A DNA stretch of 63,989 nt, filler included, from Candidatus Babelota bacterium (GCA_017999075.1; 9 parts of 9 records of this genome joined end to end with filler, not necessarily neighbours in it), one strand, 5' to 3'; shown: positions 1 to 63,989, counted from the whole stretch's first letter. Notes: generated by a model not told the origin, from the letters alone. Program-made: numbers and translations.

Positions 1-212
1 ATTGATAAACAATAAGTTTATTTTGTAAAAAAAATATATAAATATATTCTGGGAACAGTTCCATAAAAGGTGATTCGAACTCAGAAAAGATATGCTGTTC
101 AGAAAAAATAATTTAGGATAATAAATAAATTTGATTTAAAAATTTCCATGATTTGAATTCGGGCTTCAAATGCCGCAGTCTTTTTTTAATGAATTTCCGA
201 AATAAAAAAGTA

Positions 213-240
213 TTGACATTTATTTTTAGAGGGTTATAAT
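213..240 (+). promoter_or_regulatory. sigma70-type promoter of the hyf/ehr operon
   Basis: Perfect TTGACA (213-218) and TATAAT (235-240) with a 16-bp spacer, 40 bp upstream of the first ATG. Confidence 0.7.
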
Positions 241-280
241 TTCCCTTTTAAAAAATAAAATTATAAGAAATGTTTTCAAA

Positions 281-2293
281 ATGAATCTGTTTTTATCAGG
301 ATTTATATTTATAATAATTGGCATAATTTCTGCAATTATATTGAATGAAAAACTTAAAATGCAGGTATTTTCATTTTTTGTAACATTAGGAGCAATTTGT
401 TTTTTAATACCTTCATTTAAAGTTTTAATTTCCGGTCATCCGCTGAGTTATTCAATCAGAATTCAGCCGCCTATATATTATGCTGATATTTTTATTGACG
501 GATTATCTGCAATTTTTGTAATTATAATTTCGGCAATATCGATAATAACTTCATTCTATTCAATCGGATATTTAAAGGATTATTGCGGAAAAAACAAACA
601 ATTATCATCTCATTTATTTTTTTTCGGAATACTTATAATGTCGATGATACTTGTAACAGTTTCGTCAAATTATTTTATGTTTCTTTTAGTATGGGAATTA
701 ATGTCTTTATCATCTTTTTTTCTTGTTATATTTGAAAATGATAAAGAAGATACTGTAAATGCAGGTATAAATTATTTAATAACTATGCATATAAGTCTGA
801 TATTTCTTATAATCGGATTTTTGATGTTGTCGCATTTTTCAGGTTCGCAGAATTTTTCTGATTTTTCTGCAATCTTCAAAAATACGTTAATGAAAAACAA
901 AGCAATTATTATTTTTATTTTTTTGTTTACAGGTTTTGGAATCAAATGCGGTATTTTTCCATTCCACAGCTGGCTGCCTAAAGCACACCCTGCAGCTCCG
1001 AGTCATATATCTGCAATAATGTCAGGAGTTATGATTAAAACAGGCATATACGGGATTTTGCGTATTATAAGTTTTATGGATATTCCGTCAAAAATATTGT
1101 CTGTTTCAATATTGACAATAGCTCTTTTAACAGCTCTGATATCTGTATTATACGCGTTGACTCAAACTGATATAAAAAAACTTCTTGCTTACAGTTCAGT
1201 TGAAAATATAGGAATAATTTTAATCGGGATAGGATTTGGGATGCTTGGATTGTCTTATCAGAATAAATTAATTTCCGCAATAGGCTTTACAGGAGCCATA
1301 ATGCATTTAATAAATCATTCAGTTTTTAAAACATTATTGTTTTTCGGAGCTGGAACCATTTATAAGAAGCTGCATTGTAAAAATATGGAAATTCTCGGAG
1401 GATTGGCGAAGTATATGCCTTATACGGCAATTTTATTTTTTGTTGGATGTCTCGGCATATCAGGAATACCAGGATTCAGCGGGTTTGCAGGAGAATTTGT
1501 GATATATCTTTCTATGCTAAAAAGCGTAGGTCTGAACACCAAGTTCGGATTGATAATATCGGTATTATCAATTGCCGGTCTTGCTTTAATTGGGGGGGTA
1601 TGTTTATTTTGTTTTGCAAAATTGTTCAGCATAGTATTTCTTGGGACTCCAAGAAATAAAAAAATAGAAGAAGAACTTATAAAGGAAAATACTTCCGACC
1701 CGTCTTTTTCTATGTTGGCGTCAATGTTTATATTGTCTGTTATGGTAGTTCTAACCGGATTATTCCCGCAGTATCTGGTTAAAATAATATCAAATCCTGT
1801 TAATTTATTAATAAAACAATCAGATTTTGAAATTGTTTCGAATTTTAATTATTTGAATTATATGACTTCTCTTGTTTCATATTCTACAATACTATTTATT
1901 GTAATGGTTATTATGACTTGGCTGATCCGTTACATATTGCTGAAAAATAAAAAAGTAGAATATTTTAAAACCTGGGATTGCGGTTATCAGTTCGGTAATA
2001 ATAAAATGCAGTATACAGGCAGTTCGTTTATCAGGCCTTTTTGGAATATTATAAAATTGTTTGTAAAAGTGGATTATTACAGAACTTCTCCGGAAGGATT
2101 ATATCCGAAACATCTTGATTTTAAAATTGTAATAATTGATTTTGCTGAAGGATATTTTATTAAACCGATGTGTGAAGTTATTAGAAAAGTTTTGAATTTA
2201 TTTTCGTGGATGCAAAGCGGTAATACACAGGCATATATTTTATACGGAATAATATTTATAATTATTATACTAATTTCGATTATGATTAATTAA
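281..2293 (+). CDS. hyfB: Hydrogenase-4 component B-like (HyfB/NuoL/MrpA-type) proton-translocating membrane subunit
   Basis: 670-aa polytopic protein with WELMSLSSFFLV, PFHSWLPKAHPAAPSHISAIMSGVMIKTGIYG, KKLLAYSSVENIG and the C-terminal TWDCGY/MQYT motif. Confidence 0.9.
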   Translation: MNLFLSGFIFIIIGIISAIILNEKLKMQVFSFFVTLGAICFLIPSFKVLISGHPLSYSIRIQPPIYYADIFIDGLSAIFVIIISAISIITSFYSIGYLKDYCGKNKQLSSHLFFFGILIMSMILVTVSSNYFMFLLVWELMSLSSFFLVIFENDKEDTVNAGINYLITMHISLIFLIIGFLMLSHFSGSQNFSDFSAIFKNTLMKNKAIIIFIFLFTGFGIKCGIFPFHSWLPKAHPAAPSHISAIMSGVMIKTGIYGILRIISFMDIPSKILSVSILTIALLTALISVLYALTQTDIKKLLAYSSVENIGIILIGIGFGMLGLSYQNKLISAIGFTGAIMHLINHSVFKTLLFFGAGTIYKKLHCKNMEILGGLAKYMPYTAILFFVGCLGISGIPGFSGFAGEFVIYLSMLKSVGLNTKFGLIISVLSIAGLALIGGVCLFCFAKLFSIVFLGTPRNKKIEEELIKENTSDPSFSMLASMFILSVMVVLTGLFPQYLVKIISNPVNLLIKQSDFEIVSNFNYLNYMTSLVSYSTILFIVMVIMTWLIRYILLKNKKVEYFKTWDCGYQFGNNKMQYTGSSFIRPFWNIIKLFVKVDYYRTSPEGLYPKHLDFKIVIIDFAEGYFIKPMCEVIRKVLNLFSWMQSGNTQAYILYGIIFIIIILISIMIN

Positions 2294-2353
2294 TTTTTTT
2301 GAAAATTTATTTTTTTTAGGTAAATTCAGCTTTTATCCGGGAGTAATGGAAAA

Positions 2354-3298
2354 GTGTTTGAAATAAATTGGGACAGTATAATACTTAATTTTATATTTAT
2401 ATTTTTGTTCCCGTTATTTTTTATAGGAATAATAAACAGGGTAAAATCGGTATGGGCCGGAAGAAAAGGACCTTCAGTATTCCAGCCTTTTTATGATTTC
2501 AACAAACTATTGAACAAAGGAGAGATCATAAGCTCGACAACTACGTTTGTTTTCAAAATAACTCCGAATGTTATTCTTGCGAGCATATTTACTGCTGCTT
2601 TGTTTGTACCTGTAGGAACGCATAAATCTATAATAAGTTTTAACGGCGATTTTATTATGTTTGCTTATCTTCTTGCAGCAGGCAGGTTTTTCGGAGTTAT
2701 CGGAGCTATGGATACAGGCAGCAGTTTTGAAGGAATGGGCGCCAGCAGAGAAATATCCTTTTCAACACTCGCAGAACCTGCGTTTTTTATAGTAATTTCA
2801 ACTATAATATTTTCTACAGGGCACGAGAATTTCAACGGAATATTTGGATTGTTGAAAAGGACTCATGAAGGAACTGTTTTAGTTATAACATTATGCGCGA
2901 TAGCATTGTTCATAATGATGCTGATTGAAGGATGCAGAGTTCCGGTAGATGATCCTAACACTCATCTTGAATTGACCATGATACATGAAGTTATGATACT
3001 TGATAATTCCGGTCCAGGTCTTGCTTTTATAACTTACGCATCAGGATTAAAAATGGTTTTATTCGGTTCAATAATAGCTAATTTAATTATATCTCCGGCA
3101 GTTAATCCGGAATATTTTACGTTATTGTTTTTGATAATCCTTTCAGGTCTTGCGGTTTTAATAGGTTTTATAGAATCAGTAATGGCGCGTATGCGCATGC
3201 CTCATATTCCGCAGTTTACTTTAATGATGATTTCAATAGGTCTTTTAATTCTGTCTATAACTGTGCTTGGATTATATGGAGGATTAAACCTGAAATGA
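2354..3298 (+). CDS. hyfC: HyfC/HycD (NuoH-like) membrane subunit
   Basis: GRKGPSVFQPFYD, DTGSSFEGMGASRE and RVPVDDPNTHLELTMIHEVM motifs; GTG start. Confidence 0.9.
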   Translation: MFEINWDSIILNFIFIFLFPLFFIGIINRVKSVWAGRKGPSVFQPFYDFNKLLNKGEIISSTTTFVFKITPNVILASIFTAALFVPVGTHKSIISFNGDFIMFAYLLAAGRFFGVIGAMDTGSSFEGMGASREISFSTLAEPAFFIVISTIIFSTGHENFNGIFGLLKRTHEGTVLVITLCAIALFIMMLIEGCRVPVDDPNTHLELTMIHEVMILDNSGPGLAFITYASGLKMVLFGSIIANLIISPAVNPEYFTLLFLIILSGLAVLIGFIESVMARMRMPHIPQFTLMMISIGLLILSITVLGLYGGLNLK

Positions 3299-3930
3299 TT
3301 AATTTTTTTATAATATTATTCGGAATAACTTTATTGTATATTTCAGGAACAAGCAGGTTGGAAGCGTACATTAAAATGCTGTCGCTTCAGGGAATTTTTC
3401 TTGCAGTTATTGTAACTTTGAATGTTGAACACAGCCTCCTCAGTTCTGTTATTGTCCTTATTGAAACAATAGTGTTTAAATCTTTAATAATACCGTGGTT
3501 TTTATTTAAAACACTCCGTGAAAACAAAATCAAACGTGAAACTGAACCATATATTCCTAATTTTTATTCGCTTCTTATAGTGAGTTCAATTTTCTTTTTT
3601 GGGTTTATTTTAACTTACTGGTCAATAGAGAACACTACTAATGCAGTCAGACCTTTAAGTTTTGGAATGTCAATTTCAACGATAATAACAGGATTGTTCA
3701 TAATAATTTCAAGAAAAAAACTGCTGACTCATCTTATAGGTTTTATAATTCTTGAGAATGGAATTTTTTTGCTGTCAGTTTCGTCGCTGACTCAAATGCC
3801 GATAATAGTTGATCTTGGTGTTCTGCTTGATATTTTTCTTGTAATTTTATTGCTTGGTTTGTTTTTGAATAAAGTTAAATCAACTTTTGAAGAATTGGAA
3901 ATAGATAATTTAACAAATTTAAAAGATTAA
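3295..3930 (+). CDS. hyfE: HyfE-like membrane subunit
   Basis: Hydrophobic 211 aa with GFIILENGIFL; ATGA overlap with hyfC; conserved gene order. Confidence 0.85.
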   Translation: MINFFIILFGITLLYISGTSRLEAYIKMLSLQGIFLAVIVTLNVEHSLLSSVIVLIETIVFKSLIIPWFLFKTLRENKIKRETEPYIPNFYSLLIVSSIFFFGFILTYWSIENTTNAVRPLSFGMSISTIITGLFIIISRKKLLTHLIGFIILENGIFLLSVSSLTQMPIIVDLGVLLDIFLVILLLGLFLNKVKSTFEELEIDNLTNLKD

Positions 3931-3934
3931 TATT

Positions 3935-5356
3935 ATGATAAGTGTTTTAATAATTATTCCATTAATTTTGAGTGTTTTAGTTTTTTTGTTCAACTCTAAA
4001 AAACTTAATAATTTTGCGCTTATATGGTATTCTATTCTGCATTTGACAATTACCGTACTTTTGTATATTTACGGCGGCAGTTTAGGGAAATATTTTAAAA
4101 TTGACAGTTTAAACATTTTATTTCTTCTTGTTCAATCTGTTTTATTATTTTGCATTTCAATATACAGTTCAAATTTTTTAAAAAGTTCGGAAAATAAATG
4201 GCATAAATATTATACCGTTTCATTTTTGTTATTTATACTGTCAATGGATTGCGCCATATTAAGTTCGCACCTTGCATTAATGTGGGTTTTTGTAGAAGCC
4301 ACCACATTAACAAGCGCTATACTAATATATTTTCACAGGACAAAATCTACGGTTGAAGCTACATGGAAATATATCTTTATTTGTTCGATAGGAATTTCTT
4401 TTGCATTTATCGGAATAATTTTATTGTCGATCGGATGTAAAAACATAGAATCATTATTTTTTAGCGATTTGTATAAACCCGGGAATAATGTTATACAGTT
4501 CTGGCTGAAATTTGCATTTCCTTTTATTCTTGTAGGTTTTGGAACGAAAATGGGATTGGCTCCTGTTCACGCATGGCTTCCTGATGCTCATTCCGAAGCT
4601 CCGTCGCCTGTATCTGCAATTTTATCAGGGGCATTGCTGAATGCAGCTTTGTTAGGAATTTTGCGCGTTTATAAGATGTGTATTATTTACGGGTTAAATG
4701 AATTTGCTGAAAACCTGTTTTTAATTATGGGGTTTTTATCTGTTACTGTAAGCGCAGCTTATATTATAAAAATTACAAATTACAAACGCATGCTTGCGTA
4801 TTCGTCGATTGAAAATATGGGTATCATTACTATAGGTTTCGGACTTGGAGGCAAGCAGGGAATATTTGCCGCATTACTTCATTTAACAGGGCATTCGTTA
4901 ATTAAAGCATCGTTATTTTTGACTTCAGGAAACATTCTCCATATTTTTAAAACTAAAGATTCAGATAAAATACGGGGATTATATAAAGCCGATAATATAA
5001 CTGGATGGCTTTGGATGTTTGGAATTTTGGCTATTTGCGGATTTCCTCCGTTCAGTATCTTTATTAGCGAGCTGCTTATTGTAAAATCAATGTTTATTGC
5101 AAAACAATACATTAAACTGATAGTTTTTGTAGGGCTGCTGACAGTTATATTATACGGACTTATTGAAAAAACATTGAAAATGAATTGCTATGAACCGCAG
5201 GAAAATATTGATAAAAAGCATATAGAAACAGGGTTTTGTGTTTATGCTCCGCAAATGATTTTGCTTGGATGCGCATGTTTGCTGGGAATATATATTCCCG
5301 GAAAAATTTTGAATATATTATCCGGCGCTGCGTTATGGTTTGGAATTGCGAAGTAA
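3935..5356 (+). CDS. hyfF: HyfF-like antiporter-type membrane subunit
   Basis: MWVFVEATTL, EATWKYIFICSIG, GTKMGLAPVHAWLPDAHSEAPSPVSA and KRMLAYSSIENMG. Confidence 0.9.
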   Translation: MISVLIIIPLILSVLVFLFNSKKLNNFALIWYSILHLTITVLLYIYGGSLGKYFKIDSLNILFLLVQSVLLFCISIYSSNFLKSSENKWHKYYTVSFLLFILSMDCAILSSHLALMWVFVEATTLTSAILIYFHRTKSTVEATWKYIFICSIGISFAFIGIILLSIGCKNIESLFFSDLYKPGNNVIQFWLKFAFPFILVGFGTKMGLAPVHAWLPDAHSEAPSPVSAILSGALLNAALLGILRVYKMCIIYGLNEFAENLFLIMGFLSVTVSAAYIIKITNYKRMLAYSSIENMGIITIGFGLGGKQGIFAALLHLTGHSLIKASLFLTSGNILHIFKTKDSDKIRGLYKADNITGWLWMFGILAICGFPPFSIFISELLIVKSMFIAKQYIKLIVFVGLLTVILYGLIEKTLKMNCYEPQENIDKKHIETGFCVYAPQMILLGCACLLGIYIPGKILNILSGAALWFGIAK

Positions 5357-5386
5357 AAATTTTATTATGGTTTAATTAAAAAAAAT

Positions 5387-6862
5387 ATGAATTGGAAAAA
5401 TTTAATTAATTGCGAGACAGTTGATATAACAAATATTCCTGAATTGCCTTTTAATTTATTGAGAAGCAATATAATAGAAGAATGCAGAAATAAAAAACGT
5501 CCAGTATTGTTTTTTGGAGTTCCTGAAAATAATTATTTGAGATTATATGTTGTTTTGGCAGACGATCAGAACAGTATATTGATGACTGCAACGTCAAAGT
5601 TAAGTAAAAACGAAAAGTATGAATCTATAACGTTTGAAATTCCGCAGTTCAGCATGTTTGAAAGAGAATTATTTGAAGAATATGGAGAAGAATTCGGAAT
5701 TTTACCTATAAAACACGGTTGGCTGAAACCTGTAAGAAAAAATATGGATAAATACGAATTTTTAAAAACAGATTCTGAATTTGTTCATGAGGTTGCGGTG
5801 GGACCTGTTCATGCGGGAATAATTGAACCCGGTCATTTCAGGTTTTTATGCGATGGAGAAAATGTCAATCATCTGGAAATACAGTTAGGATATCAGCATC
5901 GCGGAATTGAAAAATTATTTTTAACTAAAAAATTTTTAAACAAATGTGTTTTAGCCGAATCTGTTTCAGGGGATTCTGCAATTGCTCATAATACAGCGTA
6001 TTTAAATGCTGCAGAATCTTTGTGCATATGTCATATAAGCAGATCTGCGGAAATAGTAAGAGCTGTTGCTCTTGAACTTGAACGTATTGGAATGCATCTT
6101 TTCGGATTAGGAGCATTATGCAATGATGTTGCGTATTTAACTGGAAGTTCGGTGTTTGGAGCAAGGAGAACTTTGGTAATCAACACTTCACTGGCTTTGT
6201 GCGGAAGCAGGTTCGGCAGAGGCTGGCTTCGTCCTGGAGGATGCGTATTCGGTATTTCAGAATCTCAGAAAAAAACAATGATAGATACCTTGAATAAAGT
6301 AAAATTCGATGTTGATCAGATGGCTGAAGTTATGTTCGAGAATGCGACTTTTCATTCACGTCTTGACCAAACCGGAGTAGTAGATAAAACAACTGCTGAA
6401 AAATTAAATTTATCGGGAATGGCAGCCAGGGCATCAGGATTAAATGTGGATATAAGAAAAAATCATCCGTTCGGATTTTATTTGAAAAATAAAATTCAAC
6501 CTGTAGTTCTTGAATCCGGAGATGTTTTAGCGAGAACAAGGATACGTTATCTTGAATTGTTGAAATCAATTGAGTTTATAAAAAATGCCGTACTTGATAA
6601 TGATTTGGAAATAAATTTATCGGAAAAATTGGACAGAGTTCAGTCAAGCAAATTTGTTGTGTCAATGACTGAAGGATGGCGGGGAGAAACAGTTCATTGT
6701 GCGGTTACAGGAACGGATTCGCAAATTTTGAAATATAAAATTAAAGATCCGTCATTTACAAATTGGTTTGGTTTGGCTGCAGCAGTAAGAAAAAATACGG
6801 TATCTGATTTTCCATTGTGCAATAAAAGTTTTGATTTGTCGTATTGCGGGTTTGATTTATAA
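5387..6862 (+). CDS. HyfG/HycE-like large subunit (NuoC+NuoD fusion) lacking the NiFe CxxC motifs (Ehr large subunit)
   Basis: VGPVHAGIIEPGHFRF, GYQHRGIEK, EGWRGE and KDPSF motifs; the L1 site reads ESVSGDS and the L2 site reads NKSFDLSYCGFDL. Confidence 0.88.
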   Translation: MNWKNLINCETVDITNIPELPFNLLRSNIIEECRNKKRPVLFFGVPENNYLRLYVVLADDQNSILMTATSKLSKNEKYESITFEIPQFSMFERELFEEYGEEFGILPIKHGWLKPVRKNMDKYEFLKTDSEFVHEVAVGPVHAGIIEPGHFRFLCDGENVNHLEIQLGYQHRGIEKLFLTKKFLNKCVLAESVSGDSAIAHNTAYLNAAESLCICHISRSAEIVRAVALELERIGMHLFGLGALCNDVAYLTGSSVFGARRTLVINTSLALCGSRFGRGWLRPGGCVFGISESQKKTMIDTLNKVKFDVDQMAEVMFENATFHSRLDQTGVVDKTTAEKLNLSGMAARASGLNVDIRKNHPFGFYLKNKIQPVVLESGDVLARTRIRYLELLKSIEFIKNAVLDNDLEINLSEKLDRVQSSKFVVSMTEGWRGETVHCAVTGTDSQILKYKIKDPSFTNWFGLAAAVRKNTVSDFPLCNKSFDLSYCGFDL

Positions 6863-6888
6863 AATATATTTCGGAGACAAAATTTATA

Positions 6889-7274
6889 ATGTTTGATTTA
6901 TTAAAAGTTAGAATTAATCATGGAGATCAGGCGATTAAGGATATAAGAAAAGCTAAAATCAATGATTCATTCAGAGGATTGCCTGTTATAAAAAATACCG
7001 AATGTTTTTCTGATTGCGTGAAATGTTCAGAGATTTGTTTTTCAGATGCAATAAGAAAGAATAATGAAAAAATAACTATAGATTTAGGGAAATGTGTTTT
7101 ATGCGGAGATTGCGCGAGAGTATGTCCTTATAAAAAAATTTCTTTTTCCACATTTTATAAAATTGCTTCTACAGATAGAAAAAAGTTATATATTGATCCT
7201 GATACAACTCCGGAAAAATTTTATGAGGATTCAGTAAAAATTAATTATGAAATTAAAAAAGTTTTTGGAAAATA
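6889..7274 (+). CDS. 2x[4Fe-4S] ferredoxin-domain subunit (HyfH-like, probably fused to a NuoB-like small subunit); 3' truncated by the contig end
   Basis: CFSDCVKCSEIC and CVLCGDCARVCP motifs; the frame runs into the N linker. Confidence 0.75.
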
Positions 7275-7374
7275 NNNNNNNNNNNNNNNNNNNNNNNNNN
7301 NNNNNNNNNNNNNNNNNNTTAATTAATTAANNNNNNNNNNNNNNNNNNNNNNNNNNNNNNNNNNNNNNNNNNNN
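7275..7374. other. Artificial contig linker
   Basis: 44 N + TTAATTAATTAA (stops in all six frames) + 44 N. Confidence 0.98.
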
Positions 7375-7440
7375 CTACAACATTGCTTGTAATTATTTTC
7401 AGAAAAAAAATAAGAAAAATTTTTGGATTCGACAAATAAT

Positions 7441-8469
7441 ATGAAAACAAGATGCGTTATAATTAATAATTTAAAACATACACTGCATAATCCCTTGTCA
7501 GAAGTTTATATGCAGCAAATTGTGCCTTATTCTGAAAATTCAAAACGTGCGGAAAATATTTTCAATGAAATAAGCAAATTAAAAAATATTGTTATAAAAA
7601 CTCCTGTTAGATGTACGAGAAAAATGCTGTTTGAAATACATTCTGCAGATTATATTAATTATATAAAACAAATTAGCGGGATGGCCATTGATGAAGATGA
7701 TTACAGAACTCCTTATGTTATTCCATTAAAATCAAAAAGGTCTAAATTAAGTACTTCAAAAATTGATAATGTCGCTGATTATTCGATGGACGTAACTACT
7801 CCAATAGGAAAATTTACTTATCAATCAGCCGTTCATTCAGCTGATATAGCATATACAGGAGCACAAAATCTTATTAAAGGTGAAAAAATAGTGTATTCTT
7901 TATGCAGGCCGCCAGGACACCATGCAGAACAATCAAGATGCGGAGGATATTGTTATATAAACAATGCTGCTATTGCTGCTTCATTTCTATCAAAGCAATC
8001 TAAGGTAACTTTGCTTGATATAGATTATCATCATGGAAACGGTTCTCAGGAAATTTTTTATAATAGAAATGACGTTCAGTATATTTCAATTCATGCAAAC
8101 CCGAAATATGATTATCCGTATTATACAGGTTTTTCTGATGAAACAGGCGCGGGAAAAGGAAAACGGTTCAATTTAAATATACCATTAGAAAAAAATACTT
8201 CTGATAAACAATATCTGTCGGCATTGAATATTGCTCTTAATAAAATTTTAAAATTCAATCCCGGGTTTTTATTAGTTTCATTAGGAGTAGATACTTACGA
8301 AAATGATCCTGTAGGAGGATTCAAACTTAGCAAAAATGTATTTCAAGAAATTGGGCAAAATATTTTTCAGCTCAATTTGCCGACTTTAATAATTCAAGAA
8401 GGCGGATATAATACTTCAGAAATAGGGTTACTTGTGAAAAATTTTTTAAAGGGATTCGGGATTAAATAA
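7441..8469 (+). CDS. Histone deacetylase family protein, acetylpolyamine amidohydrolase-like
   Basis: RPPGHHA, GGYCYINNAAIAA, LDIDYHHGNG, SLGVDT and QEGGY Zn-deacetylase motifs; ATG at 7441 preferred over TTG at 7423. Confidence 0.88.
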   Translation: MKTRCVIINNLKHTLHNPLSEVYMQQIVPYSENSKRAENIFNEISKLKNIVIKTPVRCTRKMLFEIHSADYINYIKQISGMAIDEDDYRTPYVIPLKSKRSKLSTSKIDNVADYSMDVTTPIGKFTYQSAVHSADIAYTGAQNLIKGEKIVYSLCRPPGHHAEQSRCGGYCYINNAAIAASFLSKQSKVTLLDIDYHHGNGSQEIFYNRNDVQYISIHANPKYDYPYYTGFSDETGAGKGKRFNLNIPLEKNTSDKQYLSALNIALNKILKFNPGFLLVSLGVDTYENDPVGGFKLSKNVFQEIGQNIFQLNLPTLIIQEGGYNTSEIGLLVKNFLKGFGIK

Positions 8470-8544
8470 AAATTCAATTATGAATTAGAGTAAAGTTTTC
8501 AAATAGAGAAAATTCCAAATTTTAGAATTGTCAGATAGCTTGCC

Positions 8545-9114
8545 TCAAATACGCCAAATTGTCAATAGGGTGAATTTTAATATCATCATAAATGAAAAAA
8601 AAACGATGAAAGTTTTAATTTTTTTTGAAAATAATAAATCGCCGCTGAGTTCGTTTAATTGAACTGATACAAACCACAAAGATAGATATTGAATTAGAAA
8701 ATCTATAAGAGGTATGCAGCCTATAATCGAAAAAATATAAGGGAAAATAATTGCTGAAACTGATTCTTCACGATAATTATTTTTTAATTTTAACATGGCA
8801 TAAAAATATAGAAATGAAAATAAAAGTATTTCGAAAAGTAATGATCGGAAAGATAAATATAACGCTGCTTCTCTTATTGTATTATAATAAACAGTGTGCG
8901 GGAATATTTTATAATATATGAAATAATAACTTTCCAATTTATCATTTGCCAAGATTAAATAATATTTTATAAATATTTTTGCCAGGCATGAAAAGAAAGC
9001 AATTATAAAGAGAAATTTCAGTTTTAATTCATAATAATAAATTGGATATATAAATCCGTAAATAAATTTTTTTAAATAATGAAAACAAAAGGAAATGATA
9101 TTTTTTAACGGCAT
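8545..9114 (-). CDS. Hypothetical integral membrane protein
   Basis: 189 aa with about 4-5 hydrophobic segments; starts 3 nt after the stop of the upstream PglF-like gene. Confidence 0.65.
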   Translation of the reverse strand: MPLKNIISFCFHYLKKFIYGFIYPIYYYELKLKFLFIIAFFSCLAKIFIKYYLILANDKLESYYFIYYKIFPHTVYYNTIREAALYLSFRSLLFEILLFSFLYFYAMLKLKNNYREESVSAIIFPYIFSIIGCIPLIDFLIQYLSLWFVSVQLNELSGDLLFSKKIKTFIVFFSFMMILKFTLLTIWRI

Positions 9115-9117
9115 AAA

Positions 9118-10557
9118 TTAAATCTTATAGTTATGTAAATATTCAGGAAGCAGTTCAATAATAATTTTTTTTAATTTTAAATTAATTTCATCGCAAGAAA
9201 TTATCAGTTTTTTTATTTCGGTTATTTTTTTTATAAGGAGTTTAGAATTAAAAAGTTCAGGATGAGCTATGAATATTTTTTCGAGTTTTGTTGAAGAAAC
9301 TTTATCTGAAGACGTAAGAAGTTCTTCATAGAGTTTTTCTCCAGGTCTTAAACCTGTGTACGTTATTTTTATGTCTTTATTAGGTTTTAATCCGGCAAGG
9401 ATTATAAGGTTTGTGGCAAGTTCTGTTATATTTATCTGTTTTCCCATATCAAGAACAAATATTTCTCTTCCGCCGCTTATTTTTAAAGAATTCAATATCA
9501 AAGAAACAGCTTCTGTTATTGTCATGAAATATCTGTATATATCCGGATGAGTTATAGTTATAGGCCCTCCATTTTTTATCTGGTTGATGAATAAAGGAAC
9601 GACGCTTCCGCGACTTGCCAAAACATTTCCGAATCTGACTGCACTGAATTTTGTCCTATTTGTTCTTTTTAAAGAATATAAAAGAAGTAATTTTTCAGCT
9701 ATGCGTTTTGTCGCGCCCATTATACTTGTAGGATTAACAGCTTTGTCGGAAGAAATTAAAATACAGTATTCGGAATGAAATAAATTTGCTAATTTGAAAA
9801 TATTTTCGCTGCCAATCACATTTACGCGGACAGCTTCGGAAATATTGAATTCCATTAAAGGCACGTGTTTATAAGCGGCAGCGTGAATTATTATATCTGG
9901 TTTGTATTTTTTAAAAATACAGATTAATCTGTTATAATTCGAAATGTCGCAAATTAAATATGTTTTTTTACAAACATTATTTTTTATTGACTGTTCAAGA
10001 TAATATAATTCAGATTCATTCTGGTCAAGGATAATAAGGTTATTTAGTTTTAATAAAGCAAGCTGCCGGCAAAGTTCAGAACCTATAGAACCGGCACCGC
10101 CTGTAACTAATACTGTTTTATTTCTAAATAATTTATTTAAATTAGCAATATCAAGCTTAACAGATTCTCGTCCGAGAAGATCTTCCGGCAAAATTTCTCT
10201 GATTTGATTGAATTTTACATCTCCACTAATGATTTCAATAATTCCGGGAACTATTCTAAAATCAATTTTATGTTTATTGCATTTGTTTATTATTTTTCTT
10301 ATTAATTCTCCTTCAGCGCTCGGTATTGCAATTAATACAACGTTAACTTTGAAACTTTTTATAATTCTGTCAATGTCATTGATTTTTCCTAAAATGTCAT
10401 GAGATTTATATTTTGTATTTATTTTTTTTTTGTCGTCATCTAAAAAACCTACTATTGAATAATTTATTTCAGGATGTTTTAGAATTTCATCGCATACCAT
10501 TTTTCCGGCAACTCCGGCGCCAACGATAATCACGTTTTGTTTACATAGGTTTTTCAT
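9118..10557 (-). CDS. Nucleoside-diphosphate sugar 4,6-dehydratase (PglF/CapD family) without the N-terminal TM region
   Basis: IVGAGVAG CoA-binding-like domain, EDLLGRE, TGGAGSIGSEL, HAAAYKHVPLME, SSDKAVNPTSIMGATK, VRFGNVLASRGSV and GLRPGEKLYEEL. Confidence 0.92.
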   Translation of the reverse strand: MKNLCKQNVIIVGAGVAGKMVCDEILKHPEINYSIVGFLDDDKKKINTKYKSHDILGKINDIDRIIKSFKVNVVLIAIPSAEGELIRKIINKCNKHKIDFRIVPGIIEIISGDVKFNQIREILPEDLLGRESVKLDIANLNKLFRNKTVLVTGGAGSIGSELCRQLALLKLNNLIILDQNESELYYLEQSIKNNVCKKTYLICDISNYNRLICIFKKYKPDIIIHAAAYKHVPLMEFNISEAVRVNVIGSENIFKLANLFHSEYCILISSDKAVNPTSIMGATKRIAEKLLLLYSLKRTNRTKFSAVRFGNVLASRGSVVPLFINQIKNGGPITITHPDIYRYFMTITEAVSLILNSLKISGGREIFVLDMGKQINITELATNLIILAGLKPNKDIKITYTGLRPGEKLYEELLTSSDKVSSTKLEKIFIAHPELFNSKLLIKKITEIKKLIISCDEINLKLKKIIIELLPEYLHNYKI

Positions 10558-10585
10558 TTGAAAAATGCGCTCCGAAAATATTTAT

Positions 10586-11635
10586 TTAAAATTTTTTTAC
10601 TTTGAATTTTTCTTCAAGTTTAAAAAAAGCATCCACTACATCTGGTGAGAAATGCTTTCCTTTTTGTGAAGATATGTATCTAATAGCTTCTTTATGTGCC
10701 ATTTTATCTTTATAAACTCTTTTGCTTGTTATAGCATCGTAAACATCAGATAATGCTACAATACAAGCGCTTATAGGTATTTCTGTTCCTTTTAATCCTA
10801 AATGATATCCTGTGCCATCCCATTTTTCGTGATGAAAATAAGCTATTTCTATAGCCAGGTCAATAATATGATAGGATGAAATATTTTTTTTACATTGTTC
10901 AAGCATCCTTCCTCCATTAATAGTGTGGAGCTTTATGAATTCAAATTCTTCTCCAGTTAATTTATCCGGTTTTAACAGAATCGCGTCTCTTACGCATATT
11001 TTTCCGATATCGTGAAGAGCGCTTGCCAATGAAATATTTTCAATGAATTCAGGAGTAATAATATACTGATAGTTTGGATTGTAACTTAATTCTTCAGAAA
11101 TTATTTTTGAAAAATAACTTATATTTTCAAGATGGGGGCCTGCATCGTTATCCCGGGTTTCAACTAAGGAAGCTAACGTATATATCAAAGCAAAATGAGT
11201 TTCGGATAATTCTTTGTTTTTGTTTTCAATTATACATTCAAGCTTGGCGTTATATTGAGACAAACTTTTGGAATATTGAAGATATTTTAAATGGTTTTTT
11301 ACTCTGTAATAAAAATCTTTTTTATCTATAGGCTTAACAATATATTCTGCAGCACCAAGTTTAAAACAATTTACTTTTGCATTTGTGTCGTCAATTGAAG
11401 TAACTATCAATACAGGAATTTTTGATGTATTAATCATTTTGAGAATATTTATACCATCGCCCGAGTTAAATGCAATGTCAAGAATAATTAAATCAGGATT
11501 ACCGCTGAGTAATGTTTTTTTTATATTTTCCAGATTCGAATTGAAAATAGTTATGTTTCCTGAATTTTCAGAAACAATATTCTGAATTTGCTCGGCATCA
11601 TCGATATTATCATCAATTATTATTATTTTATACAT
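10586..11635 (-). CDS. Response regulator with receiver and HD-GYP c-di-GMP phosphodiesterase domains (RpfG-like)
   Basis: IIIIDD, DLIILDI and KP receiver motifs; LHDIGKI, HHEKWDGTGYH and DVYDAITSKRVYK; ATG at 11635 preferred. Confidence 0.88.
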   Translation of the reverse strand: MYKIIIIDDNIDDAEQIQNIVSENSGNITIFNSNLENIKKTLLSGNPDLIILDIAFNSGDGINILKMINTSKIPVLIVTSIDDTNAKVNCFKLGAAEYIVKPIDKKDFYYRVKNHLKYLQYSKSLSQYNAKLECIIENKNKELSETHFALIYTLASLVETRDNDAGPHLENISYFSKIISEELSYNPNYQYIITPEFIENISLASALHDIGKICVRDAILLKPDKLTGEEFEFIKLHTINGGRMLEQCKKNISSYHIIDLAIEIAYFHHEKWDGTGYHLGLKGTEIPISACIVALSDVYDAITSKRVYKDKMAHKEAIRYISSQKGKHFSPDVVDAFFKLEEKFKVKKF

Positions 11636-11674
11636 TGTTTTTTTATCTAAAAGAACAGATGAAAACAATTATTT

Positions 11675-12832
11675 TTAAAATGACGCTGATAATTTTGTAT
11701 AAATATCATAACCGTCATAACTTGAAACAATTTCAGGGGAAACTTTTTTTGTAAAATAACGGATTCCTGTAGATAAATTGAATTTTATTTTTTTATAAGA
11801 AAAAAGATAATTGTGTTCGGCATTATAATCAAGAAGTTTATCTACAGGATAAATATCAGTTAAATCCGAATAATTTTTTCTTGAAAATTTTGATGTAAAA
11901 TTAATGTTTTGATATTCGTTGAACTTATAAGTTAATTTTATTTTAAATTCTGAAAGTTCGTAATATCTATTATCATATGACAATGTTGCCGAAGTATCAT
12001 ATTCAAGTATATAATTTTCGCATATATCGAAATTATAATTCATGAATAAATATAGTTTTTTTGTAAGTGAAGTGTTTATACTGAAATTAAATAATGTTTT
12101 AGTAACATCTTCTGCAGAAACATAATTTTTTCTCTGGACAATAAATTCTGAGGTTCCTTCTACCTTATCAGATAAATTTCCTTTAAATCCGGCAGACAAT
12201 GAATATTCTTTATTGTCCTGTAAATCTTCAAAATCATAAACAATGTCAGTGTAAATAGTTTTGAAAATCAGACTGGTTTTCCCGTAAAAATTGTTTGAAA
12301 ATATTATTGAAACTGATTTTTCTTTTCTGTCAGAATACATTATTTTTTTGTAATCCAAATCTTTGTAATTAAAATTCATTTCTATTTCAGAGTTATTGAA
12401 AATATTTTTTGAAAATCCTGTATGAAATCCGCGCATATAATAATCTGTTTTCATATTAGATATTCCCACTTCAAAATCTTCATAATTTTTATTGAAAATT
12501 CCTCCTGCAAAAATATTGATTTGATTTGAAATGTATTTTATTTTTGGTGAAATATTAATAATTTTGTAATCATCAAATTCTTCATTAAATTCTTTAGAGA
12601 ATTGTACAGGGTTATTAAAAATAATGTTTGAATCAGTATAATTTAATGAAATATTTAATCCATAAGATAAAGAGGTTATAGATTTTTTTGAATTTGAATG
12701 CTCATAATTTGAAGAATTTTTATAAGATAAATCAACTGATTTTGCTGATATATCAATTTCTCCAGAATATATTTTTGGAATATATATTAGAATAATAAAA
12801 AGTATTGTGATAATAGTTGAAATTTTTTTCAT
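11675..12832 (-). CDS. Putative outer-membrane beta-barrel protein
   Basis: Signal peptide, alternating aromatic/hydrophilic beta-strand pattern and C-terminal Phe (TKLSASF). Confidence 0.6.
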   Translation of the reverse strand: MKKISTIITILFIILIYIPKIYSGEIDISAKSVDLSYKNSSNYEHSNSKKSITSLSYGLNISLNYTDSNIIFNNPVQFSKEFNEEFDDYKIINISPKIKYISNQINIFAGGIFNKNYEDFEVGISNMKTDYYMRGFHTGFSKNIFNNSEIEMNFNYKDLDYKKIMYSDRKEKSVSIIFSNNFYGKTSLIFKTIYTDIVYDFEDLQDNKEYSLSAGFKGNLSDKVEGTSEFIVQRKNYVSAEDVTKTLFNFSINTSLTKKLYLFMNYNFDICENYILEYDTSATLSYDNRYYELSEFKIKLTYKFNEYQNINFTSKFSRKNYSDLTDIYPVDKLLDYNAEHNYLFSYKKIKFNLSTGIRYFTKKVSPEIVSSYDGYDIYTKLSASF

Positions 12833-12883
12833 GATATTTTCCTCTTTTATTTTATAAGCCGATAGTAGCTCGACTTTATAATT

Positions 12884-13753
12884 TTAAATTTTTGATAAAA
12901 TATCCGGGATTAATTCTTCTGAATTTATAGCCATAATATGAACTCCGTCAAGTATTTTTTTTATTTCACGTATGTTTTCTGCGCATATTTTAATTCCTTC
13001 ATTCAACTGGTTTTCAGATTTTGTTATACGTTCTATTATGCTTTCTGGAATTGTTACACCAGGAATTTTTTTCATGAATTCGATCATTTTTAATGATTTT
13101 AAAAGAAAAACTCCTCCAATTATTTTTATATTGTTTCTTAATCCATTTTGTTCAAGATAATTTACAAGATTTTTAAAAGGCTGCATATCAAAAGCTACTT
13201 GTGTTTGAAAAAAATAAGCGCCTGCTTCAATTTTTTTTTTCATAGGTATCATTTGAAGCTCTATAGGTTCAACTGTGGGATTTACAACTGCGCCTATACA
13301 GAAATCAGTTGAACCGTCAAGATTATTTCCTGACATGTCTCTTCCGGAATTGAGTCCTGATGCAGCATGAATTAATTGGGTTGAATCTAAATCGTATACT
13401 GGTTTAGCATCAGGGTGATCTCCATTTTTAGGATGGTCACCACTTAAAATTAAAAGATTTTTTATATTTAAAACAGAAGCCGCCAATAAATCGGATTGAA
13501 GTGTAAGCCGATTTCTGTCTCTGCATGTTATTTGATAAATTGGTTCTATTCCGGAATCAAGCAATATCTTTGATACGCCCAAAGCACCAAGGCGCATACA
13601 AGCTCTTTGATTATCAGTAACATTTACCCCATCAACATAACTTGTTAAAATTTCTGCTTTTTTTTTAAGATTGGAAACATTTACTCCTTTTGGAGGAAAT
13701 ATTTCTGCTGTAATAATAAACTTTTTAGTTTTATACAATTCATTTAGCTTCAA
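12884..13753 (-). CDS. metF: 5,10-methylenetetrahydrofolate reductase
   Basis: AEIFPPKG, NVTDNQRA, TCRDRNR, LSGDHP, VYDLDS, KKKIEAGAYFFQTQ and GVHIM. Confidence 0.92.
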   Translation of the reverse strand: MKLNELYKTKKFIITAEIFPPKGVNVSNLKKKAEILTSYVDGVNVTDNQRACMRLGALGVSKILLDSGIEPIYQITCRDRNRLTLQSDLLAASVLNIKNLLILSGDHPKNGDHPDAKPVYDLDSTQLIHAASGLNSGRDMSGNNLDGSTDFCIGAVVNPTVEPIELQMIPMKKKIEAGAYFFQTQVAFDMQPFKNLVNYLEQNGLRNNIKIIGGVFLLKSLKMIEFMKKIPGVTIPESIIERITKSENQLNEGIKICAENIREIKKILDGVHIMAINSEELIPDILSKI

Positions 13754-14409
13754 GAATTCACCTTTTTATTGAATTTATTGGGTTTTGGATATTTCGCAAA
13801 ATCTTTAGGTTTAATATGTTCATTAAGATTACCGGTTTGATTTAATTCATTTAATCGGCGTATTATTGCTGCCCATGCACAATCATTATCAGGGTTAACT
13901 TCACAATATTTTCCGCTGATAACTCCTCCGCAAGGACCATTCAAAAGTCCTTTTGCGCATCTTGTAACTGGACAGATCCCTCCTGTTTTTGAAAGTATGC
14001 ATGATCCGCATAATGAACAATATTCATTATAGATTCCAAGACGTTTTAAAGAACCGAGAAAAACCCCATTAAGCCCTGCAATGATTTTTTTTGAAGGCAA
14101 TACATCTGCTATAACAGAAATTCCTGCGCCGCATGATAATACTATTATCGCAGTGCAATTGTTAATTTGTTGGATATTTTTTTTTAATTCGATTTTAGAT
14201 ATACGTTCGTCACATGGAGGATCCAAAACTATCTGGCCGGTAATTTCATAACCCTTTTTACTAAAAAACTCCACCAATTCTTCAACTTGTTTTTCTCCTC
14301 CTGTTCCACAGGATGTAGCGCATTGGGCACATCCTATAATATAAAGCTTTTCTTCAGGGTTTAGATATTTCAAAATTTCCTCAATAGGTTTCTGCTCGGT
14401 TATTATCAT
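13750..14409 (-). CDS. metV: MTHFR Fe-S subunit MetV (MTHFR_C domain)
   Basis: GCAQCATSCGTGG, SCGAG, CSLCGSC...GGICPVTRCAKGLLNGPCGG and CEV...CAW; overlaps the metF start. Confidence 0.88.
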   Translation of the reverse strand: MIITEQKPIEEILKYLNPEEKLYIIGCAQCATSCGTGGEKQVEELVEFFSKKGYEITGQIVLDPPCDERISKIELKKNIQQINNCTAIIVLSCGAGISVIADVLPSKKIIAGLNGVFLGSLKRLGIYNEYCSLCGSCILSKTGGICPVTRCAKGLLNGPCGGVISGKYCEVNPDNDCAWAAIIRRLNELNQTGNLNEHIKPKDFAKYPKPNKFNKKVNS

Positions 14410-14494
14410 TTTTACTTTTTAATTCCTTTAAATTATATTAAAAACAACACTTTCCATATTTGGCAATTGTGAAAATGAGAATATTAAATTTATT

Positions 14495-14548
14495 AAATGA
14501 ATAATATTCATTTTTTTATAAGTATATATTTTTTTTTATAAAAATCAA
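14495..14548 (-). promoter_or_regulatory. Putative metVF promoter with a palindromic operator at the start site
   Basis: Minus-strand TTGATT (14548-14543), 16 bp, TATACT (14526-14521); perfect palindrome AAATGAATA-A-TATTCATTT at 14495-14513. Confidence 0.4.
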
Positions 14549-14625
14549 CTTGTAATATTGCTGTCAATATTTGTGTTAGAAAAACTGTTTTTTATTTTTT
14601 TGTTTAAAAATTTTAATTTTTGAAA

Positions 14626-14725
14626 NNNNNNNNNNNNNNNNNNNNNNNNNNNNNNNNNNNNNNNNNNNNTTAATTAATTAANNNNNNNNNNNNNNNNNNN
14701 NNNNNNNNNNNNNNNNNNNNNNNNN
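14626..14725. other. Artificial contig linker
   Basis: Same 100-bp N/TTAATTAATTAA spacer. Confidence 0.98.
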
Positions 14726-15571
14726 TTTTAGGACATTAGGTTTATTATTAAAATTAAAAAATATTTTATATTCAAAATTATTGGACAAAAAAGATTCAAT
14801 ATCGTTAAGTATAGTTTCAGATATCTCAAAATAAGCGTTACCGCCGGATTTGATTATTTTGCGAATATGAGGAATAATCTTTTTATAAAATTCGCATCCG
14901 TTGTCTTCTGCAATTAAGGCATGTTTAGGTTCAAACTTAATTTCAGGCTGAAGGTTTTCATATTCATTTTTTTTTATATACGGAGGATTACATACTAAAA
15001 TGTCAATCTCTGAAAAATTATTGGTTTTGTAAAATTCATCTGATAAGACATCCGCATTCAATATTTTAAGTCTGTTCAACAGCGAATAATTTTCTGCGTT
15101 TGTATAAAGAGCTGATAGCGCTGATTCGTCAATATCTGCGGCAATTCCTGAAGTATTTCGTGATTTTTTCATAAGAGGAATTATAATTGTTCCCGGTCCA
15201 GAACATAGATCTAAAATTTTATAATCTGACAATTGATTTCGAAATGAATAATCTGAAAAAATTATATCTATAATCTGTTCTGTTTCAGGTCTTGGAATTA
15301 AACATTTTGAGTTTAAAAATAATGTTACATCATAAAAATCTTTTTTTCCTGTAATATAAGAAACCGGGATTCTGGATCCTCGTTTTAACACAAGTTTTCT
15401 ATAAAAATCAGTTGTTTCTTCGGATGCTTCCTCGTCAAATGATGCTAAAAGTTTTTCTTTATTAATTCCCGAAGCAAAACAATAAAGTATTTCAGCATCC
15501 AGCCTGCCTGATTCAATGCCGTTTTTTTTAAAATAATCAGATGCGCGGTTGAGTAATTCAGATGTTTTCAT
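14726..15571 (-). CDS. prmC: Release factor glutamine methyltransferase (3' end truncated)
   Basis: RLDAEIL, PVSYITGKKDFY, LIPRPETE, LDLCSGPG, CNPPYI and FEPKHAL. Confidence 0.92.
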
Positions 15572-16107
15572 AAAATTGACAGTTGATTAAAATCAGTTAT
15601 AATTTTTTTGTTTTTTATTACGGAAAAATTTTTATCATTATTATTGTTAATATCAAAATTCGGGGGCAGATAAATTATTTTGCTGAAGAAATCAGTAAGT
15701 TTGAACATTTTAAGTTCTTTTTCTGCGAATTGTTTTATGACGGAGCAGACTAAAATCAAATCAAATTTTTCTTTGATTCTTAGTAGAACATCTTTTAATT
15801 CCCGGTTAATTCTTATTTCATTTCTGTCAGCGACTCTTAATTTATAAACCATTTCATCGAACTGCTGTTCGTTTATCATGATATTTTTTATCCCGAAAAA
15901 TTTTTTTATAATATCATATTCGTTTATAGTGTTCAATGCAGATTTTTTAAAATAAGTTTTAAATTCATTTATGTCAAGTTTTATATCGTAGTCGGATTCA
16001 AGATATTTTATGAAAATTTCGAAAGTCAAATCAGAATAATTTTCTGTTTTAACATCAAGAACCGCATTATAACAAAGAATATACAATAACTGTTTTTTTT
16101 GGGGCAT
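15568..16107 (-). CDS. HAD-like fold protein with degenerate motif I
   Basis: C-terminal half (LKDVLLRIKEKFDLILVCS...ELKMFKLTDFFSKII) resembles HAD hydrolases; no DxD nucleophile motif. Confidence 0.45.
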   Translation of the reverse strand: MPQKKQLLYILCYNAVLDVKTENYSDLTFEIFIKYLESDYDIKLDINEFKTYFKKSALNTINEYDIIKKFFGIKNIMINEQQFDEMVYKLRVADRNEIRINRELKDVLLRIKEKFDLILVCSVIKQFAEKELKMFKLTDFFSKIIYLPPNFDINNNNDKNFSVIKNKKIITDFNQLSIL

Positions 16108-16110
16108 TTA

Positions 16111-16848
16111 TTATTTTCCGCCGGACATTGAATTTATATTTGAAGAAATCTGGTATAACAGAATAGCAGTAGATACCGATACATTTAGTGATTCGACTGA
16201 TTTTGAGCCTTTAATGCTGACATAAAAATCAGATAATTTCAAAACATTTTTTTGTATCCCGTCGCCTTCACTTCCTACAATTAAAACAATAGGAGAAGAT
16301 ACATTGATTTCTTCCGGCGAACATCCGCAATCTTTGACAGCGGAATATACTGTAAAATTATGCTGTTTTAATTTTTGTATCGTATTGGCAATATTTGGAA
16401 CAACTGAAAATTTGGCTAAAGCTGACATTCCTGAAGATGTTTTTATAACAGTAGAATTAATAGGTGTCTGTCTGTCTTTAGCTATAATTATGCCTGCTAT
16501 GTTAAAAAATACAGCGCTCCGTATGATTGCACCGAAATTTTGAGGATCGCTTATATGATCTAAAACAAGCAGAATTTTATTTTTATTTTTAGGAGACAAA
16601 GTCTGAATTATCAGTTCATCTATATCCATGATATTAGTCATTTCAATTTCAGCCAAAATATTTTGATGATTTATATTGTTTGATTTTAATTTAGAATAAA
16701 AAAATTTCTGATCGGTTTTACAGACGTTTATCTTAAAATTATTTTCGAAGAAACTTTTAGTTTTATCATCGCATGAAAATAATTTTATAACATCTGATTT
16801 GCGATGTGTAAGATACTCAGTAACAGGATTTTTTCCGTATATAATCAT
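16111..16848 (-). CDS. rlmB: 23S rRNA (G2251-2'-O)-methyltransferase, SpoU/TrmH family
   Basis: IYGKNPV, HQNI, LDHISDPQNFGAIIRSA, VGSEGDGI and ESLNVSVS. Confidence 0.9.
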   Translation of the reverse strand: MIIYGKNPVTEYLTHRKSDVIKLFSCDDKTKSFFENNFKINVCKTDQKFFYSKLKSNNINHQNILAEIEMTNIMDIDELIIQTLSPKNKNKILLVLDHISDPQNFGAIIRSAVFFNIAGIIIAKDRQTPINSTVIKTSSGMSALAKFSVVPNIANTIQKLKQHNFTVYSAVKDCGCSPEEINVSSPIVLIVGSEGDGIQKNVLKLSDFYVSIKGSKSVESLNVSVSTAILLYQISSNINSMSGGK

Positions 16849-16852
16849 GGTT

Positions 16853-17299
16853 TTAGAAAATAATAAAAAATATTAAATTTAAAAGTATTGTTGCTGTTAG
16901 TTCAAAAAAAATTATCCAGAATGGGGGGGTATTGAAAATTTTATCATCAAGCAAATTTCTGTAATCAATAAGTCTTTCATTTTGAGTATAAAAAATGATG
17001 GAAGCAGTCAAAACAGGCAAAAAATTAATTACTGCGAATATTGTAAAAGATAAAGATTCCGTAGAAGAAGAAGCAAAGTAATACAATGCAATAGATAATA
17101 ATGGTATAAGAAGCCTGTATATAAAAAAAATAAAACATTCATTTGATTGAATAGAAGAAGAATCGCTATCATTTTTTTTTATTAAATTAGCAGGTATGAA
17201 CTTGAAAGTATTTTTACAATTAGAACATTCAACCACATCGTTTTCATTTAAAAATTTTGCAGATGTTATCAGTGTTTTACCGCAAAAAACGCATTCCAT
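16853..17299 (-). CDS. Hypothetical membrane protein with N-terminal zinc ribbon
   Basis: CVFC...CSNC followed by three hydrophobic helices. Confidence 0.7.
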   Translation of the reverse strand: MECVFCGKTLITSAKFLNENDVVECSNCKNTFKFIPANLIKKNDSDSSSIQSNECFIFFIYRLLIPLLSIALYYFASSSTESLSFTIFAVINFLPVLTASIIFYTQNERLIDYRNLLDDKIFNTPPFWIIFFELTATILLNLIFFIIF

Positions 17300-17316
17300 A
17301 TTGTTCTCCGTATTTT

Positions 17317-18144
17317 TTATAAAATGTCATCGCTGCTGAACAGTATATCAGGCAAATCAAAAAATTCAATAGTTAAAGATTCGTCTTCCTCAACAGTCAA
17401 TATGCAGTATCCATGAGTATAATTAGGATCTTTTGATAAAGATATTGAAGGAACGCTTATGATTTTAGAACCTTTAACATTAATTTTATCCCCTGGTTTA
17501 ATAAAATCTTTTCTTAACTTTGAACTGTTTATTACATATGCCTGATGATCTGAACCGGTAAAATAAGGGTGTTCGAGAGAAGAATTGAAAATAGCTTCAA
17601 GGTTCTCATCAGGAGTTTTACCTATTTCACTTGATTTTTTTTTCAGCTTGGTTATTTTAGCGTAATATGGGTATTGAACGCTTTCATGAACTGCAGAAAA
17701 ATAAGTGCAATCTATTTTAGACGGAAGTTTAAACAATTTGGAATACAAATCAGGATGATTTATTAATTTTTGATATGCGTTTTCTGCCAGTTCGATATAT
17801 TCTTTTTCATAATTATGTATTTCGTCTTGTTTTACAATAAGCAAATCATGGTTTCCGACTATAGATTTAATAACAGGATTTTTAAAAATATAATCAAGGC
17901 ATTCTATATATCCTGCATGTTCATCCATAATATCTCCAAGATGAATTATATGTTTTACATTTTTTCGCAGCATGATATTTGTAATTCTTTCAAGAGCAAT
18001 TATATTTCCGTGAGAACTTGCATATATTCCCGCTTTTTCTCCTATATTTAAATCAACTGATGCAGTTGAAGGAATGTAATTGTACTGATCAAGATTTAAA
18101 GTGAAAAAATTTTTTATGCTTTGAAACAAATTTTTTATGTTCAT
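17317..18144 (-). CDS. Calcineurin-like metallophosphoesterase family protein (divergent metal site)
   Basis: SSHGN, HLGDI, VGNHD, VHES and GSDH motifs in MPP order. Confidence 0.75.
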   Translation of the reverse strand: MNIKNLFQSIKNFFTLNLDQYNYIPSTASVDLNIGEKAGIYASSHGNIIALERITNIMLRKNVKHIIHLGDIMDEHAGYIECLDYIFKNPVIKSIVGNHDLLIVKQDEIHNYEKEYIELAENAYQKLINHPDLYSKLFKLPSKIDCTYFSAVHESVQYPYYAKITKLKKKSSEIGKTPDENLEAIFNSSLEHPYFTGSDHQAYVINSSKLRKDFIKPGDKINVKGSKIISVPSISLSKDPNYTHGYCILTVEEDESLTIEFFDLPDILFSSDDIL

Positions 18145-18146
18145 AA

Positions 18147-18851
18147 TTAATTTTGACGTAAAACAAAACTTCCTATTGATGATTCTATATTTTTTATATT
18201 TGATTCGTAATATTTTTTGTTTAAAAAAAAGTTTATTTCAATAAATTCGTAAAATATAGGAGCAAAAATAAGTTTTACAGCAATCAACGATTCATTATTT
18301 GATTTTCCATTTGAAAAAATTAAAAATTGATTTATTATAAAAATTTTATTAACAATAAGCTTATCAAATTTTACTGAATATTTTTTTGAATTTTGTTCTG
18401 ATTTGAAAAACGAAATATAATCGGCAAGTTTATTTTCGCTGAATCCTTCAAGTTCGGATACTGTTATATAAGAATTGAGTATTTTATTTGACTGAGTGTC
18501 ATCATCATATACGTTTGAATATACTGAAATGATTTTGTTTTTTACAGAATCAACAGGGTTTAACAATAAATTTATATCTTCTGAAAAAATATTTTGCGTT
18601 GAACTAATTTCTTTAAAGTTTATAGGAATTTTATATAACAGATCATATTTTTCTCTTTTTACCGCATACGTTGCTGGTTCCAAAAGCGTAGTGTCGCTGC
18701 TGAAATCAACAGATATAGGTTGTGTTCCAGCTGCAAAATCAGGGCTTTCCGGAATATTATCATAATTTTCAAAATCCTGATTATTGCAATTTAAATTAAA
18801 AAATAGAACTGTAATCAATATAAAGATAATTCTAAAATTATTAAAAAGCAT
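18147..18851 (-). CDS. Hypothetical lipoprotein
   Basis: Hydrophobic signal ending FNLNC; ATG at 18851 preferred over 18881 to minimise the overlap with glyS. Confidence 0.55.
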   Translation of the reverse strand: MLFNNFRIIFILITVLFFNLNCNNQDFENYDNIPESPDFAAGTQPISVDFSSDTTLLEPATYAVKREKYDLLYKIPINFKEISSTQNIFSEDINLLLNPVDSVKNKIISVYSNVYDDDTQSNKILNSYITVSELEGFSENKLADYISFFKSEQNSKKYSVKFDKLIVNKIFIINQFLIFSNGKSNNESLIAVKLIFAPIFYEFIEINFFLNKKYYESNIKNIESSIGSFVLRQN

Positions 18852-20934
18852 AAATGTTTTTGTAGTAAGAAATAATTTCATTCAGCATGGAAACTCTGTT
18901 TATTTTTATTTTTTCATCTTTGTCCATTACCATTACTTCTGTAAAATAGCAGTCTATCAGATTTCCTAATTCTGACAATGATTTTATTGTGTTTTGAAAA
19001 TCGTTATTTGAAATATAATTGGATGTTTCTTTTTTTATATCAAGAAATTTTTCATAAAGCATATTTTCTATATCAAGAACAAACAGAGTTTTATCAACAG
19101 GATTGAATTGTGAAATATTTTTTAAAATATTATTTATTCGCTTAAATGCTTGTGCAACCTTATCAAGATTTTCATTATCTTTAAGTTTTGAAACTGCTTC
19201 TGTTTTTTTGAATATGGTCATTATGTTTAAACCTGACGCTTCATCGCCTGCATTCAAAGACATGTTGACGAAATTTTGTTCAAATCCATTTTCAATCAGA
19301 ATATTTTCAAGTCTTGATTTAAAAAATGAAATCATATCATTTAACGTTTTATTTTTTTCAGGTTTTGTTTTTTTTTCATAATCAGATAAACATAAATCAA
19401 ATGATTTTTCGAATAATTCGTTAATATTTAAATTGTACCCTGCGGATTTAATTATTGATATGATTCCTCTTGATGCTCGCCTTAAAGCATAAGGATCCGC
19501 TGACCCTGTAGGTTTTATTCCTAAAATAAAACAAGACGAAATTGAATCGAATTTATCTGCCAACGAAGTAATCATTGCCGGTATGGATCCAGGCAATTCT
19601 TTAAGGTTGCCGGCAGGAAGATAATGTTCCTGAATTGATTTTGCTATGTCTGGCTTTATATTTTTTTTTAATGCGTAATTAGTTCCTATAAAACCCTGCA
19701 ATTGAGGAAATTCATAGACCATTCCTGTAGCTAAATCAAATTTGCATATTTCTCCTGCGTTAAGACAATCTTCAATCTGTGATTTCGAAAGATTCATTTT
19801 TTCTGAGATTATTTCAATAAGTCTTTTTATTCTGAGTACTTTTTTATATATGGAACCTATTCCGTCTATGTAAGTTATTGATTTCAATTTATCATTAAAA
19901 AAAGAAATTTCTTTTTTTAAATCATCGTAATAATAAAATTTAGCATCTTCAAACCTGGCAGTTATAACCCTTGTATTTCCTTCTTTAATATTGTCAATAT
20001 ATTTATCAGTCATATTTGAAACTCCTATAAAATAATTCAGGAGTTTATCGGTTTTGACAGAATATACAGGAAAATATTTTTGATGTTTTTTCATAGTGGA
20101 AATTAAAACTGATTCAGGTAAATCAAGAAAATCTTGTGAAAATTCACATTTGAATGGCGTGGGATATTCCACAAGAAAATTATTAATATTTATCAATTCT
20201 TCGTCTAAATCTATTTTTTCAAATTCAGGATCAATGATTTTTTTTATTCTGTCAATCAGGATTTTTTTGCGTTTGGATTTATCCGCGATTACAAAATTTT
20301 GTTCAAGATAAGAAAAATACTGTTCTATAGAATTTATTTCAACTGGTTCTGTACTTAAGAATCTGTGCCCGTAAGTTATGTTTGAGGATTGAATATTTGC
20401 TAATTTAAAAATCAGCGGATTTCCATTGCATATTGCACAAATCCACCTTACAGGTCTTGAAAAAATAAAATTTTTGTCAGTCCACATCATTCTTTTTTTT
20501 ATGTGCATATTATCAAGAAAAGACTTGAAATTTGATAACAGCATATCTAATGAGGAATTTCCTTTTATTTTTTCGACATACATAGAAAATTCTACAGGTT
20601 TTGATTCATCTTTTTTTTCAAAAACAATTTGTTCTAATGATTTTCCTGATTTTGACAAGAAGCTTTCCCCTGCTTTTGATAAAGTTCCGTCATTGTTGAA
20701 AAACATATTTTTCGGCGGGCCAAAAATTTTTTTTTCTTTGTCAGCCTGAGTTTCTATAAGTTGTTCTATTACCAGTACGATTCTTCGCGGAGTCCCTGTG
20801 CTGATTATATTTCGGAATTTGAGTTCGTTATCTCTACAGAAATCCTTTATAGAATCTCCTAATTCGTCAATAATATTTTCTGCTTCCAAAATAGGAAGTT
20901 CCTCAACTCCAAGCTCTATCAGTATGTCAAGCAT
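18841..20934 (-). CDS. glyS: Glycine--tRNA ligase beta subunit
   Basis: ELGVEELP, TPRR, FSRPVRWI, TYGHRF, LVEYP, HQKYF, GNTRVITARFEDA, MVYEFPQLQG and PTGSADPYALRR. Confidence 0.95.
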   Translation of the reverse strand: MLDILIELGVEELPILEAENIIDELGDSIKDFCRDNELKFRNIISTGTPRRIVLVIEQLIETQADKEKKIFGPPKNMFFNNDGTLSKAGESFLSKSGKSLEQIVFEKKDESKPVEFSMYVEKIKGNSSLDMLLSNFKSFLDNMHIKKRMMWTDKNFIFSRPVRWICAICNGNPLIFKLANIQSSNITYGHRFLSTEPVEINSIEQYFSYLEQNFVIADKSKRKKILIDRIKKIIDPEFEKIDLDEELININNFLVEYPTPFKCEFSQDFLDLPESVLISTMKKHQKYFPVYSVKTDKLLNYFIGVSNMTDKYIDNIKEGNTRVITARFEDAKFYYYDDLKKEISFFNDKLKSITYIDGIGSIYKKVLRIKRLIEIISEKMNLSKSQIEDCLNAGEICKFDLATGMVYEFPQLQGFIGTNYALKKNIKPDIAKSIQEHYLPAGNLKELPGSIPAMITSLADKFDSISSCFILGIKPTGSADPYALRRASRGIISIIKSAGYNLNINELFEKSFDLCLSDYEKKTKPEKNKTLNDMISFFKSRLENILIENGFEQNFVNMSLNAGDEASGLNIMTIFKKTEAVSKLKDNENLDKVAQAFKRINNILKNISQFNPVDKTLFVLDIENMLYEKFLDIKKETSNYISNNDFQNTIKSLSELGNLIDCYFTEVMVMDKDEKIKINRVSMLNEIISYYKNIYAF

Positions 20935-20987
20935 TATATCTCTACCTCTTTAAATAAACAGGAAATTTTTGATGAATTCAGCCAGCA

Positions 20988-21966
20988 TCAGTCGAAATTT
21001 TTTATAATAGCATCTGCAAAAGCCGATGTGCCTACTTTGACAGCTCCTTCAACAAGTCTTTCAAGGTCATAAGTGACAGTTTTTTGTACAATAGTTTTTT
21101 CTATTGCCGACTTGATTTTTTTCGAACATTCTATCCAACCCATATACTCAAGCATTAAACAAGCTGATAAAATTAAAGAACCAGGGTTTATCATATCTTT
21201 GTTAGCGTATTTAGGAGCAGTTCCGTGAGTGGCTTCAAAAAGACCGATATATTCGCCTATGTTTGCGCCTGGAGCAAGACCTAATCCTCCTACCTGAGCA
21301 GCAGCAGCATCGCTTAAGTAATCGCCATTAAGATTAGGTAAAGCTATTACATCGTAATCGGATGTGCGTGTTAATATTTGCTGAAGCATACTGTCGGCAA
21401 TTCTGTCTTTGATTATAATTTTGCCTTCAGGCTGTTTACCTTTATAAATATCGTTTAGTTCTGTTTCTGTTATAGTTTTATCTTTATATTCAGAAGCAGC
21501 CACTTCATAACACCAGTCTTTAAAAGCGCCTTCCGTAAATTTCATAATATTTCCCTTATGAACAATAGTTACGCTTTTTCTATTTTGAGAAATAGCATGT
21601 TCTATGGCTGACCGCATTAATCGTTTTGATGCGAAAACACTGATAGGTTTTATTCCTATTCCTGAATCCTCACGTATGGAAATGTTGAATTCAGTTTTGA
21701 TAAAATCAATTATTTTTTTTGATTCTTTAGTCCCCTCTTTCCATTCGATTCCTGCATATACATCTTCAGTATTTTCGCGGAATATTATTATATCCATTTG
21801 TTCTGGATTTTTTACAGGAGAAGGAACTCCTTTAATATATTTTACAGGACGCACACAAGCAAATAAGTCAAGTTTTTGCCTTAGAGTAACATTCAATGAT
21901 CTGAATCCGCCGCCGACAGGAGTTGTTAACGGTCCTTTTAAAGCAATGTAAAAATCTTTTATTGCT
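20988..21966 (-). CDS. icd: NADP-dependent isocitrate dehydrogenase (5' end truncated by the contig end)
   Basis: [57 protein letters not shown] and [12 protein letters not shown]. Confidence 0.95.
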
Positions 21967-22066
21967 NNNNNNNNNNNNNNNNNNNNNNNNNNNNNNNNNN
22001 NNNNNNNNNNTTAATTAATTAANNNNNNNNNNNNNNNNNNNNNNNNNNNNNNNNNNNNNNNNNNNN
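21967..22066. other. Artificial contig linker
   Basis: Same 100-bp spacer. Confidence 0.98.
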
Positions 22067-22081
22067 CTTGGCGACATCCCA
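22067..22081 (-). tRNA. 5' 15 nt of a tRNA-Gln, cut by the contig end
   Basis: The minus strand reads TGGGATGTCGCCAAG, matching the 5' acceptor strand and D-arm start of bacterial tRNA-Gln; it lies directly downstream of ispE-spoVG, a known tRNA-Gln context. Confidence 0.7.
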
Positions 22082-22131
22082 ACTGATAATTTTTACTGAT
22101 AATTATTGATAACAAATATAATATAAAATAA

Positions 22132-22398
22132 TTAATGATTATCTATTATCTTTTTATATTCTGATAATACAGTGCTTTCTATCAATTCTCTTCTTTCATT
22201 ATTTAACGGATGCGCTATATCTCTGTATTCGCCTGTACTTGTTTTTCTGTTTGGCATTGTTACAAATAATCCTTTAGATCCTTCAATAATTTTTAAGTTA
22301 TGGATTACAAAACTGTTATCAAAAGTAATTGAAACCCACGCTTTAAAATCACCATTTGACGAATCAACAGTTTTAATCCGCACTTCAGTAATTTTCAT
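22132..22398 (-). CDS. spoVG: Septation regulator / nucleic-acid-binding protein SpoVG
   Basis: MKITEVRI, SITFDNSFVIHNLKIIEG, LFVTMPNRK and YRDIAHP. Confidence 0.95.
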   Translation of the reverse strand: MKITEVRIKTVDSSNGDFKAWVSITFDNSFVIHNLKIIEGSKGLFVTMPNRKTSTGEYRDIAHPLNNERRELIESTVLSEYKKIIDNH

Positions 22399-22419
22399 AA
22401 AATGCTCCTTAAAAAATTT

Positions 22420-23340
22420 TTAAACAGGGACGCATTTTTTTATAATGCACTCCGTTAAACACATTTTTAGGATTTTAAAACATTTTTCTTTATCTGAATC
22501 ATTATCAAAAAGTAAAAATAATGCCGACCCGCTGCCGGACATAAAAACTTTTTTGTTTGTTAACTTATTTATTCGATGTTTGACTTTTTTAAGACCGCTA
22601 TATAATCGGAAAGCCGATTGTTCAAGATCATTAATTATATACTTTTCAATTAAATTTATATCTGCTCCTTTTTTTATAAAATTCAAAATAATTTTAACAT
22701 AGTCTTTTTTTGTTGTCAAGCGGAATTTGTGATTTTTATATACTTTAATTGTTGACGAGTGTATCTTTGGATAAATTATTATGAAACTGTAATTTTTCAT
22801 AATATCTTTTTTTAAAATTTTTACTTTGTCGCCTATTCCCTTTACAATTGCTGACCCGGGAGAAATATTGAATGGAATGTCAGCGCCTATGTTTTTTGTT
22901 AAATTTCGAAGAATTGAATCTGACATATTAAGATTAAACAGCCTGTTTAAAGCAATGGCTGTTCCTGCTCCGTCTGAACTGCCGCCTCCTAATCCTGCGC
23001 CTATAGGAATACTTTTTTTTATGGTGATTTTTATATTGTTTTTGATATTGAATTTATCCAATATTTTTCTTGCTACTTTTCCGGAAATATTTTTTTCCGG
23101 ATCAGAAGGAACAGAAAAATCTTCAGATATGAATCTTTTTAGTTCTTCGGAATATATTGCTGAAATACTTATTTTTTTGTTTTCACCAGATAATTTTTTT
23201 ATTGTAATAGTATCATATAGACTTATAGATTGCATTAAAGAATTTAATATATGATAACCATCATCCCGCTTTCCTGTAATCTGAAGAATTATATTTAATT
23301 TTGCAGGAGCTTTTACGGTTATTGAATTATTTTTTGCCAT
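22420..23340 (-). CDS. ispE: 4-diphosphocytidyl-2-C-methyl-D-erythritol kinase
   Basis: APAKLN, GKRDDGYH, KSIPIGAGLGGGSSD, IGADIPF, NDLE and MSGSGS. Confidence 0.93.
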   Translation of the reverse strand: MAKNNSITVKAPAKLNIILQITGKRDDGYHILNSLMQSISLYDTITIKKLSGENKKISISAIYSEELKRFISEDFSVPSDPEKNISGKVARKILDKFNIKNNIKITIKKSIPIGAGLGGGSSDGAGTAIALNRLFNLNMSDSILRNLTKNIGADIPFNISPGSAIVKGIGDKVKILKKDIMKNYSFIIIYPKIHSSTIKVYKNHKFRLTTKKDYVKIILNFIKKGADINLIEKYIINDLEQSAFRLYSGLKKVKHRINKLTNKKVFMSGSGSALFLLFDNDSDKEKCFKILKMCLTECIIKKCVPV

Positions 23341-23341
23341 T

Positions 23342-24118
23342 TTAGAAATTTTTGTCTCCTCCTAATAATCCTCCAAGCAGTCCTCCTCCTATTCCTGCGA
23401 CTCCGGAATGTTCGTCCTTTTTACTGAAACCTGCGGCGGCAAAAATTCTGTCAGCTAATCTTGAAAACGGCAAACTTTGCAAATATACCAAACCGGGACC
23501 ATTGAGTTTTGCAAGAAACAAGCCTTCCCCTCCAAATAATGCGTTTTTAAAACCACCGATAAATTGAATGTCATAATCAACACTTGGAGAAAATGCTACA
23601 AGGCAGCCTGTATCAACTCTTAATGATTCTCCTGCCTGAAGTTCTTTAGTGATAATTGTTCCGCCTGCGTGAATAAATGCCATACCGTCGCCTGTCAGAC
23701 GCTGAAGAATGAAACCTTCCCCTCCAAATAATCCGGCACCTATTTTTTTTGTAAAAGCTACTTCGATGTCAACACCTTTTGCCGCACATAAAAAACCGTC
23801 TTTTTGGCATAAAAATTTTCCTCCTATTTTGTGAAGGTCCAAAGGAATTATTTTTCCAGGATAAGGTGCGCCGAATGCAACATGCCCTTTACTTTTTCCT
23901 GTATGCATGAATGTTGTTATAAAAAAACTTTCTCCTGTAAGCATTCGTTTAAAACCGCTGAATAAACCTCCTCCGGTTGATGTCTGCATTTCTATTCCGT
24001 TTTCCATATACATCATAGCTCCTGCTTCTGCGCGTACAGCTTCGCCAGGATCAAGTTCAATCTCGACTATCTGCATATCGTCTCCGAATATTTTGTAATC
24101 AATTACATCAGCACTCAT
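23342..24118 (-). CDS. TIGR00266 / AIM24 family protein
   Basis: [20 protein letters not shown], repeated FGGEG motifs, VDTGCLVA and QSLPFSRLA. Confidence 0.9.
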
Positions 24119-24148
24119 TTTATTTAATCCTCCTGTTTTTCAATTGTT

Positions 24149-25474
24149 TTATTTGTTTTTTCTTTTAGCTTTTGTAGAAGAAGAAGTCTTTTTTTTTGTT
24201 TCCTGCTTTTTTAATTCTTCCTCCTCCTCTTTTAATTTTTGTTCGAATTCCGTATAATCTTCAGGAGAAACATATTTTGATTTGTTTAATAATATTCCGG
24301 GATGATGTTTCAGATACTGCACAGCAGAACTCAGGTCTGTAACGAGTTGTTTTAAATTTTTTCCTAATTCTTTATCGTGGATAACTATTCCCATCAATCC
24401 TTTTTCTGTTTTTAAAGCTTCAAGATTATAATTCAACAGGTCAAGAGTTTTATCGAGTTTAACAGAAATAGTGGATACACTGCTTACTGCTTTAGTGATT
24501 TCTTTTTCATTGTTTGCCAGGACAGTTGTAAGAGATCTGGTAATATTATTAAGATTGTCGATTGAACTTTCAATGCTTTCTTTTTTATTTTTCAGAATAG
24601 ATTCAAGTATATTTACTGAAGAATTTAATTTTTTTGAGAATTCAGTTAAATCAGTTTGAGTTGTGGTTATGGTTTTTTCAAGAATTTTAGAACTTTTTTG
24701 AACATTATCAATGATTTCATTTATTTTGCCGTTGTTTTTTATACTTAATGAATTTAAACTTTCAGCCATCCCTGATAAATCAGTTATCATTTTTCCTGCT
24801 TTTTCATGATTTGCAGAAATTGTTTTTTTTATCATTCCTGCCGAATCTTTCAATAATTCAAGAGATTTTTGAAAATCGTTTAATCCGCCATCAACTTTTA
24901 TTTTACCGCTTCTGGTAATTTCAGAAACATTTTTTATAGCTCCTGAAAGATTGTCTATTGCTGATTTTAGTTGCTGTTTTACTTCTTTTTCTACAAATAC
25001 GTCATTAAACCCATCAATAGCTTTGTTTAATCCTTCTATAACATTCATTACTCCTGCTATTACTTCTTCGATTTTTTGAGGCTCCTGCCCTATAAGAGTT
25101 TCACCGAATACAATGTCTCTGCTTAACTGAGATCCAGGATCTATTTCAATATATTTTTCCCCCATCAATCCGGCCTGATTTATATAAATTTTAGCGTCTT
25201 TTTTTATTTTTAGTTTTTCATCAAGGGTTATTTCAATACGTACTTTAGGCATATTGTTTACTGTAATAAATTCTATATCTCCGACTTTTCCAAGATTTAC
25301 ACCTGAAACCATAACAGGACCGTTTTTAATGATGCCATTTGCAAAATTGAAAACAACATAAAATTTTAACCCTTTATTCAGCTTCCAGTCTGTCATTATA
25401 ATTATAAGAAAAATAAATAGAACACAGGATAATAAAATAACCAATCCTACAATAGCTGTTTTATTTTGTTTCAT
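24149..25474 (-). CDS. MlaD/MCE family protein with long helical extension
   Basis: N-terminal TM; FNFANGI...VMVSGVNLGKV, GLMGEKYIEIDPG; about 250 aa of heptad-like helical repeats. Confidence 0.85.
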   Translation of the reverse strand: MKQNKTAIVGLVILLSCVLFIFLIIIMTDWKLNKGLKFYVVFNFANGIIKNGPVMVSGVNLGKVGDIEFITVNNMPKVRIEITLDEKLKIKKDAKIYINQAGLMGEKYIEIDPGSQLSRDIVFGETLIGQEPQKIEEVIAGVMNVIEGLNKAIDGFNDVFVEKEVKQQLKSAIDNLSGAIKNVSEITRSGKIKVDGGLNDFQKSLELLKDSAGMIKKTISANHEKAGKMITDLSGMAESLNSLSIKNNGKINEIIDNVQKSSKILEKTITTTQTDLTEFSKKLNSSVNILESILKNKKESIESSIDNLNNITRSLTTVLANNEKEITKAVSSVSTISVKLDKTLDLLNYNLEALKTEKGLMGIVIHDKELGKNLKQLVTDLSSAVQYLKHHPGILLNKSKYVSPEDYTEFEQKLKEEEEELKKQETKKKTSSSTKAKRKNK

Positions 25475-25547
25475 TTTTTATTTAACTCCACAAATTCAAA
25501 TAATAACCCGAAATAATAAATTTTAGAAAAAATAATTATATTTTATA

Positions 25548-26348
25548 TTATAATGACAAAACATCCTGCATAGAGTATAATCCTGTTTTTTTATTGGAAA
25601 TCCATACAGCGGCATTTACAGCTCCGTTTGCAAAAGTTTCTCTGCTGTGCGCCCGATGTGTTAATTCTATGCGTTCTCCGCCGCCGGCAAAAATTATGGT
25701 ATGTTCTCCAACAATATCTCCGGCTCTCACCGCATGAATGCCTATTTCATTTTTAGTACGTTCCCCGGTAATCCCTTTTCTTCCGTAAACCCCGCATTTT
25801 TTTATGTCGCGTTTAACTGCTTTAGTAATAACTTCGGCTATTTTCGAGGCTGTTCCTGACGGACTGTCTTTTTTTTTGTTATGATGAGATTCTATTATTT
25901 CAATATCGTACATATTACCTATAGATGCGGCTGTTTCGGCAGCAAGTTTAAAAAGCAAATTAACTCCGATACTCATGTTAGGAGAAAAAACGCAGGCATT
26001 TGTTTTTGAAAAATTTTTTATTATACCTATTTCTTTTTCTGAAAAACCAGTTGTCCCTATAACAATTTTTTTATTTTTTGATTTAATGTTTTTTAATAAT
26101 TCTAATGTTGATTCTATAGAACTGAAATCTATTATTACATCACTTGAGTCAATGAATTTTTTTATATTGTCAGTTAAATTTGTTTTTATTTCCGAGCACC
26201 CGATAATATCTCCGATATTTTTATCAAGCAGCGGATGTCCTTTCCTCTCTAAACCTGCCGATAATACGGTTTTAGGATTTGAAATTATAGAATTTATTAT
26301 CATTCTGCCCATTCTTCCTGTTGCGCCGACGACTCCAATTTTAATCAT
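25548..26348 (-). CDS. dapB: 4-hydroxy-tetrahydrodipicolinate reductase
   Basis: GATGRMG, IDFS, GTTG, PNMSIGVN, ESHHNKKKDSPSGTA, RAGDIVGEH and HRAHSRETFANGA. Confidence 0.96.
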   Translation of the reverse strand: MIKIGVVGATGRMGRMIINSIISNPKTVLSAGLERKGHPLLDKNIGDIIGCSEIKTNLTDNIKKFIDSSDVIIDFSSIESTLELLKNIKSKNKKIVIGTTGFSEKEIGIIKNFSKTNACVFSPNMSIGVNLLFKLAAETAASIGNMYDIEIIESHHNKKKDSPSGTASKIAEVITKAVKRDIKKCGVYGRKGITGERTKNEIGIHAVRAGDIVGEHTIIFAGGGERIELTHRAHSRETFANGAVNAAVWISNKKTGLYSMQDVLSL

Positions 26349-26362
26349 ATTTTCCTCCCTTT

Positions 26363-27370
26363 TTATTTATTTAAAACAATTTTGTTTTTAATCCCATCAA
26401 ATTTGTTTTTTATGATAGGTATTTTTTTTAGTTCGTCAATGTGTTTTATCGGTCCGTTTTTTTCAATGTATTTAAGAATCATAGAAGCTTCAAATTCTGT
26501 TATTTTAAGACCTTCTGAAATTTTTTTTAATGAAGAATCATTTATATTTATATATTGTGTTCTTTCCTGAATGAGTTTTTGTGAAATTTTAGAAGACAGA
26601 ATAAAGTGTTCGGATTGAATTGAATCGCCATTAAATTCATATGAATTAATTTTATCAGCTTTTTTCCCGGAGGAAAAAACAGAAGTGCTGTCTTTTGATG
26701 CAATTATATTTTCATCAGAAGCTATTATAAAGTAATCTTTTATAGAATTATATTTTCCTGATAACCCTGAAATTTTTTTTAAATCTTCCACTGTCGAATA
26801 TTTTCCAAAATTTTTTCTGTAATTAACAATAATAATTCTGTCTAAATTATTTAATTCTGTAATATTTTTCAATTCATTTTCTGTAACTGTATTTAAATCA
26901 AATTTTTTTTGAGATATGCTTTTTTTTAAAATATCCTCATTTTTATTTATTTTAATTTCAGGGGAGGTTAAAATTTCTGGAACGGTATTTTTTTTCGCAA
27001 ATGTGTCAACTGGTTCCTGAACATAAATATTTTGTTGAATAGACTTACCGGATATTTCCAAGTGGGATGATTCGACTAATTTTAAACCCTCGTTTTTTAT
27101 TTGATTTTTTATTTGGACGGCAAGATTTAAATGATAATCCGATTTTGCAAAATCTTTTTTGCGGAAATAACATGAACCAAGCATTCTATGAGCTTCAATA
27201 TTATTATTGTCAAGTTCAATTATCTGATTTAAAAAAATAATTTTTTCATCAAGAATAAAAGTATTTTTTGCCTGCTGTAAAAGTTCTTCTGTTTTTATTT
27301 TATCTTCAGCGAAAACATTATTATAATAAAATAAAAAAAATATTAAAAATAATTGATATATTATTTTCAT
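26363..27370 (-). CDS. Secreted TPR + tandem helix-hairpin-helix (ComEA-like) protein
   Basis: Signal peptide; TPR (NIEAHRMLGSCYFRKKDFAKS); two HhH units (FDLNTVTENEL...YRKNFGKYSTVEDLKKISGL and ININDSS...YIEKNGPIKHIDELKKI). Confidence 0.75.
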   Translation of the reverse strand: MKIIYQLFLIFFLFYYNNVFAEDKIKTEELLQQAKNTFILDEKIIFLNQIIELDNNNIEAHRMLGSCYFRKKDFAKSDYHLNLAVQIKNQIKNEGLKLVESSHLEISGKSIQQNIYVQEPVDTFAKKNTVPEILTSPEIKINKNEDILKKSISQKKFDLNTVTENELKNITELNNLDRIIIVNYRKNFGKYSTVEDLKKISGLSGKYNSIKDYFIIASDENIIASKDSTSVFSSGKKADKINSYEFNGDSIQSEHFILSSKISQKLIQERTQYININDSSLKKISEGLKITEFEASMILKYIEKNGPIKHIDELKKIPIIKNKFDGIKNKIVLNK

Positions 27371-27641
27371 AAATATTTACTCCGAATAAGGATATAAATC
27401 ATAAGACTATAGACTTTAATTTTTTTAGACCTGTATTTATGATAAATAATATTATGCTAATACAAATAAATCAATATTATTTTAAAAATAACTTTATTTT
27501 AGAGATATTCAATTTATGTTTTTTGAATAAAAAAGTGTTTTCAAATTCCGACAAAAAAAAGATTTTTTTCCGCAGATAATCGCGAATAAAAATAAAAATA
27601 AAAAAATCGAATTATAGAATTTTTCAGGATTTTGCAATATA

Positions 27642-29060
27642 TTAAAAATATAAATCTCTTTTTCCTGATTTTATATCTTCAATTTTACTCAAAACCTGTT
27701 TTTTGATTTTTTCATCAATATTTTTAGAAAGTTTGTTTATAAGAATTTCTCCTTTTTTTATTGTTTCTTCAGAAGCATAATCTTTTAAATATTCATAGAA
27801 AGTCAATAATGCGTTAGGTTGACAAAACTGTTTTATAAATCCGGGTTTTGCATGAGACATAAAGTGTTCACCTGTTCTGCCGAGTCTGTAACATGCTGTG
27901 CAGAACGAAGGGATAAATTCTTCTTTAAGGAGTTCATTAATAACTTCTTCAAGAGATCTGTCATCGCCAAGCTTGAACTGTTCTTTGTTTTCAATTTTTT
28001 TTCTTTTAGCGGCTTCAGAATATCCCCCTATACCTATTTTAGAACCTGCATCTATTTGAGAGATTCCAAGTTTTATAACTTCATTCCTGAATTCCGCTGT
28101 TTCACGGCAGGTTAGTATCAAACCTGTATAAGGTACAGCAAGCCTTAATATTGCAATTACTTTTTTAAAATTGTCGTCGGAAACACGAAATTTTAAATTG
28201 GTGGAGAATGGAGTATTAAAGGCAGGTTCGATTCTCGGAAATGAAATGGTGTGAGGTCCTACTCCGAAATATTTTTCTAAAGATTGTGAATGACAAATTA
28301 GTGAAACTACTTCAAATCTCCAATCATATAATCCGAATAAAGCGCCTAATCCCACATCGTCAATACCAGCTTCTTGAGCTCTGTGCAGAGATGTAAGTCT
28401 CCATAAATAATCTCCTTTTTTTGACGTTTGCGGATGAGCTTTCTTATAAGTTTCTTTATGATAAGTTTCCTGAAAAATTTGAAATGTGCCTATTCCCGAA
28501 TCTTTGACTGTTTTAAATCCTTTTATATCCATTGGCGCTGCATTGATATTTACTCTGCGTATGCTACCGATCTCAATATTTTCATTATTATATGTTTTTA
28601 TGCTGTAAACTTTTTTTACAGTGTCTGAAATATATTCAGGAGTGGTTTTCCCTGGAGCTTCGCCGAATACCAGTATTAGTCGTTTGTGTCCCTGTTTTTG
28701 AAGCAGTTTTATTTCTGTAATCAGTTCGTCTTCTGATAATGAATGGCGAGCGACTTCTTTGTTTGATGCTCTGAATGCGCAGTATAAACAATCATTTGAA
28801 CAATAATTCGATATGTAAAGCGGTGCAAAAAAAACAATGCGCTTTCCGTAAATTTCGGCTTTTATATTTTTAGCTGTTGTAAATAAATTGTCTAGCAATT
28901 CAGGATTTTCTATGTTACAAAGTTTGGCTGTTTCTTCAGGAGATAATCCTTTTTTTTCTTTCGCTTTTTCTAAAATATCAATAATTTCTTTTTTATTGGG
29001 AATTTTACAATTTATAATATTTTCTATATAGCTGTCATTAATAAAATCTTCATATTGCAT
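27642..29060 (-). CDS. hydG: [FeFe]-hydrogenase H-cluster radical SAM maturase HydG
   Basis: FAPLYISNYCSNDCLYC (CX3CX2C), IRRVNIN, FQETYH, GPHTISFPRI and C-terminal CTAC-X22-C. Confidence 0.93.
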   Translation of the reverse strand: MQYEDFINDSYIENIINCKIPNKKEIIDILEKAKEKKGLSPEETAKLCNIENPELLDNLFTTAKNIKAEIYGKRIVFFAPLYISNYCSNDCLYCAFRASNKEVARHSLSEDELITEIKLLQKQGHKRLILVFGEAPGKTTPEYISDTVKKVYSIKTYNNENIEIGSIRRVNINAAPMDIKGFKTVKDSGIGTFQIFQETYHKETYKKAHPQTSKKGDYLWRLTSLHRAQEAGIDDVGLGALFGLYDWRFEVVSLICHSQSLEKYFGVGPHTISFPRIEPAFNTPFSTNLKFRVSDDNFKKVIAILRLAVPYTGLILTCRETAEFRNEVIKLGISQIDAGSKIGIGGYSEAAKRKKIENKEQFKLGDDRSLEEVINELLKEEFIPSFCTACYRLGRTGEHFMSHAKPGFIKQFCQPNALLTFYEYLKDYASEETIKKGEILINKLSKNIDEKIKKQVLSKIEDIKSGKRDLYF

Positions 29061-29187
29061 AATAATGTTCCTGCTAAAATAATAAATATAGACAATAAAC
29101 GTTGTTATACTTTAAGAATTTAAATTTTTTTTGTTTAAATTATAAAAGTTTTAAAATTTGGATTACAATATTTATTTTATGGAGTAA

Positions 29188-29215
29188 ATTATATATTCAA
29201 TAATATTATTGTCAA
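29188..29215 (-). promoter_or_regulatory. sigma70-type promoter of hydG
   Basis: Minus-strand TTGACA (29215-29210), 16 bp, TATAAT (29193-29188). Confidence 0.6.
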
Positions 29216-29301
29216 ACATATAATTTTTTATTATTAAATTATTAAAAAAATACTTGAAATTTTGATTTTTTTATTATACAATTGAAAAATATATATATTA
29301 T

Positions 29302-29401
29302 NNNNNNNNNNNNNNNNNNNNNNNNNNNNNNNNNNNNNNNNNNNNTTAATTAATTAANNNNNNNNNNNNNNNNNNNNNNNNNNNNNNNNNNNNNNNNNNN
29401 N
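29302..29401. other. Artificial contig linker
   Basis: Same 100-bp spacer. Confidence 0.98.
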
Positions 29402-30714
29402 TTTATGGAGTCATACTGTTTTAAAAATTTTATATCCTGAAATTCTTCAAACCACAAAGAAATTATTCCATAAACATGAATTTCATCTTCTTCGGCATAT
29501 TTGAAATATTCTTGTATTTCATTTGAATTTATTCTGTGTGAATAACCGGTGTTTATAAAAAATTTTGAATTTTTATACCGGGATATTTTTGTTATAATGT
29601 TTTCCACCAACAAAAAATAGGTAGATAAATTCGGATGATGGCCGTCGATAAAATAATTAAAATCAGGAATTACGGTTTTATCTGGAGTACAAATTATAGA
29701 TTTCATATCAATATGAATTAAATTATATTTATTAATTAAATCTTTAAGTCCGTTTTTATATTTTGTCTGTATAATCAGAGGATAATCATCGTTATCAATA
29801 GCCAATCTTAGAAATTTATCAGCTGAATTGAAATGATTTTCCTGATAATATATTTTTCCGATTTCAAAATAAAGATTTGCGAATGAACATTCTTTCGATA
29901 AATTTTCTAAAATTTTTTTTGATGCATCACTATCATCCATAAAATTTTTTAAATAATAAGCGCTTTTAAATTTGTTCAGATGATTGCCGGCATCATTTTT
30001 ATTTTTTGAATTTCTATATACTGAACGAGTTGGAGAAAACATATAATTACCTTCAGGAATAATAATAATTAATTCTATATTATTTGCATTACAGTATTGA
30101 ATCAATAATTCCGCGTATTTAATGTACCTTGTGAAATTTATGTTTTTTTCAAATTCAGGAACAGGATGTTCGCAAAAAAAATTTCCTGAATAAATATCGT
30201 CGCTTTCATTAACTTGTTTAATGTAAAAATAATGGCGTATTATCTTAACAATTGAAGAAAAACCTATAATATTAAGAAATGGAAGCTTATCTTTTATATT
30301 TAATGAATAATAATTGGAAAATTCGTTATGACCGCTGTATATAATCATTAAATCAGGTTTATATTTAACCTCAGAAAAATATTTTTGCACTGCTTTTTCA
30401 ATTGAAAAAGCGCCCTGGGCATAATTATCGGCTATGATATTTTTTTGATAATGTTTTGTCTTATTAAATTCATATTGAATGATATTGGATAATTGCAATT
30501 TTTTATGATAAGGCCAGCCTATAGCCGTAGACTCGCCGAGTACAGCGATTCTGTAGTTATTAGTGTCAATTAAAATTTTGTTTGCCGGTTTAACAGCATA
30601 TTTCAGAAAATTATAATTTATATAGTTATAAGAAATAATTTCGGCAATAATAAATCCAGCAATTATGCCGAATAAGATTTTTAATTTTCTATGTTTGGTA
30701 AGTTTAATTTTCAT
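29402..30714 (-). CDS. Membrane-anchored SGNH/GDSL hydrolase-like protein with TPR segment (3' truncated)
   Basis: N-terminal TM; blocks VLGEST, YSGHNE and DGHHPN; TPR-like ANLYFEIGKIYYQENHFNSA. Confidence 0.75.
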
Positions 30715-31793
30715 TTGTTTTTCAAATCATTCCATCTTAAATCTTTTTTTCTGAACATAATCGGATCTAAAATTTTTCCAATTTTTTTTACAGGGATGAA
30801 TTCTTCATCTCCGAAATTTTTTAAATATTGAGGATAAATACCGTCGCATATATAATAAAAATCGCATTCGCGGCATTTTTCAAGATAAATATTATTATGG
30901 CAAAATCTGTTTTTTATAAGCCATAAAATTTTTTTTTCTTCCAGGTTACTAAGTTTTAGTTTAGTAAAAAAAGATTTAAATGGTAATTTATATTTCCAGA
31001 ATTTTTCATCAAGTTTCATACAGGCTCTTACGTTCCATTCATAAGGATCCCATTGCCACTGATGAAAATTGCAGACATATTTTTCGTATTCGCCCATACA
31101 GCATAAAGGAATATACCTGACATTTGTATAAATATTATTATCAATCATAATATTCAAAGCTTTTTTTATGTTAACAGATAAATCAGTATATCTTCCCTGA
31201 AAAGGAATATTTTCTTTATTTGACCAGTCGGTAGCAGGATGAGGATTGAAGATAATGAAATTGGCGATTCTGGGTTTGACGATCGATGTTAATTTTTTTG
31301 CTATTTCAGTCAATCTGTCGCCATTGAATTTTGTTACAACAGTATTTGTTCTGAACGAAAAATTAATTGAATGGAGGTATTCAACAGAATTCATCAGATT
31401 TTTGTAAGCGTTGTTTCTGTTTGTTATTTCATCATAATGAGATTCATAGTCGTGATAACTTAATAAAACGTCTTCCAATCCTTCTGAAACTAAATTTTTT
31501 ATTGTTTCTGTTTTTTGCCCGTTAGTTATTATTGTGGGGAGTATCAGCCTTTCCCTGCAATACTTAACCATTTTTATTATTTCTTTGTATACTGTAGGTT
31601 CTCCGCCTGTTATGTCAAAATATTTAATTTGATAATTTTGTTTAAAAATATCAATTTCGTTTTTTACATCTTCAAAACTTCTTTGCTCCCTGTATTTTTT
31701 GAATTTGTAATAACAAAATTTACATTCAATATTGCAGGCAAAAGTGGGATATATATCCACTCTTTTATTTATTTTAATAATATTGTTGTTCAT
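30711..31793 (-). CDS. Radical SAM protein with C-terminal Cys cluster (SPASM/twitch-like)
   Basis: CNIECKFC, ITGGEPT and ITNG motifs; C-terminal C-X8-CRECDFYYICDG. Confidence 0.88.
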   Translation of the reverse strand: MNNNIIKINKRVDIYPTFACNIECKFCYYKFKKYREQRSFEDVKNEIDIFKQNYQIKYFDITGGEPTVYKEIIKMVKYCRERLILPTIITNGQKTETIKNLVSEGLEDVLLSYHDYESHYDEITNRNNAYKNLMNSVEYLHSINFSFRTNTVVTKFNGDRLTEIAKKLTSIVKPRIANFIIFNPHPATDWSNKENIPFQGRYTDLSVNIKKALNIMIDNNIYTNVRYIPLCCMGEYEKYVCNFHQWQWDPYEWNVRACMKLDEKFWKYKLPFKSFFTKLKLSNLEEKKILWLIKNRFCHNNIYLEKCRECDFYYICDGIYPQYLKNFGDEEFIPVKKIGKILDPIMFRKKDLRWNDLKNK

Positions 31794-32767
31794 AATTTAT
31801 AAATATTTTTAATATTTTCAGGCAGCATATCCAATAGTTTATTATTTTCAAATCTATCTAAGATTTTGATATCGCTGTTTTGTTGTGTTCTTTTTAATCT
31901 TCGTATTTTGTGTATTCTTTTTAAAGCAGCCAAAAATGCTCTTATATTTTTTTTATCATATTTAATAAAAATTTGCAAAATAAAAAAGAAATGTTTTATC
32001 CATAAATCGAGCGAATCTATATTTTTCCAAAAAAATAGAAATCTGTTTCTTGCATCTATATGTATTAAGTTGTTTTCATCGTACATTTTTTTCATGGTAG
32101 TATTAGCATAATGATAAACAGCGCTGTCAGGCAGATAAATATTATCATATCCTAATTTCATTGCATTATAGCACAAATCATTATCTTCCAAATATTGAGG
32201 AGCATAAATAGAATCAAAACCTCCTGTTTCAAAATATTTTTTTTTTAATACAAACATACAGCAGCTTGTGGCCCAAGCGATTTTTATTTTTTCTTTGAAT
32301 TCTATATTTTTATGTAATCCTATATTTTCACTTTGAATTCTGCCGTTTTTAAAAATATACGCTGAAATAGATTCATTTCTTAAATTCATTGATGGCCGCA
32401 AAATTTGAGGATTAATTGCAAACACATTGTTTTTTGACAATTCATTAAATATTGAACTGAAGTTTATGTTTTTAATAATAACATCGTTGTCAAGGAACCA
32501 TAGAATGTCATAATTTGCATAATTTACGGCATTGATATGAGATAAGGCATTTCCCTGATTTTTATTGTTTACAATAATTATGCAATCTTTAAATTTTTTT
32601 TTAAGTAAATCAACATCATTGTTATGGCTGCAATCATCGCATATAATTATTTCATAATTATAATCTTTAATAAATTTGCAGTCATAAATTGATTCTATAA
32701 GTTTTTCTGTTAAACAGAATCCGTTGTAATTTGTAATTATAATTGATATGCCGTTAAACATAGACAT
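31790..32767 (-). CDS. Glycosyltransferase family 2
   Basis: SIIITNYN, ICDDCS, FLDNDV and GGFDSIYAPQYLEDNDLC. Confidence 0.9.
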   Translation of the reverse strand: MSMFNGISIIITNYNGFCLTEKLIESIYDCKFIKDYNYEIIICDDCSHNNDVDLLKKKFKDCIIIVNNKNQGNALSHINAVNYANYDILWFLDNDVIIKNINFSSIFNELSKNNVFAINPQILRPSMNLRNESISAYIFKNGRIQSENIGLHKNIEFKEKIKIAWATSCCMFVLKKKYFETGGFDSIYAPQYLEDNDLCYNAMKLGYDNIYLPDSAVYHYANTTMKKMYDENNLIHIDARNRFLFFWKNIDSLDLWIKHFFFILQIFIKYDKKNIRAFLAALKRIHKIRRLKRTQQNSDIKILDRFENNKLLDMLPENIKNIYKL

Positions 32768-32944
32768 TAAGATTAAATAATATTTATAAAAATTAAAATT
32801 GTTTCATTATATATGATATGCAGATAATTTAAAAGTAAAAAATCAAGTTTACATTTTTAAAATAAATAATAAAATTAACTTCCGGAAAAACAAGAGAGTA
32901 AAAGTCATTTTCAGGACAAAATTTTATTAAGAAATATAAGTAAA

Positions 32945-34033
32945 ATGTTATTAAAAAATTGCAGTGTACTTCAGATTTCTTCCGGATTTCATTCTGGAGA
33001 TGCTGTATCTAATCAAATAAATTATCTGAACGATATTTTTTTAGAATTTAATTGTAAAACTTTTTTTTATAATACTCCAAACCATAAATTTGATTTTAAC
33101 GCTGTTCAATTAAATTCTATTGATGAAGTGTTAAACCGTAATTTTTGTTTGATAATTGTTCATTATGGCGGTTATTTTCCAGAAGCGGAAAAATTGCCTT
33201 TAATGTCCGGAAAAAAAATACTGTTTTACCACAATTTTACGCCATACAAATATTTTGAAAAATATAATGGAAATCTTGCCGAATCTTTAAAACAGACTTC
33301 TGAACAATTGTTTAGAATTAATAAAAATTTTGATTATGCAATAACACCGTCAAATTATAATAAGTCAAGTTTGATTGAACATAATTTTTACAACAGAAAT
33401 ATTTATGTTGTTCCGTATTTGATAAAATGTAAATTTAGTTTGAAAAATTTGTTGAAAAAATTTTTTTTCCCTTGCGGTAAACCACTAAAAATTTTATATA
33501 CCGGCAGAATAGAGGTTCATAAAAAAATAGAAAACATAATAGAATTTTTTAACATATTAGTCGAAAATTATTATTTTGATTGCGAATTGCATTTAACTGG
33601 TCCTTATGATGAAAATTCAGAATATTATTTCGAGTTAAAACGAAAAGTCAAACACAGCGGAAAAGTTTTTTTTCACGGAAGAAAAGATTATTCTGAAATT
33701 TATGATTATTTTAATATGGCTGATATTTACATTAATTTAAGCGAGCACGAAGGGTTCTGCATTCCTGTAATTGAAGCAATAAGCAGTTTTTTGCCTGTGA
33801 TTTCCAATGATATACCGGCAATAAGAGAAAACACCGATGGTTCAATTTTATTTGTAAATAATGAAGATTATCATTCTATTTCAAAGATGGTTATAAAAAT
33901 TAAGAATAATTATTTATACAGGATTTGGATAATAATACGACAATTAAAAATTCTTGATAAATTTGTTTTTTCTGAAATAAAACATAAAATTAAAACTTTA
34001 TTGTTTAATTTAACAATTGATAATAAAAAATAA
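32945..34033 (+). CDS. Glycosyltransferase family 4
   Basis: GDAVSN, YHNFTP, YTGRIEVHKKIE and SEHEGFCIPVIEA (EX7E). Confidence 0.9.
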   Translation: MLLKNCSVLQISSGFHSGDAVSNQINYLNDIFLEFNCKTFFYNTPNHKFDFNAVQLNSIDEVLNRNFCLIIVHYGGYFPEAEKLPLMSGKKILFYHNFTPYKYFEKYNGNLAESLKQTSEQLFRINKNFDYAITPSNYNKSSLIEHNFYNRNIYVVPYLIKCKFSLKNLLKKFFFPCGKPLKILYTGRIEVHKKIENIIEFFNILVENYYFDCELHLTGPYDENSEYYFELKRKVKHSGKVFFHGRKDYSEIYDYFNMADIYINLSEHEGFCIPVIEAISSFLPVISNDIPAIRENTDGSILFVNNEDYHSISKMVIKIKNNYLYRIWIIIRQLKILDKFVFSEIKHKIKTLLFNLTIDNKK

Positions 34034-34538
34034 TTTTTAGAGTAAGCCCTGAGTATATGCCGGCAATAACATCATCTGCAACGATTCCCCATCCGCCGTT
34101 CAGTTTTTGACTTATATTAGCCGGAAATACTTTTACAATATCGAAAAATCTGAATAATAAGAATGATAAAATAATCAGCTGGATGTAAAACCGATAATTT
34201 CCGCAATCAATTATAATCGGGAATTTCATTGAAGGAATAGAAAATATAAGTATTGTAACAAAATATCCGACAACTTCATCAATTACTACCTTGTGAGGAT
34301 CTTTATGACCGTAAATTTTTTCAAATATTGAACTGACAGGAATAGAAATAATTGTAAGAATAATTGTGAGATATAATATCAGATAATTAATATTATATTT
34401 TTGCTGGCAATATATTGTTAATACGGCAAATGGAATTGTTGCGAGAGTAGCAAAAGTTCCTGATGCTTTTAAATAGCCGGTAAAAAAAAATGAAGAAATA
34501 ATCTCCAGACCAAATATTAAATTTTTTTTTATATTCAT
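34005..34538 (-). CDS. pgpA: Phosphatidylglycerophosphatase A
   Basis: ASGTFAT, KDPHKVVIDEVVG, FRFFDIVK and GGWGIVADDVIAG. Confidence 0.92.
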   Translation of the reverse strand: MNIKKNLIFGLEIISSFFFTGYLKASGTFATLATIPFAVLTIYCQQKYNINYLILYLTIILTIISIPVSSIFEKIYGHKDPHKVVIDEVVGYFVTILIFSIPSMKFPIIIDCGNYRFYIQLIILSFLLFRFFDIVKVFPANISQKLNGGWGIVADDVIAGIYSGLTLKIIFYYQLLN

Positions 34539-34669
34539 TTGAATTTATTGTTTAAAATAATTTTTTTAACTATATAATACAATTCCGGCTTAATCAATAA
34601 AAAAAATTAAAACTTGACAAATTTTATTTTTTTTTTAAATTTTACAGAAAATTTAACAGTAAGGAGAAG

Positions 34670-34861
34670 TTGATAATGGTTTTTCAAGGTTATTGTTTTG
34701 AATGTGAATACGAAGGGCAGTTTAAAAACAAGCATATTTGTCCTAAATGTAAAAGTGAAGATATTGAAATTTATGAAGATGAACTTGAAGATGAAGAAGA
34801 AGATGAGTTTTATAATGGCGAAGAAAATGATGATGATTTTGAAGAAGAAGAAAATGAATAA
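34670..34861 (+). CDS. Small zinc-ribbon protein with highly acidic tail
   Basis: AAGGAG RBS before TTG/ATG; CFEC-X11-CPKC followed by a Asp/Glu-rich C-terminus. Confidence 0.7.
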   Translation: MIMVFQGYCFECEYEGQFKNKHICPKCKSEDIEIYEDELEDEEEDEFYNGEENDDDFEEEENE

Positions 34862-34945
34862 TAAAAGATATGGAAAAAAATATCTTGCATATTTTTTTTA
34901 GGATAATACAATTATTTAAAAATTTTTTTTAGGAGGAATATTTTT

Positions 34946-35425
34946 ATGTTAAAAAAAATAGTAATTGCTTTAATGAGTGTATTATTAATCAGCGCATTGG
35001 CTTTTGCTGCGGATGAAGCAGCAGCACCTGCGGCTGACGATAAAGCTGCTGTTAAAGCTGATGTGAAAGATGCGGGCGCGGCAGATGCTAAAAAAGCCGA
35101 CAAACCGAAATACGCTAATGGCGTAAAAATTGTTTCCTGTGAAGGAGATAAGCTTGTTGTTTCGAGAGGTTATGGCAAAAAAGCTAAAGAAGAAACTTAT
35201 GCAATCGGACCGGACACTAAATATTACAAAGACAAAAAACCGGTTAAAGCAGAAGAAGTTGCTGCTCTTTTCGTTAAAGATGTTAAAGTAAATGTTGGTT
35301 ATGTAAAAGATGGCGATAAGCTGATAGCTAAACGCGTTTATTTAAACACTAAACAGAAAAAAGCAAAAAAAGATGGAGAAGCTCCGGCAGCTCCTAAAGA
35401 AGAAAAGGCTGCAGAAACTAAATAA
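34946..35425 (+). CDS. Secreted Ala/Lys-rich protein with a small beta-barrel (DUF5666-like) core
   Basis: AGGAGG RBS, AFA signal peptidase site, low-complexity termini around a beta-rich core; followed by a terminator. Confidence 0.75.
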   Translation: MLKKIVIALMSVLLISALAFAADEAAAPAADDKAAVKADVKDAGAADAKKADKPKYANGVKIVSCEGDKLVVSRGYGKKAKEETYAIGPDTKYYKDKKPVKAEEVAALFVKDVKVNVGYVKDGDKLIAKRVYLNTKQKKAKKDGEAPAAPKEEKAAETK

Positions 35426-35468
35426 TAAATATTCAAAATAACCGGATATTTATTTTGGTTGATTTAGT

Positions 35469-35509
35469 ATAGGGAATATTCAATAAAATGAGTGTTCCCT
35501 ATTTTTTTT
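35469..35509 (+). terminator. Rho-independent terminator
   Basis: ATAGGGAATATTCA-ataaaa-TGAGTGTTCCCTAT stem followed by a T8 tract, between convergent genes. Confidence 0.8.
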
Positions 35510-36503
35510 ATAAAGTTAAAAGCAGGGCTCCCCAAGTAAATCCGCCGCCGAAAGCTACAACTAAAATATTAGATCCTTTTTTCACCAATTCTTTTTTTAC
35601 TACTTCATCTAAAGCTATAGCTATAGTGGCTGCTGAAGTGTTGCCGTATTTTTGGATATTTATATAAACTTTATCTTCAGGAATTTGCAATCTTTTTCTG
35701 ACAAAATCCAAAATTCTTATATTAGCCTGATGGAATATAACCATATCCAGATTATTAACATTCATATTATTTTTCAATAATATTTCTTCGGCAATGGAAC
35801 TCATGCTTTTTATTGCGACTTTAAATACCGCATTACCATCCATATTTATGAAATGCAATTTATTTTTTATAGTATGTTCTGATGCCGGCATTCTTGAACC
35901 TCCGGCAGGTAATTTAAGCAAATCACCATAACTTCCGTCTGCTTTTAAAATATAATCGTGTATATGACTTTCGCCGGGACCTTTTTTTAAAATAGCGGCG
36001 CCTGCTCCGTCTCCGAATAAAACACACATACTTCTGTCTTCATAATCAGTAATTCTGCTTAAAGTTTCGGCGGCTATGATAAGAGCGGTATTCATATTGT
36101 TGTTATTGCTCATAATATCTTTTGCTACAGATAAAGCATAAATAAAACCGGTGCATGCTGCTGATAAATCAAAACACGCTGCATTTACAGCATTTAGTTT
36201 ATTTTGAATTATGCATGCAGTGGAAGGAAAAGACATATCAGGAGTTACGGTAGCGACTATTATTAAATCAATTTCTGAAATTGATATACCTGCTGAATCA
36301 ATTGCATTTAACGCAGCCTTATAACCTAAATCTGAAGTTGCTTCGTCAGGTGCGGCTATATGTCTTTGCTCAATACCTGTTCTTTGTATAATCCATTCGT
36401 TTGTAGTATCAACCATTTTTTCAAAATCAGCGTTAGTTAAAATTTTTTCAGGAACATATGAACCTGTTCCTGCAATAAATATTTTAGTTTTATCTATAGA
36501 CAT
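35508..36503 (-). CDS. fabH: 3-oxoacyl-ACP synthase III
   Basis: GTGSYVP, RTGIEQRH, DLSAACTGF, LFGDGAGA, FHQANIRI, YGNTSAA and FGGGFTWG. Confidence 0.96.
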   Translation of the reverse strand: MSIDKTKIFIAGTGSYVPEKILTNADFEKMVDTTNEWIIQRTGIEQRHIAAPDEATSDLGYKAALNAIDSAGISISEIDLIIVATVTPDMSFPSTACIIQNKLNAVNAACFDLSAACTGFIYALSVAKDIMSNNNNMNTALIIAAETLSRITDYEDRSMCVLFGDGAGAAILKKGPGESHIHDYILKADGSYGDLLKLPAGGSRMPASEHTIKNKLHFINMDGNAVFKVAIKSMSSIAEEILLKNNMNVNNLDMVIFHQANIRILDFVRKRLQIPEDKVYINIQKYGNTSAATIAIALDEVVKKELVKKGSNILVVAFGGGFTWGALLLTL

Positions 36504-36601
36504 TTGTTATAATCTCCGGAAACTATAAATATAAAATATAAAACAAACAAATTAAATTCAGTAACCAGATGAATTTAATGTTTTAATTTACTAATTTTTT
36601 T

Positions 36602-36701
36602 NNNNNNNNNNNNNNNNNNNNNNNNNNNNNNNNNNNNNNNNNNNNTTAATTAATTAANNNNNNNNNNNNNNNNNNNNNNNNNNNNNNNNNNNNNNNNNNN
36701 N
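36602..36701. other. Artificial contig linker
   Basis: Same 100-bp spacer. Confidence 0.98.
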
Positions 36702-37129
36702 CCATTGAATTGAAAAATTTATTTTTCAGTGAATATATTGAAATTGAAAATATTTATAATTTCATTAAATGCCATATCGATACTCTGGATACAAAAGAAA
36801 ATTCAGACACAAAAAAATTAACGGTCATAACTGCTGTCTTAGAAAAAGACAGTAAAAAAATCAAGTTCACGGGGAAAGGTAATGGTCCTGTAGACGCTTT
36901 TGTTAAAGGATTCACAAAAATTTCAGGAATAAATTTTAAAATCGAAAATTATTCAGAGCATTCTATTGACAGCGGTTCAGATGCTTCAGCGATAGCGTAT
37001 ACCTCAATAAAAACGCCGGGCGGAAAAAACTATTGCGCAGCAGCAATTGATCCTGCGATAAGCATAGCGACAATAAAAGCTGTATTGAATACGATAAACA
37101 AATTTCAAACAAATAAAAGTGCCGGGTAA
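36702..37129 (+). CDS. leuA: 2-isopropylmalate synthase C-terminal allosteric domain (5' truncated)
   Basis: GKGNGPVDAF, YSEHSIDSGSDASAIAY and ATIKAVLNTIN; the frame is open to the contig start. Confidence 0.85.
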
Positions 37130-37145
37130 AGTTTATTTTATTAAG

Positions 37146-40100
37146 TCAGTAATTACTTAAATTATATTTTTTTATATATTCTGCCGGTTCAAAATTATCC
37201 GGGATAAATCTGCCTACAATTACAGGCCTGAATAATACCGGATAACTCATATTGTGCGGCAAACTTATTTCAATATAATAATCGCCGGCTTTCAATTTAT
37301 TTATTTGATGATATCCCGAATTAATAAAATTAAATTTATCATCATACAACTTACATTCAAGAAAATCATCGCTTGATTCCATTCCTATTCCTATAATTTT
37401 TTCCGATAACAAATTAAAAGAATAACATTTTATATCTCCAGGATTTATTACTGTAAATACTCCATAAGTATCATTAATGATTTCTATATTTTCTTTTTCT
37501 ATTTTTATATTATTTATATAATTTTCAGCAAAACCTTTAAAAAATATTTTATATTCTCCACTACCAAAAATCACTGGAAGTTTAGAATTAAATATTTCCG
37601 AACACACTTTAGATGCATATCCTGTTCCTGATACTTTATAAACAAATGGTTCTGCAGAATAAAATTTATAAAATACCGGTTTATCGTTTTTAAATAATAA
37701 TCCTGTTTCTTTTACTTTTACAATATGTTCACGACTTTCTGAAACAGGAATTAATTTTTCTTCCGTTATTGAAACCATTCCATAACGTCTAAAAATATTT
37801 TCTGATTCACTAATCCAAAACTTAAAAAAACCAGAATTCAATTTTATATTCATAGAAATATCTTTACCCAGATCAATAATTGCGGAATCATTCAAAAATT
37901 TTCCTGAAGCATCAAGAACACTTATAATCTCAAAATTTCCTGTCAAATTCAATTTTCCTGTTGTGGTTCCGGAATTAATAAAAATTAATTTAATTCTTCT
38001 GCTGTTGTAGTTAAAAATTTCACCTGAACTATCAGTTAAAAATTTATTTATAATAATTTTATCAGGAAATTTTTCAGATACAGCAGTAAAATAAATTTGA
38101 GTTCGATTTAAATTAATAACCGCAATTTTTTTTTCAAAAGATTTAACAGAAACATTTTCATATTTATCACAAAAATTATAAAAAACTTCATCTATAAAAC
38201 CATTTTTTTCAGAAAAAACAGCACAGTTCCGCGGAATGCTAAACTTTATATTTTTATCATACGAACCATTAAACACCATAAAAGCGCCTGTATCGCATAT
38301 TCCATTGAAATTATTTTCAATATCCAATAAAATATTATTTTTTTTTATTTGATTTGATTCAAGTTCTGCATTTATAAATAATTCTTCGGAAATTTTATTA
38401 TCAGCATTCCACAACACTAATTTTCCGGATTTGGAAAAAATGGTGAAATTTTCGTGGTTTCTAAAATCACTTGAATTAGTTGAAATTAATAACTTTTGTA
38501 TTTTAACATTAAATTCATTATTTTTTTCTTTTTCCTGAATCATAATTCCAGCGCAGATCTTATTTGAAACAGAACTCGCTTTAACAGAATTTATAAAATC
38601 AGTTTCAACAGGAACATCAATTACAACAGGCCTTCCGGAATAAAATGACACTTGAGTTTTTCCTTCTTTCAAATAAAATTTATCAATTTGAATTTCAATA
38701 TTATTTTCACTATCATTTTGTTCTGGAATTATTACGGTTTTATTATTCAATATTGTAAATATTTCTGTAATTTTTTCAGCAGGTTTTTCCAGTTCGTCAA
38801 TATAAAACAATTCTAATCCGTTTGACGGCAAATATTTTATTAAATAAGACGAAACCTCGTTTGATAAAAAGCTTTCAATTCCGGATATTTTATACGGTTT
38901 CCCAATATTTTCCGATAATTCTGATTCTTTTTTAATTTTTACAGCATCAATTTTAACAGATACTTTTCCCGAAATATTTTCAAAAGCCCACAATTTAATT
39001 TTATATTTTTTTCCCTTAACCAAAAGAATTTTCAAATTTATATCGCAAGCTGTTTTAGCTGCTATTTCCATACCTTCAGAATTTTCCAAAATAAAATTCA
39101 AAGATTTCCCTGATAAAATTTTAAAACAAGTTATATCATCTGACGCAATAAATTCAAATTGCTTAATTTTATCATAAATTTCTGTTATATATTCAAAATT
39201 ATAATCAGCTTTTTCCAAAGTATCAGATTCAATCTTCATAACAGAAACTTTTCCATAATTCCGGTTATCAGAAACAATATAATTTCCGTATTGATTGACA
39301 TTCCAAACATCATTAAAATTTCTGTCAGGCAAAACATTATATTCATTTTCAGTTTCACTATTATTTTCATTAGATATAACCCGAGAAATTTTCAATTTAT
39401 ACTTTCCGGAACTTAATTTTTTGCAGATCATAAAATTCCAATTATTTCCATTATCATCTGAAACTGCAATTCTGACGTTTTTTTCATCAAATAATTCTGC
39501 CCTAACATCTGTTTGTCCAAACGAAAAAATTTTATATGTCCCTTCTTCTCCTATTGATAAATCAAATTCTGACGGTAATTCCGCAGTTCTGGTTATTCCG
39601 TCAAATATTTCAGTTGTTTCCAAAAAAATCTCATACTTCAAAAAATTTCCTAATCTGCTGTTTTCAACTTCAATTATATATTCTCCTTTTCTCAAAACAT
39701 TTTTAAAACCTGAAATTTTATCTATTATTCCTGATACTGCCATATTCTCTTTTCTTTTTATAACGCCCCTCATATAATTCGTCAATTTCACAGTTATTTC
39801 AGCATCAGCAGGAAGATTAAATTCATATTTATCAGGAATTCTATTATTTATATCTTCAGTTTCTATCCAGATATTTTTCAATTTTTGCCCGAATAAAATT
39901 TTATGAGGGCCTTTTCCTTCGATATTATTATTCTCAATATTATATCTGAAAAATTTCCATAACCGATATGTTTCAGCAGTTGCCGGCGATGAAATAAGTT
40001 TATATATTCCTTGATCCAATTCAATTATAACAGGAGTTTTAAATACATTTATTACAGGCCACCCATTTTTATCTTCAATGCGGTTTTCAAAAAAAAATTT

Positions 40101-42464
40101 TTCTCCGACTGATTCCACATAATAAAATCCATTTGTATCAATATTTAATTCTGCAGAAAGACCTGTATTTGAAGGGACAGAAATTCCGTATTCTTTTATT
40201 TCAAGACATTCGTCAACTTCAACAATATTTCCTTTTTTTAAAATTATTCCTGTTCTGCCAGAAGTATTTCCAATTGCCTGAACTATTATGTTATATTTTC
40301 CTTTTTTAAAAAAATTATGAATAATAAAATTTCCATTATCAGCATTGCATTCAACTGCATATAATTCGTTTGACATCTTTGTTTTAATATAAGCTTTAAG
40401 TTTCAGCCTTCCAAAAGATTCAATATAATAAATTCCGGCATCTTCAACATTAAATTCAAAAGTTTTAAATTGATCATAATCCAAATCAAAAAACTTTTGT
40501 TCATTCAACTTTATTTTTTCAAACCCGTCGAATTTATTTTTTTTCAATTCATAAAGCCTGGAAATAATTTTTTCCAATTTTTGATTTTCCTCAGTTTCCG
40601 AAACAACACTCAAATTAAAATATTTTAATCCGTTTCCCTTGTTTTTCAATGTTAAAATCTTTCCGCGCTGTGAATCGTTTAATACACTATAATTTTCAAT
40701 TTTTTTACCTTCAATATAACAATCTATATTTTCCGAATCAGAAATAACAAGTTTAACATTATCAGGAAAAGTTAAAGATTTAATCTCTATCTGTTCATCA
40801 GGTCTTAAAACAACAGGCAGCGGATTATTAATATCAACAGGATATTTTTTTAAAACTATACCTTTATCTATTCTGTATTGCTTGTTTAAAAATAATTTAT
40901 AACTGTATGTTCCATTAAAAACCAATTCAACAAACTGAATATTTCTTTTAACCGCAAAATCTTCTATTTTTAATTTTTTAAAAATTTTAGTCATTAAAGT
41001 TTGTTTACTGACAGCTAACTTTATAATTCCTTTTTTTTCAGGTTTTAAAGAAAATACATAAATTCCTTTTTCAAGATGAAAATTTCTATTAGTTGTATTC
41101 CATTCAGGAGATTGATATCCTTCAGGTTTATTAATCAAAAATGGTTCAATCCTGCATTTTGCCGGAATTCCTTCTGATTTAACAGAGTATTCGCCTGCTT
41201 CCATTACTTCAAAAAAAATCGAATTTTCGCCTGTTAAATTAAATCTGCGCGACCATCCTGAATTTTCGTTTAATTCTATTAAGCTTTTCCCGATTATTTT
41301 CGAACGTTCTCCATCGCCAAGCTCAATAACAATTCCAGTAGCATCAATATTGTCCTGCGGATAACCGGAGTGAATAGTTGACAACCAATATGTTCCATCA
41401 TTGTATTTATCAGCCAAACTAATTTCATTATTATCGCATCTCGTAAAAACTTGTAAAATAAATTTTTCTTCAGGCAGTCCTGATACTCTAACAATCTTAA
41501 AATTTTCGTTTGAATTCGGAACAAAAATTTTACATTCAGGTTCTTTAGAATCTTTAGTAATTTGAGTTTTATAAGCAAAATTATTAAAATCAAACATTTT
41601 GTCCGAATAAAAATCCGAAACTTCCAATTTTAATTTTTTTTTATCCGCAATCTGAATTAAAAAAAAAGTGGCTTCAGCAGAACACAGGTATAAATTTTCT
41701 CCGGCATCAGATATAACATCTTCAAACCTCATATTGTTTCCTATTTTTCTAATTCCATATTTAATACAAACAGGATACTTATCTTCATCATTTGCCCAAA
41801 TTTCTTTTTCTCCGCCGTAAACAGTAAATAAATAATATCCTGCATTCAGTTGAGCTGTCATCGTAATATGTTTTAACGGTTGCCCTGTTTCAGTCAAAAC
41901 CTGCTTTTTATAAATGCGGCTATCGGCAAGCCATTCTCCTTCAAACCATAATTTACAATCATCTGCATTTCTGCCGTAACATTCAAAATAAACAATTTGA
42001 CTTTCCGGAATATATATCCAATATGACAGTTGTTCATTATCTTTCAAGGAAGTTTTTTTTACCGAATTTTTTATTATAAATTCATCTTGAATATTTTTTT
42101 CAATAGTAGGGATTATGCTTATTTTAAATTTCCCGATTCCTTTTTTCAAAGAATTTGTTATAATTTTATATTCACCGTAATCAAGCAGAAAATATCCTTT
42201 CCCGTCAGTTTTTCCGGTTTCTCCAAATGATTCTGAAACACCTGTAAGTTTATCTACTAATTTAAATGATGTTCCTTGTTTTTGTTCGCTTTCTATAGAA
42301 ATAAGATATCTGCCGGGTTTTCCTATATTCAAAATACACTCATTTTTACCTTTTGCTAAAAATTCTGTTTTATCAAATTTATATTGCTCATATCCGTAAA
42401 GTTTAAAGTAAAACATTGTCAAAATACCAAAACATATAATAATTTTTAAATAAAATTTTTTCAT
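37146..42464 (-). CDS. Large secreted protein with multiple PPC-like beta-sandwich domains
   Basis: Signal peptide; recurring units such as FNVEDAGIYYIESFG, GQTDVRAELFD...SDDNGNNWNF...LSSGKYKL and LKAGDYYIEI. Confidence 0.7.
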   Translation of the reverse strand: MKKFYLKIIICFGILTMFYFKLYGYEQYKFDKTEFLAKGKNECILNIGKPGRYLISIESEQKQGTSFKLVDKLTGVSESFGETGKTDGKGYFLLDYGEYKIITNSLKKGIGKFKISIIPTIEKNIQDEFIIKNSVKKTSLKDNEQLSYWIYIPESQIVYFECYGRNADDCKLWFEGEWLADSRIYKKQVLTETGQPLKHITMTAQLNAGYYLFTVYGGEKEIWANDEDKYPVCIKYGIRKIGNNMRFEDVISDAGENLYLCSAEATFFLIQIADKKKLKLEVSDFYSDKMFDFNNFAYKTQITKDSKEPECKIFVPNSNENFKIVRVSGLPEEKFILQVFTRCDNNEISLADKYNDGTYWLSTIHSGYPQDNIDATGIVIELGDGERSKIIGKSLIELNENSGWSRRFNLTGENSIFFEVMEAGEYSVKSEGIPAKCRIEPFLINKPEGYQSPEWNTTNRNFHLEKGIYVFSLKPEKKGIIKLAVSKQTLMTKIFKKLKIEDFAVKRNIQFVELVFNGTYSYKLFLNKQYRIDKGIVLKKYPVDINNPLPVVLRPDEQIEIKSLTFPDNVKLVISDSENIDCYIEGKKIENYSVLNDSQRGKILTLKNKGNGLKYFNLSVVSETEENQKLEKIISRLYELKKNKFDGFEKIKLNEQKFFDLDYDQFKTFEFNVEDAGIYYIESFGRLKLKAYIKTKMSNELYAVECNADNGNFIIHNFFKKGKYNIIVQAIGNTSGRTGIILKKGNIVEVDECLEIKEYGISVPSNTGLSAELNIDTNGFYYVESVGEKFFFENRIEDKNGWPVINVFKTPVIIELDQGIYKLISSPATAETYRLWKFFRYNIENNNIEGKGPHKILFGQKLKNIWIETEDINNRIPDKYEFNLPADAEITVKLTNYMRGVIKRKENMAVSGIIDKISGFKNVLRKGEYIIEVENSRLGNFLKYEIFLETTEIFDGITRTAELPSEFDLSIGEEGTYKIFSFGQTDVRAELFDEKNVRIAVSDDNGNNWNFMICKKLSSGKYKLKISRVISNENNSETENEYNVLPDRNFNDVWNVNQYGNYIVSDNRNYGKVSVMKIESDTLEKADYNFEYITEIYDKIKQFEFIASDDITCFKILSGKSLNFILENSEGMEIAAKTACDINLKILLVKGKKYKIKLWAFENISGKVSVKIDAVKIKKESELSENIGKPYKISGIESFLSNEVSSYLIKYLPSNGLELFYIDELEKPAEKITEIFTILNNKTVIIPEQNDSENNIEIQIDKFYLKEGKTQVSFYSGRPVVIDVPVETDFINSVKASSVSNKICAGIMIQEKEKNNEFNVKIQKLLISTNSSDFRNHENFTIFSKSGKLVLWNADNKISEELFINAELESNQIKKNNILLDIENNFNGICDTGAFMVFNGSYDKNIKFSIPRNCAVFSEKNGFIDEVFYNFCDKYENVSVKSFEKKIAVINLNRTQIYFTAVSEKFPDKIIINKFLTDSSGEIFNYNSRRIKLIFINSGTTTGKLNLTGNFEIISVLDASGKFLNDSAIIDLGKDISMNIKLNSGFFKFWISESENIFRRYGMVSITEEKLIPVSESREHIVKVKETGLLFKNDKPVFYKFYSAEPFVYKVSGTGYASKVCSEIFNSKLPVIFGSGEYKIFFKGFAENYINNIKIEKENIEIINDTYGVFTVINPGDIKCYSFNLLSEKIIGIGMESSDDFLECKLYDDKFNFINSGYHQINKLKAGDYYIEISLPHNMSYPVLFRPVIVGRFIPDNFEPAEYIKKYNLSNY

Positions 42465-42575
42465 AATATATTATCTCCCGAAACTTTTATTTACAATTAT
42501 TTTAATACTGCAATTATTTGATGCAACATTTTTTAAAAATTTTTATAAAGAAATTATTTTGCATCAATTTTATAA

Positions 42576-42603
42576 TTGACAAATAAATATTTTTATTTAG
42601 AAT
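42576..42603 (+). promoter_or_regulatory. Putative sigma70 promoter of the BtuF-like gene
   Basis: TTGACA (42576-81), 16 bp, TAGAAT (42598-603). Confidence 0.5.
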
Positions 42604-42665
42604 ATTGAAAAAATTTTAGAATTTTATCTGAATATTTTTAATTCTGCTGGCGGACTAATATAATA

Positions 42666-43571
42666 TTGAAAATTTCTTTTATTTATCTTATTTTATTATT
42701 TTTTTTTACAAACTGCGATAGCATAAATTTTAAAACAAGTATTCAAAAAAATAATAAAAAAAACATTTCATTAAACCAAAACAATTATACCCGCATTGTT
42801 TCCCTCGCGCCGAGTTTAACCGAAATAATGTTTGTTTTAAATGCCGATACTCAGCTTGCAGGAGTAACAGAATTTTGCGTTTATCCGCAAAAAGCTCTAT
42901 CAAAACCCAAAATCGGAGGTTATACAAACATCAATTTTGAACAGTTAGTTATAATTAAACCAGATTTAATACTTGCGCTTCCTATTCATCAGGACTATTT
43001 TAAAAAATTCAAACAATTAAATATCCCTTACAAATTATTTTCGGAAAAAAAAGTTTCCGATATAAGAAACAGCATTATAGAAATCGGGAGATTGCTCAAA
43101 AAAAATAACGAAACTGAAATTTTTTTAAAAACTTTCGATAATGAATTTAATGAAAAAATAAATCAAACGATTTTACAAAAATCTAAAATTCTTATAATAG
43201 TAGGCAGGGAATTCGGCCGCCTTAAAAATCCAGTATGCGCAGGAAAAATTTCGTTTTACAATGATCTGATAGAATTTGCCGGCGGAATAAATGCTGCGCC
43301 TGAATCTGTTACCGAATATAATTCCCTTAATTCTGAAAGCATCGTAAGTATGAACCCTGATATTATAATCGAAATATTCGCACCCCATTCAGGAATGACA
43401 GCTTATAAAGACGAAGATAAATTACGTAATGACTGGAAAATTTTTAAAAATGTCAATGCTGTAAAAAACGGTAGAATACACTATATAATAAAAGACTATG
43501 CTACAGTACCTGGACCGCGTATTTACTTGCTTTACAGAGATATAAAAAAAATTATTAATTTTAAACCCTGA
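42666..43571 (+). CDS. Cobalamin/iron-siderophore ABC substrate-binding lipoprotein (BtuF-like, helical backbone family)
   Basis: Lipobox-like FFTNC; RIVSLAPSLTE, GVTEFCVYP, KIGGY, NPDIII, AVKNGRI and PGPR. Confidence 0.85.
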   Translation: MKISFIYLILLFFFTNCDSINFKTSIQKNNKKNISLNQNNYTRIVSLAPSLTEIMFVLNADTQLAGVTEFCVYPQKALSKPKIGGYTNINFEQLVIIKPDLILALPIHQDYFKKFKQLNIPYKLFSEKKVSDIRNSIIEIGRLLKKNNETEIFLKTFDNEFNEKINQTILQKSKILIIVGREFGRLKNPVCAGKISFYNDLIEFAGGINAAPESVTEYNSLNSESIVSMNPDIIIEIFAPHSGMTAYKDEDKLRNDWKIFKNVNAVKNGRIHYIIKDYATVPGPRIYLLYRDIKKIINFKP

Positions 43572-43663
43572 AAAAATCCTTGTAAAAAGACACTTATTTT
43601 AAAATGTTATATTCCCCTGATTATCTATATTCTAAAATTCTACAATTTCAGAATAATCAGAAT

Positions 43664-43858
43664 TTATTCAAATTTTTTGAATAATGTTTTTTTCATAACC
43701 TTATCATATACCCACGTATATTTCAGTTTAAATCCGCCTGTTTCAGTTTCAATTATTATTTTTATAATTGAACTGGATGTTTTCAGATATCCGTCTATAA
43801 GATAAAAACTTTTTTTCTGTAATTCAGGAATAATCTTAGCCTTATCTGCAATATTTTT
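43664..43858 (-). CDS. 3' end of a hypothetical protein truncated by the contig end
   Basis: Open frame from the contig edge (KNIADKAKIIPEL...YTWVYDKVMKKTLFKKFE) to TAA at 43666-43664; not in the ORF track. Confidence 0.5.
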   Translation of the reverse strand, partial: KNIADKAKIIPELQKKSFYLIDGYLKTSSSIIKIIIETETGGFKLKYTWVYDKVMKKTLFKKFE

Positions 43859-43958
43859 NNNNNNNNNNNNNNNNNNNNNNNNNNNNNNNNNNNNNNNNNN
43901 NNTTAATTAATTAANNNNNNNNNNNNNNNNNNNNNNNNNNNNNNNNNNNNNNNNNNNN
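43859..43958. other. Artificial contig linker
   Basis: Same 100-bp spacer. Confidence 0.98.
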
Positions 43959-45166
43959 TTATATTCCAATATGGCTTCGCTTATTCCAACAGCAAGTTTT
44001 GTTTGATAGTTTTCATTTATAAGAAGTTTTTCTTCAGTTTCATTGGACAAAAAACCAAGTTCAACAAGAACTGAAGGCATAAACGCGTCTTTTAAAACAG
44101 CAAACCGTGCTTTTTTTATTCCTCTGTTTGAAGAAACTGAATATTCAAATAATTTTTGTTGAATTATTCCGGCAAAATCTATACTTTCATTTATATGATT
44201 TATTTGAGCAAGGTCTGTTGTTATAAAATCTATGGGATTGATTTTTCTTTTTGCATATTTGTACGATTCATTAATAGTGTTTTCAAGCAATCTTGCTGTT
44301 CGTTCTGTTTCATCATCCTCTGTCAAACTGAAATGGAAAGTTTCAAAACCCAACGCGCTTTTTACTCCTGAATTACAATGTATGCTTATAAATAAATCAC
44401 ATTTATTTTTGTTTGCAATTTGAGGTCTTTCATCAAGAAATAAAGTTTCATCAGAAGTCCTTGTCAATAGAACAGTTATATCTTTATTGGATTTTTCAAG
44501 CGTTTCTTTTAATTTTAAAGCTACGGCAAGAGTGATATCTTTTTCAACATAACGTTTTGAATATGACACTGCTCCTGCATCAAGCCCTCCATGACCTGCA
44601 TCAACAGCTATTTTTTTTATTTTAAAACCGCTTCGATTTTTTTTAATTTCCGGTAATTTTATTTGGCCGATCGACAATATTGTTTTTGCTATATCATCTT
44701 CGTATCTTACCGAATTATCCTGCTTTTTGTAGTATAAAGCGCTGTTTTCAAGTTTTATAATTGTTTTTTCAAAAAAGGATAATACTTCAAGAGGCAGATA
44801 AATTCCGCCTTCAACAAATAACATTGAATTTTCTATTTGCCGCAACCTGTTATTAACCATAGTTAAATTAGAATTCATCTGTATTTTCAGCAATGTTTGA
44901 TTATCAGTAAGTTCAAGGGATAAAGTGAATGGTTCCCAGATATATTTCATATTTAAAATTCTTGTAATGTCATTTAAGTTTAAAAATTTTGTTTTGTTAA
45001 ACTGAAGAGCAGGAATTTTTACTTCTGATAAATCAACTGAATTTACCATGGAATAAGAAATGTAGGTTTGAATTGCAGCATGTGAATTTGTAAAAAAAAA
45101 TAGAGATATTATAAATATAGTTGATAAATATATAAAAAAAATTTGTTTAAATGAGATTTTATTCAT
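43959..45166 (-). CDS. N-acetylmuramoyl-L-alanine amidase (Amidase_3, AmiA/B/C-like), 3' end at the contig break
   Basis: VDAGHGGLDAGA, EKDITL, FISIHCN and MPSVLVELGFLSN; signal peptide and N-terminal accessory domain. Confidence 0.9.
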
Positions 45167-45807
45167 AATTTGAGTATTTCAATTTTTTTTTCGGTTAATT
45201 TTATAATATTTTCTTTTTCAAGAGACTTTAAAACTCTGGATACTGTTTCCGGTATCGTTCCTATAAGAGATGCAAGATTTTGTTTTGTAATATTAAGTTC
45301 GAATTTATTAGATTGCAGTTCGTTGCATCTGCTTACAAAATATTTCAATAGTCTGTCGCGTACGCTTGAAAGCGCCAAATCCCCGATTTTTTGAGTAAAA
45401 TCGAATATTATAACAGCCAGTTTTGATAAAATATGCATACAAATTGAGTTGTCGCTATTTAATAATTTTATAAAATCATGTTTTGGAATAAATATTATTT
45501 CGCTTTTTTCCAATGCTTGAACATTAGCTGGATAAACAGCATTTTCAAGCAATACCGCAACTTCTGCTATAGCCTCTCCCGGTCCTGCAATTTTTAATAT
45601 GTATGTTTGGCCGGCATCAGATATTTTGTAAACCTTAAAAGAACCTGAGCCAACTATTATAACACCCTCTACTTTTTGTCCTTCAAAACATATAGAAGAA
45701 TCTTTGTCGACTTTTTTTATAACTGAAATTTCTGATATTTTAGTTATTGCCCGGCTGTCAATTTTATTAAACATATCAGAATTTTTTATATATAAATATT
45801 TTTGCAT
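45163..45807 (-). CDS. Crp/Fnr family transcriptional regulator
   Basis: cNMP-like domain (PGEAIAEV...YPANVQALE) and HTH LASLIGTIPETVSRVL; no N-terminal FNR cysteines. Confidence 0.9.
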   Translation of the reverse strand: MQKYLYIKNSDMFNKIDSRAITKISEISVIKKVDKDSSICFEGQKVEGVIIVGSGSFKVYKISDAGQTYILKIAGPGEAIAEVAVLLENAVYPANVQALEKSEIIFIPKHDFIKLLNSDNSICMHILSKLAVIIFDFTQKIGDLALSSVRDRLLKYFVSRCNELQSNKFELNITKQNLASLIGTIPETVSRVLKSLEKENIIKLTEKKIEILKL

Positions 45808-45879
45808 TTTCTTATAAATATTTTAATTTCAGATATTGATTTTATTTAATTATTTTTAATAAAAAATAATTTTTTAAGT

Positions 45880-48800
45880 TTATTCTCCGAATAAATTTAT
45901 TCCCTTCATTATATCTCTGAAAATTAGGTTGAACGCAATAGGATTTGAATTTTTAAACCTGCCGGTCAATAATTGTTTTGCATTTGAAATGAATGATTTG
46001 CCGTTTATATAATTAGATAATTTTATTTTTTGAAATTCTATAAAATCAATGTATTTTGAATCTTTGTCAGTTATTGTATTTAGAATATTATAAGCGTCTT
46101 TATAATTTCCCGATTCAATATGAGAATTGACAACCATTATTTTATAAGTGTTATTAAGTTCATTGATACCTATTATTTGCGACAATTCACAAATTTCTTT
46201 ATATTTTCCCAATTTATAATAAAGATATAATAATTTTTTTCTTCCTGCATTTTTTAATTGAGTGTCAGAATCATCCAATTCATTTATAAATTCAATCAGT
46301 AATTTTTCTGAAGCTGAATAATCACGTGATTTTATAAGGCTGCTTGCTTTGTTGTAATTTGTAAAATTTTTTTGAATTGAAGGAATATTTTCAAACTTTA
46401 CGGATGCATTGAATCCTATATATTTTGAGATGGAAACAGGCATATAATGATTTTTTGAAATTAACCAGAGTTCCTGATAACCCGGTAATGGATTAAGTAA
46501 TGTGAATTCTCCCTTTTCATTTATATTACCTATATTATCACTTATATTAGTGGTAATAAATGATTCTGAAGCAAATTTATCCGCTGAATTTTTAAGTTTG
46601 AAGGAACCTGAAACAAAACTTGAATTATCAAAATAATTTTCAAATATGTATTTGTATAATGTGGAATTTTCTCCGTATCTGTGGATACAGAATAATTGAT
46701 CTTCAGTAATTAACGGATCAATATAACTGTAACCTCCTTTCAAAAATGGAACTGTATTTTTATTATCATAAAACCATTCTAATATATTGCCGTTTTTAAT
46801 TGAATAAAAAAAACCTTGAAAATTGTCGAAATATAGGTCAGGCACTTCAGAAGATGATATTGCTTTTATATAATTAACGTAAAAATTATTTATTGGCATA
46901 GAATCAATTTTTGATGAAGATAAATTTTGAGGATATGTCAACTGATATAAATAGCCGTTTTGTTTATTATATTTTTCTGAAATAGAATCTCCGGCTGAAT
47001 CAAATTTGTTTATATCTGCAATGCTTTTTACTAAATTATTTTCGTTTATTCCAGTGTAAAAATTTATTTCGGCGGGTTCTGAGTTTTTTCGGAATTCATG
47101 AAAACCTGTTGTTTTTTGAGATTCGTTTGATTCTTGAGTTTTTGGCTGAAGTTGATTTTGTGAAAAAAAATTTGAATTCTGATTAGTGTTTATTTCTGAA
47201 TCGGTCAACATATATATTTGAGTTTCTGAAATAGGATATATAGATTTTATAATTTTGTTTTTTACCGAATAAATAACTTTATTTTTATTTTTTATAGAAC
47301 TGGATATGATTATGTTTTTATTGTCTTCTAAAAAACATAATGTGTTTCCATCAATCCAGAAAATGTTTGATAAAGAATTTTTTGTGGAATATAAAATATA
47401 ACTGTTTAATCCGTTTATATCAACTATTTTTATTCTGCGTGTTGATTTATCAATGGTTTCGGTTAATGCTATTAAATTTCCTGAGGGTGAAACTTTAATT
47501 TTTTCTATAGGATACGACGAAAAATAAATATCATCGATTCTATACCCTCCGCCTCTTATAATAACTGAAGAAATTTTATATTTTTTTGCCAGTTTGGTAT
47601 GTTTTAAAAAACCCGCGCAATATAAATTCTCCTGAAAATAATCAAATGATGATATATAAAAATTATTATCTGTTACAGGATATTTGAAAAAATTATTGAA
47701 ATTATTATTGTGAAAAATAAAAATTTCTGATGCGTGTTTGTCATATACAAATATATATTTTTGATGAATATAAATAAGTTCAGGAATTATATTGTCATTA
47801 GAAGAAACTATTTCTGAAATAAAAGTTCCGTCAATCCTGAATTTTTCAATTGTGTAATATGTTAAAAAATAAATATTTCCGTCATAATCGCAATGTTTTT
47901 TTGCAGTATTATATTTTTCGTAATATTGAGTCCATAAATCATTTTTTATGATTTTTTCCAGAACTCCGGTTTTTGAAAACATTTTTATTACAGGAACAAA
48001 ATTTTCAGGGTTTGAGTTATCAAAAAGATCTGTTTCGAGCGAGGACCAATAAAATTTTGCTCCATCTTTATCAACTCCGATGAATTTCAAATCTTCGGAA
48101 TTAATGTCAGATAATTCTGTTTTATCTTGTCCGTATTGTTTTTTTACAATACCTTGCTTTATGGAATATAATTCATTATCATATCCTAAATATAACATAG
48201 GAGATTCGAGATATTCTTTTATTTTCGGAGAAATATTGAATTGTTTGATTAAATCTGCGGCAAATAAATCAGTGTAATTTGAAAAACCGGGATTGTATAT
48301 TCTTATAATATCTGTTTTTCCTCCGGATAAATAAAGATTGGTTCCATCATAATAAATTTTTTCGATTCGGGACATAATATCAGGGGAATATTTTTCTTTC
48401 AATTTCTGAAGAACAGTTGTTGGTAAATATTTTTTTTTGAATTGAGTATTGCTTATAGGATAAAAATTCAGTAAATTCCCTGAAAAATCAAGTTCTCTTA
48501 CTTTATCCTGAAATTTATCGTCTTTAACCAATAAAGTATTATTCCCTGATAAAGTTACGAGAATATTAAACGGTTGCGATTCTTTAAAATAATATTTATG
48601 AGCGCTGTAATCTGAAAAAGAAACATCTAATTGTTTTATTAAATCAGGAGCATATGGAAATTTATCTATTAGAACTGCGTCATTATCATATTTGTAAATT
48701 AAACCTGAAGCGTTATCGGCTATAAATACAAATTTCTCGGAATTTACAGGTTCTGCAGGTAAAACAGGATAATCATTTTTTAGTTCAGAAGCTGAGCTTG

Positions 48801-48933
48801 ATATTTTTGCGGCAAGTTTTATTTCGTGCGCAGACAAATATTTATCTATAACATTTTGTTTAGAATATAATTCCGAATTGAAAATTGTTTGTAATAAAAA
48901 TATTATAATGAATAAGCTACTTTTTTGATTCAT
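45880..48933 (-). CDS. Large secreted beta-propeller / TPR protein
   Basis: Signal peptide; NHL/propeller-like repeats (DYDGNIYF, VSPSGNLIA), a beta-sandwich segment (INEKGEFTL...PGY) and helical TPR-like C-terminus. Confidence 0.6.
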   Translation of the reverse strand: MNQKSSLFIIIFLLQTIFNSELYSKQNVIDKYLSAHEIKLAAKISSSASELKNDYPVLPAEPVNSEKFVFIADNASGLIYKYDNDAVLIDKFPYAPDLIKQLDVSFSDYSAHKYYFKESQPFNILVTLSGNNTLLVKDDKFQDKVRELDFSGNLLNFYPISNTQFKKKYLPTTVLQKLKEKYSPDIMSRIEKIYYDGTNLYLSGGKTDIIRIYNPGFSNYTDLFAADLIKQFNISPKIKEYLESPMLYLGYDNELYSIKQGIVKKQYGQDKTELSDINSEDLKFIGVDKDGAKFYWSSLETDLFDNSNPENFVPVIKMFSKTGVLEKIIKNDLWTQYYEKYNTAKKHCDYDGNIYFLTYYTIEKFRIDGTFISEIVSSNDNIIPELIYIHQKYIFVYDKHASEIFIFHNNNFNNFFKYPVTDNNFYISSFDYFQENLYCAGFLKHTKLAKKYKISSVIIRGGGYRIDDIYFSSYPIEKIKVSPSGNLIALTETIDKSTRRIKIVDINGLNSYILYSTKNSLSNIFWIDGNTLCFLEDNKNIIISSSIKNKNKVIYSVKNKIIKSIYPISETQIYMLTDSEINTNQNSNFFSQNQLQPKTQESNESQKTTGFHEFRKNSEPAEINFYTGINENNLVKSIADINKFDSAGDSISEKYNKQNGYLYQLTYPQNLSSSKIDSMPINNFYVNYIKAISSSEVPDLYFDNFQGFFYSIKNGNILEWFYDNKNTVPFLKGGYSYIDPLITEDQLFCIHRYGENSTLYKYIFENYFDNSSFVSGSFKLKNSADKFASESFITTNISDNIGNINEKGEFTLLNPLPGYQELWLISKNHYMPVSISKYIGFNASVKFENIPSIQKNFTNYNKASSLIKSRDYSASEKLLIEFINELDDSDTQLKNAGRKKLLYLYYKLGKYKEICELSQIIGINELNNTYKIMVVNSHIESGNYKDAYNILNTITDKDSKYIDFIEFQKIKLSNYINGKSFISNAKQLLTGRFKNSNPIAFNLIFRDIMKGINLFGE

Positions 48934-49216
48934 CTATAATTTCCACCACCGTTCCATATCCGACTATAACAAAATCAAAGTTCGGCAATGTTAAATTTGA
49001 ATATATTATGTTTATTACTGCATTTCCATTAAAATGTCTTGCTGCAGAAACAAAATGAGTATTCATATTTGCATAAACTTCAGAAACTCTGAAGTTTGAC
49101 CATCCGCCTTTTATATTTTGCTCATTAACCTTGACTTCTACATGAGCTATGCCTTTTACCTCATAATTTTTATTGATGTTTCCCGTACTTAAAATTATTT
49201 TATTGTCTGTTTCCAT
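48917..49216 (-). CDS. YbjQ/UPF0145-like small protein
   Basis: ILSTGNINKNYEVKGI...ARHFNGNAVINI...VGYGTVV pattern. Confidence 0.65.
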   Translation of the reverse strand: METDNKIILSTGNINKNYEVKGIAHVEVKVNEQNIKGGWSNFRVSEVYANMNTHFVSAARHFNGNAVINIIYSNLTLPNFDFVIVGYGTVVEIIDESKK

Positions 49217-49238
49217 GTTTTTTTATTTTTGGGTTTGT

Positions 49239-50108
49239 TCAATCTATTGCAAGTTCAAGGAGAGTTTCAGCCTTTTTATATTCGGCATCGCAGTTTTCAA
49301 GAACATATCCCAAATCTTCCTGTTTTAACCCTAAAACTTCCCATATTTGTTTTGATGGATCTGGTATTAAATTATCTCCTCCAGACCCGAAACGCTTTAC
49401 TTTTGAGATTATGTCTGCAAAATGAACTATTGATATAAGCTTTCCTGAGTATTCGATATCATCGAAAGTTTCAGGAAATCCGTGATGATATAAAATAGTT
49501 TCAAATAAATTTTTAGGAAGACCCCATTTCATTGCAACTCTGCAACCTATAAATGAATGATCATAGCCAATCACACGTTTTTCTGATTCGCATAATGATA
49601 GATTGAATGAAGCGGATAATCTGATTATATCTTCGAATTCATTTGGAAAAAATTTATCTTCAACAACTTTTCCGATATCGTGTATAAGACCGCAGACAAA
49701 TGAAACACTGATCATATTAACTAATCCAAGCCTCTGCGCAAGCATTTTTGATATTACAGCGCATCCGATTGAATGAGCCCAGAAACGTTCTCTGCTGAAC
49801 AAACCTTTTTCATTTTTTAACGCGTCAAAAACAGATAATGTGAATATTATGTTTTTTATTTTATCAAAACCCAAAAGAGGAACAGCCTGATTTACAGAAG
49901 TTACTCTGTTAGATAGTCCGAAATAAGCTGAATTCACCAGTTTAAGTATTTTCATTGTTATTGACTGGTCATTTTTAATTATATCAGAAACCTTTTTGGC
50001 ATCGGATTTTTCATCATTTAAAGTACTCATAAGTTGAGATACAACTATTGGTATCGTTGGTAAATCTTTTACAGCAGACAATATTTTATCAAGATTTTGC
50101 CTGTCCAT
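49239..50108 (-). CDS. HDOD domain protein
   Basis: LPTIP, DQSITMKILKLVNSAYFG, FWAHS, GLIHDIGK, DHSFIG and WGLP. Confidence 0.93.
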   Translation of the reverse strand: MDRQNLDKILSAVKDLPTIPIVVSQLMSTLNDEKSDAKKVSDIIKNDQSITMKILKLVNSAYFGLSNRVTSVNQAVPLLGFDKIKNIIFTLSVFDALKNEKGLFSRERFWAHSIGCAVISKMLAQRLGLVNMISVSFVCGLIHDIGKVVEDKFFPNEFEDIIRLSASFNLSLCESEKRVIGYDHSFIGCRVAMKWGLPKNLFETILYHHGFPETFDDIEYSGKLISIVHFADIISKVKRFGSGGDNLIPDPSKQIWEVLGLKQEDLGYVLENCDAEYKKAETLLELAID

Positions 50109-51037
50109 TAAATGTTCATCACCCTGTATATTTCTTCTGGAGTTGTAACTCCGGCATCAACTTTTACCATAGCAACTTCTTTTAGAGTTCTATACTTTTG
50201 TTTTTTGCAGTATTCACTCATTTTATATTCGCTTTCATTATTAACAATATATTCCGACAATGTTGCATCCAGCGGCAGAATTTCTATTATGCCGGTTCTT
50301 CCTATATAACCTGTATTATAACAGAATCTGCAGCCTGTTCCATAATGGTGTTCGAGTTGCGGGTCAATATTTAATTTTGCCGCCAATCCGCCGTCTATAG
50401 TTTTCTTTTTAGAACAGTGAGGACAGATTCTTCTTAGAAGCCTTTGAGCTAAAATTCCTGTTACAGCGCTGGCAGTCAGATAATTCGCTATACCCATTTG
50501 ACGTAAAGTAGAAATGGTATTCAATGAACTGTTTGCGTGGATAGTTGATAAAACAAGAGTTCCTGTCATTGCAGCGCGTATGGAAACATCTGCAGTCAAA
50601 GAATCTCTTATTTCTCCGACCATTATTACATTAGGATCCTGCCGCAGTATTGCACGTAATCCATTATAAAAAGTTACATCGCGTTGAAGATTGACTTGTA
50701 TCTGATTTATATTTTTTAATTTATATTCAACAGGATCTTCAATAGTCATTATGTTTTTTGTTACAAGATTAAGCTTGTTTAAACATGCATATAAAGTTGT
50801 AGTTTTTCCGCTTCCTACAGGTCCTGTAACAAGAATTACTCCTTGAGATTTCATCAATAAATCTTCAAGTATTTCAGATTCCATCGATTCAAGCCCAAGC
50901 TGATCAATTCCAAGAGATATTTGCCTCGTATCAATAATCCTTAAAACCAGTTTCTCGCCGTGCAATGTGTAAATTGTCGATATTCTAATATCAACTGTAT
51001 TTCCGTTTGATTCAGTAGTTATGTGTCCATCCTGAGG
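50108..51037 (-). CDS. Type II secretion / type IV pilus assembly ATPase GspE/PilB family (5' truncated)
   Basis: PQDG, TGPVGSGKTTTLY, TIEDPVE, LRQDPNVIMVGEIRD, STIHAN, CPHC...CRFC zinc motif and GRTG. Confidence 0.92.
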   Translation of the reverse strand, partial: PQDGHITTESNGNTVDIRISTIYTLHGEKLVLRIIDTRQISLGIDQLGLESMESEILEDLLMKSQGVILVTGPVGSGKTTTLYACLNKLNLVTKNIMTIEDPVEYKLKNINQIQVNLQRDVTFYNGLRAILRQDPNVIMVGEIRDSLTADVSIRAAMTGTLVLSTIHANSSLNTISTLRQMGIANYLTASAVTGILAQRLLRRICPHCSKKKTIDGGLAAKLNIDPQLEHHYGTGCRFCYNTGYIGRTGIIEILPLDATLSEYIVNNESEYKMSEYCKKQKYRTLKEVAMVKVDAGVTTPEEIYRVMNI

Positions 51038-51137
51038 NNNNNNNNNNNNNNNNNNNNNNNNNNNNNNNNNNNNNNNNNNNNTTAATTAATTAANNNNNNN
51101 NNNNNNNNNNNNNNNNNNNNNNNNNNNNNNNNNNNNN
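51038..51137. other. Artificial contig linker
   Basis: Same 100-bp spacer. Confidence 0.98.
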
Positions 51138-53084
51138 GTGTATATTGATGTTTACAGATCAGGAGTTAATACAAATATTAATCAAAATGATTCTGTTTTT
51201 GTTCAAACTTTTACTTATAATCCGTTGTCAGATACTAATGTTCTGGAAAACAATTTAATGCTTTCATTAAGCGGATTGGCAGGAAATAATGGTGATTCAT
51301 ATCAATTGATAGCACAAGCAAGAGATCAGTATGGAAATACCAATGATAATTTTGAAGTTGTTCAAAGTTCTGTAAGCAACGCAAATTCAATGGTACATCA
51401 TTTTGATGTGAATTCAGGGTATGCATTAAATTCTCTTCCATTGGGAAAAGATATAATTTTTACATTGATAGCAAAAAATGTTTCTGATCAGACAATTGAA
51501 GCATTTACAGGAGAAGTTTATATTGAAGTTCAGGAAAATGAAGGGTTGATATTTGGAAGCTGGAATTCTGATAAATTTGCCGGTAAAGACAAAATCGTTG
51601 TTAATATGAAAGGCGGAGTAGGATATTTTGTAATGAATAATTCTGAAAAAGAAGACATAAATATTGGTGTGAAATTTGGAACTAATATTTCTCAGGATTT
51701 TGTATTGGGATTTGCCGCAAGTCATAAAGGTATATCAACGACATCTCAGTTTGCATTATATGCTGATAATACTGAATTTAATTCAAGAGAATTTGTTAAA
51801 GTTACTGTATTTGCACTGAATGCCGATGGTATGATAAACACTGATTATACAGGAAACCATAATGTTACCTTCAGGACAAATGAAAATATGAATGATTATT
51901 CAGTGAAAATTAATGATCAGACAGTTGAAGGAAATAACCGTACATTCAGTCTTAATTTTGTGAATGGTGAAGCAGTTGCAGTTGTTAAAAATATTTTAGG
52001 AGCATATGAAAGTTATGAAGAATTTAGTTTATCAGCAATTGGTGACGGTGCAGCTCAATCGAATTTGTTGAATTTAAAAGCTTCTAATAATCCTGTTAAT
52101 GAGGTTTTAATAAATGGAGCAGAACATATGGGAGAAGCTTTAAATAAGACTAGTTATGGAAGTAGAATAAAAATCAATTTTATGACAGGTTATGGAGATT
52201 TTCAACCAATTACTTATTATAATGGAATAGTTTACGCATCAGTTGTAGAAGATCCGAATAATAATAACAGCGTTCGTATTGCTGATCGTGAAATAAAAAT
52301 TTCTAACGGTATTGGAAACTTGATTATTGATAATGTTGATAAAGAAATGGTGCGTATTAAACTTGAAAGGCAAATTGACGGTATTATTGCTTTGAATAAA
52401 GAATTTTATGTAACTTTTGCTTCTGTTGATGTAATACCTCCAAAACTTGTTAATGCTTATGCAGAAAATCCTTATTTGATACATCTTGTTTTCAGTGAAC
52501 CTCTTGATCCTGTTAATGTGTTTAAAACAAGCAATTACAGGGGAATAGGACCTAGGATACATACTGTATGTTATTATTCTGATGAAGTAACTTTACATTT
52601 AGCTACTCCATTGACTTTGAATAAAAATATAACTATTCAAATCAATAATGATGGCGCAGACGGAATCAAAGATAAAGCTGGAAACTATTTAACGGATAAC
52701 AGTAAATCTTTTGCTACTCCTGGAGTTGATCTTATAGGAAACAGAGCGAGTGATGAATATTTTGCTGTTGAATTACCTGCAAATTTTGTAGCAAAACAAA
52801 GTGTCAATACTACTTTTAGAGTTGTTGTAAAACATATGAATGCTTGCGGGTTCTTAAGTGGAAAGAATACCATAAATGCAAAACATAAAATTTCTAATGC
52901 TAAGGTTAGTTATGAAGGAGTATCAGGAGTTACAGGACCGTCGACCATAGAGTTTACTGATGGTAAAGCTGAATTTAATGTAACGGTTCCGGCTAATCCT
53001 TCAACAGGAGATATTATAATAAGGATTGACGACAGCGTGATTCGCGGTGGAGGAAAAACAAATATTAATAACGTGCTTCCGTAA
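51138..53084 (+). CDS. Surface protein with tandem Ig-like domains (5' truncated)
   Basis: Repeats such as ARDQYGN, FTGEV, YTGNHNV and FVNGEA, plus a Big_5/SbsA-like unit (DVIPPKLV...LVFSEPLD...IKDKAGNYL). Confidence 0.7.
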   Translation: MYIDVYRSGVNTNINQNDSVFVQTFTYNPLSDTNVLENNLMLSLSGLAGNNGDSYQLIAQARDQYGNTNDNFEVVQSSVSNANSMVHHFDVNSGYALNSLPLGKDIIFTLIAKNVSDQTIEAFTGEVYIEVQENEGLIFGSWNSDKFAGKDKIVVNMKGGVGYFVMNNSEKEDINIGVKFGTNISQDFVLGFAASHKGISTTSQFALYADNTEFNSREFVKVTVFALNADGMINTDYTGNHNVTFRTNENMNDYSVKINDQTVEGNNRTFSLNFVNGEAVAVVKNILGAYESYEEFSLSAIGDGAAQSNLLNLKASNNPVNEVLINGAEHMGEALNKTSYGSRIKINFMTGYGDFQPITYYNGIVYASVVEDPNNNNSVRIADREIKISNGIGNLIIDNVDKEMVRIKLERQIDGIIALNKEFYVTFASVDVIPPKLVNAYAENPYLIHLVFSEPLDPVNVFKTSNYRGIGPRIHTVCYYSDEVTLHLATPLTLNKNITIQINNDGADGIKDKAGNYLTDNSKSFATPGVDLIGNRASDEYFAVELPANFVAKQSVNTTFRVVVKHMNACGFLSGKNTINAKHKISNAKVSYEGVSGVTGPSTIEFTDGKAEFNVTVPANPSTGDIIIRIDDSVIRGGGKTNINNVLP

Positions 53085-53118
53085 AAAAATTGCAATATTT
53101 GTTTTTTGAAATTTTAAA

Positions 53119-53158
53119 GATTGTATAACCGAAAACTTTTGTTTCCGGTTATACAATC
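53119..53158 (+). terminator. Stem-loop, probable terminator
   Basis: GATTGTATAACCG...CGGTTATACAATC perfect 13-bp inverted repeat 34 nt after the stop; weak U tract. Confidence 0.6.
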
Positions 53159-53663
53159 AGATATTTAAAAATTAATAAGAAAATTTAAAACCTAAATTTT
53201 CGATTTTTCTATAATTATATTAAAAAAAGCCCGGAAATATTATGTTTTTGAAAAAAATATAGCTCTAAATCCAAATTATAATTATGAATTTTATTGTTTT
53301 GTCTGTATTTTCAAGCTTTTTACTCATAGTTACAAATATATAAGGAAATTTAGATTATAAACTTCTGGCAATTAATATTTTGTTCAAGAGTTTTTTTTAA
53401 CAGTTTAACTATTAAAAAAAATATTAATCAATTAAAACCAAATCCATTATCAGTGAAAACTTAATTTTAAACCTATTTCGGTCCCAGTTATTTTGTATAA
53501 AAAATTCAATAATTTTTTTATTCTAAAATAAATATATAAAATTTAGAATTATTTTATTTTTATTAATTTCAGGAATGAAATATTAAATTTAATATTTTTT
53601 ATATAACTTATTGATAATAAGTTTTTTACAATATTTATAAAACACCAAATTGTTCTATTTTTA

Positions 53664-53692
53664 TTGACAATAAAAGGAAAATATGATATAAT
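53664..53692 (+). promoter_or_regulatory. Consensus sigma70 promoter with extended -10
   Basis: TTGACA (53664-69), 17 bp, TATAAT (53687-92) preceded by TGn; GAGG RBS before the ATG at 53742. Confidence 0.75.
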
Positions 53693-53741
53693 ATAATTAA
53701 CAATTAAATTATTTAATTTTATTAAAAAAAGTGAGGTAAAT

Positions 53742-54608
53742 ATGTTTAAAAAAAAAAATAGCTATTTAATTATTATTCTTTTATTTTTTCTAATAATTCC
53801 TAATAATTTTTTATATTCTTTTCAATCCAACAGTACATTACTCATGAAAGAAGTTCAACAAATAAAATATCGGCCTTTAGCTGGAGTTGAAGAAAAAGAA
53901 GATAAAGTTTATCCTTCTGGCTCAAATGCTGTAGGTTCTCCGTCAACGTCAGGGAGAACAGGAGGATTATCTGCAGGAGTAGGTATTGCGGCAGTAACTA
54001 TAAAAAATTCTGAATATAGAGCATATATGATGCCGGTATCAGTTTCATATGGAATTAGCAAGACAAATGATTTATCGTTTTCTTTACCTGTTGCATATAA
54101 TGAAATTCCTTCTGCGAAAAACACAAAAGGTTTAGGTGATTTATCATTAAATATAAACAACAATTTTTTGAATCAAGATGATTTTGGATTCGGTCTTGGA
54201 TTTGGGTTGGGTTTGACATTTCCTACAGGGAAAAATGACATATCAGGAGAAGATAATGAACTTGATATTAATTTTAACGCGAAAGCTGAAAAAAAAATAG
54301 GCAGTAATTCTTTTAATTTGAGTTTCGGATATACATACAATGATTGCGCTGATTTTTCTTCTGGTGATTACAGCAAATTCAGTTATGGAGTATCTTATTC
54401 GCGCGGATTGAGCAATAAATTTTCATGTTCACTTGAATTGAATGTTCCTGATATATTTGCTAAAGATAATAATTTCACTCAAATATTATTTTTAGGGAAC
54501 AGATATAGCATAAGTAATAAGATGAGTGCCACAGTATTAGCCGGTAAAAATATCGGGGATTCATCACTTAATAAAATATTTATAGGCAGTATGTCTTACA
54601 GTTTCTGA
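53742..54608 (+). CDS. Putative outer-membrane beta-barrel ('transporter', phenol-degradation MetA-pathway-like)
   Basis: Signal peptide; SLPVAY...GLGDLSL and GLTFPTG motifs; C-terminal SYSF. Confidence 0.65.
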   Translation: MFKKKNSYLIIILLFFLIIPNNFLYSFQSNSTLLMKEVQQIKYRPLAGVEEKEDKVYPSGSNAVGSPSTSGRTGGLSAGVGIAAVTIKNSEYRAYMMPVSVSYGISKTNDLSFSLPVAYNEIPSAKNTKGLGDLSLNINNNFLNQDDFGFGLGFGLGLTFPTGKNDISGEDNELDINFNAKAEKKIGSNSFNLSFGYTYNDCADFSSGDYSKFSYGVSYSRGLSNKFSCSLELNVPDIFAKDNNFTQILFLGNRYSISNKMSATVLAGKNIGDSSLNKIFIGSMSYSF

Positions 54609-54639
54609 AGTTAGAAAATTTTAAAGCAGGAGTTGTGTA

Positions 54640-55557
54640 ATGATAAAAAAATATGGAATAAGACTGAATGTGTTTATTTTCACTTTTGTTTTTATGTTTG
54701 TTTTGACATTAAATGCAGATGATTTGATAAAAGTTGAAGTTGATTATGTTGAGGGTATTGCTCATATGAGAAGTGCAGGAACGAATTACTGGGAAACTAT
54801 AAAACCAGGAATGCTAATTATGCAAGGCGCAGATATCCGTACTGGAAACGGGGGAGTAGTGGATTTAAAATTTGATGAAAAGACTTATGTCCGCGTAGGG
54901 GAAAATACAACAACAAAAGTAGAACAGGCGGAACAAAGTGAATATGAAGTTAAAAAATTATTTTTCAGCAAGAAACAACCTCAAAAAAAAATATCGTTAA
55001 ATATGGAAAAAGGAAGCTTGTTGTCTAAAGTAGGAAAATTATCCTCGCAATCCTCATTTAATATAAAAACTCCGACTTCTGTCTGCGGCGTGCGTGGAAC
55101 ATTATTCAGCGCTTCTCATAATTATCAGACATCTGTTAAAGTTTTGAATGGAATTGTTGTTGTAAGCAATATTTCAATTCCTGGTGTGCAGGCTGTTGTA
55201 ATGCCTGGTCAAAGCACGAGTGTTGCACCAGGGGAAGTTCCTGAACCTCCCCGTCAGATGACTCCTTCAGAAGTTGGAGAAGTAAGAGGGCTGCTTGAAG
55301 GCTCCAGTGCAACAGCAGCACCAATGAATGAATCAGCAGCTCCTGGCGGCAGTCAGAATTCAGGCAGAACTGAAAGAACTGCTTCTGTTTCTGAAATAAA
55401 ATCCGAAGTGGCTGCACCTGTAGTTGAACCTATACGGCCTCCGGATTCTATATTAAATTCTACAACTACAGCTATAATAGAAAATGTAGTTAATACAGTG
55501 ACAAAACCGAATGTAATTGAAAAATCGAAACTTCAAATAAATGTTAATCTAAAGTAA
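54640..55557 (+). CDS. Secreted FecR-domain protein
   Basis: Signal peptide; IRTGNGGVVDLKF, VGENT, FNIKTPTSVCGVRGTLF and VKVLNGIV; Pro/Ser-rich tail. Confidence 0.85.
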   Translation: MIKKYGIRLNVFIFTFVFMFVLTLNADDLIKVEVDYVEGIAHMRSAGTNYWETIKPGMLIMQGADIRTGNGGVVDLKFDEKTYVRVGENTTTKVEQAEQSEYEVKKLFFSKKQPQKKISLNMEKGSLLSKVGKLSSQSSFNIKTPTSVCGVRGTLFSASHNYQTSVKVLNGIVVVSNISIPGVQAVVMPGQSTSVAPGEVPEPPRQMTPSEVGEVRGLLEGSSATAAPMNESAAPGGSQNSGRTERTASVSEIKSEVAAPVVEPIRPPDSILNSTTTAIIENVVNTVTKPNVIEKSKLQINVNLK

Positions 55558-55568
55558 TTAGGAGGCTG

Positions 55569-58001
55569 TTGATAATGAAAAATTGCATAAAATATATATT
55601 TTTTATTTTTCTTGTATTTTATTTGAGCGGTTGCGGTAAATCGGGAGGCAATTCCGGATTAAATGTCGGTGTTAACCGAGCTCCATCTATACAGTTTAGT
55701 TATGGATGCGAATATACTATTGAACTGATAATTTCAGGAGCAGTAAGCAGTACACAGAGTGATACATTTTTATATTCTGATACTTACGTTAAAAATTATC
55801 CTTTATTTGAGTTTGATGCTGAAGGAGCTGTGACAATACGAGTTAATATTTTATTTGATACTACGCTTATAGCTTCAGGTTCTGCATCAGCAGTGCTTGT
55901 AAGAGGATCTACTGCAGAAGTTAATCTTGTAATTGACAAAACAGGGTCTCAGGCGATAGCCGAAGAAGCGTTATGCGCTTTGCAGTCAGGAAATTGGCTG
56001 GCTGCTCGAGATTCATACGCTCTTGCTGTAAGCATGAATCCTGCAAATTATGATGCTCACCTAGGGTATGTTGCAACAAATCTCGGACTGCTTGTTGATA
56101 CTGATTCTATTCAATCTCTTTTGAAAGATATCTGGGATGTTTATGGAACAGAATTGAAAATTAATCCTCTTGATCCTGATGATACAGTGCCGTCAAGCAG
56201 AGATTATCTTGATACAAACCAATATACATCGTATATTCCATATGCTATTAAATATTCGCAAAGTATAATTAAAAAAGCGAGCAAAGGGGAAATTAATTCT
56301 TCAAGATTACAAAATATATTGTTAAATACCATTCTTCCTGAAATTAATGGTTCCATTAATTCTATAGATATTATTATTCAAAATAATCCTTATTATCAAT
56401 TCAACATCACATATGCGATGACGCCGGATCCATATGATCATTCCCGTGACAACAAGTATACATATTCTGTACTTTATCAGATAGACAGACCGTCACTGGA
56501 AGCTTTAAAAGCTATATTATCTGCATTGAAAGGCACAATTTATTACGTTTGTTCATATGATTTCGATATGGATGATTATTCGGATACTAATTTTAAAAGT
56601 ATTACGACAAGGTCAGCGTTGACAAGCAGGTATCCGTATCTGGGAACATTGAAAACCACAAATTATATATCCGATTTCAGGCAGTCAATTATCAGTGCAT
56701 TGGAAAGTGCTAAAAATGCTTTGCTTCTTGCAAAAGAAATAAGAGATGCAGGCGGGGCAATACCTGAAAAACTTTATGATGTTACGGATTTAACTGTTCA
56801 GGAATTTAATGATGCGGTTGAAGCTATAGACACAGGGTTATATTATGTGAGAGATGCAAATGCATTAACAGGAAATTCGCGCATAGACATTGATTTTAAT
56901 GGAGTTTACGAAACAGCATATCCTAATAATTTTTTCAGCAGTCCTATACAGGATATGAAAGTTTTGATGCCTGACGTATTTGATACAGATATTCAATCTA
57001 CATTCTCATTTGCAAAAAGTGATTTGAATTTTATATTTTCTGATTTGAGTGATGAGGCATTCAATAAATTTAAACGCAATATAAATATAAAAAGAATCCA
57101 TGATTATTTTAATGTATCTTTTTCAAAAGACTATGATAATGACGGTATTGCAGATTTAAGCGTAAACAGTACTTCAGGATTAATAATATCAGCTGCTCAA
57201 AATAAAAAAATAATAGAAATAGATGGGAAAATACCGGTTACAGTAGATGTTATTAATATTAATTCCGGCGAACAATCGTTAAGTGTAAACACATCCAATG
57301 ATCCGTCGTACGGAGGAATGAAAGGAAATATAAGACTATTTGGTTTTCAAACATCAACCGGGTTATATGGTATAGCCAGGATTTTTTATAATATAAACAC
57401 ATCTTATTATTATTATAATTGGTTTGTGAGTGATGTTTATATAAATATGACTGGAGAAAACCAGTTCTGGAATTACAGTCGTCAGCAGCAGTTCACAGTT
57501 TATGGAAGAAATGATATGGCTGATTACGCAGTATATAGCGATACCAACATGAGTTTATTAAGAAAAGGCAAGGCTACTCCTTCGGAACTCGGATGGAATA
57601 TTATAGGGACGTATACTGTTGCTTCTGATTCAACTGAAGTTATAGTGAATTCTGAAATTGCATATAAGAATTTTTTGATAGTTACTACTAAAGACAGTTA
57701 TGTGATTTTGAGTCCTGAAATACAGATGACATATTATAATAGCTGGTCAAATGGAGGTTTTGTTCTTGCAGGAGGTTGTAATGAAGAGTCATCAATGTTA
57801 TATGAAATTTTTGACGCTGAATATTTAGTGAATGATAACAGTAACTACAACCATTATTTTTCAGGGATACCATATTCATATTATAAAAGAAATGGTTTTT
57901 TTGAAAAAGGAGAAATTTATGGATTGTATTCTATAAGCAATGGTTCAAGTTCGAGCAATTCAATTACTATAAAACTTTTAAAGGAAAACCGCGGTATATA
58001 A
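55569..58001 (+). CDS. Large lipoprotein with TPR-like segment
   Basis: AGGAGG RBS, lipobox LSGC, TPR-like ARDSYALAVSMNPANYDAHLG and DYDNDG calcium-loop-like motif. Confidence 0.7.
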   Translation: MIMKNCIKYIFFIFLVFYLSGCGKSGGNSGLNVGVNRAPSIQFSYGCEYTIELIISGAVSSTQSDTFLYSDTYVKNYPLFEFDAEGAVTIRVNILFDTTLIASGSASAVLVRGSTAEVNLVIDKTGSQAIAEEALCALQSGNWLAARDSYALAVSMNPANYDAHLGYVATNLGLLVDTDSIQSLLKDIWDVYGTELKINPLDPDDTVPSSRDYLDTNQYTSYIPYAIKYSQSIIKKASKGEINSSRLQNILLNTILPEINGSINSIDIIIQNNPYYQFNITYAMTPDPYDHSRDNKYTYSVLYQIDRPSLEALKAILSALKGTIYYVCSYDFDMDDYSDTNFKSITTRSALTSRYPYLGTLKTTNYISDFRQSIISALESAKNALLLAKEIRDAGGAIPEKLYDVTDLTVQEFNDAVEAIDTGLYYVRDANALTGNSRIDIDFNGVYETAYPNNFFSSPIQDMKVLMPDVFDTDIQSTFSFAKSDLNFIFSDLSDEAFNKFKRNINIKRIHDYFNVSFSKDYDNDGIADLSVNSTSGLIISAAQNKKIIEIDGKIPVTVDVININSGEQSLSVNTSNDPSYGGMKGNIRLFGFQTSTGLYGIARIFYNINTSYYYYNWFVSDVYINMTGENQFWNYSRQQQFTVYGRNDMADYAVYSDTNMSLLRKGKATPSELGWNIIGTYTVASDSTEVIVNSEIAYKNFLIVTTKDSYVILSPEIQMTYYNSWSNGGFVLAGGCNEESSMLYEIFDAEYLVNDNSNYNHYFSGIPYSYYKRNGFFEKGEIYGLYSISNGSSSSNSITIKLLKENRGI

Positions 58002-58014
58002 AATTCGTTATATT

Positions 58015-58077
58015 AAAAAAAATAGGCGCGACAATTTATAATATAAAAATATAAACACTGTTGCGTCTATTTTTTTT
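58015..58077 (+). terminator. Rho-independent terminator (bidirectional-like)
   Basis: A8-TAGGCGCGACA ... TGTTGCGTCTA-T8 inverted repeat just after the stop codon. Confidence 0.65.
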
Positions 58078-58198
58078 GTTAAAAATATAAATTATATTTT
58101 GAACAAAAATTTACTTATAGTTTATCAATATATAAAATTTATAAAATTGGATAAGAACCATTTGAAAAAAGTTCTATTTTTTTTGCTTAGTATAGTAT

Positions 58199-58298
58199 NN
58201 NNNNNNNNNNNNNNNNNNNNNNNNNNNNNNNNNNNNNNNNNNTTAATTAATTAANNNNNNNNNNNNNNNNNNNNNNNNNNNNNNNNNNNNNNNNNNNN
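58199..58298. other. Artificial contig linker
   Basis: Same 100-bp spacer. Confidence 0.98.
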
Positions 58299-58368
58299 GA
58301 CAAAATTTTGTTTAATTATATAATTCGAAAAAGTTTATTTAAAAAAAGTTTACGGGGGAAATTAAATA

Positions 58369-60261
58369 ATGTCTCTTAAAATATATATTGAAAATTCTGA
58401 TAAAAATATTGAAGTTGAAGAAAATTCTTCAGCAATAATGCTATTAAAAATTTTACAGCCTGAAAATAAAAATAGAATTGTAGCAATTAAAATCAACGGC
58501 ATATTAAAAGATTTATCTGCCAAACTTAACAATAATGATAAAATAGAGCTTGTATCATTTGATTCTGACGAAGGAAAATCAATATTCTGGCATAGCAGCT
58601 CTCATCTTATGGCTCAGGCTGTTAAACGTTTATATCCAAACGCTAAACTCGCTATAGGCCCGTCAATAGACGATGGGTTCTACTACGATTTTGAGTTAGA
58701 AGATCCTTTCACGCCTGAAAAATTAGCTGACATCGAAAAAGAAATGAAAAAAATTGTCAAAGAAAATTATAAAATAGAAAGAATTGTCAAAACCAGGCAA
58801 GAAACAATAAATCTGTTTAATCAAAATAATGATAAATATAAAAACGAACTTGTAGAAGGTTTTTCCGAAGAAAAAGAATTCTCGTTTTACAAACAGTCAG
58901 AATTTGAAGATTTGTGTAGAGGGCCGCATTTATATTCGACAGGTTCAATAAAACATTTCAAACTTTTAAGCGTTGCCGGCGCTTACTGGCGTGGAGATTC
59001 AAAACGCGAAATGCTTCAGAGAATTTACGGCATTTCATTTCCAACCGCAGAAGAATTATCCGAATTTCTGCATATTCGAGAAGAAGCCAAAAAACGTGAT
59101 CATAGAAAACTCGGCAAACAACTTAATTTATTTGATTTTTTCCCAGAAGGTCCTGGTTTTCCTTTCTTCAAACCCAACGGAATGATTTTATGGAATATTG
59201 TAGTCGACTATATCAAAAAAAAACTCAGAGATGCAGATTATAAAGAAATAAAAACACCTCTTATTTTAATTGAAGATTTATGGCATAGAAGCGGACACTG
59301 GGACAATTACAAAGACAATATGTATTTTACCCAGATAGATGATAGAACTTTTGCAGTCAAACCTATGAATTGTCCTGGATGTTTATTGATTTATAAAAGC
59401 GAGCTTCATTCTTATAAAGAGTTGCCGTTAAAATACGCAGAACTGGGTCAGGTTCACAGACACGAACTTTCAGGGGTTCTAAACGGACTATTCAGAGTTA
59501 GAACGTTTACCCAAGACGATGCTCATGTATTTTGTTCTCAAGATCAGATTGAAGATGAAATAATCAAGATAATAAATTTTATAAAAGAAGTTTACAGCGA
59601 TTTCGGATTCACAGAATATAAAATAGGATTAAGCACAAGACCTGCCAAATCAATAGGTTCAGATGAAATATGGAATACAAGTGAAACAGCTTTAAAAAAT
59701 GCTTTAGAAAAAATCAATGTTGAATATAAAATAAAAAAAGGCGACGGAGCATTCTATGGTCCTAAAATAGACTTTCAAATTCAGGATTCATTAAAAAGAA
59801 TGTGGCAATGCGGAACTATTCAACTTGATTTTTCTATGCCTGAACGGTTTGATTTAGAATATATCGGAAAAGATAATAATAAACATAGACCTGTAATGAT
59901 ACACAGAGCCATTTTAGGATCTTTAGAACGGTTTATAGGAATGCTTATTGAACACTATGCAGGAGCGCTTCCTTTATGGCTCGCTCCTGAACAAATCAGG
60001 ATTCTACCTGTTTCAGAAAATTATATTGATTATTCAAAACAAATTCTTACAGAACTTCAAAAACATAATTTTCGTTCTTATATAGACGAACGAAATGAAA
60101 GTTTAGGAAAAAAAATACGGGATGCTCAAATTGAAAAAGTCCCCTATTCTCTAATACTCGGTCAAAAAGAAATGGAAAACAGTTCAGTAAATTATAGAAA
60201 ATACGGTTCTACAGAACAAATAAATTGTTCTGTTAATGATTTTATAAAACTTTTATCGTAA
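58369..60261 (+). CDS. thrS: Threonine--tRNA ligase
   Basis: HSSSHLMAQA, DLCRGPH, RDHRKLG, KPMNCPG, HRHELSG, FTQDDAH, WQCGTIQLDF and HRAILGSLERF. Confidence 0.97.
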   Translation: MSLKIYIENSDKNIEVEENSSAIMLLKILQPENKNRIVAIKINGILKDLSAKLNNNDKIELVSFDSDEGKSIFWHSSSHLMAQAVKRLYPNAKLAIGPSIDDGFYYDFELEDPFTPEKLADIEKEMKKIVKENYKIERIVKTRQETINLFNQNNDKYKNELVEGFSEEKEFSFYKQSEFEDLCRGPHLYSTGSIKHFKLLSVAGAYWRGDSKREMLQRIYGISFPTAEELSEFLHIREEAKKRDHRKLGKQLNLFDFFPEGPGFPFFKPNGMILWNIVVDYIKKKLRDADYKEIKTPLILIEDLWHRSGHWDNYKDNMYFTQIDDRTFAVKPMNCPGCLLIYKSELHSYKELPLKYAELGQVHRHELSGVLNGLFRVRTFTQDDAHVFCSQDQIEDEIIKIINFIKEVYSDFGFTEYKIGLSTRPAKSIGSDEIWNTSETALKNALEKINVEYKIKKGDGAFYGPKIDFQIQDSLKRMWQCGTIQLDFSMPERFDLEYIGKDNNKHRPVMIHRAILGSLERFIGMLIEHYAGALPLWLAPEQIRILPVSENYIDYSKQILTELQKHNFRSYIDERNESLGKKIRDAQIEKVPYSLILGQKEMENSSVNYRKYGSTEQINCSVNDFIKLLS

Positions 60262-60397
60262 AATTCAGGAATTAATTTTAAATATAAATTGTGAAAAACA
60301 CAAAAATGACTTGTTTGACAAACGTATCAAAGCAAATATTTTTTTAAATTTAAGCAAATAGGCACTATTGCTTTTTCATTAAGGAGGGGCTTTTATT

Positions 60398-60928
60398 ATG
60401 GCTGAATTAAAAGGTTCAAAAACAGAAAAAAACTTGCAGGCTGCATTTGCAGGAGAATCACAGGCGCGGAATAAATATACTTATTTCGCAAAAGTTGCCA
60501 GAAAAGAAGGTTATCATTACATCGCAGATATTTTTGAAGAAACTGCTATGAATGAAATGCAGCATGCCAAAGACGAATTCAAACTATTTCATGGAATAGG
60601 AAATACTGCAGAAAATCTTCAGGAAGCTGTTAATGGTGAAAATTACGAAGTTGTTTCAATGTATCCTGAATTCGCTAAAATCGCTGCCGAAGAAGGGTTC
60701 AAAGATGCGGAACTTTTGTTCAATCAGATTGCCAAAGTTGAGGCAAAACACAGAGACCGCTATCAAAAATTACTCGATAAAGTTAAAAGCGGCACTGTTT
60801 TCAAAAGTGAAAAACCAATTCAATGGAAATGCAGTAAATGCGGGTATATAGTTGAAATCAAAGATGCTCCTGAAAAATGTCCGTGCTGTAAACATCCTAA
60901 AGAATATTTTGGTCCGGTTTCTTTATAA
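60398..60928 (+). CDS. rbr: Rubrerythrin
   Basis: AFAGESQARNKY, EMQHAK, GENYE, EAKHRDR and rubredoxin-like WKCSKCGY...CPCCKHP. Confidence 0.95.
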   Translation: MAELKGSKTEKNLQAAFAGESQARNKYTYFAKVARKEGYHYIADIFEETAMNEMQHAKDEFKLFHGIGNTAENLQEAVNGENYEVVSMYPEFAKIAAEEGFKDAELLFNQIAKVEAKHRDRYQKLLDKVKSGTVFKSEKPIQWKCSKCGYIVEIKDAPEKCPCCKHPKEYFGPVSL

Positions 60929-61012
60929 ATAATTTTTAGATTTTAATACTATTATTGTTTATATTATATTATATTATATTTATTATTGAAAATCCATCAT
61001 TGAAAATGCCTA

Positions 61013-61041
61013 TTGCATTTTATGGAATTATATTATAAAAT
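61013..61041 (+). promoter_or_regulatory. Putative promoter of the BMC-cinA genes
   Basis: TTGCAT (61013-18), 17 bp, TAAAAT (61036-41); preceded by ATTGAAAAT direct repeats. Confidence 0.4.
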
Positions 61042-61099
61042 TAAGACAAAAATACTAAATATTAATTTCAATATTTAATTCATTAATCGGGGGACTGAA

Positions 61100-61984
61100 A
61101 TGAAACAAACCTCTTTAGGTTTTGTTGAAGGCCGGGGCTTTGCCGGAGTGCTCAAAGCTACAGATCAAATGCCTAAAACTTCTGAAGTAGATTTTTTTTC
61201 ATACGCCAATATAAGTGGTAGTTTTAATACTATAATATATGAAGGAGAGGTCGGAGCAGTACGCGCTGCAGTTGAAGAAGCAGCTCAATTTGTAAATGAA
61301 GTAGGAACATTGCATACTGTTAATGTTATTCCGGCTCCTCATACTAAAATATATGATTTTATAAAAAATAATAAAGAACAGACAATTAATAATGGCGAAC
61401 TCGGAATAGCTTTAGGCATGGTTGAGACCAAAGGGTTTGTTCCTATGATAGAAGCTGCTGACAACGGCATAAAATCTGCAAAAGTCGAACTTGCAAACTG
61501 GCTAACTATAGGTGGGGGATACACAACTGTTTTTTTTAGAGGAGACGTGGCTGCAGTTTCTGAAGCTGTAGAATCAGCAAAAAAAACAGCTTCAAAAATA
61601 GGAGAAATTTTCAGTTCTCATGTTATTCCTTCTCCTCATTTGCTTACTAACGCAATAATGCCCATAGGAAAACTGCAAAACCAAAAGCTTGATATAAACC
61701 CTATTATAAAAAATAAAGGAGTTGGCGAAGCTATTGGAATTATAGAAACTCAAGGTTTTATTCAACTTGTTGAAGCGGTAGATGCAGGTCTTAAATCAGC
61801 CTCAGTCATTTCTACAGGATGGTATAAAGTAGGATCTGCTATGGTTTCAACTATATTCAGAGGGGATGTTGCAGCAGTTAAAACTGCTGTGTCTGCCGGG
61901 AAAACAGCAGCTCAAAAATTAGGAAAAGTATTAAGCTCGTATGTAATTCCCAGACCTCATTCTTCTGTCGAAAAAATTATTTAA
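61100..61984 (+). CDS. Bacterial microcompartment shell protein with three tandem BMC domains
   Basis: Three complete PduA/EutM-like units, each with (A/S)(L/I)GxxExxG, DxxxK, GxVxAV and VIPxPH, at aa ~4-88, ~103-188 and ~210-294. Confidence 0.9.
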   Translation: MKQTSLGFVEGRGFAGVLKATDQMPKTSEVDFFSYANISGSFNTIIYEGEVGAVRAAVEEAAQFVNEVGTLHTVNVIPAPHTKIYDFIKNNKEQTINNGELGIALGMVETKGFVPMIEAADNGIKSAKVELANWLTIGGGYTTVFFRGDVAAVSEAVESAKKTASKIGEIFSSHVIPSPHLLTNAIMPIGKLQNQKLDINPIIKNKGVGEAIGIIETQGFIQLVEAVDAGLKSASVISTGWYKVGSAMVSTIFRGDVAAVKTAVSAGKTAAQKLGKVLSSYVIPRPHSSVEKII

Positions 61985-62009
61985 GCTAAGATATATTTAA
62001 AATGAATGA

Positions 62010-63290
62010 ATGAATGCTGAAATAATTGCTGTAGGTTCCGAAATATTATTAGGAAATATTGTTAATACAAATGCCCAGTATTTATCGGCTCGGCTGGCAG
62101 ATTTGGGGATTTTTGTTTACAGGCATACAGTTATCGGGGACAACAGCCTAAGACTAAAAGAATCATTGGAATACGCTTATAAACAAAATGATCTGATAAT
62201 CACTACCGGAGGTTTAGGCCCTACTAAAGATGATTTGACAAAAGAAACAGTTTCAGAATATTTTGGAAAAAAATTATTATTCAATGAAAAATCATTCAAT
62301 TCTATAAAATCATATTTCAATAAAATAGGAATTGAGGTAAGTGAAACCAATAAAAAACAGGCATATTTTCCGGAAGATTCAATAATTCTGGAAAATAATT
62401 TTGGAACTGCCCCAGGATGTATAATAGAAAAAAACGGAAAATATTTAATTATGCTTCCTGGTCCTCCTAATGAAATGAAGCCCATGTTTGAAAATCTCGG
62501 AATTTCTTATCTGTCAAAATTTATAAACGGAGTTCTTGAATCAAAAACTTTGCGTTTAACAGGCATAGGCGAAGGGAATATGGCAGAACAAATTTCAGAT
62601 TTACTTGATTTAAAAAATCCTACTGTAGCTCCGTATGCAAATATGTCAGACGTAGTAATACGGTTAACAGCGTATGCTGAAAATAAAGTTAAAGCATTAA
62701 AACTTATTGAACCAGTAGAAACAGAAATAAGAAAACGCTTGGGAAATTTTATTTACGGAATTAACAATGAAACTCTTGAAGAAATCGTTGCAAAAAAATT
62801 AATTCAAAAAAAGCTGACTTTATCTATTGCAGAATCGTGTTCCGGCGGGTTATTAACAGCAAAACTCGTTAATTTTCCCGGAATATCTGCAGTATTGAAA
62901 GAATCAGTAGTATGTTATTCAAATGAATCAAAAATTAATAGACTGGGAGTAAAAAAAAATACTTTAGAAAAATTCGGAGCTGTCAGCTCTGAAACAGCGT
63001 CAGAGATGGCGCAAGGTATAGCATTATCTTCAGGTTCTGATATTGGAATGTCTATAACAGGTATAGCAGGGCCTGACGGAGGAACTCCTGAAAAACCAGT
63101 GGGTCTTGTTTATTTCGGATTATATTTTAATGCAAAAAACAATATTGGCTCAACTTCAAATATAATAAATTCTGAAGAACAAATTTTCACTGAAAAAAAA
63201 ATTTTTGCCGGAGATCGAAATAAAATAAGAAAACGCAGCGCAATATTTGCTATTGACATTTTAAGAAAAAAATTGTCATCAAAAATCTGA
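62010..63290 (+). CDS. cinA: Competence/damage-inducible protein CinA (MocF + PncC domains)
   Basis: VGSEILLG, TNAQYL, TGGLGPTKDDLT, GTAPG, LPGPPNEM, AESCSGG, GAVSSE and SITGIAGPDGG. Confidence 0.95.
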   Translation: MNAEIIAVGSEILLGNIVNTNAQYLSARLADLGIFVYRHTVIGDNSLRLKESLEYAYKQNDLIITTGGLGPTKDDLTKETVSEYFGKKLLFNEKSFNSIKSYFNKIGIEVSETNKKQAYFPEDSIILENNFGTAPGCIIEKNGKYLIMLPGPPNEMKPMFENLGISYLSKFINGVLESKTLRLTGIGEGNMAEQISDLLDLKNPTVAPYANMSDVVIRLTAYAENKVKALKLIEPVETEIRKRLGNFIYGINNETLEEIVAKKLIQKKLTLSIAESCSGGLLTAKLVNFPGISAVLKESVVCYSNESKINRLGVKKNTLEKFGAVSSETASEMAQGIALSSGSDIGMSITGIAGPDGGTPEKPVGLVYFGLYFNAKNNIGSTSNIINSEEQIFTEKKIFAGDRNKIRKRSAIFAIDILRKKLSSKI

Positions 63291-63318
63291 GAAATATTAA
63301 ATGTATTTTTGCGGAAGG

Positions 63319-63987
63319 TCAGATGCCCACGTTATAAGCGTAAAAAATCCCAATCATTACGCTTGAAAAAATATAAAAAATTATATAAAGCAATACAGCA
63401 CAAATAATTGGAGTCAAATCATAATTTCCTATTCTGAATTTAAACACCTTTTTTACAGGATTTATAAATATAAACGATAGATCATTTAATATTTTTTTCA
63501 ATAAGTTTAATGGTTCATACTTAACTTTTACAAAATTCAAGATTATTGAACAGCAAATTACAGTTATAATAATTTCAATTATTGATATGCAGTTATAAAA
63601 ACCAGTTATAATTATATTGGCAAGTCTGTGAAAATTATAATCAAAGCCAATAATAAAAACTGTAAATACATATAATAAAAAAGTGAAAATCAGGCAAATC
63701 GGATTTTCGTCATGAAAATAATCAAATATTTTTATTTTTTCTGTTATTTTCTTCACCGGAACTGTTACAGCATTAAAAAAAGAATATAATGCTACCGACA
63801 ATTTAACATTGTCTCTTATCATTAAAAAAGATAGTATTATTGTTTGAAGAAAAAATCCCAAAGCAGAAGAAAGTCCAAGATGAAATGTTTTAAAAATATC
63901 AGGAGGCAAATCAATACGTTTAACTGAATTATCAGTTTTTAAAATCAAAAAAACAAGATAATTCAATTTATCATCAATATCAGTTAT
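63319..63987 (-). CDS. Membrane protein with C-terminal YggT-like domain, 5' end beyond the window
   Basis: C-terminal FINPVKK...IGNYDLTPII YggT-like signature; the frame stays open upstream of the TTG at 63966 to the window edge (ITDIDDKLNY). Confidence 0.6.
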   Translation of the reverse strand: MTDIDDKLNYLVFLILKTDNSVKRIDLPPDIFKTFHLGLSSALGFFLQTIILSFLMIRDNVKLSVALYSFFNAVTVPVKKITEKIKIFDYFHDENPICLIFTFLLYVFTVFIIGFDYNFHRLANIIITGFYNCISIIEIIITVICCSIILNFVKVKYEPLNLLKKILNDLSFIFINPVKKVFKFRIGNYDLTPIICAVLLYIIFYIFSSVMIGIFYAYNVGI

Positions 63988-63989
63988 AT

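Follow-up and report, generated by a model that had tools for sequence, protein, structure and literature searches.

The main text of the 2021 catalogue of bacterial microcompartment (BMC) shell proteins describes six shell-protein types, each of them a hexamer of single-domain chains, a trimer of two-domain chains or a pentamer (PMC8217296). The BMC-H proteins (PduA, EutM, CcmK, CsoS1) have a single domain and form homohexamers with six identical edges, and the Arg of the (P/A)RPH motif is named in the same main text as an inter-hexamer interface motif (PMC8217296). The BMC-T^s proteins are two-domain fusions that form trimers (PMC8217296), and they have two kinds of edge and two kinds of pore loop. 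A synthetic counterpart is PDB entry 6NER, a tandem of two identical Haliangium ochraceum BMC-H domains, which is cited by Kalnins et al. (2020) as forming pT=4 particles (PMC6971018).

Consider now a natural chain of 294 amino acids with three such domains. Like the BMC-T^s proteins (PduT, CcmO, H. ochraceum BMC-T1), it is a non-permuted PF00936 fusion with domains packed side by side and a linker of equal length, but it has three domains instead of the two by which BMC-T^s is defined, it is predicted to form a C2 dimer rather than a C3 trimer, and it is predicted to have three kinds of edge and pore loop instead of two. The likeness to BMC-H is also close, in that single-domain PDB chains match at 46-52% identity with an rmsd of 0.6-1.4 A, the NCBIfam EutM model scores above its cut-off, and the edge Lys is kept. 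The single-domain definition of BMC-H does, however, not extend to a chain with three domains, and the (P/A)RPH interface Arg is here found in domain 3 only. The best PDB match, both by sequence (E 5.7e-51, two stretches) and by Foldseek E-value, is 6NER, in which BMC-H domains are also covalently linked and the fusion still assembles; in contrast to 6NER, which is man-made from identical domains, the present protein is natural, its three domains have diverged, and it is conserved across phyla.

In the full text of openly accessible papers, supplements excepted, our search met with no account of a natural BMC protein with three or four domains; one paper with similar wording refers to three tandem-domain dimers. 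The three-domain form was also not found in the main texts of the catalogue and its preprint, the 2014 taxonomy, the BMC Caller paper or the 2024 paper on the sugar phosphate utilisation (SPU) type (PMC11585597). The supplements of the catalogue may contain three-domain proteins that are listed as BMC-T^s without comment. We conclude that the three-domain tile is a real, conserved and apparently undescribed architecture, the assembly state of which is a prediction.

Domain structure of the gene product

The gene extends over positions 61100..61984 (+ strand) of the window, by which is meant the whole analysed DNA of 63,989 nucleotides, filler included, assembled from nine parts of nine records of a Candidatus Babelota bacterium genome (GCA_017999075.1). 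It is a sole open reading frame, which starts with ATG and encodes 294 amino acids followed by a stop codon. Inspection of the sequence reveals a Shine-Dalgarno-like GGGGGA at 61089..61094 (+ strand), 5 nt upstream of the ATG. The GC content is 37%, compared with 32-36% in the neighbour genes. When the DNA was scanned for promoters and terminators, only weak consensus matches came up, and no terminator was found between the gene and cinA.

The Pfam family PF00936 (BMC) matches the protein in three stretches with an E value of 5.2e-65 and a score of 215.8 bits, compared with a cut-off (gathering score) of 24.5. In the best of the three, residues 104-179, the match runs in normal order through all 75 positions of the profile (1-75), from which follows that the domain is non-permuted. 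The initial annotation had claimed three complete, non-permuted BMC domains, and this is the arrangement that Pfam returns. The NCBIfam model for EutM (NF012018) also matches in three stretches, with 197.4 bits against a cut-off of 133, while the scores for the two-domain NCBIfam models of CcmO and PduT fall below their cut-offs.

The domain limits were taken from a hidden Markov model (HMM) built on the protein itself. The envelope of domain 1 covers residues 1-91 (61100..61372, + strand), that of domain 2 residues 99-190 (61394..61669, + strand) and that of domain 3 residues 206-294 (61715..61981, + strand). The gaps between the envelopes define linker 1 as residues 92-98 (61373..61393, + strand) and linker 2 as residues 191-205 (61670..61714, + strand), so that the linkers are 7 and 15 amino acids long. 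When they are instead measured between the regular secondary-structure elements of an AlphaFold2 model, the lengths become about 14 (residues 90-103) and about 24 (residues 187-210). The lengths of about 14 and 21 amino acids that were given initially are thus inside the ranges 7-14 and 15-24 that these definitions span.

The motifs given in the initial annotation are all present in the translation. The edge Lys occurs in each domain, as K26, K125 and K232. The Arg of the RPH motif occurs in domain 3 alone, where the motif has its canonical form IPRPH, and the corresponding residues read IPAPH in domain 1 and IPSPH in domain 2. The pore loops differ as well, with NISGS in domain 1, TIGGG in domain 2 and KVGSA in domain 3. 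The pairwise identities are 29.7% between domains 1 and 2, 25.0% between domains 1 and 3 and 43.8% between domains 2 and 3. Domain 1 is by this measure the most divergent of the three, and domains that are only 25-44% identical exclude a recent duplication.

Authenticity, age and rarity of the fusion

The gene was recovered from a low-coverage metagenome assembly with contig word depths of 2-6, and adjacent BMC-H genes are common, as illustrated by 179 single-domain ORFs in 80 generic BMC loci. Both circumstances would favour an artefact of assembly or gene calling, in which, for example, three adjacent BMC-H genes had been read through as one. Against this stand contigs from public sequencing runs. 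Logan contigs of four runs (X1-X4) on wastewater and activated-sludge metagenomes, taken from two studies with X4 belonging to the second, were aligned to positions 60950-62050. Among the runs X1-X3, which possibly include the source sample of the window's own assembly, X1 has a contig (61263-62050) that spans both linkers and shows neither differences nor gaps, X2 a contig (60989-61670) that spans linker 1 with 0 differences, and X3 a contig (61548-61790) that spans linker 2. The X4 contig (61158-61519), from the second study, crosses linker 1 with 4 substitutions and 0 gaps. The claim that the linkers are free of stop codons and frameshifts is in agreement with these contigs, which cross both linkers without insertions or deletions.

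The orthologues point in the same direction. A scan with one genome per species revealed two orthologue loci, with 87% and 74% identity, and in all three genomes of the phylum of the first locus (G001-G003) there is a full-length open frame, with 87, 75 and 53% identity. When three other assemblies contain full-length orthologues that are 53-87% identical, and when 81 of the 120 best database matches have the same three-domain build with conserved linker lengths, the initial judgement that an artefact is unlikely can be sharpened: we regard an artefactual origin of the fusion as extremely improbable.

The protein search gave 1,347 matches at E <= 0.001, and the domains were counted on the best 120 of these with the domain HMM described above. 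Among these 120, there are 81 proteins with three domains, 28 with two and 11 with four. By Pfam, the 40 tested proteins of 287-316 amino acids all have three stretches, the 11 of 370-386 amino acids all have four, and the 5 shorter ones all have two. Homologues with the same architecture, which the initial annotation had proposed to look for, are accordingly at hand, as 81 of the 120 best matches by the HMM and as 40 of 40 tested proteins by Pfam. One protein of 248 amino acids (P0093) has three domains by our HMM and two by Pfam. The named sources among the matches are Hydrogenedentota, Elusimicrobia/Elusimicrobiota, Sumerlaeia and MAGs labelled 'bacterium'. Databases already contain three-domain sequences under generic names, and the automatic JGI names for the homologues are 'CcmO' or 'CcmL/EutN'.

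A FastTree phylogeny was computed for 358 domains from three-, two- and four-domain proteins. In this tree, domain 1 forms one clade (84/84, support 0.94), joined by two intruders from two-domain proteins, and domain 2 forms nearly one clade (82/84, support 0.89), while domain 3 is split, its best clade containing 42 of 84. In the four-domain proteins, each domain position has its own clade (11/11). Some two-domain proteins (P0090, P0098 and P0115) are nested within the domain-2 and domain-3 clades, and one of them, P0090, aligns only to positions 102-290 of the three-domain profile. Across the family, the identity is 49-55% within a domain position but 36-43% between positions. From this follows that the fusion is old and that the positions have evolved separately. 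Judged from these comparisons, the three-domain fusion is an old, conserved family, and domains 1 and 2 are positional orthologues.

Conservation is concentrated in the domains. The mean frequency of the top residue is 0.59, 0.62 and 0.60 in domains 1, 2 and 3, and 0.27 and 0.17 in linkers 1 and 2. The edge Lys is kept in 82/84, 80/84 and 84/84 proteins for domains 1, 2 and 3, respectively. At the Arg position of the RPH motif, domain 1 has Arg in 38/84 and Asn in 30/84 proteins, domain 2 has Arg in 12/84 and Ser in 43/84, and domain 3 has Arg in 64/84. That the edges of the tile are non-equivalent, as proposed from the single sequence, is supported by the family, since these edge differences are family-wide and specific for the domain position.

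The four-domain proteins (370-386 amino acids, for example from Latescibacterota) came out of the same search and are, like the three-domain family, natural BMC fusions of higher order. At the level of single domains, they share only 31-41% identity with the three-domain family, and they may have a separate origin.

To see how common the architecture is, 1.84 billion cluster representatives (50% identity) were searched with the three-domain profile. The search gave 8,985 BMC-like clusters (E <= 0.001), and of the top 150 of these, 13 have a length of 283-330 amino acids and match nearly the full profile in one stretch. A subfamily alignment with 25 rows led to 80 metagenome loci, picked up via generic BMC motifs, and our HMM found no three-domain ORF among the 215 BMC ORFs of these loci, of which 179 have one domain and 36 have two. 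Among the listed ESM Atlas clusters with at least 50 members, the nearest one is the four-domain family and none is a three-domain cluster. No fusion longer than 515 amino acids was found at E <= 1e-20, which is weak evidence concerning longer fusions. As far as sequence databases can tell, the three-domain family is rare, yet conserved across several candidate phyla.

Predicted fold and assembly

An AlphaFold2 monomer, built on an alignment with 81 rows, has a mean pLDDT of 94.0 and a pTM of 0.92. The beta-alpha-beta-beta-alpha-beta repeat occurs three times, with the domains packed side by side, and the pLDDT is lower only around residues 191-210 in linker 2, in blocks of 79 and 64. Two-domain BMC-T chains from the PDB (3nwg, 6n0f_I, 5dih_B, 5dii_A, 6n06_A) superpose on two adjacent domains of the model over about 180 columns with an rmsd of 2.1-3.0 A, which means that neighbouring domains in the model are arranged as in a pseudohexamer ring. 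No PDB chain among those listed by Foldseek covers more than about 190 columns, the TM-score normalised to the query being at most 0.55, and in a sequence search of the PDB, two BMC stretches were the most found in any chain. When the linkers are counted from the HMM ends, linker 1, with a median of 6 residues, is as long as the one that joins the domains of the two-domain relatives; the median for linker 2 is 10.

When two copies of the chain are modelled together, the prediction score is 0.70 (0.70, 0.70 and 0.63 in the separate runs), to be compared with 0.00 for the best of three controls; the mark used for a two-copy prediction is reached by 20 of 30 proteins with a solved structure of paired identical chains and by 1 of 23 with a solved single-chain structure. 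At least 96% of the contacts are common to the runs, with a partner pLDDT of at least 88 and 121-133 confident contacts. The contacts are the same in both copies: one face of domain 1 (residues 12-45 and 68-69) lies against the opposite face of domain 3 (residues 214-294) in the partner chain, and the pore-loop residues 138-139 and 246 also touch at the centre. In the two-copy structure prediction that had been proposed as a check, the ring thus closes symmetrically, with domain 3 of each chain against domain 1 of the other. The dimeric pseudohexamer that the initial annotation proposed for the protein has in this way gained support as a model, but remains a prediction, in which the modelling may recall solved BMC assemblies: since hexamers and trimers of the BMC fold have been solved, the outcome of the two-copy test may reflect likeness to them. 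The columns of the predicted interface are not clearly more conserved than the remainder of their domains, with values of 0.66 compared with 0.57 for domain 1 and 0.54 compared with 0.62 for domain 3. The two-copy model, in short, supports a C2 dimeric pseudohexamer without proving it.

We think it probable that the protein is a structural shell tile with three fused BMC domains, assembled as a C2 dimeric pseudohexamer in an SPU-type metabolosome. In such a tile, one chain would fold into a rigid half-ring, and two chains would close head-to-tail, domain 3 against domain 1 of the partner, to a flat pseudohexamer with C2 symmetry and with the size of a BMC-H hexamer or a BMC-T trimer. With a ring order of D1-D2-D3-D1'-D2'-D3', the pore would be lined twice by three different loops, and there would be three edge types, each occurring twice and on opposite sides of the ring. 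In the present protein, the edge of domain 3 would be the only fully canonical one.

The same chain could be used in another way. In a tile-bridging arrangement, domains 2 and 3 would form a trimer ring of the BMC-T kind and domain 1 would become part of the hexagon next to it, built from the six domain-1 units of six chains, so that the protein would act as a covalent staple. The two-domain proteins in the domain-2 and domain-3 clades (P0090, P0098, P0115) suggest that a D2-D3 unit can stand alone, and domain 1, which would leave the ring, is the most divergent domain. The four-domain relatives, with four Pfam stretches in 11/11, are, furthermore, unable to close a six-domain ring with identical copies, from which follows that some multi-domain BMC chains need another kind of partner or connect tiles. 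For the three-domain chain, however, linker 1 is short, with 5-10 residues outside the HMM ends, and equal to the in-ring linker of the two-domain relatives; the monomer model, at a pTM of 0.92, places all three domains side by side; and the two-copy model closes the ring with its 121-133 confident contacts. Domain 1 also keeps the edge Lys in 82/84 proteins and is conserved like the other domains. We regard the bridging of tiles as unlikely.

The genomes of relatives and the proposed place of the tile in the shell

In the window, the three-domain gene lies between the genes for rubrerythrin and cinA, with a gene for threonyl-tRNA synthetase also nearby. Among the 50 other ORFs that were scanned in the 64-kb window, there is no member of a microcompartment family (0/50). 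The threonyl-tRNA synthetase has relatives at 87% and 78% identity, both from MAGs, and then at about 60% across many phyla; a drop of this kind would fit a deep, poorly sampled lineage.

The three related genomes (G001-G003) give a fuller picture. Each has one single-domain (94-103 amino acids), one two-domain (184-192 amino acids) and one three-domain PF00936 gene, together with three PF03319 genes (BMC-P, the vertex protein), and the shell genes lie on different contigs. A main locus, which is complete in G002 and in G001 partial because it is cut by the end of a contig, encodes a PTAC of the PduL type, a BMC-H, a BMC-P, an AldDh, a small protein with no family match and RpiB; the AldDh is present in both G001 and G002. 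Next to the two-domain BMC-T gene of the relatives lies a gene for a PduS-like flavoprotein, with the Pfam domains Complex1_51K, RnfC_N, Fer4_17 and SLBB, a pairing that has been described as MNdh/BMC-T^SE in the main text of PMC11626177. In this BMC-T, the pore loop of domain 1 contains a Cys, unlike in the three-domain protein, where no pore Cys was found. One BMC-P gene adjoins a gene for a DeoC-family aldolase of 456 amino acids, and the DeoC/BMC-P pair is present in G002. Another BMC-P gene stands alone, and so does the three-domain gene, which is placed between housekeeping genes; in G002 its neighbours encode phosphatidylserine decarboxylase and a tRNA methyltransferase-family protein (PF03054). 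The aldolase, the AldDh and the PTAC each have a short N-terminal segment before the Pfam-matched enzyme region, and these segments are candidate encapsulation peptides.

The SPU type is defined by pfam01791 together with pfam02502 in the main text of PMC8217296, where BMC-P triplets and satellite loci are also described and where scattered shell genes appear as normal for some types. The main text of PMC11585597 lists AldDh, PTAC and PduS as frequent SPU members, and an aldehyde dehydrogenase together with a BMC-P triplet as SPU features. The set of enzymes and shell proteins in G002, and the part of it seen in G001, agree with these definitions, and the organelle of the relatives is therefore filed under SPU. 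From these relatives, at 53-87% identity, we infer that the organism of the window has the same SPU set. The initial annotation contained neither this setting, in which the gene would be a satellite of a dispersed SPU-type microcompartment, nor the old conserved family, nor the four-domain relatives.

If one considers the window in isolation, its lack of other microcompartment genes (0/50 other scanned ORFs) and the position of the gene between rubrerythrin and cinA, with different neighbours in G002, would agree with an orphan BMC-domain protein outside any metabolosome shell, which might form sheets, tubes or a scaffold, or be what is left of a microcompartment that has been lost. The orthologue, however, occurs together with BMC-H, BMC-T and three BMC-P in 3 of 3 related genomes, and with SPU enzymes in G001 and G002, all of them equally scattered; scattered shell genes and satellite loci are normal for some types according to the main text of PMC8217296; and none of the three domains has lost the edge Lys. 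An orphan role is by these observations very unlikely. Returning to the probable reading, that of a C2 shell tile, the protein would share the shell of an SPU-type metabolosome, the genes of which are scattered over the chromosome, with one BMC-H, one PduT-like BMC-T and three BMC-P. As a minor tile encoded in a satellite and with hard-wired asymmetry, it would probably set the permeability of the shell or fill two-fold shell positions. The main text of PMC8217296 proposes that permeability is tuned by separately regulated satellite shell genes.

To exemplify what two-fold positions would imply, consider a T=4 shell. It has 30 hexagons, which are located on the icosahedral two-fold axes, and each of them has two pentamers and four hexagons as neighbours. 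A pT=4 shell of 12 pentamers and 30 hexamers has been solved (PMC6971018, main text). A C2 dimer with three edge types, each occurring twice on opposite sides, fits the two-fold environment of a T=4 hexagon. It is conceivable, albeit quite unlikely, that the three-domain chain hard-wires quasi-equivalence in this manner, by covering the three hexamer positions of a T=4 shell. One domain type would then face the pentamers, and the other two would meet around the three-fold axes, so that sixty three-domain chains and sixty BMC-P chains would make up a shell in which every chain is in an identical environment. By our own comparison, this would make the three-domain tile the microcompartment counterpart of pseudo-T virus capsids. 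If true, it would mean that tiles with C2, C3 and C6 symmetry (the three-domain tile, BMC-T and BMC-H) are addressed to different lattice positions, and that these bacteria have a shell of defined size and composition.

Irrespective of its position in the lattice, shell engineers, who have so far built tandem fusions themselves (6NER), would have in a natural three-domain tile a model for asymmetric pores and for edges that can be addressed, and the four-domain sister architecture raises an assembly puzzle of its own. For the shells themselves, the tile would add a two-fold-symmetric building block with a pore of three different loops, and the order and stoichiometry of its three edge types would be set by the polypeptide, which would bear both on how the permeability of a shell is controlled and on how different tiles are placed in it.

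Relatives of the three-domain protein with two or four domains

Among the best 120 of 1,347 database matches to the three-domain shell protein there are eleven proteins of 370–386 aa, all encoded outside the window (P0076, P0077, P0080, P0083, P0085–P0089, P0091 and P0092), in each of which Pfam finds four PF00936 stretches. The linkers between their domains are very short, and each domain position forms a separate clade in the domain tree. In the ESM Atlas, a 382-aa cluster comprises 457 members, with Latescibacterota as the commonest source. Since four is no divisor of six, a four-domain protein must either take a two-domain partner or bridge tiles. No description of a four-domain BMC protein was found in a full-text search of the main texts of openly available papers.

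Two-domain proteins are also nested within the three-domain family. In the tree, the domains of P0090, P0098 and P0115 fall in the domain-2 and domain-3 clades, while those of P0096 and P0097 fall in the domain-1 clade. P0090 is encoded on a contig of 1.26 Mb, from which follows that it is not a fragment. These five proteins may be split or ancestral forms.

Other genes of the window

An operon for a membrane-bound, hydrogenase-4/Mbh-like complex occupies positions 281–7326 (plus strand), and encodes two antiporter-like subunits together with NuoH-like, NuoD-like large and ferredoxin-like subunits. HydG, the [FeFe]-hydrogenase maturase (516 bits at a cut-off of 312), and a second radical-SAM gene lie close together on the minus strand, at 27645–29060 and 30714–31793. 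The 454-aa ORF between them has no match in Pfam at E ≤ 1e-5 or in NCBIfam at E ≤ 1e-8. The same thresholds gave no match for four large ORFs, two on the minus strand (1,772 aa at 37149–42464 and 1,017 aa at 45883–48933) and two on the plus strand (648 aa at 51138–53084 and 810 aa at 55569–58001).

The 171-bp spacer upstream of the three-domain gene contains a short AT-rich repeat of tatat units (60950–60990), which was passed over as a repeat when run contigs were aligned to the window. The N's of the window total 704, and one run of them falls inside a small ORF at 58099–58254.

A candidate component and possible mixed tiles in other organisms

In the main microcompartment locus of two related genomes, a small conserved ORF on the minus strand is placed between the genes for aldehyde dehydrogenase and RpiB, with 106 aa in G002 (L021:8401–8718) and 120 aa in G001 (L026:309–668). 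Neither copy has a Pfam match, and the G002 copy, the one searched against NCBIfam, has none there. The ORF is a candidate for a new organelle component.

Two three-domain paralogues, P0067 and P0068, are 47% identical, and in domain 2 of P0067 the edge Lys has been lost. Because both are reported from the same source and with the same longest contig of 26,567 bp, they may be encoded together. The pair is a hint of possible heterodimeric tiles in some lineages.
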